The translations under genes and the position numbers were made by a program. From assembly GCA_041649575.1 (NCBI GenBank), contig JBAZMW010000001.1, positions 60,001 through 92,000 of the forward strand: a DNA stretch of 32,000 nt, given 5' to 3'. Numbering within the stretch: the first letter of the stretch is position 1; every line of letters begins with the position of its first letter. This document shows positions 1 to 32,000 of the stretch, piece after piece. The notes below the pieces were generated by a model. The model did not search any database, was not told where the DNA came from, and saw nothing but the letters and a program-made list of their open reading frames with translations. The DNA comes from Patescibacteria group bacterium (GTDB taxonomy: Bacteria > Patescibacteriota > Patescibacteriia > 2-01-FULL-39-33).

Positions 1-7457: not shown

Positions 7458-9512
7458 ATGACTGGTTTAGAAACAAAAGTTAACCAACTCTCGGGCATTG
7501 GCAAGACCATTAGCCTAAGATTGAAAAGATTAGGAATTGAGACCATTGGCGATCTCATTTTTTATTATCCCTTTCGTTATGATGACTTCAGCCAGCTGAC
7601 AACCATTGACCAGCTAAAAAGCGGTTCGGTGACAACGGTTAAGGTAAGAATGGAGTTGCTTGCCAATCGTCGGACATTTAGAAAAAAGAAAATAATTACC
7701 GAAGGCGTAGCCAGCGACAGCACCGGTTCGATAAAAGTTATTTGGTTCAATCAACCCTGGATAGCCAAAAATATCAAAGTGGGCGAAGAGATTTATCTCT
7801 CCGGCAAAGTGGCCGGCAACCTGTTTGATATTTATCTCAATTCGCCACTTTATGAAAGAGCTGCTGCGGCCAACCTTAATACCGCCAGATTGGTGCCAAT
7901 TTATTCGATCACCGAAGGAGTTTCGCAAAAGCAGTTGAGGGCTTTGGTAAAAATAGCTTTGAATTTTGTGGGGAATGTTTCAGATTTTTTGCCCGAAAAA
8001 ATAGTCAAACAAGAAAGGCTATTAAGCCTGCCGCTGGCTTTGAAACAAATTCATTTCCCGGAAAACCACAAAAAACTAGCGGCGGCCAGAACCAGACTAG
8101 CCTTTGAGGAGTTATTCTTATTGCAGCTTTGGTCGCAACTGATAAAGAAAGAGCTGGATCAGAAGACTTCCTGGCCGGTGGTTTTTCAGCGGGAAAAAAT
8201 AAAGGAATTTATTGACGGTCTGGATTTTAAACTGACGACAGACCAAAAAAAAGCTGCTTGGGAAATCATCCAGGACTTGGAGAAGAAGCGGCCGATGAAT
8301 CGTCTGTTAGAAGGCGATGTCGGTTCGGGCAAGACGCTGGTAGCGGCTCTGGCCATCTTTAACACTGCTTTAAACGGCTATCAGAGCGTCTTATTGGCGC
8401 CGACAGAGATTCTGGCCCGGCAGCATTTTCAGACTTTTGATAAATTATTTAAAAATAAAGATTTGAAAATCGGTTTATTAACCAGGAGTAATAAACTAAT
8501 AAACCAAGAAGAAGTCGGTAAAAAGGAATTTTTGGCTCGTTGCCGGGCAGGAAAAATACAGATTATTATTGGGACGCACGCGGTTATCCAAAAAGAAGTG
8601 GCTTTTGCGAAGCTGGCTTTGGCAGTGATTGACGAGCAGCACCGCTTTGGTGTTGATCAGCGTCAGATTTTGAAAAAGCAGTCGGAGAAAACTCCGCATT
8701 TTTTGTCGCTGTCGGCCACCCCTATTCCGCGTTCCTTGGCTTTGATAATTTATGGCAGTCTGGATTTATCAATCATTAAACAGCTGCCGCCAGGCCGCCG
8801 GCCGGTAATTACCAAGGTAGTGGCTCCAGAAAACAGACAGTTGGCCTATGAATTTATCAGCAAAAAAATAACAGAGGGCCGGCAGGTGATGGTGATTTGT
8901 CCGTTGATTGATCCTTCAGATAAACTAGGAGTGCGTTCGGTGACGGAAGAATTTAAAAAGCTGGACCAGGAGGTTTTTCCTCATTTACCAGTAGGGTTGT
9001 TGCACGGCAGACTGAAAGCCAGCAATAAAGAAAAGGTGATGGCCGAATTCGTGGCCGATAAAATAAAAATTCTAGTAGCCACCTCGGTAGTGGAGGTGGG
9101 AGTGGACGTGCCCAATGCCACAGTGATAATGATTGAGGGGGCAGAACGTTTTGGTCTGGCCCAGTTACATCAGTTTCGGGGACGAGTGGGGCGTGGCCGA
9201 GAACAGTCCTATTGTTTTCTTTTCAGTGCTAGCCCGGACCAAGAAACGGCCAAAAGGTTGTCGGCAGTGACGGCAACCAGTGACGGTTTTATACTGGCAC
9301 AAAAAGATTTGCAACTAAGAGGCGCCGGTCAGATCTATGGCTATCGGCAGTCTGGTTTTGACGAGCTTAAAATCGCCAATCTTGATGATTTGCCTTTAAT
9401 AAAAAAAGCCCGTTTCTGGGCAGAAAAGATAATCAACGATGACTGTTTAGATAAATACCCTTTGCTGCTTGAAAAAATCGAAGCCTTGGGGCTCACCAGT
9501 CATTTAGAATAA
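7458..9512 (+). CDS. recG: ATP-dependent DNA helicase RecG
   Basis: 684 aa. N-terminal wedge/OB-like region. Helicase motif I 'GDVGSGKT', motif II 'DEQHRFG', 'LSATPIPRS', 'QLHQFRGRVGRG'. Confidence 0.9.
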   Translation: MTGLETKVNQLSGIGKTISLRLKRLGIETIGDLIFYYPFRYDDFSQLTTIDQLKSGSVTTVKVRMELLANRRTFRKKKIITEGVASDSTGSIKVIWFNQPWIAKNIKVGEEIYLSGKVAGNLFDIYLNSPLYERAAAANLNTARLVPIYSITEGVSQKQLRALVKIALNFVGNVSDFLPEKIVKQERLLSLPLALKQIHFPENHKKLAAARTRLAFEELFLLQLWSQLIKKELDQKTSWPVVFQREKIKEFIDGLDFKLTTDQKKAAWEIIQDLEKKRPMNRLLEGDVGSGKTLVAALAIFNTALNGYQSVLLAPTEILARQHFQTFDKLFKNKDLKIGLLTRSNKLINQEEVGKKEFLARCRAGKIQIIIGTHAVIQKEVAFAKLALAVIDEQHRFGVDQRQILKKQSEKTPHFLSLSATPIPRSLALIIYGSLDLSIIKQLPPGRRPVITKVVAPENRQLAYEFISKKITEGRQVMVICPLIDPSDKLGVRSVTEEFKKLDQEVFPHLPVGLLHGRLKASNKEKVMAEFVADKIKILVATSVVEVGVDVPNATVIMIEGAERFGLAQLHQFRGRVGRGREQSYCFLFSASPDQETAKRLSAVTATSDGFILAQKDLQLRGAGQIYGYRQSGFDELKIANLDDLPLIKKARFWAEKIINDDCLDKYPLLLEKIEALGLTSHLE

Positions 9513-9527
9513 AAAAATAATCAATTA

Positions 9528-9557
9528 TTGACAAAAAATAAACAGGGGAGTTATAAT
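9528..9557 (+). promoter_or_regulatory. Consensus sigma70-type promoter (TTGACA-18 nt-TATAAT)
   Basis: TTGACA at 9528-9533 and TATAAT at 9552-9557, both perfect hexamers, located 16 nt after the recG stop. Confidence 0.6.
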
Positions 9558-9668
9558 AAAATCACTCGTTCTTTCGATGATTGCCTGGCGAAAGGAGGTC
9601 AACCGGCTTTAAAGGCGATTTGTGAAAGAATAACGGTAGGGTTCATACAACAGGAGGAGAATGGTGGC

Positions 9669-9881
9669 ATGGAGACACGGGTGGTAAAAGCGGTGGAGCT
9701 GGCAACAGCAACGGCGGTGGTTTGCTCTGTTCGGGGCTGCGAGAATCGGCTCAACAGAGACAGGGCTGAACTCCTGCAGAGGCATGGGCTGAATTTGACC
9801 TGTGTACACTGCCAGGAGAAGATAGAGGCCGGCGCCTCGCACTTCTTCCAGGGCGGCGAGATCGTCCTCGCGCGGACATAG
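9669..9881 (+). CDS. Small Cys4 zinc-ribbon protein (70 aa), loosely TraR/DksA-C4-like
   Basis: AGGAGG at 9652-9657 lies upstream of ATG 9669. 'CSVRGC-x21-CVHCQ' resembles the TraR/DksA finger 'CxxC-x(17-21)-CxxCQ', but with Cx4C. The region is GC-rich, so ORFs are open on both strands and coding is not certain. Confidence 0.4.
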   Translation: METRVVKAVELATATAVVCSVRGCENRLNRDRAELLQRHGLNLTCVHCQEKIEAGASHFFQGGEIVLART

Positions 9882-9905
9882 AGGATGGTCGAAAAGCATG
9901 CTCGT

Positions 9906-9952
9906 GACGGCTGTCGGACCGGCAAGGTTCGCGGCCGTCGTTTTTTTGTTTT
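9906..9952 (+). terminator. Rho-independent terminator
   Basis: GC-rich hairpin gacggc..(cggacc ggcaa ggttcg)..gccgtc followed by tttttttgtttt. Confidence 0.7.
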
Positions 9953-9957
9953 ATCTC

Positions 9958-9985
9958 TTGACAGCAATCAGAAAATTGTTATAAT
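9958..9985 (+). promoter_or_regulatory. Second consensus sigma70-type promoter (TTGACA-16 nt-TATAAT)
   Basis: TTGACA at 9958-9963 and TATAAT at 9980-9985, immediately after the terminator. Confidence 0.55.
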
Positions 9986-10073
9986 TCATCTTAAGTAGAC
10001 AGTTGTTCCTTGGTCTGGTTCCTTTGGGGGAGCCAGTTGGCTGCGAGTTCAAATAGGATAGGAGTACATTGAG

Positions 10074-10235
10074 ATGAAGATGAGGCTGACACCGCCAGAT
10101 AAGGAAATTATGGAGATACTGGCGGCCCACAAGGGCGGCCATATCACGGTGACGGAGGCAAGCCAGATGCTGAAGACGAAAGTAGGCTTGCCGGCGTCCT
10201 CACGAGAGAAGGAGCACCAGGCTCTGTGCAACTAG
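10074..10235 (+). CDS. Small HTH-like protein (53 aa); not in the supplied ORF track because it is under 60 aa
   Basis: My own translation: MKMRLTPPDKEIMEILAAHKGGHITVTEASQMLKTKVGLPASSREKEHQALCN. 'aggag' lies 9 nt upstream of the ATG. 'LTPPDKEIMEIL...ITVTEASQML' looks like a helix-turn-helix. Confidence 0.35.
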   Translation: MKMRLTPPDKEIMEILAAHKGGHITVTEASQMLKTKVGLPASSREKEHQALCN

Positions 10236-10295
10236 AGCCCTACTAGCGAGCCAGCGAGCGTCCCCAGGTTAGGAACGAGGTCTTCTGATGCGATG

Positions 10296-11648
10296 TTATT
10301 GCGTTGGAAGCCTCTTTTTTTTGCCGATAATTTTAACAAGCTCTCTGATATCACTAATAGAAACAACCCTTGTTTTATTAGTAGCAGCACCCTTGTTTGG
10401 CGGGGAGACGATTTTCTCGAAGTTAAGCTTGAGGGCTTCAGAGATAATTTTTTCCATTTGCGGTACCGATCGAATTTCGCCGGCCAGGCCCAGCTCGCCA
10501 AAAATCAAGAGCCCAGGGCTAACAGGCAGTTCTAAAAAGGCAGAAATTATAGCGGTAGCAACCGCTAAATCCACACCAGGGTCTTTTATTTTCAAACCGC
10601 CGGCAATATTTAGGTAAATATCCTGGTTATTAAGGTTGAGTTTGGCTATTTTGGAAATCACGGCAATAATTAACTGCAGACGATTAAGATCAAAGCCGGC
10701 AGCTTTTCTTTGGGGATAGCCAAAAACAGTTTTGGTGACCAGCGCCTGCACCTCTAGAAAAAACGGCCGTTGACCTTCTATCACTGCGGTGACAACCGCA
10801 CCAGTGGCCGGATAATTTTCTTTTTCCAAAAATACTTGTGAGGGATTGCTGACTTCTTTCAGGCCAAGGTCGGTCATTTCAAAAACGCCTATTTCTCCAG
10901 TGGAGCCAAAGCGATTTTTACTGCTGCACAAAATTTTATAAAAATTTTGGTTGTCATTTTCCAAATACAGGACGGTATCGACCAGGTGTTCCAAGCTCTT
11001 AGGTCCGGCGACCAGCCCTTCTTTGGTGACGTGGCCGATAATGATGATAGGGATGCCAGATTTTTTGGCCACTTCCAGCAGCTGACTGGTAATGGAGATA
11101 ATTTGCGCGGCCGAGCCCAGATTAGAGGCGGGATCATGAAAACGCATAGTCTGGATAGAATCAACAATAGCCAGTTCCGGCTTGACTTCTTCGATGGTGG
11201 CGATGATTTTACCGATGTCGGTCTGGGCCAAAAAACGCAGATTATTAAGATCCAGGTTGATTCTTTGGGCTCGAATCTTTACTTGATTGCCGGACTCCTC
11301 GCCGGAGACATAAAGAACATTTTTTAATTTATCGGAGATTTGCAGGCAGAGGGTCGATTTGCCAACGCCCGGATCGCCGCCGATCAAGATCAGAGACCCC
11401 TTGACTATGCCGCCTCCTAAAACCCGGTCCAACTCTTGAATTTTAGTAGAGAGTCTGGCCTGACTGATGTCGGGCAATTGCTTCAGATCTATTGGTTGGT
11501 CAGGCGCGGTTTTGGGCGTTTTTTTATCGTTGTTTTCAACGGCTTGCTCCTGAATGGTTCCCCAAGAGCCGCATTCCAAACAGCGCCCTTGCCACTTGGG
11601 ATATTGGGCGCCGCATTTGAGGCAGGAATAAATTAAGCTATGGGCCAT
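10296..11648 (-). CDS. radA: DNA repair protein RadA/Sms
   Basis: N-terminal Zn finger 'CLKCGAQYPKWQGRCLECGSWGT'. Walker A 'GGDPGVGKSTL'. 'KNRFG' motif. Lon-like C-terminal domain. Confidence 0.9.
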   Translation of the reverse strand: MAHSLIYSCLKCGAQYPKWQGRCLECGSWGTIQEQAVENNDKKTPKTAPDQPIDLKQLPDISQARLSTKIQELDRVLGGGIVKGSLILIGGDPGVGKSTLCLQISDKLKNVLYVSGEESGNQVKIRAQRINLDLNNLRFLAQTDIGKIIATIEEVKPELAIVDSIQTMRFHDPASNLGSAAQIISITSQLLEVAKKSGIPIIIIGHVTKEGLVAGPKSLEHLVDTVLYLENDNQNFYKILCSSKNRFGSTGEIGVFEMTDLGLKEVSNPSQVFLEKENYPATGAVVTAVIEGQRPFFLEVQALVTKTVFGYPQRKAAGFDLNRLQLIIAVISKIAKLNLNNQDIYLNIAGGLKIKDPGVDLAVATAIISAFLELPVSPGLLIFGELGLAGEIRSVPQMEKIISEALKLNFEKIVSPPNKGAATNKTRVVSISDIRELVKIIGKKKRLPTQ

Positions 11649-11649
11649 A

Positions 11650-12435
11650 TTATTTTAGGTAACATTGGCAGGAGTAAGTATTAATGGTGTCTCCATTTTT
11701 TGGGGCGTGGGTGTAGACCAGGTTAGCGTATCTTTCAGAGCACCAAGAGAAGCAGAGTTGATCGGCGGCCTCCTGACTGTTAGCTTTAATGTCGGTGGGG
11801 CCATTACGATAATTCAGAGTAGTCGCTTTGTCACGGCAAAAACAGGACCATAAATTAGGACTACTGCCTTGCTCTACACGTTCAAACTCCTGGTTGTTGT
11901 TAGAACATTGGTTTTGGCATTGTTTTTCGGCTTCTTCTTTACTACCGGTAGAAGCTAAGCCGACTGGCTGGGTGCTGGCAGTGGGGGTTGTAACACTGTC
12001 TAAATGCGGCATCGTTATCACTGTCAGCTTGGGATTGATCAAATACAAAATAGTGAAAGACAAAAAAGCCAAGACCAGACCAATCAAGGCGGAGATAATA
12101 ATCTCTTTGGCCTGTCCGATCTCGGAACTATTGCCTCGAGAAGCCAGCCACTTGAATCCGCCCCACATCACCATCACCGCCGCCAAGACTCCCACGGCGC
12201 CGATGATTAGACGATACCAAATATTAAAGTAAGTGCCCAAGATGTTAGCATCGGTGACATTAAATTCTTTGGCCATATTGCCGAGAGGCACATTAAGGCA
12301 AACTTTTCCTGCTGGGCAAGAGCCGGCGGCTCCGGAGGCGGCTGCCGGAGTTTCTCCGGGGGTAGCTCCCAAAGCCAGAAGAGGAGCAGTAAAAAACAAG
12401 ACAACCAAAAATAAGATTATTATATTTTTTTTCAT
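11650..12435 (-). CDS. VirB2/TrbC-like T4SS pilin with a Cys-rich C-terminal ectodomain
   Basis: Signal peptide 'MKKNIIILFLVVLFFTAPLLALGA'. Two hydrophobic helices flank a short basic loop ('GAVGVLAAVMVMWGGFKWLASRGNSSEIGQAKEIIISALIGLVLAFLSFTILYLI'). The C-terminal ~95 aa contain 10 Cys. Confidence 0.55.
   Translation of the reverse strand: MKKNIIILFLVVLFFTAPLLALGATPGETPAAASGAAGSCPAGKVCLNVPLGNMAKEFNVTDANILGTYFNIWYRLIIGAVGVLAAVMVMWGGFKWLASRGNSSEIGQAKEIIISALIGLVLAFLSFTILYLINPKLTVITMPHLDSVTTPTASTQPVGLASTGSKEEAEKQCQNQCSNNNQEFERVEQGSSPNLWSCFCRDKATTLNYRNGPTDIKANSQEAADQLCFSWCSERYANLVYTHAPKNGDTINTYSCQCYLK
12002..12212. repeat. 211-bp near-identical segment, copy 1 (pilin core)
   Basis: By hand alignment, 208 of 211 positions are identical to 13054-13264. 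The three differences are all transitions and all synonymous. Confidence 0.95.
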
Positions 12436-12449
12436 TTTATTGGCGGTTT

Positions 12450-13631
12450 TTAGAGACAGGACGTTTGCGCCCGATTAATGAACTGTTGTTCGCCATCGGC
12501 GCTTTCTAAAATATTGGCGTTACTGTTGATTCGGCTGGATACCCCCATACCCGGATCGGTTTTGAAAAAATTAAGGTAGTTGGTCCTCATATATTGGGCG
12601 GCTCCCGCTCGATCGCCAGCCCGGATTCTAGAAGCGGTTTCACTTAAAAATACTGAATTAGGACCAAATTGATAAGCGGTGTCTGCTAAAACCGCTTTAG
12701 CCTGGGGATCAAGTCTCTCCCAGCCGTCGCCATAAGCGTTGGCCGCTCCCGGCCAATAGGTATTATTGTAATTATTCCAAAACCAATTTTTTTCCGTTTC
12801 ATAATCGACAGAATTCGGCCTTTGGTCGCTATTATGCCCAAAGCCATAAGTATAGCCGTGCAGGTCGGCATAAGGAGTGCTGTTGTATCCCTCATAAGAA
12901 GCGGTAAAGGCATGATAATAATCAACGCCACCGGCGGTTTCTGAGCAAGGAACTTTGGCTTGGGAGTAATATGGCCCTGGCAGACCGTTTGGGTCGACAG
13001 ATAAAGAGATGCCTCTGGGAACAAGGTTGGTATGAACAACCTGCACACTATCCAAATGCGGCATCGTTATCACTGTCAGCTTGGGATTGATCAAATACAA
13101 AATAGTGAAAGACAAAAAAGCCAAGACTAGACCAATCAAGGCGGAGATAATAATTTCTTTAGCCTGTCCGATCTCGGAACTATTGCCTCGAGAAGCCAGC
13201 CACTTGAATCCGCCCCACATCACCATCACCGCCGCCAAGACTCCCACGGCGCCGATGATTAGACTAAACCAAACAGCAAGGTAGTCTTCCAGGCCAGAGG
13301 CGGTAGTTTTGGAGCCAAGAGGCACATTAAGCTTAATACTGATTGATCCTTTTGATTCTTCGGAATTAATTCCGACAGGGCCGCTGAATTGATCGAGAGT
13401 TTCTCCGGCGGCCAAGAAGGAGCGACAGCCTTGCTGGCAGGTTATCAAGAGAGAATCGTTGGCCGCCCTGGCCAGGCCCTGATTTTCCCTGTTTCCATAA
13501 TCCGTGTAACATTGGTTGACGCAGTCGGTGTATTTTGTTTTGTCGGCCAAAACATTTTTTGGCAACAAGCTGATGGCCAAGAGGATAATCGCAGGCAAAA
13601 TTATTCTTAACAGTTGTCGTTTGGTGATCAT
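12450..13631 (-). CDS. VirB2/TrbC-like pilin core fused to a C-terminal GH24-like lysozyme domain
   Basis: Signal/anchor 'LRIILPAIILLAISLL', then a Cys-containing N-domain. The pilin core is identical to that of the neighbouring gene. Then 'SYEGYNSTPYADLHGYTYGFGHN...LDPQAKAVLADTAYQFG', resembling the phage lysozyme signature E-G-x5-Y-x-D-xx-G-x-T-x-G-x-G-H. Confidence 0.55.
   Translation of the reverse strand: MITKRQLLRIILPAIILLAISLLPKNVLADKTKYTDCVNQCYTDYGNRENQGLARAANDSLLITCQQGCRSFLAAGETLDQFSGPVGINSEESKGSISIKLNVPLGSKTTASGLEDYLAVWFSLIIGAVGVLAAVMVMWGGFKWLASRGNSSEIGQAKEIIISALIGLVLAFLSFTILYLINPKLTVITMPHLDSVQVVHTNLVPRGISLSVDPNGLPGPYYSQAKVPCSETAGGVDYYHAFTASYEGYNSTPYADLHGYTYGFGHNSDQRPNSVDYETEKNWFWNNYNNTYWPGAANAYGDGWERLDPQAKAVLADTAYQFGPNSVFLSETASRIRAGDRAGAAQYMRTNYLNFFKTDPGMGVSSRINSNANILESADGEQQFINRAQTSCL
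13054..13264. repeat. 211-bp near-identical segment, copy 2 (pilin core)
   Basis: Same evidence as copy 1. Flanking sequence on both sides is unrelated, apart from a short 'agaggcacattaag' match upstream in gene orientation. Confidence 0.95.
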
Positions 13632-14350
13632 CGGTTTAGTTCTATTTTGATAATGTTTTCGAAATCGGCCAAAGAAGCTTGTCCGGAGAGCTCCTGGCTG
13701 TTGATATAAAAATGAGGCGTACCAGTAAGCAGGAGCTCATCGGCTTCCTGGACATCTTGCTCAATTAGCTTTTCAATATTTTTGTCTGTTAAACAATCAG
13801 AAAAAAGTTTTTCATTTAAATTCAGTTTTTGGGCTAGCGCCAGAAGATTTTTTGCAGAAAAATTTTTTTGGTTTTGCCACAACAGATCGCTGTAGGCCCA
13901 AAATTTATTTTGTTGCCCAGCGCAGCGGGCGGCTTGATGGGCCAGATAAGAATCTTCTACTCCCGAAAAAGGCAGGTCTTTCCAAACTAGCCTGACCTGA
14001 TCCGGATATTTTTCAATAATTTTTTTCAACACATTTTGGGTGGCAGCGCCGTATTCGCAGGAGAAACTGGAAAATTCGAAAATGGTTATTGGCGCATTAG
14101 GATTGCCCAAAATTGGCGCTTGGGCTTTCATTTTTGGCTCTAGGAGTTTTTGTTCGGGCACATAACTGACCAAGCCATTGTCGATCACTGCTTTTTGTCC
14201 GGTAAGGGCTGCCGGGGCCGTGTTTTTTAATGCCGTCTGGGTTTTTTGCCGGGAGACGGAGGCCAAAGACAGCAAAAAGAAAGACACAATTATTATCGCC
14301 AAAATAACGAGAATACCTTTGAGATAGTCGGGAGTTTTATTTCTTGGCAT
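13628..14350 (-). CDS. Membrane-anchored DsbA/thioredoxin-fold protein with a CxxG (CEYG) site
   Basis: N-terminal TM 'GILVILAIIIVSFFLLSLA'. DsbA-family layout: 'ITIFEFSSFSCEYGAATQ...VRLVWKDLPF...HQAARCAGQQNKFWAYSDLLW...TGTPHFYIN'. Its stop overlaps the downstream pilin gene start by 4 nt (ATGA). Confidence 0.7.
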   Translation of the reverse strand: MPRNKTPDYLKGILVILAIIIVSFFLLSLASVSRQKTQTALKNTAPAALTGQKAVIDNGLVSYVPEQKLLEPKMKAQAPILGNPNAPITIFEFSSFSCEYGAATQNVLKKIIEKYPDQVRLVWKDLPFSGVEDSYLAHQAARCAGQQNKFWAYSDLLWQNQKNFSAKNLLALAQKLNLNEKLFSDCLTDKNIEKLIEQDVQEADELLLTGTPHFYINSQELSGQASLADFENIIKIELNR

Positions 14351-14355
14351 CAGTT

Positions 14356-15594
14356 TTAGATCTTAACTTTGTAAATTTTTTTGGTATTATTGTCGGTGAA
14401 GAAAAGCGAATGAGTATCGGTGCTGATGATTAGCTGACCAATGGAATGATAGCCGTCGGGATTGGCAATAATTTTTTTCGATCCGGTACGCAGATCGATT
14501 TCATAAATTTGGTCGTTGACCTCATTGGCTACCTCCGGATCCAGGCCGACTCCGGCCGGAGGGTTAATGGGAACAGCGCAGAACAGGCGGTCATTGCCGC
14601 TAAAGGCGCATTTATTAGCCCAGGTAGTCAGGTCTAATTTGAGCCGGTTTTCGCCAATCGCTCCGGGCGTGGCTTCGGAAATCCAAAGTTCCGGCTTATA
14701 ATCGTTGTCGGAACTGTAGACGCTGTAGAGTATTCTTTGGCCGTCGGGCGACCATTTCCCTTGAAAGCCGCGGCCCTCCACAATCATCAGTTTGAAATTT
14801 TCATTATTTAGGCCAATAAAATAGACTTCGGAACGATTAGCGTCTTTGCCTTGAGTAAAGGTGGCCACCATCTGGTTGTTGGGCGACCAGTTGGAGTCGA
14901 ATTTATCTTCCACGCCGCCGATTCTTTCCAGGGTTTTGCTTTGCGAACCGTCATAGTTGGCAACTGCCAAAAAACGATTTTCTGGATCCAGGGCCAAGCT
15001 TTTGAAAACCAGCTTTTCGTCATTGGGGGAGAAAGAAAAATCTTCCCAATGGTTGGGCAGAGTCAGTTGCTTCTTGTTTTTGAAATCATAAACAATATTG
15101 GAGCCGTCCGGATATTCTAAAACGGCCTTTTCCAAGTTGTTAGACCAGCTGACATTCTTGACGTTATAGAAAATTTTGTCGCTGAATTCGCTGATTTTGC
15201 CGTCGAGAGAAAGGCGATAGAATTTGCCGGTTTTAGGATCATAATAGACCAGCTCGCCGTTTTGGGAACTGGAAACAAAATAAGCGTTATCCTTGCTTAC
15301 CAATTCGGTTTCATTGGTTGGGGCAGTGGTTGGTTCGAGAGTGGTTGCCGGGGTTTTGCCGTTGACGTTCTCGGTTGTCGGTAATTGGCCGTTAGCATCA
15401 ACAGTATAAATTTTGCCGTTAATATTCACAGTTAGCGGCAAGCGGCCATTAGCATTGGCATTAGTATTAATATTGGCGTTGGTTGGCGGCACAAAAAAAC
15501 TGCGGAAAAAAAAGTAATAAAGAAAAAAGCCAAACAAGGCAATCGCGACAATAAAAAGAAGGATGATCCCTATTTTTTTCCAATCCAGTTCCAT
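14356..15594 (-). CDS. N-terminally anchored PD40/TolB-like beta-propeller protein
   Basis: TM 'IGIILLFIVAIALFGFFLYYFFF'. Repeated PD40-like motifs: 'FSPNDEKLVF', 'WSPNNQMVAT', 'WSPDGQRILYSV'. Confidence 0.6.
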   Translation of the reverse strand: MELDWKKIGIILLFIVAIALFGFFLYYFFFRSFFVPPTNANINTNANANGRLPLTVNINGKIYTVDANGQLPTTENVNGKTPATTLEPTTAPTNETELVSKDNAYFVSSSQNGELVYYDPKTGKFYRLSLDGKISEFSDKIFYNVKNVSWSNNLEKAVLEYPDGSNIVYDFKNKKQLTLPNHWEDFSFSPNDEKLVFKSLALDPENRFLAVANYDGSQSKTLERIGGVEDKFDSNWSPNNQMVATFTQGKDANRSEVYFIGLNNENFKLMIVEGRGFQGKWSPDGQRILYSVYSSDNDYKPELWISEATPGAIGENRLKLDLTTWANKCAFSGNDRLFCAVPINPPAGVGLDPEVANEVNDQIYEIDLRTGSKKIIANPDGYHSIGQLIISTDTHSLFFTDNNTKKIYKVKI

Positions 15595-15612
15595 GGTTGT
15601 TTAAATTATTTT

Positions 15613-16974
15613 TTATTGACCGCCAATTCTTTGAGCCGCCTCTTGCACGGCAGTGTTGCCTCCGGGCAAAGCTCCGGCCAGCCAAATCATGGCGCCGCCC
15701 CAAAGGCCAATATTATAGATCCGGTAGCCGACGTAAAGTATCAAAGCGATAATGCTAAACAAAATTCCGTTAATAATGGCCAGAATAATTATTTCGGTCC
15801 ATTTAGCCAGCTCTTTTGGCAGCCACCGGCCGATCAAGTAGTCTTCGCCAAAGTCGGCTATTTTATCGGTAAAGAGGGTGGTTGCCAGATAGAGATTCAG
15901 TCCCCAAAGAGTGAGAGTAGTCCAATCAAGCCAGACCGCTCCCCACATTGAAGTAAGAATGGCGGCACTCTCTTGCTTGACGGCCAAATTAACCGTAGCT
16001 TTGGCATCGGAAATTTTTAAAGAAGCGGCTAGGCTGGCGGCTTGTTTAAAGTTGTTTCTCGATTTCTCCCTGGCGCTTTGAATTCTTTGTTCTGTCGTTT
16101 GCCTTAGTTTGTCAGCTTCTTTTTCTTTGCTTTTATTTTTTTCTGATTCTTTTTTGTTTTCTTCTTCGACTTCTGGGGTTGGTGCTTGCGATTTTAGATC
16201 GCCGTTTTTTTCGTCTTTTTTGCCAGTGGCGTCTTCTTTTGGTTTTTTATCTTTTTTATCATCCTCCCCCTTTTTCTCACCTTCCGCCTTTTCCGATTTT
16301 TTGTCTTTCTTGTCTTTTTTTTCGCCTTCCTTTTCCTTTGCCCCTGTTTCTCCAGCCGGTTTTTCTTCCTCATCTGTTGCCTCGGCCGGCTCTCCAGCGA
16401 TATTTTTTTTATGTTCTTCACCGGCCTCGGTTTGTGGTTCTGTCTCCGTTTCTTCTTCCGAGTCAGAAAAGAGATTGGCATTAGTGTCTTCACCGGCGCC
16501 TCCCCAATCTTCACTCTGGTCGTAGATGTCTTCTAGATCATAGGGATTTTCTTTGTCCCGCGGCAGATAGCCTTCCGCCTCCCTCCTTTTTTCTAACCGG
16601 GCTTCCTCCTGTTTTCTTCGTAAAGCGGCAGCCTGGCTGGAGCTGTCTTTTAGGCCGCCACTGCCAATAATGGAAGCGTTGGCAGCCCGTCTAGCAACAC
16701 CCAAGGTATCGCCAAAATTTTTTGCTCCGGCTTTGGCTCGGCCAATCGCTCCTTGCTGGGCCAGAGGAAAACCGCTGGCTCGAGAGCTGATTTTTTGGGC
16801 TATTTTGTCTAGTGTTAGGCCGGCAACTCTGGTCATTCTGCCCGCGCGGCTGTTGGGACTAATGGCGCCAGCGGCTTTGGTTGCCCCGGCCAGGCCTCTT
16901 AAGCCAAGAGTGTCCAAAGACCTACCCGCCGGGCGAGAGGTTCTGTTTAATTGGTGGGCGAGATTATCGGACAT
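15613..16974 (-). CDS. Membrane protein with a basic N-terminus, a ~200-aa Glu/Lys-rich low-complexity region and a C-terminal multi-TM domain
   Basis: 'EEKPAGETGAKEKEGEKKDKKDKKSEKAEGEKKGEDDKKDKKPKED...' followed by hydrophobic segments 'ILTSMWGAVWLDWTTLTLWGLNLYLATTLF', 'IIILAIINGILFSIIALILYVGY' and 'GLWGGAMIWLAGALPG'. No signal peptide. Confidence 0.6.
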   Translation of the reverse strand: MSDNLAHQLNRTSRPAGRSLDTLGLRGLAGATKAAGAISPNSRAGRMTRVAGLTLDKIAQKISSRASGFPLAQQGAIGRAKAGAKNFGDTLGVARRAANASIIGSGGLKDSSSQAAALRRKQEEARLEKRREAEGYLPRDKENPYDLEDIYDQSEDWGGAGEDTNANLFSDSEEETETEPQTEAGEEHKKNIAGEPAEATDEEEKPAGETGAKEKEGEKKDKKDKKSEKAEGEKKGEDDKKDKKPKEDATGKKDEKNGDLKSQAPTPEVEEENKKESEKNKSKEKEADKLRQTTEQRIQSAREKSRNNFKQAASLAASLKISDAKATVNLAVKQESAAILTSMWGAVWLDWTTLTLWGLNLYLATTLFTDKIADFGEDYLIGRWLPKELAKWTEIIILAIINGILFSIIALILYVGYRIYNIGLWGGAMIWLAGALPGGNTAVQEAAQRIGGQ

Positions 16975-17009
16975 CTAAATAAAGTTTAGCCGCGCCAATA
17001 CTGATCAAA

Positions 17010-19490
17010 TTAGGCGTTGACGCTTAACTTTATTATACCATTTTTTTCGCTAAGCTGCACAGTATTGCCGGCAGAGGCCCTATCTTCAAGAATTTTTTGG
17101 GACAGCGGCATTTCTATCAGCTCTTGAATTGTCCGGCTGATGGCGCGGGCGCCGGGAGAATCTTTTTGGCTTTCTTTGGCGAGAAAAACGATTAGCTTGC
17201 GGCTGAATTTCAAAGCAATTTTTTGTTTTTTCAGTTTTTCTTCCAATTTTTTCAGTTCCAGCTTGACGATGTCTTCCAAATCGTGACTGGAAAGCGGGTT
17301 AAAGTAGATTATTTTATCAACCCGATTCAAAAATTCCGTTCTAAAATGATTTTTAACTTCATTGATAATTATTTTTTCCAGAGGTGAAGAAAACTTTTCT
17401 TGACTTTGAGAAAAACCGATGGTTTTCTGTCGCTGAAAACGGTGGGAACCAAGATTGGAAGTCATGATAATGACAGTGTTTCTAAAGTTAATTTTAACTC
17501 CGGTGGCATCGGTCAGGTAGCCATTATCGAGCACTTGAAGCAGTAAATTGAAAACTTCCGGATGCGCTTTTTCGATTTCATCGAATAAAATTAAAGAGTA
17601 GGGACGATGTTTGACTTTTTCGGTCAGTTGCCCGCTCTCTTTGTAGCCGACATAGCCTGCCGGGGCTCCAATCAACTTGGAAATATTGAATTTTTCGCTG
17701 TATTCCGACATGTCAATGCGAATCAGCGCTTCAGGGCTGTTAAAAATCGATTGAGCCAGAATTTTGGCGGTATAGGTTTTGCCGACGCCGCTTGGTCCGA
17801 CAAAAATAAAGGAAGCAAGAGGCTTGGTCTCATCGGTTAGTCCGGCCTTGGCTCTTTTGACAAAGCCGGCAATGGTTTTCAAGGCCCCGTCCTGTCCGAT
17901 AATCATTTCTTTTATCTGCTGGTCCAAATTAAGCAGTTGGCGTTTTTCCGAAGAGAGCAGGTTGTCCAGAGGAATGCCGGTGATTTTAGTGAGAATTTGG
18001 GCGACATCTTTATCGGTTATTTCACCGATGTTCAAGTGAGATTTTTTTTGATTTTTTTTCTTTAAGGCGCCTAGCTCTTCGTTTAATAGTTCAACTTGTT
18101 TTTTAAACGCCAGCGCTTCGGCAAAGTTTTCACTAAAGATCGCCGTTTCCTTGTTTTTATTCAAACTGCTTATTTCCTCGGTCAGTTTGTAGATTTTTTT
18201 GTCTAGAGCGGATGTTTTTTTGTTAATTCTAATGGCGGCGCAGGCTTCATCAATGAGGTCGATCGCCTTATCGGGCAAAAATCGTTCCGGCAGGTATCTT
18301 TGGCTAAGCGTGATGGCGGCGCTGATGGCCGTTTCATTAATTCTAACGTGATGAAAATTTTCTAGATTTTCTTTGATGCCCAGTAGGATTTTTCGGCCTT
18401 GTTCGCCGGTTGGCTCATCAATTTTTACCGGTTGAAAGCGGCGGTTTAAGGCCGGGTCGTTTTCGATAGTTTTGCGATAATCCTCAAAAGTGGTGGCGCC
18501 GAGGCAATGAATCTCGCCTCTGGCTAGAGCCGGTTTCAAAATATTGGCCGTGTCCAGCGACCCGGAGGCCGAGCCGGCGCCGACGATATTGTGGATTTCA
18601 TCAATGAAAATGATGACTTCGGGACGGTTTTTGACCTCCTCGATTATCTGTTTGATGCGGTTCTCAAATTCGCCACGGTACATGGTGCCGGCAATGGTGG
18701 CAGTAAGATCTAGCGAATAAATTTTTTTGTCTCGCAATATTTCTGGCACATCGCCGGACAGGATTTTTTTGGCTAAACCCTCGACGATGGCGGTTTTGCC
18801 CACGCCGGGCTGGCCCAAAATAATGGGATTATTTTTGGTGCGGCGGGACAAAATCTGGATAACCCGACTGATTTCCTCCTCGCGCCCGATGACGGGGTCG
18901 ATTTTTTTCTGTACTTTGGGCGAAGTCAAATTGACGCCAAAAACATCCAGGACTCCGGTTTGGCCGTAGGGGACTTCCGGGTCGAGATATTCCTCCGATC
19001 GTTTGCCGATAACCTGAAATATTTCGGTCAGGTCGGGGAGCTTGGAAGCGCTTTTTAAGACGGCCGCGGCTCTTTGTACCAAATCATTTTCCGAAAGTTT
19101 GAAATTGTTGAATATTTTTTTAACCTCCTGGTCTCCGACTTCCAAGATGGCGGTCAAAAGATGTTCAGTGCCGATGTATTTATGGCGATTAAGATAAGAA
19201 ATCTGAACTGATTTTTGAATAATTTTTTTGGCGTCGGGAGAAAATTGAGGCAGAACTTTTGTCACGGCTTGGTTTTTTGACAAATGACTTTGGGCAATGC
19301 TGTTTTTGACTTCGGCCGGCTTAAGCTCTAAAGAATTAAAAAGCTCGGCGCCGACGCTACCGCGCTGGAGGATCAAACCGTAAAGGAGATGAATCGGATC
19401 AATCCAAAAATGGGCCAACTCCTGAGCCAGTTCGGCGGCGGTTTTAAGAGATTTTTTATAATTATTGGAGAATTTATCCAAAGTGTCCAT
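17010..19490 (-). CDS. clpC: ClpC-type AAA+ unfoldase (Clp ATPase)
   Basis: Clp_N repeats at the N-terminus. Two Walker A motifs, '[15 protein letters not shown]' and '[12 protein letters not shown]'. Walker B motifs 'IIFIDEIH' and '[10 protein letters not shown]'. Short middle domain. 'KTIGFSQ' is a candidate ClpP-docking IGF loop. Confidence 0.85.
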
Positions 19491-19516
19491 AAAATTTAAT
19501 TAGATTTAAAATAAAA

Positions 19517-20398
19517 TTAGGCCATGGTTCGCAATTTTTTTATACGGTCATCAAGAGGGGGATGAGTGGAAAAAGCGTTAGTAAAAATTTTTTTGCTTTT
19601 GGCAAAAGGATTGGCAATATACAAATGGGCGGTAGCGCCACTGGCCCTGATTAAAACAGCTGGGTCGTTTTTGATTTTTTCCAAAGCTCGAGCCAAGCCT
19701 TCTGGATAACGGGTTAAGAGTGAGCCGGCAGCGTCGGCCAGATATTCACGGTTGCGAGAAATTGCTAACTTTATCAGTTGAGCGATTAAAGGCGAGACAA
19801 TAATTAAGATAAGGCCTAAAATCATTAAAACCGAACCGCCGTTTTCGTTATTGTTTCTCCGGCCACGGAAAAAGCTACCACGCCAAAACCAGTCGGCCAA
19901 AAGAACAATCACACTGACCAGAACTATGACAACAGTCATTAACCGGATGTCATAGTTTTTGATATGAGAGAGCTCATGGGCAATGACGCCTTCCAGCTCC
20001 TCATTCTCTAATTTAGCGACAGCGCCGGTGGTGATGGCCAGAGAGGAGTGCCGGGGATCGCGGCCGGCGGCAAAAGCATTGATGGCCGGGTCATTGATCA
20101 GATAAATTTTCGGCAGCGGCAAGCCGGCAGTGAGACAGAGGTTTTCCACCAGCCGATAGACATAGGCGTTTTCGTTTTTGGTGATAGCTTTGGCGCCGGC
20201 AGCCGCCAGGGCCAGCTTATCGCCGGAAAAATAACCAAGCAGACTCAGGGCGATCGAGATAGCCGCAGCGATTAGCAAAACGCCATTGCCATATTCGGTG
20301 AGATAACCGAGGAGGTAGCCCAGAAGAGAAATCAGAGCGATAAAAATAATAATTAAAATCCAGGTTTTACGTTTGTTGGAATCAATTTGGGAATACAT
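19517..20398 (-). CDS. htpX: HtpX-type M48 membrane metalloprotease
   Basis: 'HELSHIKNYD' zinc motif. Four hydrophobic segments. C-terminal 'STHPPLDDRIKKL'. Confidence 0.9.
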   Translation of the reverse strand: MYSQIDSNKRKTWILIIIFIALISLLGYLLGYLTEYGNGVLLIAAAISIALSLLGYFSGDKLALAAAGAKAITKNENAYVYRLVENLCLTAGLPLPKIYLINDPAINAFAAGRDPRHSSLAITTGAVAKLENEELEGVIAHELSHIKNYDIRLMTVVIVLVSVIVLLADWFWRGSFFRGRRNNNENGGSVLMILGLILIIVSPLIAQLIKLAISRNREYLADAAGSLLTRYPEGLARALEKIKNDPAVLIRASGATAHLYIANPFAKSKKIFTNAFSTHPPLDDRIKKLRTMA

Positions 20399-20541
20399 AA
20401 AACTAATAATTCAAAATTATTTTTTGTTTCTGCCGGATTGATCAAATTGAAGCCGGTTCCAGAGGATAATTTTCAAACAAATTGATGATAATCCAATTTT
20501 TTTAAATTAAAAAATCACTCGCCTGGTTTGAAAATTAGAAT

Positions 20542-21099
20542 TTAAAATTTTACCGTCACGTTTTCTTTCTCGCCAGCTTCAGTTTCAAAAAAAGCGAATT
20601 CTTTAAAACCCAAGGCGTTGCCTATTAAGTTATTGGGGAAGATTTGAATCTTAATGTTAAAGTCACGCACGTTACCGTTGTAGAAGCGTCTAGCTGCTTG
20701 GATTTTATTTTCGGTGTCGGCGAGCTCATCTTGTAGCTGCAAAAAATTTTGGTTGGCTTTGAGGTCGGGGTAGCTTTCGGCCAAGGCAAAGATGGATTTT
20801 AAAGTAGCGGAAAGAGCGTTTTCCGCTTTGGCTTTTTCTTCCAAATTGGCGCCCGGCTTCATGGCGGCGTTTCTGGCTTCGATAACTTTTTGCAAAGTTT
20901 CCTGTTCGTGTTTGGCATAACCTTTGACCGTTTCCACTAAGTTAGGAATCAAATCGTGGCGTCTTTTTAACTGGACGTCAATATCGGACATAGCTTCGTC
21001 AGTCCTGGTTTTTAGCTTAATTAAGCTATTATAAACCGCTATCAGCCAAACAATTATGATGGCTATGGCGGCCAAAACAACCCAAAGAATATCAGTCAT
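20542..21099 (-). CDS. lemA: LemA family protein
   Basis: N-terminal TM followed by 'YNSLIKLKTRTDEAMSDIDVQLKRRHDLIPNLVETVKGYAKHEQETL...ARRFYNGNVRDFN', the typical LemA pattern. Confidence 0.85.
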   Translation of the reverse strand: MTDILWVVLAAIAIIIVWLIAVYNSLIKLKTRTDEAMSDIDVQLKRRHDLIPNLVETVKGYAKHEQETLQKVIEARNAAMKPGANLEEKAKAENALSATLKSIFALAESYPDLKANQNFLQLQDELADTENKIQAARRFYNGNVRDFNIKIQIFPNNLIGNALGFKEFAFFETEAGEKENVTVKF

Positions 21100-21122
21100 A
21101 TTTTTTAAATTATTTATTAGCT

Positions 21123-21152
21123 TTGATTTAGAGCTTTATTTTGTGTTATAAT
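21123..21152 (+). promoter_or_regulatory. Candidate extended -10 promoter for the plus-strand surface-protein/pil string
   Basis: TTGATT (21123-21128), 18-nt spacer, then TGT-TATAAT (21144-21152). A second TATAAT sits at 21188-21193. The intergenic region is AT-rich, so chance matches are likely. Confidence 0.3.
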
Positions 21153-21252
21153 TTAAATAAATAGTTTTAATTTTTACTGTTTTATTGTATAATAAATTGT
21201 ATAACATGACTGTTGATAAGTCAATTTATTTAAACTCTGGAAGGTGACAACT

Positions 21253-22578
21253 ATGAGATGGCCAAGAGCCAAAGGATCTAAATTGTTAATCGTCAATTTC
21301 TTGACGTTTTTGGTTATTTTGGCGTGTTTGACGTTGGCTGGCAAAAACATTGCAGCCCAAACCGCGATTTGGCATGAGCCAGAAGGGACGCCGCCCAACA
21401 ACAATGTGCCCGCACCTTTAAATATTAATACCAAGTTTGTAGGCGATAATTTATCGCTTGAGGGTGGCTGGGACTATGGTTTAGGAGCCATGAAACTCAC
21501 TTTGTCCGGCTGCAACAATGCCAACGAGGTTCTTAAGTGGGACAATGACCAAGAAAAATGGGTTTGCGGTGAAGCCCAGGCCAATAATTTGTTAAGCGTC
21601 TTGCAAAAAAGTTCTGACGCCAGCGAATTTACTGGCAATGTTTTGATTGGCAGTGAAACCAACGGGGCTAATTTGTATTTAGGCGGTGAATTTACAAGTA
21701 AATGGCTTCATGCCACTGCCCAAGGCGACAACAGTATTCTGGGTAATTTGGGTTTGGGCACTATTACTCCACGAGCCAAACTTCATATCTTCGATTTGAG
21801 CAAAAACGCTGAAATCGACTTACAAAGCGTTGATGGCGAGGGCAATCACTGGGCTATTTATCATGACGCCTCTAGTAATTCTTTGCGTTTTTGGAACAAT
21901 AAAGCGCCAGGTGACAAAAATGTTATTTCCTTGGGAGACGGAGGAAAATTGGGACTGGGCACCGTTAATCCCAATAGTAATTTGCATATTTACGACAGTT
22001 CTAAGAATGCAGAAATAGATATTCAAAGCGGCGGTGGCAGCAATGAGCATTGGGCTATTTACCATGATGCCAGTAGCGGTGATTTAAGGTTTTGGAAGGA
22101 CGATAACGATGGCAATTCTAATAACGACAACCAGGTTAAAATCAATAAACAGGGAATAATTACTGCCGAAGATTTTTGTTCGGAATCCGGGAAATGTTTA
22201 AGCGGCGGCTTAGGTTTTATGGGTCAGACCAGCCAGGAATTCACGGGCGCGTCCGGGGGATATAAGGGAGCCAACGCCAAATGTTCGGCACAGTATCAGA
22301 ATAGCCACGTTTGCAGTACGGACGAAATCCTGGCTTTGATTAATAAAGGATTATCGCCGAATTCTGGTTGGGGCTGGATCTCTAACGGGCCGCCAGGATT
22401 TCCGGCGATCATCCCCAACTATAAATCGCGAGTCAATGATTGTAATGGTTGGACTAACGGTACCGGCGATATCAATGGAGAAAAAACTTATGGTAATTGG
22501 TGGCAGTTTGATAGTAATGGCGGTCGAGGATATTTGGTAAATTGTAATGTCGATATGCCGTTTTTGTGCTGTCATTAG
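21253..22578 (+). CDS. Secreted protein with two ~80-aa tandem repeats and a Cys-containing C-terminal domain
   Basis: I prefer ATG 21253 (GAAGGTG 6 nt upstream) to the listed GTG 21244. Hydrophobic signal 'LLIVNFLTFLVILACLTLAG..AAQTA'. Repeats 'LHIFDLSKNAEIDLQSVDGEGNHWAIYHDASSNSLRFW' and 'LHIYDSSKNAEIDIQSGGGSNEHWAIYHDASSGDLRFW'. C-terminus 'GANAKCSAQYQNSHVCSTDE...CNGW...PFLCCH'. Confidence 0.7.
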   Translation: MRWPRAKGSKLLIVNFLTFLVILACLTLAGKNIAAQTAIWHEPEGTPPNNNVPAPLNINTKFVGDNLSLEGGWDYGLGAMKLTLSGCNNANEVLKWDNDQEKWVCGEAQANNLLSVLQKSSDASEFTGNVLIGSETNGANLYLGGEFTSKWLHATAQGDNSILGNLGLGTITPRAKLHIFDLSKNAEIDLQSVDGEGNHWAIYHDASSNSLRFWNNKAPGDKNVISLGDGGKLGLGTVNPNSNLHIYDSSKNAEIDIQSGGGSNEHWAIYHDASSGDLRFWKDDNDGNSNNDNQVKINKQGIITAEDFCSESGKCLSGGLGFMGQTSQEFTGASGGYKGANAKCSAQYQNSHVCSTDEILALINKGLSPNSGWGWISNGPPGFPAIIPNYKSRVNDCNGWTNGTGDINGEKTYGNWWQFDSNGGRGYLVNCNVDMPFLCCH

Positions 22579-22614
22579 GCGTTTTAAAAGCTTAAATAAA
22601 ATTAATTAAAAAAT

Positions 22615-25600
22615 ATGAACAGTAAAATCGTTTTTAAGACATTAATGCCAATAGCGGTAATGGCATTACTTTTTACGTCTTTAGCTCTGGTGGCCCAAGC
22701 GGCGCCCAATACCACGTGTCCAGGCTCTGGCGGCGGTATTGAGTGTCCCAGCTCCAAACCTTTTTTGTGTGGCGGGGTCTGTGTGGGCTCTTTACCAGTG
22801 CAGCCGCAGGATCCGGATCCTAATAATTACACTCTTGATTGTGACACTTGCCAATGGGTGTGTTATGGAGGAGCGGTCAGCTGTAATGGTTTGTGTAGAG
22901 CATCACAAGCCGGCCAAACTTGTGATTGGTCAGATGCCGCCGATACCGATGACGGCAAAAAGGACGCCTGTGGCAGCTGCGCCTCCTGTAATACTCCCAC
23001 TTATTTGGATTGTCGTGATGTCAGCCGAGGCTGTGCCCGACCGGACGAATTTACCACTTGCGTCGGCGCTAACTGCAACACAACTACAGGAGAATGCAAT
23101 TCCGGTTTTGCCAAAGATTCCTGCGGTCGTTGCGTCTCTAATGTTTATACCCCGGTTTATCTTAATTATTATGAGCCACAAACTGGAAATGTAGCTATTT
23201 CTGGCAACTTAAGAACCTCCAATGGTGATTTATATTTAAGCAGCACCAAAGCCATCAGAGTCGATGGCCTTGGTCAGACAGCTCTAAATATTGGCAACTG
23301 GGACGCTAATGGAGAGGGAGTGCAATTGGGTGTTTGGGGGAGCTTGAGGGTTGGTGATCTTAAAAATTATTGGCAAACAGGAACTGCGGAAGTCAGTATC
23401 AATGGTTCGCCGGCAAAAATCGCTGTTTTAAGCGCTGTTTCTGCCGACGGCCAGTTCCCGATAGGCGCTATCGCCAACGGAGTGGCAATTCTTTCGACAG
23501 AAAATTCCGGCAGTGATCCGTTTATCGATTTGGTTGACGGAAATGACAGTAGTGAGTCTCTTAACCTGAGATACAATCGCGCTTCCCGAACAACCAGTTT
23601 GACCGGATCAGGTAAATATTTTATCGATGGGCCGATTTATTTGTGGGGCGGAGAATATATTTCAGCCGGCAAAGAAGAGGGTAATTGGGGATTAAATCTG
23701 GGGGTTAATGGTGTTGATAGAATGACAATTGCCAGTGGCGGCAACGTTGGGATTGATACTGGCACCGTCGCTCCGGCTTCCAGGCTGACGGTTTTTGGCA
23801 ACGCGCAATTTGGCGATGAAAAAAATTATTGGAAATTTGAGAATACGCCCTTAACAGTTAATGGCCAAACAATCACCGTGGCCTTAGCCAGAGGCAATTC
23901 CGGCGATGGCCAGTGGCCGCTTGGCGCCATTGCTAACGGCGTGGCAGTTTTGGCAGAGGGCGCTGGCAGCAGTCCCTTTCTCATTTTCGTTAATAAGAAT
24001 AACATGGAAAATGCCTTTACCTTGGGCTATAACCCTACTTCCAAAAACGCCTTGTTTACCGGCGCCGATAGTTATTCTTTCGATAATAAAATTAGCCTTG
24101 GCGGCGGTGGTGAATATATTTATTCTCCCAGAGACGGGAATGATCCGGACAGGTGGTCCTTAAAATTTTTTACTGGTTTTAATAACGCCATGACTATCGC
24201 CAATAGCGGTAATGTCGGCATTGGCACCAGCCAGCCACAGCAAAAGTTAGATGTTAATGGAGCTATTCGGCTTGCCGGTCAAGCCCAAGAAACAGATCAG
24301 GCGCTTTATAATATTAATGGCGAGCTTTATTGGAACGGCAGCAAATTAGGTTCTGGACAAGGCGGTTCTGATTGGGTCAAGGTGGGCAATAATCTTGTTT
24401 ATACCGGCGGCAATGTCGGTATTGGCACCACCAACCCGACCAGCGGGCTTGAAGTCAGTGGCCAAATAGCAGTTAAAGCGGTTAATGGCACTGGTGACGG
24501 CTGGGATTATTCTAGTTTTGTTTTGGATTCGACCGACAACAGTAAATGGGGATTAGTCCATCGGCAAGCCGAAAGCAGCCCCCAATTGCAGCACAGTCTT
24601 AATATCGAATATAATTCACCAGGCGGGTTTAGTTATAACAGAATGCTGACTATTATGCCACCAACTAAAGACTTGAGCGGCTTAAGTCCTTTGACCATCA
24701 TGGGTAATGGCGATGTTTTAATGCCAAACAGAGTTGCGATAGCTAGATTGAATCTTGGTAGTAATAGCAGTGATGCAGCCCCCTCTATTACCGGTAATGT
24801 TGGAGCATTATCGTTTTTGACCAATAACCAACAAAGAATGATGGTTGATCTTGGTGGAAATGTGGGCATTGGTCTGGATAATCCCGGGCAAAAGTTAGAT
24901 GTCAGTGGCGTGATTAGAGCGCAGGAGAACGGCGCGGCCAGAATTATTGCCGAAGGAAAGGGCAATGGTTGGGATTATGCCAATATTCTTCTTAAAGGTG
25001 ATACTGGCTCCGGCCCCAATGGTGGCAATACTTGGTCTTTGTCGCATCGTCAGGCTAGCGATTCAGGCAGTGAGTACAAAGACGCCTTGATTGTGGAGTA
25101 TAATGACAGCAGTAATAATAGCCATGATATGATCTGGGTTCAGGCGCCAATAATCGGTATGGAATCGGGACTTAGACCCTTTATGATAAAAAGCAACGGT
25201 GATATTCATATGAGTATGAATTTGTCGGTTGGCGGCAAGGTCGATAGCAGCAACATCAGTATTACTGGTAAGAGTGGCGGTGATAATCCAGAGTTGAGGA
25301 TGAACATGTCTGGTGATAATTATTGGGCGTTATATGGTGACAAAAACGGCCAAGGAGATTTTAGGATTTGGAATCAAACCATCCCGGGAGATAAGAATGC
25401 TCTGGTTGTAAAACAAAATACTGGCAATGTTGGTATTGGAGTGACTAGTCCGACCCAAAAATTAGATATAGCCGGCAACCTGAAGGTACAGGTAAATACT
25501 GCCTCTGCCGCTCCTGCTGCTTGCAGTGCCGCCGAAGAGGGAACAATAAAATATGTGCGAGTAGGCAACGCCGGCCACTATTACGGTTGTGCCAGAACCA

Positions 25601-25635
25601 GCGCCACGGCTTTGAGCTGGAGGAGACTGGAATAG
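22615..25635 (+). CDS. Large secreted protein (1006 aa): Cys-rich N-domain plus recurring 'GNVGIGT..P..KLDV.G' fibre-like modules
   Basis: Sec signal '...LALVAQA/AP'. I count 20 Cys in residues ~35-176. The motif 'GNVGIG(T/L/V)xxPxxKL(D/E)(V/I)xG' recurs four times, plus a degenerate 'GNVGIDT' copy. C-terminal 'CSAAEEGTIKYVRVGNAGHYYGC' disulfide-loop-like motif. Confidence 0.75.
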   Translation: MNSKIVFKTLMPIAVMALLFTSLALVAQAAPNTTCPGSGGGIECPSSKPFLCGGVCVGSLPVQPQDPDPNNYTLDCDTCQWVCYGGAVSCNGLCRASQAGQTCDWSDAADTDDGKKDACGSCASCNTPTYLDCRDVSRGCARPDEFTTCVGANCNTTTGECNSGFAKDSCGRCVSNVYTPVYLNYYEPQTGNVAISGNLRTSNGDLYLSSTKAIRVDGLGQTALNIGNWDANGEGVQLGVWGSLRVGDLKNYWQTGTAEVSINGSPAKIAVLSAVSADGQFPIGAIANGVAILSTENSGSDPFIDLVDGNDSSESLNLRYNRASRTTSLTGSGKYFIDGPIYLWGGEYISAGKEEGNWGLNLGVNGVDRMTIASGGNVGIDTGTVAPASRLTVFGNAQFGDEKNYWKFENTPLTVNGQTITVALARGNSGDGQWPLGAIANGVAVLAEGAGSSPFLIFVNKNNMENAFTLGYNPTSKNALFTGADSYSFDNKISLGGGGEYIYSPRDGNDPDRWSLKFFTGFNNAMTIANSGNVGIGTSQPQQKLDVNGAIRLAGQAQETDQALYNINGELYWNGSKLGSGQGGSDWVKVGNNLVYTGGNVGIGTTNPTSGLEVSGQIAVKAVNGTGDGWDYSSFVLDSTDNSKWGLVHRQAESSPQLQHSLNIEYNSPGGFSYNRMLTIMPPTKDLSGLSPLTIMGNGDVLMPNRVAIARLNLGSNSSDAAPSITGNVGALSFLTNNQQRMMVDLGGNVGIGLDNPGQKLDVSGVIRAQENGAARIIAEGKGNGWDYANILLKGDTGSGPNGGNTWSLSHRQASDSGSEYKDALIVEYNDSSNNSHDMIWVQAPIIGMESGLRPFMIKSNGDIHMSMNLSVGGKVDSSNISITGKSGGDNPELRMNMSGDNYWALYGDKNGQGDFRIWNQTIPGDKNALVVKQNTGNVGIGVTSPTQKLDIAGNLKVQVNTASAAPAACSAAEEGTIKYVRVGNAGHYYGCARTSATALSWRRLE

Positions 25636-25648
25636 TCTAAAATGGTAA

Positions 25649-27460
25649 ATGCTAAAGAAAAAATTTAAATATTTTTTAGGAATTGTTTTGGTGGGTATAA
25701 TTGCCGCGACTGGTTTGTTGTTTTACAATTTTAAGACATTGCAAGCGCAGAACTCCGATTATGATTTGGCCGGTTGGCTTTGGAGTGATAATTATGGCTG
25801 GATTTCTCTGAGTTCGGATAATTGCAAACTGCCCGATTGCATTCCCGGCCCTAATGATTATGGCGTTAGATTAAATTCAAACAATACGGTTAGTGGCTAT
25901 GCCTGGTCGAATAATGTTGGCTGGATCTGTTTTGGCGAAACTTGTTCGGGAGTCGCGCCCGATGGCGGAGGCCCGAGGATCGTTTTGGATGATAACAGCG
26001 GTCGATTGAGCGGCTGGGCCAAGGTGGTTTCCCTGGCAGATCAGGGCTGGATAAGTTTGGGTAGTGGAGAGGTTTTGGGCGAGATTAAAGGCGAAATATG
26101 CTATGACTGCAAACCGGTTTGCGAGGATTGGACGGCTTACAGGAGGTGTGACGGCAAGGGCTGCCAAGAATCAAACACCAAGTGCCAGGCAGGCGAGATC
26201 GGCTGCACCAATGTCGAGCCTTGCGTGGTTTATTCGGAAGAAAAATATGAACGTTGCAACACTTGTTTTTCAGAAACTTTTTTTTGCAACAATGAGAATG
26301 ATTGCCGTCAGCCGCCCGATTCCGATCCGGTGGTTGGAGGCAGCGGGAAGATTTGTTCAGATTGCCAATTAAATTGTCATAAAGAATTTGATCCTTTAAA
26401 AAAGAATAATCGGATCGTCTGCGATAAATGTTTCAGGTGCAGAAATTATGGGGTTAGCTCCGAGGTTTTGGCTGATTTTAGCAACGGTGAAATTCTGGGT
26501 TGGGGCTGGAACGGCATAAAAGAAGGAAGCAACTGGGTGGGTGGAGCCGGTTGGGTGCATTTTAATACCGGTCGGGGAGCCTTTATTGTTTATCCTTGGC
26601 TGGAAACATTGTATGGCGCGATCTATAGCTCTAATGAGGTCAGGCAAAGAGCCGGATTAATTGATAATAATGCAACTTATTGTATTTTTGCCAAAGACGT
26701 GATTAGGGTTAGTTCAGCGCGCTGTGAGGAAAGAGTAATTAGTGATGTCAATATTAATTTTCCGAGCTTGGAAGCGGAGACAAATTATCGCAATGCTTTA
26801 GGCAAAATAGATTACACTGGACTGGTGACGCCGGTGGTTGTTGAAGGCAAAACTAACAAATACGGCAACGAAATAATCAAAATAGGCGATGGCTGGCTTG
26901 GTCCTCAAGGAAATGTTTTAGACGACAAAGTCTATTATCGCGAAGGCGATCTGACGATTGGCAGCTCGGGGTTGGTTTTCAATAATGCTCCGGAAGATTC
27001 GCAACAGAAGGGCAACGGGATAATTGTGATTGATGGAGATTTGAGGGTTAATGGCGACGTGTCCTATAATGGCCAATTAACCGATGATTTAAGACAGCTG
27101 TCTTCGGTAGCCTGGCTGGTCAGGGGCGATGTAATAATTAATGGCGACGTCAAGAGATTGGCTGGAGCATTTATAATTATGGGCAAAGGCAATGATTGCG
27201 AAGAGCTGGCTGGTTCACAGCCGGATTACCCGCATTACCGACAAAACAGTTGTGGCGTATTTTTTTCTGGAGAATCGGACAAGTCGCTGACTTCCCTGGG
27301 TTTAATTATTTCCAGAGCGTTTGATTTCCGTCGCACGTTTGCTAGTCGTAAACAAGGGGCAGAGAGAATAATTTACGATGGCCGTTTGATCGCCAACCCG
27401 CCGCCAGGCCTGGAAGGGTTTGTGGAAAAGCTGCCAGTTATCAGAGATTTTTCATTTTAA
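25649..27460 (+). CDS. Secreted or anchored protein (603 aa): GW-repeat region, Cys-rich region and a beta-helix-like C-terminal half
   Basis: N-terminal TM 'FLGIVLVGIIAATGLLFY'. Repeats 'GWLWSDNYGWISL', 'GYAWSNNVGWICF', 'GWAKVVSLADQGWISL' and 'GWGWNG..GGAGWVHF'. More than 20 Cys in residues ~150-265. 'GIIVIDGDLRVNGDVSYNG...WLVRGDVIINGDVKRLAGAFIIMG'. Confidence 0.7.
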   Translation: MLKKKFKYFLGIVLVGIIAATGLLFYNFKTLQAQNSDYDLAGWLWSDNYGWISLSSDNCKLPDCIPGPNDYGVRLNSNNTVSGYAWSNNVGWICFGETCSGVAPDGGGPRIVLDDNSGRLSGWAKVVSLADQGWISLGSGEVLGEIKGEICYDCKPVCEDWTAYRRCDGKGCQESNTKCQAGEIGCTNVEPCVVYSEEKYERCNTCFSETFFCNNENDCRQPPDSDPVVGGSGKICSDCQLNCHKEFDPLKKNNRIVCDKCFRCRNYGVSSEVLADFSNGEILGWGWNGIKEGSNWVGGAGWVHFNTGRGAFIVYPWLETLYGAIYSSNEVRQRAGLIDNNATYCIFAKDVIRVSSARCEERVISDVNINFPSLEAETNYRNALGKIDYTGLVTPVVVEGKTNKYGNEIIKIGDGWLGPQGNVLDDKVYYREGDLTIGSSGLVFNNAPEDSQQKGNGIIVIDGDLRVNGDVSYNGQLTDDLRQLSSVAWLVRGDVIINGDVKRLAGAFIIMGKGNDCEELAGSQPDYPHYRQNSCGVFFSGESDKSLTSLGLIISRAFDFRRTFASRKQGAERIIYDGRLIANPPPGLEGFVEKLPVIRDFSF

Positions 27461-27487
27461 TTTAAGAGATAAAAAGTTTAAATTCCT

Positions 27488-28618
27488 ATGGGATTATTAT
27501 CGAAGCAAATAAGTTATGTGGGGGTGGATTTGGGGTCGGCTTCAATCAAGATTGTGGAGCTGGCCAATATTAACCATCGTCCCAAATTAATCACTTACGG
27601 TTTTACCGAAAAAAAATTAGCCGGTTGGGCCGGTGAAGATGCCCTGGAACGAACGGAAGAGACGGCGCAGGTAATCAAAGATGTTTATAGTAAGGCCAGA
27701 ATCGGCTCGTCTAAAGCGATTGCCGCCTTGCCGAATTTTTCGGTTTTTACTTCCATTCTAAATTTGCCGGAGATGCCCAAAAAAGAATTAGCCTCGGCAA
27801 TCGGCTGGGAAGCCAAGAAAATTATTCCGATGCCTTTGGAAGATATTATTTTGGATTGGAAAGTAATCAAAGAAACGGCCGAAGACGGTAAGGTTTTAAA
27901 AAATAATGGCATTAACCCTGGCGCAGAAATCAATCTCCAGGAGGTTAATTCATTTAAAAAGATTTTCACCAAACCCAAAAAGAATTTGAAAATCCTTTTG
28001 ACCGGAGCCAGCAAAAACTTAGTAAAGAAATACATCGATATTTTCAGACGTTCTGGCTTGAATTTATTAAGCCTGGAGACGGAGAGCTTCGCTTTAATTC
28101 GCTCGCTGGTTGGTAATGATAAATCAATAATCATGCTGGTGGATTTGGGCGCTACCACCTCCAGCATCACGGTGGTAGATGGGGGGGTGCCGGTTTTGAG
28201 TCGGAGCATCGAGGTTGGCGGCATGATGATAACCAAGGCAGTCTCGGCCAGCCTCAATGTTAATCTGGAGCGAGCCGAACAGTTTAAGCAAGACATGTCT
28301 TTGGGTGGAGAAGAGGCGGACAATTCCCTGCCACAGATAGTGGAAAGATCGTTTTCCTCGATTTTTAATGAAATAAAATACACCGTTAATCTGTATCAAG
28401 AGCAAAACAATAAAAAAATTGAAAAAATTATTTTGACCGGCGGTTCGGCTTTACTGGGTAATTTAACGGGTTATTTGTCGAGAGCGCTTAATATTAATAC
28501 TTATATTGGTGATCCCTGGTCGCGGGTCATTTTTCCCACCGAGCTCAAGCCGATCTTAGACCGCCTGGGAGCCAGATTTGCCGTGGCCATCGGATTGGCA
28601 ATGCGTAATATCGAATAA
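27488..28618 (+). CDS. pilM: Type IV pilus assembly protein PilM (actin-like ATPase fold)
   Basis: 'VGVDLGSASIKIVEL' phosphate-1 motif, 'LVDLGATTSSITVV' and 'IILTGGSALLGNL'. Followed by pilN/pilO-like genes. Confidence 0.85.
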   Translation: MGLLSKQISYVGVDLGSASIKIVELANINHRPKLITYGFTEKKLAGWAGEDALERTEETAQVIKDVYSKARIGSSKAIAALPNFSVFTSILNLPEMPKKELASAIGWEAKKIIPMPLEDIILDWKVIKETAEDGKVLKNNGINPGAEINLQEVNSFKKIFTKPKKNLKILLTGASKNLVKKYIDIFRRSGLNLLSLETESFALIRSLVGNDKSIIMLVDLGATTSSITVVDGGVPVLSRSIEVGGMMITKAVSASLNVNLERAEQFKQDMSLGGEEADNSLPQIVERSFSSIFNEIKYTVNLYQEQNNKKIEKIILTGGSALLGNLTGYLSRALNINTYIGDPWSRVIFPTELKPILDRLGARFAVAIGLAMRNIE

Positions 28619-28624
28619 TTATTT

Positions 28625-29806
28625 ATGCCCAATATTAATCTTTTACCAGAAGATTTGCGAGAGAAAGAAACCAAAGAATTGGAAAAATTGGCCAAACAGC
28701 CAAAGGTTTTGCAGGTGGAATTGACCGAACCAGAGAAAGAGAAGCTTAAAGAAGTTATGAGCGATAAAGCAAAACCATCTTTTTGGACCAAAGTGCTTGG
28801 CCCGAAAGATAAAAAAACAGTGTCTGGGATAGAGGCCGAGGTGCCAGCGGTTGCTCCCAATGAAAGTATTGATATCTTATCCTCGGCTCATAACCAAAAA
28901 GTTAGTTTTGAAAAGGCGAAAAAGCCAGTCTCTTGGTCGGGTGTTTTGGGTCCGGCCCGCTCACCTATCAGGCCGGCAGAATCAAACTCAAATACCGCGA
29001 CTTTTTCCAGCCAGGAGCCGCTGAGAGATAAAAATACAGTCAGGCAAGAGATAATTAAGAATATTGAACTGACAAAACGACAAGGACAACAAAAAGTAAG
29101 CTGGTGGAGTAGAATTTTTCAACCCAGGCCCAGGAAGCCGGAGTTAATAAAATTAGCAGCGGCTCGAGAGCCAGAAAAGAAAATTGTTAACAATAAGGGC
29201 GGTTATCATCAGGCGCCTATGAGCGAAAGATCGATTTTTGATATAAATTTAATACCGGAGGAGCTGCTGATGATAAAGAATCGGACTGCGGCTGGCAGGG
29301 TAATCTCAATTTTATTGGTTGTTATTATTGCCGGTCTCTTGGTCGGCGGTTTATACTGGTTCTTGGGTTTGAAGCAAACCGAGCTGAATAAACAACTGGC
29401 CGTTGAAGAAAAGAATTTAAGCAGTCTAAGGAATAGAATCGACGGCTATGAACTTCAATATCAAAACAGCCTGGCCTTCCAGGACAAGCTGCTGGTTTTG
29501 AGGGATTTGCTGGTCAGTCACGTTTATTGGAGCAATTTTTTTAATCTGCTGGAAAAATATACTTTGGATGATATTTATTATACCAACTTAACCGCTGATG
29601 TTTCGGGAGAATTTGTTTTGCCGGCGGTGGCCAGCGACTACCAGGCGGTCGCCAAACAGATAGAGGTTTTGAAAGAAGCCAGGGATTTTGTTAAAGAAGT
29701 CAAAGTCGATGATATTAAGTTGCGTTTTGACGACCGTAAAGGAGTCGACGGAGTGGCTTTCAAATTAAAAATAGTTTTAGCCGATGGTGTTTTAGCCAAG
29801 CGTTAA
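28625..29806 (+). CDS. pilN: PilN-like protein with a ~198-aa N-terminal extension
   Basis: Canonical PilN layout ('INLIPEEL', then TM 'VISILLVVIIAGLLVGGLYWFL', coiled coil, C-terminal domain) starts near Met199 (ATG 29219). The extension begins with a second 'INLLPEDL' motif. Confidence 0.65.
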   Translation: MPNINLLPEDLREKETKELEKLAKQPKVLQVELTEPEKEKLKEVMSDKAKPSFWTKVLGPKDKKTVSGIEAEVPAVAPNESIDILSSAHNQKVSFEKAKKPVSWSGVLGPARSPIRPAESNSNTATFSSQEPLRDKNTVRQEIIKNIELTKRQGQQKVSWWSRIFQPRPRKPELIKLAAAREPEKKIVNNKGGYHQAPMSERSIFDINLIPEELLMIKNRTAAGRVISILLVVIIAGLLVGGLYWFLGLKQTELNKQLAVEEKNLSSLRNRIDGYELQYQNSLAFQDKLLVLRDLLVSHVYWSNFFNLLEKYTLDDIYYTNLTADVSGEFVLPAVASDYQAVAKQIEVLKEARDFVKEVKVDDIKLRFDDRKGVDGVAFKLKIVLADGVLAKR

Positions 29807-29826
29807 ATTTTAAACAATAGCGATTT

Positions 29827-30447
29827 ATGAACGGTAATCTAGAAAACAAAACAAGCCAGCCTCTAAAAAAGAAAGAAGGGCGTTTTGGTTTTATTGTTAA
29901 TCAATTTTTCCCGCTAATGGTGGTTGTAATTTTTCTGGCTGTTTTAATCGGCGGTTATCTATTGGTCGTCAGATGGCAATACGAGAAATTAATCAGCAGT
30001 CGAGCCGACTTGCAGCGGCTAAAAACCGGAATAATAAATTTGGAACAGAGGGAAAAATTATTAAAGAAATACCAATCGGAGGGTTTTAGGTTTTCGGAAA
30101 ATGAGCAAGATTTGCTGTCTCTAGCCCTGCCCAAGGATTTTGACTTGCCAGCTTTTATTATTCAGCTAAAAAACTTGGCCGATAATTATGGCTTCTTGAT
30201 AAACAATATAAAAATAACCGAGACTGCTGCCGGAGCAGCGGGCAATAAAGTTCAGGTGGCCGAACAGGCCAACCATTTGAAAAAATTGGGAATCGAATTG
30301 GAGCTGATCGGCGGTGATTACGGTAATTGGAAAAAAGTATTAACTGCCATGGAGTCCAGTATTATGATTTTTGATGTCACGGCTTTGGATTTTTCGGCCG
30401 ACAACCCGGTTTATAAGTTGAAGCTGGTTACCTATTATTACAATTAA
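29827..30447 (+). CDS. pilO: PilO-like pilus assembly protein
   Basis: N-terminal TM 'FFPLMVVVIFLAVLIGGYLLV', a coiled-coil segment and a ~100-aa C-terminal domain. It sits after the pilM and pilN-like genes. Confidence 0.55.
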   Translation: MNGNLENKTSQPLKKKEGRFGFIVNQFFPLMVVVIFLAVLIGGYLLVVRWQYEKLISSRADLQRLKTGIINLEQREKLLKKYQSEGFRFSENEQDLLSLALPKDFDLPAFIIQLKNLADNYGFLINNIKITETAAGAAGNKVQVAEQANHLKKLGIELELIGGDYGNWKKVLTAMESSIMIFDVTALDFSADNPVYKLKLVTYYYN

Positions 30448-30463
30448 TTTAAACTAACGTTTT

Positions 30464-30817
30464 ATGATATCCAGGGAGAAAAAGAAGGGGTTTAATGTTT
30501 ATTTAGTTTTAATAGTGGTGGTTGTTTTATTTTTGGCTTTGCTGGGCGCTAATTTTTGGCTGGTCAATAAAAGCTTTCAGCCTTTGGAAAAAAGCCAGGA
30601 CAGTAATGTGGACATCGCCCTGGATAAAAGCCGGGCAGCCACGAAGATCAAGGAGGAGTTAGTTGTCAAATTAGAACAAATGGAAAAAAGGGGGAAATTC
30701 GGCAATTGGCCTTTGGTTTTGGCCGAGATCAAGCTAAGTGACAATCGAGACAACCCTTTTGTCAAAAAGTTAGTCAAAGAAAGCGATATTATTTTAGCGC
30801 CATTATTGAAAGATTAA
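30464..30817 (+). CDS. Small N-terminally anchored protein in the pil string, function unknown
   Basis: TM 'VYLVLIVVVVLFLALLGANFWLV'. 117 aa. Located between the pilO-like gene and pilB. Confidence 0.5.
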   Translation: MISREKKKGFNVYLVLIVVVVLFLALLGANFWLVNKSFQPLEKSQDSNVDIALDKSRAATKIKEELVVKLEQMEKRGKFGNWPLVLAEIKLSDNRDNPFVKKLVKESDIILAPLLKD

Positions 30818-30870
30818 CGCCAGTCAAGCCATGGGTTTTATTATAAATAGCAGCCCGCTCTAGGATTTTT

Positions 30871-32000
30871 ATGAATCTCAACAATACCGATAGAATTAAA
30901 AACGCACTGCTTAGCAGAAATTTAATCGATCCTAAGGATTTGGCCGTAGCCGAAGCCAAGGCGATTGAGACCAACAAGAGTTTGGAGGAGATTTTAGTTC
31001 AGGAGCGATATTTTGCCAGCAAGGAATTCAATAAACTAAAAGGAGAAATTTTTAATTTGGAAACAATTGACCTGGAAGAGATAACGGCTGATCAGGCAAC
31101 CTTAAACCTATTGGCTCCCAAAGTGGCAGAAAATTATCAGGCGGTGATTTTTGCCAGAGCCGGCGACGAGATAAAGGTGGGCTTGGTTGATCCCGGAAAT
31201 TTTCAGGCTCATGAGGCCATAGACTTTTTGGCGACACAAAAGGGATTGAGACCAAGGTATTACGCGATATCTTTTCAGGATTTTAGATCGACCTTCAATC
31301 AGTACAGCGGCTTTAAAAAAGAAATTGGAACGGCGGTCGAGGCGGCTAAAGTCAAGTTTGCCCAGCGGGAAGGATTTTTAAAAGTAAAAGAAGAGGAAGA
31401 AGACTTCGATCAGGTAGTCAAAAGCGCGCCGGTGGCAAAAATTGTTTCGGTAATCGTAAAGCATGCTGTCGATGGCGGCGCTTCGGATATTCACATCGAG
31501 CCAGGAAGAAGCACCGGTCGGGTACGTTATCGCGTTGATGGCAATTTGTTTAATTCGCTGACTCTGCCAGATTATCTTTATAATGCCGTGATTTCTAGAA
31601 TCAAGGTTTTAGCCAACATGAAATTAGATGAAACCCGTTTGCCGCAAGATGGCAGAATCAGGTTTAAGCTCGATGATCGCGAGGTAGATTTGAGAGTCTC
31701 TGTCTTGCCGACTCTAAACCAGGAGAAAGTGGTGATGAGGGTTTTGGACACTTCGGCGGGAGTGCCCACCTTGGCCGAGCTGGGTTTTTCTGACTATCAT
31801 ATTCAAATAATTGAAAAAAACATTAAGAGGCCATACGGATTATTTTTACTGACAGGCCCGACCGGGAGTGGCAAGACCACCACCCTTTATTCTGTTTTAA
31901 ATATTTTGAATTCAGACCAGCAAAATATCACTACCCTTGAAGATCCGATAGAATATTATATCGACGGGGTTAACCAGTCGCAGATTAATCCTGATATTGG
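30871..32000 (+). CDS. pilB: Type IV pilus assembly ATPase PilB (GspE family), 5' part; runs off the window
   Basis: Not in the ORF track because it has no stop. My translation from ATG 30871: 'MNLNNTDRIKNALLSRNLIDPKDLAVAE...' (N-terminal GSPII_E-like domain). Then '...SDIHIEPGRSTGRVRYRVDGNL...ISRIKVLANMKLDETRLPQDGRI...' and Walker A 'LLTGPTGSGKTTTLYS'. Confidence 0.9.
   Translation, partial: MNLNNTDRIKNALLSRNLIDPKDLAVAEAKAIETNKSLEEILVQERYFASKEFNKLKGEIFNLETIDLEEITADQATLNLLAPKVAENYQAVIFARAGDEIKVGLVDPGNFQAHEAIDFLATQKGLRPRYYAISFQDFRSTFNQYSGFKKEIGTAVEAAKVKFAQREGFLKVKEEEEDFDQVVKSAPVAKIVSVIVKHAVDGGASDIHIEPGRSTGRVRYRVDGNLFNSLTLPDYLYNAVISRIKVLANMKLDETRLPQDGRIRFKLDDREVDLRVSVLPTLNQEKVVMRVLDTSAGVPTLAELGFSDYHIQIIEKNIKRPYGLFLLTGPTGSGKTTTLYSVLNILNSDQQNITTLEDPIEYYIDGVNQSQINPDI

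Follow-up and report, generated by a model that had tools for sequence, protein, structure and literature searches.

The described systems closest to the locus studied here are the TraR proteins of the F plasmid and of phages lambda (Orf73) and P2 (Orf82), which combine in about 70 amino acids a Cys4 zinc knuckle, an IPxxR motif, and a C-terminal helix carrying CQxxxE (structures 5W1S and 6N57; family TIGR02419). R48 of TraR contacts the β′ rim helices of RNA polymerase, while an N-terminal helix with the DxxDxA motif reaches the active site and is critical for the activity of TraR and lambda Orf73 (PMC9239242). The same superfamily includes DksA (PF01258; 1TJL) and short paralogues such as Escherichia coli YbiI (2KGO). 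We know of no established role for YbiI. Other features of the locus recall morons, which are autonomous promoter–ORF–terminator cassettes of atypical composition, and STAB-SD, a 5′ mRNA stabilizer of Bacillus thuringiensis cry3A reportedly described by Agaisse and Lereclus in 1996. The definition of the Bacillus element and its mechanism are given in PMC4113751.

Here we analyzed a window of 32,000 nt (G000:C1:60001-92000) from a Patescibacterium genome of 920 kb (5 contigs, 44% G+C) and compared the stretch between its recG and radA genes with these systems. Taken as a whole, this stretch is most probably explained as two monocistronic genes in a variable recG–radA slot, a TraR-type gene (u1) and its partner (u2), with a STAB-SD-like leader. 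Feature positions below are those of the window.

Architecture and composition of the recG–radA slot

The stretch between recG and radA consists of two separate units on the forward strand, each with its own promoter, leader, ORF, and terminator. Thus, the two independent short transcription units proposed in the initial annotation can be recognized from the sequence. Both of its perfect −35/−10 pairs matched the sigma-70 consensus at 12 of 12 positions in a promoter scan: TTGACA-18-TATAAT for unit 1 (9528–9557) and TTGACA-16-TATAAT with an extended TG for unit 2 (9958–9985). Consensus-like promoters also lie directly after the recG stop codon in relatives. As judged by folding and length comparison, unit 1 has a 5′ leader of about 105 nt (9564–9668), the length first estimated, which contains a hairpin (9568–9631; −24.1 kcal/mol, z −3.2) and the true RBS, GGAGG (9653–9657). 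It is followed by the u1 CDS (9669–9881), which encodes a 70-aa protein with a TraR/DksA-type Cys4 zinc finger. The strong intrinsic terminator expected between the units is formed by a 14-bp stem with a bulge (9906–9939) and a U7 tract (whole element 9906–9952), with a folding energy of −25.6 kcal/mol (z −4.6 against shuffles); a terminator follows u1 in relatives as well.

In unit 2, sequence and folding define a 5′ leader of about 82 nt (9992–10073) with the RBS AGGAG at 10060–10064. The leader hairpin noted earlier indeed folds (10015–10036; −13.7 kcal/mol) and is not conserved in relatives. The u2 CDS (10074–10235), identified as an ORF and by the profile of its relatives, encodes 53 aa with a predicted SHOCT-like helix pair (GGHITxxEA) and the C terminus ...LCN. 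The unit ends with a second intrinsic terminator (10282–10320), a 13-bp hairpin followed by U8 (−17.2 kcal/mol, z −6.2 against shuffles), into which the final codons of radA, encoded on the opposite strand, extend. A proposed pairing between the two ends of unit 1 did not hold: tttcga lies at 9572–9577 rather than 9571–9576, and its 6-nt match to 9889–9894 is trivial and unused in the predicted fold.

The promoter scan detected 9 promoter-like sites in 2 kb, compared to 2.1 expected. Because the whole 920-kb genome contains 40 perfect TTGACA-N16-18-TATAAT sites, a single perfect promoter is ordinary here, while two of them within 430 nt are out of the ordinary for this genome. A search around the island for flanking direct repeats or att-like sites found none.

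The leader of unit 1 carries a further element, an orphan extended Shine-Dalgarno (SD) sequence GAAAGGAGGT at 9590–9599 (+ strand), whose 10 nt are perfectly complementary to the 3′ tail of the 16S rRNA, as read from the 16S gene at G000:C4:48787-50269. The motif lies 79 nt before the u1 start and has no ATG, GTG, or TTG 3 to 14 nt downstream; the whole genome has just 12 occurrences of GAAAGGAGG. Perfect complements of 10 to 11 nt are present in the u1 leaders of the window's genome and, at the corresponding place, of three sister genera (G010, G018, and G007), 66 to 109 nt before the start, and matches of this quality were reached by only 1 to 6 of 2000 shuffles in each of the four. The leader of G009 contains a 7-mer complement and that of G020 only a degenerate purine-rich motif, while the orphan SD is absent from the u1 leaders of G012, G043, G001, and G002. 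Other properties of the leader are less constant. Its length is 107 to 120 nt in 6 of 10 genomes, the leader folds across all relatives share no architecture and have ordinary z scores (−2.0 to +0.6), and no uORF is conserved among the relatives' u1 leaders. Thus, the orphan SD is the only conserved feature found in the u1 leader, and it is missing from some relatives.

Like STAB-SD of cry3A, the motif is SD-like, can pair over its full length with the 16S 3′ end, and has no translation start of its own, lying well upstream of the start codon in a long 5′ UTR. The two hosts also both possess RNase J, which in this genome matches TIGR00649 with 470.6 bits against a cut-off of 400. In contrast to cry3A, the motif belongs to a Patescibacterium, in whose backbone most genes have no SD, and in the leaders of the window, G018, and G009 it lies apically within a hairpin. 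By analogy, the u1 leader motif may therefore have a stabilizing effect on the mRNA.

The raised G+C reported in the initial annotation was confirmed: in 200-nt windows the island reaches 0.54–0.59, as compared to 0.36–0.46 on its flanks. Over 300 nt, the peak (0.593) reaches only the 98th percentile, the genome having more than 50 patches with the same or a higher G+C. The difference from the neighbors is also evident at third codon positions, with a GC3 of 0.73 for u1 (top 1.6% of ORFs) and 0.76 for u2 (top 0.5%) against 0.48 for recG and 0.50 for radA, while the copies of u1 and u2 in relatives have a GC3 like that of their own neighbors. The window's copies of u1 and u2 are thus compositionally foreign. 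We rejected high expression as the meaning of this bias, since EF-Tu (GC3 0.44) and the ribosomal proteins (0.32–0.50) of the same genome are not GC3-rich. An SD 4-mer precedes 10–13% of ORFs with GC3 below 0.55 as compared to 72% of those with GC3 of at least 0.65; the island thus belongs to a GC-rich, SD-led class of genes, often with a consensus promoter, within an SD-poor backbone. The likeliest origin is a replacement of the slot's cassette from a relative with higher G+C.

This arrangement is similar to that of morons, in that both units come with a consensus promoter, a strong SD, and a terminator of their own, lie between conserved genes, and have a GC3 far above that of their neighbors. 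However, sister genera carry homologous cassettes of native composition in this slot, and the island has no phage context, integrase, or flanking repeats. An imported cassette of this kind would be absent from relatives, whereas the module has homologues in the corresponding slot of nine other genomes of the family.

Relatives and family membership of u1 and u2

The closest RadA among the relatives is only about 61% identical to that of the window, and hence there was no congener for comparison. At the nucleotide level, only chance matches were obtained when the island was compared with 40 relatives by BLASTN or with the syntenic loci at word size 7; at the protein level, the window's u1 used as the sole query of a word-indexed search retrieved only itself. 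Throughout the family, recG and radA remain a convergent pair and enclose a gap of 0 to 1312 nt. The filled gaps of six relatives (G010, G020, G018, G007, G012, and G043) contain a small ORF with the pattern C-x2-C...RV.FL...C-x2-C-Q, and those of G010, G020, and G018 contain a second ORF with GG(H/V)ITxxEA. The resulting u1 profile then identified u1 in G001, G002, and G009, always adjoining recG (E 1e-11 to 2e-9), and the u2 profile found u2 in G002 between u1 and radA (E 2e-5). The homologues of the module in the same slot of sister genera, like the orphan SD of the unit 1 leader, were not part of the initial annotation.

Among the 34 genomes of the family, u1 is present in 10 (that of the window and nine others) and u2 in 5, all with u1. 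Thus, in the genomes searched, u2 occurs only where u1 occurs. The order recG-u1-u2 was also found on a metagenome contig (L103). Use of a common insertion site might by itself account for the co-occurrence of the two genes. When about 390 genomes of the class that belong to other families were searched, neither profile gave a match of comparable strength, and public protein collections hold only about eight sequences for each of the two families. In the genomes searched, u1 and u2 are restricted to one family of ultra-small Patescibacteria.

Leave-one-out HMMs built from the relatives only were run on 16,117 stop-to-stop six-frame segments of the window's genome. The u1 HMM ranked the window's u1 frame (C1:69513-69878) first (E 8.1e-7), followed by the resident dksA-like gene (G000:C4:3221-3622; E 0.0038), which encodes a full-length protein of 123 aa and lies beside lspA. 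The u2 HMM also ranked the window's u2 frame first (E 9.6e-5), the next match having an E value of 1.4. Because no Pfam, NCBIfam, or PHROG model matched the window's own u1 or u2 alone, their family assignment rests on alignment with the relatives, and the window's u1 joins the TraR-type family only via this leave-one-out profile.

When compared to solved structures, the u1 profile matched TraR (5W1S, E 1.7e-7; 6N57, E 3.7e-6) and YbiI (E 3.9e-5), while the match to DksA had an E value of 1.1. TIGR02419, annotated as "phage/conjugal plasmid C4 zinc finger, TraR family," was matched by 7 of 10 u1 members (best E 6.2e-8), phrog_54 by 5 of 10, and PF01258 (zf-dskA_traR) by 4 of 7 (best E 5.7e-4). 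The similarity to TraR covers about 50 residues and, beyond the cysteines, includes IPxxR and CQxxxE. Seven residues are invariant in the 10 family members, namely C19, C24, C45, C48, R32, Q49, and E53, and R32 aligns with TraR R48 in the profile alignment. By profile similarity, these comparisons place u1 among the short proteins of the TraR/DksA C4 zinc-finger superfamily, nearest to the plasmid and phage TraR type. This agrees with the early description of a 70-aa Cys4 finger of TraR/DksA type lacking an acidic tip.

The predicted structure of u1, of moderate confidence (pLDDT 70), consists of a zinc knuckle and two helices (residues 30–39 and 46–61), with residues 1–16 disordered. The C-terminal helix 46–61, which follows the second knuckle and carries the conserved CQxxxE, has a pLDDT of 89 in block 41–50 and of 68 in block 51–60. 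A Foldseek search of the PDB and BFVD with this model gave no match with E < 0.9, and PADLOC gave none for u1 or u2. The N termini of the family are 8 to 25 residues long, unconserved, and mostly basic, while that of the window's u1 is not basic.

Like TraR, u1 is a small stand-alone gene beside type IV secretion genes, and its product shares with TraR the length, the Cys4 knuckle, IPxxR, and the CQxxxE helix. In contrast to TraR, every u1 member lacks the N-terminal helix and its DxxDxA motif, and thus u1 is not a functional TraR by the definition of PMC9239242. The cysteine spacing also departs from the canonical CxxC-17-CxxC: it is C-x4-C-x20-C-x2-C in the window and C-x1/2-C-x~21-C-x2-C in the relatives, so that 20 to 21 residues replace 17, and the C-x4-C first knuckle is found in the window and G009. 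Furthermore, R49 and the β′Si3 contact, which are proteobacterial features of TraR, are not kept in u1, whose host is a Patescibacterium. YbiI and other short DksA/TraR paralogues are likewise short C4 zinc fingers of the superfamily; however, YbiI has a longer N-terminal part and no synteny with u1. With DksA, u1 has the zinc-finger signature in common, but it lacks the coiled coil altogether.

The initial annotation was correct in predicting a 53-aa ORF in unit 2, which is coding, but not in calling its product HTH-like. The motif hxxIxxhhxxxKxGxITxxEAxxxh of u2 is also that of the repeated unit in SHOCT-like repeat proteins, and the u2 profile matches repeat proteins that themselves pass PF22746. 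Direct comparison with PF22746 (gathering threshold 27 bits) gave a match below threshold for one u2 relative (E 0.0065) and none for the window's u2, and searches of NCBIfam and PHROGs with u2 matched no known family. The model of u2, of low confidence (pLDDT 66), has three helices. Among the eight family members, a Pro-rich linker is shared, an FGxxCxN-type tail is found in seven, and the final Asn, usually with a Cys two residues before it, is invariant. In the window, u2 is about 15 residues shorter and without the PP and FG motifs, and its end reads CN instead of CPN. Together, these alignments show u2 to be a member of a tiny family with a predicted SHOCT-like helix pair and an invariant C-terminal Asn rather than an HTH protein. 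As compared to SHOCT and SHOCT-like domains (PF09851 and PF22746), whose repeat unit the motif fits, u2 stays below the Pfam thresholds, has a single N-terminal unit followed by the Pro-rich linker, and ends with an FGxxCxN C terminus that is absent from known SHOCT proteins.

Alternative explanations for the two units

The initial annotation had also considered that one or both units might be structured non-coding RNAs, or that their ORFs might be incidental to an RNA function. In line with this, the whole-unit folds are better than those of shuffled sequences (z −3.0 and −4.7), and frames are open on both strands, as had been noted. However, the folding signal stems mostly from the terminators and leader hairpins, and a scan of Rfam 15 gave no relevant match at the gathering threshold or at E ≤ 10, the best hit being of low complexity (E 1.8). 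RNase P RNA and tmRNA were rejected as identities of the units, as both are encoded elsewhere in the genome; the small SRP RNA model had no match in the genome. In the relatives, clear amino acid similarity in the same frame is found where nucleotide similarity is not. In three pairs of intermediate distance (62–77% amino acid identity), two of u1 and one of u2, dN/dS was 0.35, 0.13, and 0.34, respectively, with a synonymous excess in each (Fisher p 0.003, 2e-9, and 0.002, in the same order), and every indel in the compared pairs comprised whole codons. A comparison of G020 with six metagenome contigs yielded too few substitutions to be informative (three synonymous and three non-synonymous in u1, one and four in u2). 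The combination of purifying selection, amino acid conservation, and whole-codon indels in the relatives of both ORFs refutes the RNA explanation by the very condition that the initial annotation had set for it, and we assign it next to no probability; on this comparative evidence, both units are real protein-coding genes. As this selection was measured on pairs of relatives and the window's genus has no close relative, the window's own copies might be decaying remnants, transcribed from strong promoters and no longer under selection. They are the most divergent of their families, with the C-x4-C knuckle and non-basic N terminus of u1 and the truncated u2 with its altered end. We nevertheless find it very unlikely that they are functionless, because both frames are intact with SD sites and start codons, all invariant residues are kept, the C-x4-C knuckle is also present in G009, and the promoters and terminators are perfect.

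For u1, a more serious competitor, although still an unlikely one, is a small basic nucleic-acid–binding zinc ribbon unrelated to RNA polymerase, whose likeness to TraR would reflect a shared knuckle fold. The Lys/Arg-rich, unconserved N-terminal tails of most members, the missing DxxDxA, the noncanonical Cys spacing, and the position of the gene among DNA-repair and competence genes are consistent with such a protein. It accounts less well for a TraR match that extends beyond the cysteines to IPxxR and CQxxxE, for the invariance of the rim-helix arginine, and for the non-basic N terminus in the window. As for u2, the Asn that ends all eight members, together with the Cys that usually precedes it by two residues, is reminiscent of a precursor peptide modified at its C terminus in the manner of microcin C. 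We rejected this identity because the adenylating enzyme MccB/ThiF is missing: no ThiF/MccB-type protein (PF00899) scored above the cut-off in any of the five u2-bearing genomes. In addition, no modification or export genes adjoin u2, and its N-terminal part is predicted to be a folded SHOCT-like unit, which makes a microcin-type precursor extremely improbable.

Proposed function and meaning

Our preferred explanation thus remains that of a TraR-type u1 with u2 as its partner. As u1 keeps only the globular domain and the C-terminal helix of TraR, we propose that it would bind RNA polymerase at the rim of the secondary channel, docking at its entrance and stopping short of the active site. There, instead of mimicking TraR, it may serve as a modulator or compete with the full-length DksA-like factor of the genome, and u2 could be its accessory partner. 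At the level of the mRNA, a 30S subunit parked on the orphan SD might shield the 5′ end from RNase J, as is the case for STAB-SD in Bacillus. In its most extended form, the proposal is that u1 represents a new class of secondary-channel factor, which binds only the rim, competes with DksA-like and Gre factors, and works together with u2; that the two units are exchangeable, self-sufficient cassettes in a locus of type IV secretion, competence, and recombination genes; and that their mRNA is under ribosome parking of the STAB-SD type, the first outside Firmicutes. We consider it rather improbable that all of these parts hold jointly.

To our knowledge, almost nothing is known about transcription regulation in Patescibacteria. 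In no other phylum is the annotated fraction of the proteins as low (PMC12102498). Even if the functional readings fail, two "hypothetical" ORFs are now real genes, and one candidate locus for non-coding RNA is struck off. The orphan anti-16S leader in an SD-poor genome provides a candidate case of mRNA protection by ribosomes outside Firmicutes, and one that lends itself readily to testing. Last, u1 adjoins chromosomal genes for type IV secretion, competence, and recombination, and a family-restricted TraR type without the active-site helix would provide a natural test that separates the part of TraR/DksA proteins that binds the polymerase from the part that acts on the site of catalysis.

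Leaders of the two units and a possible repeated leader elsewhere

The leaders of unit 1 (the zinc-finger unit) and unit 2 (the SHOCT-like unit), both in the slot between recG and radA, were compared with those of relatives. Both window units and most relatives' leaders carry a pyrimidine-rich motif, (A)GTT(G/C)TTC(T/C)TT, 5 to 25 nt 3' of the -10 box (window 9568-9580 and 10003-10013; relatives' loci L034, L013, L022, L062, and L027). In several predicted leader folds, the motif pairs with a purine-rich GGA segment, which in four of these predicted cases is the true RBS. The motif may serve in translation or in stability; alternatively, it could be no more than a feature of transcription start sites. 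The unit-1 leader also contains an 11-codon uORF, MIAWRKEVNRL* (9577-9612), which lies across the orphan SD and has no SD of its own. This uORF was not kept in the relatives whose leaders were compared, while the leaders of two of them (G010 and G002) hold tiny uORFs, both starting with MTG.

Elsewhere in the source genome, G000, two perfect promoters, both on the minus strand (C1:230036-230064 and C1:5322-5350), are followed by near-identical leaders of the pattern TATATAATG(A/G)TTTGATGACCAGAAGGCT.G.G.CGATCGCC... They may be copies of one leader, or else a small RNA.

Contents of the recG-radA slot in relatives

In relatives, parts of the slot are taken up by palindromic, GC-rich repeats (CCCCCTTCGTAAGGGGGAGG type) and, likewise, by repeated units coding 'CHCERPEGAWQSR'. 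They were found at positions 40-140 of L013 (genome G007), at 830-900 of L024 (G020), and between units 1 and 2 in L062/L052 (G002), and both kinds look like REP-like elements. In other genera, the slot cargo differs: L016 (G006) and L027 (G018) carry a 3-methyladenine DNA glycosylase-like gene, L029 (G045) a secreted-looking protein of 184 aa, and L036 (G047) a membrane-like ORF of 110 aa. The gap is nearly empty, at <20 nt, in about 10 genomes.

Resident DksA-like gene and GC-rich genes of the source genome

G000 encodes a full-length DksA/YteA-like protein of 123 aa (locus L078, C4:3221-3622, minus strand) with a C-x2-C-x17-C-x2-C finger, and an lspA-like gene lies immediately downstream. 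It is the canonical secondary-channel factor of G000. A search of this 98% complete genome for SRP RNA with the small bacterial model RF00169, the one model run, gave no match.

Among G000 ORFs of at least 150 aa, counted genome-wide, about 58 have a GC3 of 0.65 or more, where the mean for the genome is 0.50 (examples of GC-rich places are C3:30287-31246, C4:52975-55137, and C1:197569-199400). For the most part, these ORFs are hypothetical or secreted-looking. An SD 4-mer precedes 72% of them, as compared to 10-13% of the ORFs with GC3 below 0.55. The genome's 40 perfect promoters include about 14 that lie immediately 5' of GC-rich stretches. G000 looks like an SD-poor backbone with a class of self-sufficient GC-rich cassettes.

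What the first reader, a model, noticed from the sequence alone, without database searches (positions are those of the whole stretch)
11650..13631. Two adjacent pilin paralogs share a 211-bp, 208/211-identical core but have unrelated N- and C-terminal ectodomains
Segments 12002-12212 and 13054-13264 differ at only three positions, all synonymous transitions. Sequence on both sides is essentially unalignable: a Cys-rich tail in one gene and a lysozyme-like tail in the other, with different N-domains. Such sharp identity boundaries inside tandem genes point to recent gene conversion or recombination that keeps the membrane-assembly core homogenised. The core could also act as a recombination handle for shuffling surface 'heads', a cassette-type variation of pilus subunits.
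Basis: seen in the sequence. Interest (0 to 1): 0.6.

Follow-up and report, generated by a model that had tools for sequence, protein, structure and literature searches.

The report
Gene-converted anchor shared by two wall-enzyme genes
Two neighbouring genes of an ultra-small (Patescibacteria) bacterium share an almost identical membrane anchor because the anchor is repeatedly copied from one gene to the other, in this genome and across its family, while the outer domains (mostly cell-wall-cutting enzymes) are swapped around it; this is a clear but not fundamentally new case of concerted evolution.

Summary
Genes A (11650-12435, minus strand) and B (12450-13631, minus strand) share a 211-nt core with 208/211 identity, and all three differences are synonymous. 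The flanks are about 35-38% identical, and the genome holds only these two copies.

Both cores are Pfam PF18895 (VirB2-like two-helix hairpin). B's tail is a GH24 (T4-lysozyme-type) muramidase. A's tail is an orphan 8-Cys domain.

The pair sits in a conserved slot (clpC ... propeller, dsbA-like, pair, radA) in 26 genomes of the family that I examined.
- In the core tree, paralogs pair by genome, mostly with 100/100 support.
- Within-genome core identity is 68-100%, against a between-genome median of 58% (36% at third codon positions).
- Orthologous tails (GH24, SLT, M15-like peptidase) are scattered over that tree, and AU tests reject tail-based clades (p 5e-69 and 9e-94).

So recurrent gene conversion is strongly supported.

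Congeneric genomes show N- or C-domain swaps with breakpoints at the core edges, so the core does act as a recombination pivot over evolutionary time. A programmed cassette system is not supported, because there are no silent copies.

Closest precedent: concerted evolution of the Bartonella Trw pilus genes.

The parts
12450..13631 (-). Gene B, 393 aa: signal peptide, twin-CxxxC helical N-domain, VirB2-like hairpin, disordered linker, GH24 muramidase domain
   Evidence: ORF. PF18895 38.3 bits against cut-off 26.6. AF2 model secondary structure. Its start overlaps the dsbA-like stop by 4 nt (ATGA).
11650..12435 (-). Gene A, 261 aa: signal peptide, short N-part, VirB2-like hairpin, Thr/Pro/Ser linker, orphan 8-Cys alpha/beta tail
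   Evidence: ORF. PF18895 36.0 bits. AF2 model. It starts 14 nt after B's stop; the radA start follows 1 nt after its stop.
12002..12212 (-). Converted core, copy in gene A (codons about 75-145); near-identity extends over 11993-12221
   Evidence: 208/211 identical to 13054-13264; the differences are all synonymous. 229 nt at 96.9% by BLASTN.
13054..13264 (-). Converted core, copy in gene B (codons about 123-193); near-identity extends over 13045-13273
   Evidence: Same as for the copy in gene A.
12037..12258 (-). Helical hairpin of A (aa 60-133): TM1, short basic loop (K, R, K), TM2
   Evidence: AF2 helices 60-100 and 103-133, pLDDT 70-79. PF18895 match at residues 70-133.
13089..13292 (-). 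Helical hairpin of B (aa 114-181)
   Evidence: AF2 helices 114-146 and 151-181. PF18895 match at residues 114-181.
12453..12926 (-). GH24 (T4-lysozyme-type) muramidase domain of B (aa about 236-393), with E247 and D256 at the catalytic positions
   Evidence: A profile of seven relatives hits T4 lysozyme and the gp5 lysozyme domain at E about 4e-12, aligned from T4L residue 11. E, G and D are invariant. All top Foldseek hits are GH24 endolysins. The single-sequence Pfam PF00959 score is only 17.0 against cut-off 22.3.
13428..13541 (-). N-domain of B: two helices, each with a CxxxC motif (4 Cys)
   Evidence: Sequence. AF2 helices 31-50 and 58-68. Similar 4-Cys N-domains occur in relatives (cluster N3).
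11653..11940 (-). Cys-rich tail of A (aa 166-261): two repeats of helix(CxxxC) + strands(CxC)
   Evidence: Sequence. AF2 single-sequence model, pLDDT about 55-79. No homologue in 5.8 billion proteins by word-seeded search. No fold match.
13628..14350 (-). DsbA-like thioredoxin-fold gene immediately upstream, translationally coupled to B; the active-site region reads SFSC
   Evidence: PF13462 E 4e-28. Comparison with relatives.
10296..11648 (-). radA, immediately downstream; the conserved right border of the slot
   Evidence: Pfam. Synteny in all relatives examined.
1863..4914 (+). Context: PrgI/VirB3-like (1863-2309) and VirB4-like ATPase (3010-4914) of the Patescibacteria-type T4SS, about 7 kb away
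   Evidence: PF12666 E 1.3e-8; PF19044 E 3.6e-29.

Best explanation
A and B are ancient tandem paralogs in a conserved envelope gene string (clpC, unknown gene, TolB-like propeller, dsbA-like, B, A, radA). Each protein is exported by a signal peptide. Each is held in the membrane by a VirB2-like two-helix hairpin whose short basic loop faces the cytoplasm, so both the N- and C-terminal domains lie outside the cell.

Shown: the about 220-nt stretch that encodes the hairpin is repeatedly overwritten by non-reciprocal homologous recombination (interlocus gene conversion) between the two direct repeats. The two anchors therefore evolve in concert within each genome, while the same anchors diverge freely between genomes.

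Shown: the outer domains are modular. Across the family the slot carries GH24 or SLT glycosidases, M15-like peptidases and several orphan domains on the same anchor.

Shown: recombination at the edges of the core has replaced N- or C-domains between sister species. Copy number in the slot also varies: 1, 2 or 3 genes, or one ORF with two cores.

Inferred: B is a membrane-tethered muramidase that does a VirB1-like wall-opening job. A presents a disulfide-rich domain of unknown role.

Inferred: the matching anchors let the two proteins sit in, or dock to, the same assembly, possibly the nearby Patescibacteria-type T4SS. That would make homogenisation tolerated or even favoured by selection.
For: 1. 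The repeat is exact: 208/211, with synonymous-only differences and random-level flanks.
2. Synteny of the slot is conserved in all 26 family genomes examined and in 5 genomes of other families.
3. Identity over the 219-nt core columns is 68-100% within genomes, with three pairs at 99.5-100%. The between-genome median is 58%, and 36% at third positions. For 37 of 43 cores the nearest neighbour is the paralog in the same genome.
4. In the ML tree, same-genome pairs have 100/100 support in most genomes. The GH24, SLT and C0 labels need 6, 9 and 12 changes for 6, 9 and 13 rows. AU tests reject a GH24 clade and an SLT clade of cores (p 5e-69 and 9e-94).
5. The tails are orthologous between genomes. 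The GH24 tails of G000 and G023 are 60% identical over 206 aa. SLT is PF01464 at E 1e-20. In the C0 tail, H-x6-D plus a C-terminal His are invariant, and one of the 13 members hits Peptidase_M15_3 at E 2.8e-8.
6. Tract lengths and edges differ between genomes, from 62 to 429 nt. This is expected from independent conversion events.
7. Domain swaps have breakpoints at the core edges in G014/G046/G024.
8. Contigs of several MAGs break inside the core, in G020, G015, G042, G043 and G011. This is typical of near-identical repeats.
9. GC3 is higher in the core than in the rest of the gene by +0.13 on average, in 43 of 47 genes. It is not higher in four non-homogenised small pilin genes. This is compatible with GC-biased conversion.
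10. B is GH24.
Against: Conversion events are therefore inferred from their outcome, not observed.

In one genus (G014/G024/G046) the cores cluster by position, not by genome, so conversion is episodic and partial.

The functional part is untested. The pair is not inside the T4SS cluster; it lies about 7 kb away and is transcribed from the other strand. PF04956 TrbC is below threshold. A's tail has no known relative.

Selection for matching anchors is only hinted at. G011 has 25 synonymous and 0 non-synonymous differences, and G023 has 16 and 0. Pooled over all pairs, however, the non-synonymous to synonymous ratio (0.42) does not differ from that of congeneric orthologs (0.49).

The genomes are kin, so the counts overstate independence.
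Confidence: 0.82

Rival explanations
1. Birth-and-death instead of conversion. In each lineage one gene was recently duplicated, and one copy then received a new tail, so the cores are alike because they are young, not because they were overwritten.
For: Copy number at the slot does vary: one gene in G044 and G001, three in G011, two cores in one ORF in G010. Tails have demonstrably been replaced between sister species.
Against: The same three tail families recur across genera in the same slot. The GH24 tail was found almost only on this kind of protein among 1.8 billion representatives, so an outside donor is unlikely. Near-identity covers different, sharply bounded sub-segments in different genomes, while homologous pre-core sequence next to it is old. 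The model would need a fresh duplication plus tail replacement in nearly every genus.
Confidence: 0.1
2. Programmed cassette-type variation. The shared core serves frequent within-population recombination that switches which head is displayed, as in pilE/pilS or msp2.
For: The layout is a conserved core with variable flanks, and heads are combined in many ways across genomes. radA and comF-like genes lie nearby.
Against: The genome has only two copies and there are no promoterless donor cassettes. Both copies are complete genes in one gene string. The repeats are direct, so crossing-over deletes. The other seven PF18895 genes of the genome do not match the core at the DNA level and match the 87-aa core segment only weakly (36-37% identity for the two listed). 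The recurrent heads are enzymes rather than adhesin-like variable loops.
Confidence: 0.05
3. Assembly artefact. A collapsed or consensus-polished repeat makes two diverged cores look alike.
For: The genome is a metagenome-assembled genome. Repeats of this kind break contigs in related MAGs.
Against: The copies differ at 7 sites over 229 nt, and the longest exact shared run is 103 nt. That is shorter than the k = 141 implied by the name of a second assembly's contig. This contig (ENA ERZ27247363, 116 kb) carries an identical roughly 8-kb region with both genes. Twenty-five other assemblies from other projects show the same pattern, with identities from 68 to 100%.
Confidence: 0.02
4. Nucleotide-level constraint. 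An RNA or regulatory element embedded in the core keeps both copies identical without recombination.
For: In G000 the identity includes synonymous sites.
Against: Between genomes the third positions of the same columns are only 36% identical, so no nucleotide-level element is conserved. Some pairs (G011, G023) are protein-identical but differ at 16-25 synonymous sites.
Confidence: 0.01

Closest known systems
Concerted evolution of the Trw type IV secretion pilus genes (trwL = VirB2 homologue, trwJ) in Bartonella (Nystedt et al. 2008, Mol Biol Evol 25:287; reference 82 of PMC12102498)
   Same: Tandem paralogs of a T4SS VirB2-type protein are homogenised within a genome by recombination, while surface-exposed parts diversify.
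   Different: As I recall it (the paper was not read here), the Bartonella case involves whole small pilin genes amplified in arrays within the T4SS operon of a diderm pathogen. Here conversion is confined to the membrane hairpin of two large proteins. Their outer domains are unrelated to each other and are mostly peptidoglycan hydrolases across the family. The pair lies in a clpC-radA housekeeping string of a Patescibacterium.
VirB2-like (PF18895/PF04956) pilin arrays of Patescibacteria (Quinonero-Coronel et al. 2025, PMC12102498; essential pilin array of S. epibionticum, Wang et al. 2023, PMC10633639)
   Same: The same Pfam domain, the same phylum, and tandem arrangement.
   Different: Those arrays are reported as highly variable: mean 25% and maximum 54% amino-acid identity. 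A text search of the paper found no 'gene conversion' and 'concerted evolution' only in a reference title. Whole-protein identity hides the mosaic seen here, where 73 residues are identical inside proteins that are otherwise unalignable.
VirB1-type cell-wall hydrolases of monoderm T4SS (as I recall, e.g. TraG of pIP501, PrgK, CwlT), which combine a glycosidase and a peptidase domain (summarised in PMC12102498)
   Same: A lytic transglycosylase or muramidase together with a peptidase, membrane-tethered, in organisms that have a monoderm-type T4SS.
   Different: Here the two activities are on two separate genes, for example SLT + M15 in G013, G016 and G021, and GH24 + M15 in G023 and G048. Each rides on its own copy of a VirB2-like hairpin. 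In the window's own genome the second gene carries an orphan Cys-rich domain instead of a peptidase.
Long-lasting, region-limited gene conversion between duplicated mtrA genes in one operon of methanogens (PMC4632066; abstract only, from the listing)
   Same: Prokaryotic paralogs from an ancient duplication within one operon, shaped by long-lasting gene conversion.
   Different: Different proteins and domain of life. The abstract mentions no domain shuffling.
Neisseria pilE/pilS antigenic variation (from my own knowledge, not tested here)
   Same: A pilus-subunit gene has a constant part and a variable part, and recombination uses the constant part.
   Different: It is an unrelated protein family (type IV pilin). 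Many silent cassettes donate the variable part to one expression site. Here there are no silent copies, and it is the constant part that is copied.

Membership tests
PF18895 T4SS_pilin / VirB2-like pilin | Match to the family HMM above Pfam's gathering score | tested here: met
   A scores 36.0 bits and B scores 38.3 bits against cut-off 26.6.
PF18895 T4SS_pilin / VirB2-like pilin | Signal peptide followed by two hydrophobic helices joined by a short basic loop | tested here: met
   Sequences. AF2 helices 2-22, 60-100 and 103-133 in A; 4-21, 114-146 and 151-181 in B.
PF18895 T4SS_pilin / VirB2-like pilin | Small mature subunit consisting essentially of the hairpin | tested here: not met
   The proteins are 261 and 393 aa, with N- and C-terminal ectodomains of about 40-200 aa.
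PF18895 T4SS_pilin / VirB2-like pilin | Encoded within a T4SS gene cluster | tested here: inconclusive
   PrgI-like and VirB4-like genes lie at 1863-4914 on the other strand, about 7 kb away. The pair's own conserved neighbours are the propeller, dsbA-like and radA genes.
PF18895 T4SS_pilin / VirB2-like pilin | Polymerises into a pilus | not testable with these tools
   Needs microscopy or biochemistry.
PF04956 TrbC/VirB2 | Match above the gathering score | tested here: not met
   B scores 14.0 bits against cut-off 27.9. A is not listed.
GH24 (T4-lysozyme-type muramidase), gene B tail | Sequence-profile relationship to solved GH24 enzymes | tested here: met
   Profile A2 against PDB hits T4 lysozyme and the gp5 lysozyme domain at E 4e-12 to 1e-10, aligned from T4L residue 11.
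GH24 (T4-lysozyme-type muramidase), gene B tail | Catalytic Glu and Asp in the E-G-x5-Y-x-D ... G-x-G-H motif | tested here: met
   E247, G248, Y254, D256, G265 and H266 are invariant in A3. E60 and D69 are invariant in A2. Their equivalence to T4L E11/D20 comes from the HMM alignment and my knowledge of T4L.
GH24 (T4-lysozyme-type muramidase), gene B tail | Fold | tested here: met
   The AF2 model has pLDDT 75-95 over residues about 280-390. The top Foldseek hits in PDB are nearly all GH24 endolysins or T4L, with probability up to 1.00 and TM (target) 0.5-0.63, but weak E-values of 0.03 or higher.
GH24 (T4-lysozyme-type muramidase), gene B tail | Pfam PF00959 gathering score reached by the single sequence | tested here: not met
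   17.0 bits against cut-off 22.3. This is a divergent member.
Concerted evolution by interlocus gene conversion | Paralogs within a genome are more alike than orthologs between genomes | tested here: met
Concerted evolution by interlocus gene conversion | The duplication predates the divergence of the genomes compared | tested here: met
   The slot is conserved. Tail families are orthologous between genomes.
Concerted evolution by interlocus gene conversion | Homogenised tract includes synonymous sites and has sharp, genome-specific borders | tested here: met
Concerted evolution by interlocus gene conversion | Conversion events or recombinant molecules seen directly in reads or strains | not testable with these tools
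No near-identical strain was found in metagenome contigs.
Cassette-type antigenic/phase variation (pilE/pilS-like) | Silent donor cassettes sharing the constant segment | tested here: not met
   The genome has only two copies of the core, both in complete genes.
Cassette-type antigenic/phase variation (pilE/pilS-like) | Within-population recombinants | not testable with these tools
   No reads were available.

The most novel reading that the evidence does not exclude
The two anchors are kept identical by selection, not only by conversion. On this reading the VirB2-like hairpins of A and B co-assemble into one oligomer or short filament at the Patescibacteria-type T4SS, and this assembly displays different heads side by side: a glycosidase plus a peptidase in most relatives, a muramidase plus a disulfide-rich domain here. 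It would be a wall-breaching 'armed pilus' used on the bacterium's own wall or on the host's. The shared anchor would then also be the universal adaptor that lets new heads be plugged in by recombination.
Probability: 0.2. Interest if true: 0.8.

Novelty: new variant of a known kind. Interest (0 to 1): 0.55.

Why it matters
1. It gives a clean, family-wide example of domain-restricted concerted evolution in very small genomes, which are usually thought to be poor in repeats and recombination.

2. It reframes part of the 'pilin' repertoire of Patescibacteria. At this conserved locus the VirB2-like hairpin is an anchor for peptidoglycan hydrolases (SLT, GH24, M15-like). This may supply the VirB1 function that surveys reported as mostly missing near virB4 in these organisms.

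3. Whole-protein identity statistics hide such mosaics. Surveys of pilin arrays should therefore be repeated at domain level.

4. The identical anchors suggest a testable physical interaction between the two proteins, or with a shared partner.

Tried and rejected
- Strain variants: an exact 40-nt core pattern found nothing in metagenome contigs. A protein-seeded scan returned only distant relatives already known from the genome set.
- Gene A tail: no homologue besides itself. The single-sequence AF2 model has only moderate confidence, and Foldseek gave no match below E = 1. The 2x(CxxxC...CxC) pattern is read from the sequence only.
- B tail as a single sequence against PDB: nothing. The profile was needed.
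- C0 tail profile against PDB: no hit. The M15 assignment rests on one member's Pfam hit and on the invariant H-x6-D...H.
- Ten other tails have no Pfam match. Motif-level resemblances of some of them to M15 or Cys/His peptidases are leads only.
- Selection for matching anchors: the pooled ratio of non-synonymous to synonymous differences is 0.42 for paralogs and 0.49 for congeneric orthologs, which is no difference. Only G011 and G023 stand out.
- The unknown 453-aa gene (15613-16974) as a hidden third pilin copy: it was not among the PF18895 matches in the genome and is not similar to the upstream pilin-core genes of other families.
Full report
OBSERVATION

Two ORFs lie head-to-tail on the minus strand: B (12450-13631, 393 aa) and, 14 nt further downstream, A (11650-12435, 261 aa). 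The repeat finder reports one long direct repeat, 11993-12231 / 13045-13283.

All are third-position synonymous transitions.
- BLASTN extends the match to 229 nt at 96.9%. The encoded 73 residues are identical.
- The 60 nt on either side are 35% and 38% identical without gaps.
- The 920-kb genome has only these two copies.

The one refinement is that about 25 residues before the core are recognisably homologous but old.

WHAT THE GENES ARE

Both cores match Pfam PF18895 (T4SS_pilin) above threshold. PF04956 TrbC is below threshold. Both proteins start with a signal-peptide-like helix. The core forms two long helices joined by a short basic loop. By the positive-inside rule (my inference) this places both N- and C-terminal domains outside the cell.

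Gene B:
- Its tail is a divergent GH24 muramidase.
- The single sequence misses Pfam's cut-off (17.0 against 22.3 bits).
- A profile of seven relatives hits T4 lysozyme and the gp5 lysozyme domain at E about 4e-12, starting at the catalytic Glu.
- The Glu, Gly and Asp of the signature are invariant.
- Nearly all top fold matches of the AF2 model are GH24 endolysins.
- Its N-domain is a pair of helices, each with a CxxxC motif.

Gene A:
- Its tail has eight Cys arranged as two repeats of CxxxC ... CxC.
- It has no detectable relative.
- It has no fold match.

CONTEXT

On the minus strand the genes run clpC (17010-19490), an unknown 453-aa gene, a TolB-like propeller, a dsbA-like gene whose stop overlaps B's start, then B, A and radA.

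A Patescibacteria-type T4SS module (PrgI-like, VirB4-like) lies at 1863-4914 on the other strand.

COMPARATIVE TEST OF GENE CONVERSION

All 34 genomes of the family held in the collection have matches to the core. I extracted the locus from 26 of them, including the window's own genome.

The slot is syntenic in all of them, and also in five genomes from other families of the class. The duplication is therefore old.

Over the 219 aligned core columns:
- Within-genome identity ranges from 68 to 100%. Three genomes are at 99.5-100%; the window's genome is at 97.3%.
- The median between genomes is 58%, and only 36% at third codon positions.
- For 37 of 43 cores the nearest neighbour is the paralog in the same genome.
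- The six exceptions belong to three congeneric genomes (G014, G024, G046), whose cores group by position.

In the maximum-likelihood tree, same-genome pairs are supported at 100/100 in most genomes.

The tails tell a different story. BLAST clustering gives recurrent families shared between genomes:
- GH24 in 6 genomes. G000 and G023 are 60% identical over 206 aa.
- SLT lytic transglycosylase in 9 genomes (PF01464, E 1e-20).
- A family in 13 genomes with an invariant H-x6-D and a C-terminal His. One member hits Peptidase_M15_3 at E 2.8e-8.

On the core tree these labels are maximally scattered. AU tests reject a clade of GH24-linked cores (p 5e-69) and of SLT-linked cores (p 9e-94).

Orthologous tails on genome-specific cores are the signature of concerted evolution. 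The homogenised tracts also differ in length and borders from genome to genome, from 62 to 429 nt and in two genomes reaching the start codon. This fits independent events.

THE CORE AS A PIVOT FOR DOMAIN EXCHANGE

Three congeneric genomes show this directly:
- The second genes of G014 and G046 are about 85% identical through the N-domain and the core, up to the end of the second helix. Beyond that point they are unrelated: an M15-like tail in one, an SLT tail in the other.
- G014 and G024 share the core and the tail, but differ by the presence of the 4-Cys N-domain. The break lies just before the pre-core motif.

N- and C-domain families occur in many combinations. The slot holds one gene (G044, G001), two (most genomes), three (G011), or one ORF with two cores (G010). 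Unequal recombination between the direct repeats is the simplest cause; this is my inference.

A programmed cassette system is not supported:
- There are no silent copies.
- Both copies are complete genes in a single tightly packed gene string.
- The other seven PF18895 genes of the genome do not match the core at the DNA level.

ARTEFACT?

Reads could not be examined. Several other points argue against an artefact:
- The two copies differ at 7 sites, and their longest exact shared run is 103 nt.
- A second assembly's 116-kb contig carries an identical roughly 8-kb region with both genes. Its name implies k = 141, which is longer than that run.
- The same pattern recurs in 25 independent assemblies.
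- In several fragmented MAGs, contigs end inside the core. That is what near-identical repeats do to assemblers.

SELECTION OR DRIFT?

In G011 the cores differ at 25 synonymous sites and no non-synonymous site. In G023 the counts are 16 and 0. Congeneric orthologs at similar synonymous distance differ at 8-13 residues. This hints at selection for matching proteins.

Pooled over all pairs, however, the ratios do not differ (0.42 versus 0.49), so I treat this as a lead only.

GC3 is higher in the core than in the rest of the gene by 0.13 on average, in 43 of 47 genes. It is not higher in four small pilin genes of this genome that are not homogenised. This is compatible with GC-biased conversion. 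The genomes are kin, and amino-acid composition was not controlled.

FUNCTION (INFERRED)

Twenty-four of the 26 loci carry at least one recognisable peptidoglycan hydrolase on this anchor (my tally, counting one SLT tail read by motif only). Several carry a glycosidase in the first gene and an M15-like peptidase in the second.

That mirrors the two-domain VirB1-type hydrolases of monoderm T4SS summarised in PMC12102498. The same paper also notes that VirB1 homologues are mostly not found near virB4 in Patescibacteria.

I therefore think that B is a membrane-tethered wall-opening enzyme, and that identical anchors place both proteins in one assembly or at one partner. This was not tested here.

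COMPARISON WITH THE LITERATURE

PMC12102498 reports 441 VirB2 arrays in Patescibacteria, with mean 25% and maximum 54% amino-acid identity. A text search of it found no 'gene conversion' and 'concerted evolution' only in a reference title. It is one of only three papers in the library that name PF18895.

The closest precedent is the concerted evolution of the Bartonella Trw pilus genes (Nystedt 2008, cited there). A prokaryotic parallel for long-lasting gene conversion between duplicated operon genes is mtrA in methanogens (PMC4632066).

The mechanism is thus known. What I did not find described is the domain-restricted mosaic on hydrolase-bearing VirB2-like anchors, conserved over a whole family.

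VERDICT

Gene conversion is strongly supported. Head shuffling is supported over evolutionary time only. Cassette-type variation is not supported. This is a new variant of a known kind, of moderate interest.

Noticed in passing
window 13628-14350 (-): The dsbA-like gene upstream of B reads SFSC where relatives have C-x-x-C (CYGC, CFGC, CFAC, CNFC). By alignment the first Cys of the pair is lost. Other relatives keep a single Cys, and one (G006) has none. A classical disulfide oxidase role is therefore doubtful in this genome, even though it sits next to Cys-rich exported proteins.
   Followed up: partly
L048 (G011) 765-2728 and L038 (G023) 4313-6604: In these two genomes the paralogous cores are identical in protein sequence but differ at 25 and 16 synonymous sites, with no non-synonymous change. 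This suggests selection for matching anchors. The pattern is not seen when all pairs are pooled.
   Followed up: partly
cores of all family loci, e.g. window 12002-12212 and 13054-13264: GC3 of the core exceeds that of the rest of the gene (0.60-0.63 against 0.41-0.53 here; +0.13 on average, in 43 of 47 genes). Four small pilin genes elsewhere in this genome show no such excess. This may be GC-biased gene conversion.
   Followed up: partly
G000:C3:134026-137465 (L004, L005): Two adjacent giant ORFs (about 1080 and 3300 aa) each begin with a PF18895 hairpin. The two hairpins share 81% nt identity over 117 nt around the loop. Similar pairs (about 1000 aa plus 3300-4200 aa) recur in most family genomes.
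   Followed up: partly
G000:C4:85394-87196 (L003, L010): This is an array of four small (128-144 aa) PF18895 genes. Two neighbours share 79% nt over 150 nt, with an identical 23-residue stretch in helix 2. The other pairs are below 71% or unalignable.
   Followed up: partly
L035 (G010) 6361-8157; L048 (G011) 2-2728; L052 (G044) 983-2002; L050 (G001) 2682-3962: Copy number at the same slot varies: one ORF with two hairpins plus an SLT tail (G010), three genes (G011), or a single gene (G044, G001).
   Followed up: partly
L066 (G131), L067 (G079), L068 (G080): In other families of the class, one anchor-bearing gene lies upstream of the propeller gene and another lies before radA, about 3 kb apart. 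These pairs still share 66-84% nt identity over 129-159 nt.
   Followed up: no
window 15613-16974 (-): The 453-aa gene between clpC and the propeller encodes a long Lys/Glu/Asp-rich low-complexity region followed by C-terminal hydrophobic helices. It has no Pfam or NCBIfam match.
   Followed up: no
L060 (G048; record CAYVUR010000001.1): The public record title calls this genome an 'uncultured Gammaproteobacteria bacterium', although it belongs to the same Patescibacteria family as the window by the collection's grouping and by locus synteny.
   Followed up: no
G020:C13, C64, C65; G015:C64; G042:C3; G043:C45/C3; G011:C24: Contigs of several related MAGs begin or end inside the core. This is consistent with near-identical repeats breaking the assemblies, so these loci are probably under-represented in MAG surveys.
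   Followed up: no

Follow-up and report, generated by a model that had tools for sequence, protein, structure and literature searches.

Two extended pilin genes and their neighbours

Within the 32,000-nt stretch of Patescibacteria DNA analysed here (the window), two adjacent genes encode paralogous extended pilins (Table 1). The product of gene A corresponds to the NCBI Patescibacteria MAG protein P0001 (100% identity and coverage), and its architecture of signal peptide, twin-CX3C N-domain, T4SS_pilin core, linker and GH24 domain is confirmed. It differs from a small single-domain pilin (mature length ~70-130 aa) in its size of 393 aa, its N-domain of 84 aa and its C-terminal extension of 197 aa. 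Gene B starts 14 nt downstream of gene A and is separated from radA by 1 nt; its core is as in gene A, and its own C-terminal extension of 111 aa carries eight cysteines (CX3C...WxCxC, twice). At its other end, gene A overlaps with its start codon the stop codon of a DsbA-like gene (ATGA).

Table 1 Features of the window that bear on gene A and gene B.
Feature	Position (nt)	Strand	Evidence or remark
T4SS gene block	360..5511	+	PF12666 1.3e-8, PF19044 3.6e-29, PF12846 8.9e-12
T4SS block contents			489-aa protein, PrgI/VirB3-like (1863-2309), 227-aa protein, VirB4-like ATPase (3010-4914), 189-aa TM protein
Gene B, 261-aa paralogous extended pilin	11650..12435	-	PF18895 at 7.4e-9
Gene A, 393-aa extended pilin with GH24 head	12450..13631	-	ATG-to-stop ORF, stop codon included
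Gene A GH24 lysozyme-like domain, residues 229-393	12453..12947	-	C229 and C392 at its ends
GH24 catalytic N-lobe motif	12849..12893	-	E247 (12891-12893), D256 (12864-12866), T261 (12849-12851)
Gene A linker, residues 197-228 (~30 residues)	12948..13043	-	predicted disordered
Gene A pilin core, residues 114-196	13044..13292	-	TM1, basic loop KWLASRGNSSEIGQAKE, TM2, LINPKL...HLDSV exit motif
220-nt tract in gene A core	13045..13264	-	97.7% identical to 11993-12212 in gene B
Gene A extracytoplasmic N-domain (predicted), residues 30-113	13293..13544	-	
Gene A signal peptide, residues 1-29	13545..13631	-	sequence and hydropathy; predicted cleavage between VLA and D
DsbA-like thioredoxin-fold gene, directly upstream of gene A, same operon	13628..14350	-	PF13462 4e-28, PF01323 5.9e-18
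Membrane-anchored beta-propeller (PD40/TolB-like) gene	14356..15594	-	weak PD40/WD40 matches

An earlier note on this DNA had proposed a signal or anchor segment, a Cys-containing N-domain and a two-helix pilin core, and all three were recovered. The signal peptide is of the Sec type, as read from sequence and hydropathy (K4, R5 and R9, with a hydrophobic stretch at residues 10-23); the N-terminal hydropathy peak lies at residues 2-12 (+19), and the AF2 model places a helix at residues 4-21. The N-domain forms a twin CX3C helical hairpin (C37/C41 and C65/C69) of two predicted helices, modelled at residues 32-51 and 55-72 with a pLDDT of 70-84, and the CX3C...CX3C pattern is also found in proteins P0005 and P0016. 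A conserved LNVPxG strand, in which N102 is invariant, directly precedes TM1. In the linker region the pLDDT falls below 50 (residues 185-236), and both the sequence and the length of the linker differ between homologues. The full-length AF2 model is poor (pLDDT 62.6), and a Foldseek search with it matched the hairpin to generic TM hairpins only, which was uninformative on the hairpin.

The C-terminal domain is predicted to lie outside the cytoplasm, the location that the earlier note had expected for the muramidase domain, because gene A encodes a signal peptide and an even number of TM helices and because a conserved, co-varying pair of cysteines brackets the GH24 domain. The paralogous heads with their 8-28 cysteines, together with syntenic DsbA-like genes that carry CxxC, equally argue for an extracytoplasmic head.

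Synteny with type IV secretion genes

We surveyed 43 related genome loci. Extended pilins are syntenic with T4SS genes: in ~20 of the 43 species-level genomes a T4SS block (PrgI, VirB4), a pilin, the beta-propeller, DsbA, the hydrolase-pilin and RadA follow one another in this order on one strand. The beta-propeller gene is the most conserved neighbour, adjoining pilin genes in 34/43 loci, and a DsbA-like gene is syntenic in 22/43. These DsbA-like relatives have CPYC-type CxxC motifs, in place of which the window copy has CEYG, without a CxxC. In the window, PrgI and VirB4 are found 8.7 kb from gene A, with comF, recG and radA between the T4SS block and the pilin genes, which are on the opposite strand. 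A holin-endolysin or prophage origin was rejected on account of the chromosomal context, the T4SS synteny and the absence of phage genes.

The pilin core

PF18895 (T4SS_pilin) matches residues 114-181 of gene A with an E value of 1.4e-9 (38.3 bits against a cutoff of 26.6). The two hydrophobic helices of the core span residues ~118-142 and 160-181 by hydropathy and 114-146 and 151-181 in the AF2 model, and the loop between them (K143-E159) contains the basic residues K143, R148 and K158. The pilin layout of a signal peptide followed by two hydrophobic helices with a short basic loop is present in gene A. The PF18895 core is common to extended pilins and to the short pilin arrays of Saccharibacteria, and the NPxL motif is restricted to the extended forms.

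PF04956 (TrbC/VirB2) gave an E value of 0.06 with gene A and weak matches in 11 of the 20 extended members scanned, the best relatives reaching 24.2 bits, under the cutoff of 27.9; it is also present in ~25 of 120 short relatives of the core. Aligning the core by hhalign with Agrobacterium VirB2, using a sequence 99% identical to the annotated virB2, returned a probability of 0.9%, a negative result, and the core profile retrieved no solved pilin from the PDB, its sole match being a spurious transporter (E 1.6). The kinship of the core with VirB2 could not be shown directly; it is suggested by PF18895, the weak PF04956 matches and the T4SS synteny. The earlier note had called the protein a VirB2-VirB1 chimera, and the VirB2 half of that name is to be read in this family-level sense rather than as a demonstrated direct homology.

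The C-terminal domain is a GH24 fold

The GH24-type signature that the earlier note had read in the C-domain is the GH24 catalytic N-lobe, in which E247, D256 and T261 align with E11, D20 and T26 of T4 lysozyme (T4L); the spacing from D to T is one residue shorter than in T4L. Among 11 pilin-fused GH24 homologues the catalytic Glu, to which the note had drawn attention, and the Asp are invariant (11/11), the position equivalent to T26 varies (T/S/N/D), and the bracketing cysteine pair occurs in 10, the eleventh having neither Cys.

Comparison with lysozyme families, which the note had suggested, agreed with this assignment. Searched alone, the gene A product scored 17-19.5 bits against Pfam Phage_lysozyme (PF00959), below the cutoff of 22.3, and matched PHROG 2083, an 'internal virion lysozyme motif', with an E value of 5.5e-13; the match to the endolysin phrog_7 was weaker (6.4e-6). 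A word-indexed protein search with the C-domain alone and a phmmer search of the C-domain against the PDB each gave zero matches, and against the PDB only the family profile succeeded: built from seven pilin-fused C-domains, it matched T4 gp5, its top PDB match, and T4 lysozyme at 1e-15 to 1e-13. PF00959 was matched by all seven profile members (best 5.3e-15). The AF2 model of the C-domain (pLDDT 89.3, pTM 0.87) retrieved GH24 lysozymes exclusively from the PDB and BFVD with Foldseek (probability 1.00, TM 0.58-0.66), the muramidase domain of SpmX among them. The C-domain of gene A is a GH24 fold with intact predicted catalytic residues, and on these residues it is a putative muramidase. None of the three outcomes by which the note would have been refuted was observed: the C-domain resembles lysozymes in profile and fold, its catalytic Glu is retained, and its predicted location is extracytoplasmic. 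PF01464, the SLT/GH23 domain that is catalytic in VirB1, had no match in gene A. The VirB1 half of the proposed chimera is apt as an analogy to a wall hydrolase, and not as a fold, which is GH24 and not GH23/SLT; true SLT domains occur in relatives.

A modular family with interchangeable heads

Gene A does not stand alone as a chimera; it is one member of a modular family of extended pilins with interchangeable hydrolase heads. Across the 43 loci the pilin core is only rarely without a C-terminal extension; the extensions measure 130-350 aa and comprise GH24, SLT, VanY/M15, M15_3 and 3D domains and Cys-rich unknowns, so that the fusion sought in other genomes was found with GH24 and with other hydrolases. 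By head type, the members number 10 for VanY/M15, five for SLT, five for GH24, four for M15_3 and one for 3D. An SLT domain sits on the same pilin core in, for example, locus L006 (5.3e-18), and in locus L005 a GH24 and an M15_3 head are split over tandem pilin paralogues. Close relatives differ in hydrolase type. The two largest unknown head families, unkC1 and unkC2, are Cys-rich and had no match in the PDB or Pfam. Three singleton heads (L004:1595, L002:5926 and L012:6935) resemble LAS peptidases or NlpC/CHAP enzymes by eye and were left out of the counts because Pfam gave no match at E <= 0.01. A word-indexed search with the core profile returned short pilins only (202 aa or less) and was therefore unusable for counting fusions. 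Beside the short-pilin array of L040, no stand-alone hydrolases were found within the locus.

The core of extended pilins is under concerted evolution. In the 220-nt tract shared by gene A and gene B there are five differences, all synonymous, and the identity stops sharply at both borders. Across loci, the cores of tandem paralogues are 70-100% identical at the DNA level, and their N- and C-terminal parts are unrelated.

Relation to known systems

The closest published counterparts of the core are the VirB2-like arrays of Southlakia epibionticum and TM7x (PMC10633639, PMC12102498, PMC12857230), which share with the gene A family the PF18895 core and its WGGFK...G(D/N)S...AK...IGL signature, a signal peptide, the two-helix hairpin, several tandem paralogues and a location within or close to a monoderm-type T4SS locus that has no relaxase. 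The published arrays consist of short pilins (95-165 aa in L040 and L042) whose sequence stops just a few residues past TM2, whereas extended pilins measure 260-600 aa and add the NPxL exit motif and a C-terminal domain of 130-350 aa. Cores of the short arrays are only ~25-40% identical to one another; those of extended pilins are near-identical within a genome.

In function, the nearest parallels are VirB1 (GH23), PrgK, TraG(pIP501), CwlT and TcpG, which like the gene A family are T4SS-encoded and work on the outer side of the membrane, to which they are usually anchored. A plain signal or TM segment serves them as tether, whereas gene A has a pilin core in this role; their domains are SLT or CHAP and that of gene A is GH24, although SLT is found on the same core in five related genomes. 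They often join a glycosidase and a peptidase in one protein, a pairing that the gene A family splits over tandem paralogues (L005). The closest sequence relatives of the gene A head are virion lysozymes (PHROG 2083 internal virion proteins, T4 gp5), in which GH24 is likewise covalently part of a wall-crossing structure; these are phage structural proteins without a pilin hairpin or T4SS, and the window region is without phage context. SpmX of Caulobacterales is, like gene A, a phage-type GH24 domesticated into a bacterial membrane protein, but has an N-terminal muramidase, C-terminal TM segments and the role of a polar scaffold, without a pilin core or T4SS context. Flagellinolysins (proteolytic flagellins) are polymerising filament subunits that bear an active enzyme domain; there the filament is of flagellin and a metallopeptidase is inserted in the variable region, and polymerisation of gene A is only hypothetical.

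The main survey of Patescibacteria T4SS and two 2025 T4SS reviews treat VirB1 and VirB2 as separate, the sole fusions mentioned being VirB3-VirB4, and the supplementary tables of PMC12102498 contain no lysozyme or SLT terms. We found no published description of a pilin-hydrolase fusion in the literature, in agreement with the earlier note, which knew of no such architecture. Most Patescibacteria with VirB2-like genes have no detectable VirB1. In Southlakia the essential genes include the pilin array and, adjoining virB4, separate genes for a peptidase and a lysozyme (PMC12102498, PMC10633639).

Discussion

We consider it most probable (about 60%) that gene A is a wall-cutting module, with a role like that of VirB1 or PrgK, tethered to the T4SS by its pilin core. 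The product would be a Sec-exported membrane protein whose hairpin is the VirB2-like (PF18895) core of a Patescibacterial monoderm-type T4SS; its C-terminus would face outwards from the membrane and bear, on a flexible linker of ~30 residues, the predicted GH24 muramidase. On one and the same core, extended pilins would present interchangeable peptidoglycan hydrolases, encoded at a constant, 3'-terminal position of the T4SS operon. The core may direct the hydrolase to the site of T4SS assembly or include it in the growing filament, and wall cleavage would so be confined to the point of passage of the apparatus or filament. In other systems this task falls to separate hydrolases of the VirB1/PrgK/TraG/CwlT type that are tethered to the membrane. 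Were the subunit extruded, the same head would meet the host wall. Both the targeting by the pilin core and the identity of the wall that is cut we infer. A functional link between pilin and hydrolase is suggested because the two are separate proteins in Southlakia and fused in the gene A family.

Several observations count against this reading. A cell that cuts only its own wall has no obvious need for a fast exchange of hydrolase types; the window has its pilin genes on the other strand from the T4SS block, with further genes in between, and its DsbA-like protein has no CxxC. The sub-cutoff Pfam GH24 score of the query, the poor full-length model and the lack of detectable similarity to VirB2 or a solved pilin weigh in the same direction.

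Display on a pilus and attack on a host wall are plausible, and a second, more tentative reading builds on them: by way of their identical cores, extended pilins would assemble together into a filament of conjugative type that shows muramidase, peptidase and Cys-rich (adhesin-like) heads at its outer surface or tip, the main target being the wall of the host bacterium, opened from outside for epibiotic feeding or transfer. The pilin is the sole T4SS part that leaves the cell, and in F-pilin, C-terminal extensions are exposed on the pilus exterior. Near-identical cores with unrelated ends fit subunits of one lattice, although recent gene conversion could by itself explain the core identity. The kinship of the GH24 head with virion-internal and tail lysozymes (phrog_2083, T4 gp5), which cut a target wall from outside, the turnover of hydrolase type between close relatives and the finding of no short pilins in ABY1-type T4SS loci also favour it; against it, a filament has not been observed in these lineages and a 20-kDa head on each subunit is sterically demanding. 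Slightly more doubtful is the specific form in which ABY1-type Patescibacteria drill the host wall with a pilus of core-identical extended pilins whose different heads are exchanged by recombination at the core borders. The heads would then be a muramidase, a lytic transglycosylase, a D,D- or L,D-peptidase or a Cys-rich binding module.

It is unlikely that the hairpin merely anchors the protein in the membrane and that the protein serves the growing or dividing Patescibacterium as a housekeeping autolysin, with no T4SS role. Housekeeping genes (radA, recG, clpB) do immediately adjoin in the window, as they do in roughly half of the loci, and direct VirB2 homology was not demonstrated by the PDB profile search or hhalign. 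However, the collinearity with PrgI/VirB4 in ~20 genomes and the sharing of the core with the Saccharibacterial arrays argue for a T4SS role, and the loop and NPxL motif are conserved more strictly than a passive anchor needs.

More improbable again is that the pilin part serves as a trafficking module for an antibacterial effector: the variable C-terminal enzyme would be cut off behind the NPxL...PxL junction and then set free or exported by the T4SS. This reading is favoured by the conservation of the junction motif, by the C-terminal processing of TrbC-type pilins, and by the likeness to polymorphic toxin loci of a constant N-terminal part joined to exchangeable, sharply delimited enzymatic cassettes. 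Despite this modularity the locus does not qualify as a polymorphic toxin locus, because the short gaps on either side of gene B (14 nt and 1 nt) leave no room for an immunity-like ORF, and none is present. The heads, moreover, are wall hydrolases typical of secretion-machine assembly factors, and the block encodes no protease.

A non-catalytic GH24 scaffold, repurposed as in SpmX for protein-protein or wall binding, would fit the SpmX structural match and the variable T26-equivalent but is very improbable given the invariant Glu and Asp and the five other bona fide hydrolase families that fill the slot in other genomes.

The one Patescibacterium that is genetically tractable cannot live as an epibiont without its T4SS and pilin array, and a hydrolase joined covalently to the pilin core is a direct, testable link between the pilin and the breaching of a wall. 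The fusion offers one explanation for the 'missing' VirB1, and the small soluble domains of the family (GH24, SLT, M15) lend themselves to expression and to assays against producer- and host-type peptidoglycan. If the subunits polymerise, they would form the first pilus of conjugative type to bear enzymatic heads.

Gene A joins a putative T4SS pilin core to a GH24 domain

Gene A is a real gene. Its 393-aa ORF lies exactly where the earlier note had placed a VirB2-like pilin fused to a lysozyme-like domain, an identical protein (P0001) has been deposited from a Patescibacteria MAG (245-kb contig), and homologues occur in other MAGs (e.g. P0002, 55% identity). It belongs to one minus-strand operon running from the beta-propeller gene to radA; its ATG overlaps the stop codon of the DsbA-like gene (ATGA) and 14 nt separate it from its paralogue, gene B (261 aa).

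Features of the window and domains of the gene A protein
Feature	Position	Strand	Description
T4SS block	360-5511		
227-aa protein gene	2323-3006	+	directly upstream of VirB4
189-aa protein gene	4942-5511	+	N-terminal TM segment, then soluble domain
radA	10296-11648	-	last in operon
Gene B	11650-12435	-	fourth in operon
Gene A	12450-13631	-	third in operon
Tract shared by genes A and B	13045-13264; 11993-12212		220 nt
DsbA-like gene	13628-14350	-	operon member, directly upstream of gene A
Beta-propeller gene	14356-15594	-	first in operon; membrane-anchored, PD40/TolB-like
453-aa protein gene	15613-16974	-	long K/E/D-rich low-complexity middle, polytopic hydrophobic C-terminus
Probable type IV pilus locus	21244-30817	+	large genes around PilM-like gene
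PilM-like gene	27488-28618	+	PF11104, 4e-41
Signal peptide, Sec-type	residues 1-29		three basic residues, hydrophobic core, predicted cleavage VLA|D; from sequence and hydropathy
N-domain	residues 30-113		twin CX3C on two predicted helices, conserved LNVPxG strand
Pilin core	residues 114-181		Pfam T4SS_pilin PF18895, E 1.4e-9
Linker	residues 197-228		predicted disordered
Lysozyme-like domain	residues 229-393		C-terminal

The core matches PF18895 at 38.3 bits (curated cutoff 26.6) and, from hydropathy and the predicted model, consists of two long hydrophobic helices connected by the loop KWLASRGNSSEIGQAKE; the full-length structure model was poor. An L-I-N-P-K-L exit motif closes TM2 and is present in the long forms, whereas short pilins (cores without a C-terminal extension) lack it and end a few residues past TM2. 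The core profile matched no solved conjugative pilin in the PDB, and alignment with Agrobacterium VirB2 (hhalign) was likewise negative. The putative homology of the core to canonical VirB2 rests on PF18895, weak PF04956 matches and gene context.

Searched alone, the C-terminal domain scored slightly under the cutoff of Pfam Phage_lysozyme and had no phmmer match in the PDB; among PHROG families it matched 2083 ('internal virion lysozyme motif', 5.5e-13) and, less strongly, the endolysin family 7 (6.4e-6). HMMER, run exhaustively over 1.84 billion representatives, returned nine relatives, six of them pilin-core fusions (gene A's own P0001, P0002 and P0019-P0022) and three phage-like proteins, two of these of ~1,100 aa. 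A profile of seven pilin-fused domains, each of which matches PF00959, recovered the T4 gp5 lysozyme domain and T4 lysozyme (T4L) at 1e-15 to 1e-13. The AF2 model of the domain, made with the family alignment, was confident (pLDDT 89.3, pTM 0.87), and Foldseek matched it exclusively to GH24 enzymes in the PDB and BFVD. Residues E247, D256 and T261 align with T4L E11, D20 and T26, and the catalytic-position Glu and Asp are kept in 11/11 alignable pilin-fused GH24 domains. The lysozyme-like domain of the earlier note is thus borne out by HMM and fold, the catalytic Glu whose loss would have spoken against it is kept in the alignment, and the fusion does recur in other genomes. The note had also placed this domain outside the cytoplasm, and its third refuting outcome, a predicted cytoplasmic location, did not occur either: a Cys at the domain start and another at the penultimate residue occur in 10 of the 11, the eleventh having neither, and this co-lost pair fits a disulfide, which would make the domain extracytoplasmic, as would the inferred topology.

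Different heads are found on one core subtype

The gene A core was also found joined to SLT heads (P0008, P0010, P0011), LAS-type peptidase heads and others in the first homologue search. A scan with this core, taking one genome for each GTDB species, gave 43 loci from Buchanan-, Kerfeld-, Veblen-, Komeilibacteria and other Patescibacteria, a sample skewed to the gene A core subtype by the search pattern used. By core HMM, members of this subtype are nearly all 260-600 aa long with a C-terminal extension of 130-350 aa; arrays of short pilins (94-163 aa) were seen at only two of the loci, both Saccharibacteria-like. Clustering of 58 extensions, with labels extrapolated from a Pfam scan of one representative per cluster, gave VanY/Peptidase_M15 (10 members), SLT (5), GH24 (5, including gene A) and Peptidase_M15_3 (4, two matching Pfam at 7.4e-9) heads, one 3D domain, two Cys-rich families of unknown fold (8 and 7 members) and many singletons. 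Gene B encodes a further extended pilin, whose head (111 aa, 8 Cys) carries a small module twice (CX3C ... [W/Y]SC[F/Q]C) and matches nothing in Pfam or the PDB; a similar module, CX3C...[W/F]xCxC, occurs in P0017 and L003:4220-5299. A 598-aa ORF (L002:4119-5915, +) has two complete tandem cores and a fragment of a third before an SLT-cluster head. Either it encodes a four-TM 'double pilin', or neighbouring genes have been joined by a fusion or frameshift.

In some tandem pairs, identical cores bear one glycosidase and one peptidase head: GH24 with M15_3 in L005:2346-4259, and in L012:5701-8005 GH24 with a head that seems NlpC/CHAP-like by eye, without Pfam support. Such glycosidase and peptidase heads mirror the two-activity hydrolases of Gram-positive T4SS.

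The tract common to genes A and B contains five differences, all synonymous, and has abrupt borders with unalignable flanks on either side. Between paralogues of the same genome, core DNA is 70-100% identical (L005 100%, L001 95%), in contrast to their unrelated N- and C-terminal parts; in short-pilin arrays the cores are just 20-60% identical. Either gene conversion is frequent or selection keeps the cores identical, and the heads are swapped as cassettes.

Extended pilins are syntenic with the T4SS

Near the extended pilins we found genes for the beta-propeller (34/43 loci), the DsbA-like protein and RadA (22/43 each), VirB4 and the 227-aa protein (20/43 each), the 189-aa protein (19/43) and PrgI (18/43). 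In ~20 genomes, ordered gene maps gave a single collinear operon: 489-aa, PrgI, 227-aa, VirB4, 189-aa, pilin[Cys-rich], beta-propeller, DsbA, pilin[hydrolase], RadA. At 23 loci and in the window, at least one recognisable wall-hydrolase pilin lies between beta-propeller/DsbA and RadA. Comparison of window 360-13631 with L019, L020, L029 and L038 shows two orientations of the block that runs from beta-propeller to RadA. Relative to the T4SS block it is inverted in the window and in Buchananbacteria-like loci, where comF, a 207-aa gene and recG separate the two blocks; in Kerfeld- and Veblenbacteria-like genomes the blocks are collinear. These arrangements point to an ancestral single operon, later split by inversion.

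The beta-propeller, the commonest conserved neighbour, sits between both pilin genes in collinear operons and is a candidate for an unrecognised T4SS or pilus component. Most DsbA-like neighbours have CPYC-type active sites (variants include CPYC, CYGC and others), and the window copy has CEYG; homologues without CxxC also occur in L001, L014 and L021. The window protein may be a single-Cys variant or have lost activity. Pfam gives nothing for the 189-aa and 227-aa proteins, though they are kept in 19-20 related T4SS loci. The layout of the former is that expected for a VirB8/PrgL-like component, for which it is a candidate; this component was reported mostly missing in a survey of Patescibacteria T4SS (PMC12102498).

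Elsewhere in the window, the 453-aa protein has no Pfam match, and its gene accounts for the extreme AT skew (-0.46) at 16001-17000; clpB, this gene and the beta-propeller are syntenic at five loci. The genes for 444, 1006, 603, 393, 206 and 117 aa around the PilM-like gene also lack Pfam matches, and the region probably encodes a type IV pilus system whose components have diverged.

Possible role of the fusion

Wall cutting in other systems is carried out by separate, mostly membrane-tethered enzymes such as VirB1, PrgK, TraG of pIP501 and CwlT (PMC12624023, PMC12102498), and VirB1 goes undetected in most of the Patescibacteria that have VirB2-like genes (PMC12102498). Among the essential genes of Southlakia are the pilin array and, beside virB4, separate genes for a peptidase and a lysozyme (PMC12102498; PMC10633639). 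That hydrolase and pilin are separate proteins there but fused in the gene A family is a Rosetta-stone type argument for a functional link. What is supported directly is how the protein is built, its GH24 fold with the catalytic residues, the modular family around it and a link to the T4SS through shared operons. Building on these, the pilin core would carry a wall-cutting enzyme either to the T4SS itself or into the filament, and peptidoglycan would be cut where the apparatus passes. The wall concerned could be that of the producer, the host or both. Four points, none of them decisive, would favour an extruded head directed at the host wall: the pilin is the sole T4SS part that leaves the cell, the closest relatives of the head are virion lysozymes, which act from outside, the hydrolase type changes among close relatives, and paralogous extended pilins retain identical cores.

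The earlier note knew of no described fusion of this kind, in agreement with the literature: no description was found in a search of a paper library that took in the T4SS survey of Patescibacteria, the work on Southlakia and 2025 T4SS reviews. The literature surveyed tabulates VirB1 and VirB2 as distinct proteins for every reference system and mentions only VirB3-VirB4 fusions. Databases already carry the combination silently, as precomputed PF18895+PF00959 and PF18895+PF01464 architectures and under a JGI name, 'GH24 family phage-related lysozyme'. Gene A unites a putative T4SS pilin and a predicted T4SS-associated wall hydrolase, both of known kinds, in a fusion that is recurrent and modular. 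The family and its synteny lift this fusion above a mere curiosity, and it bears on how Patescibacteria cross cell walls.
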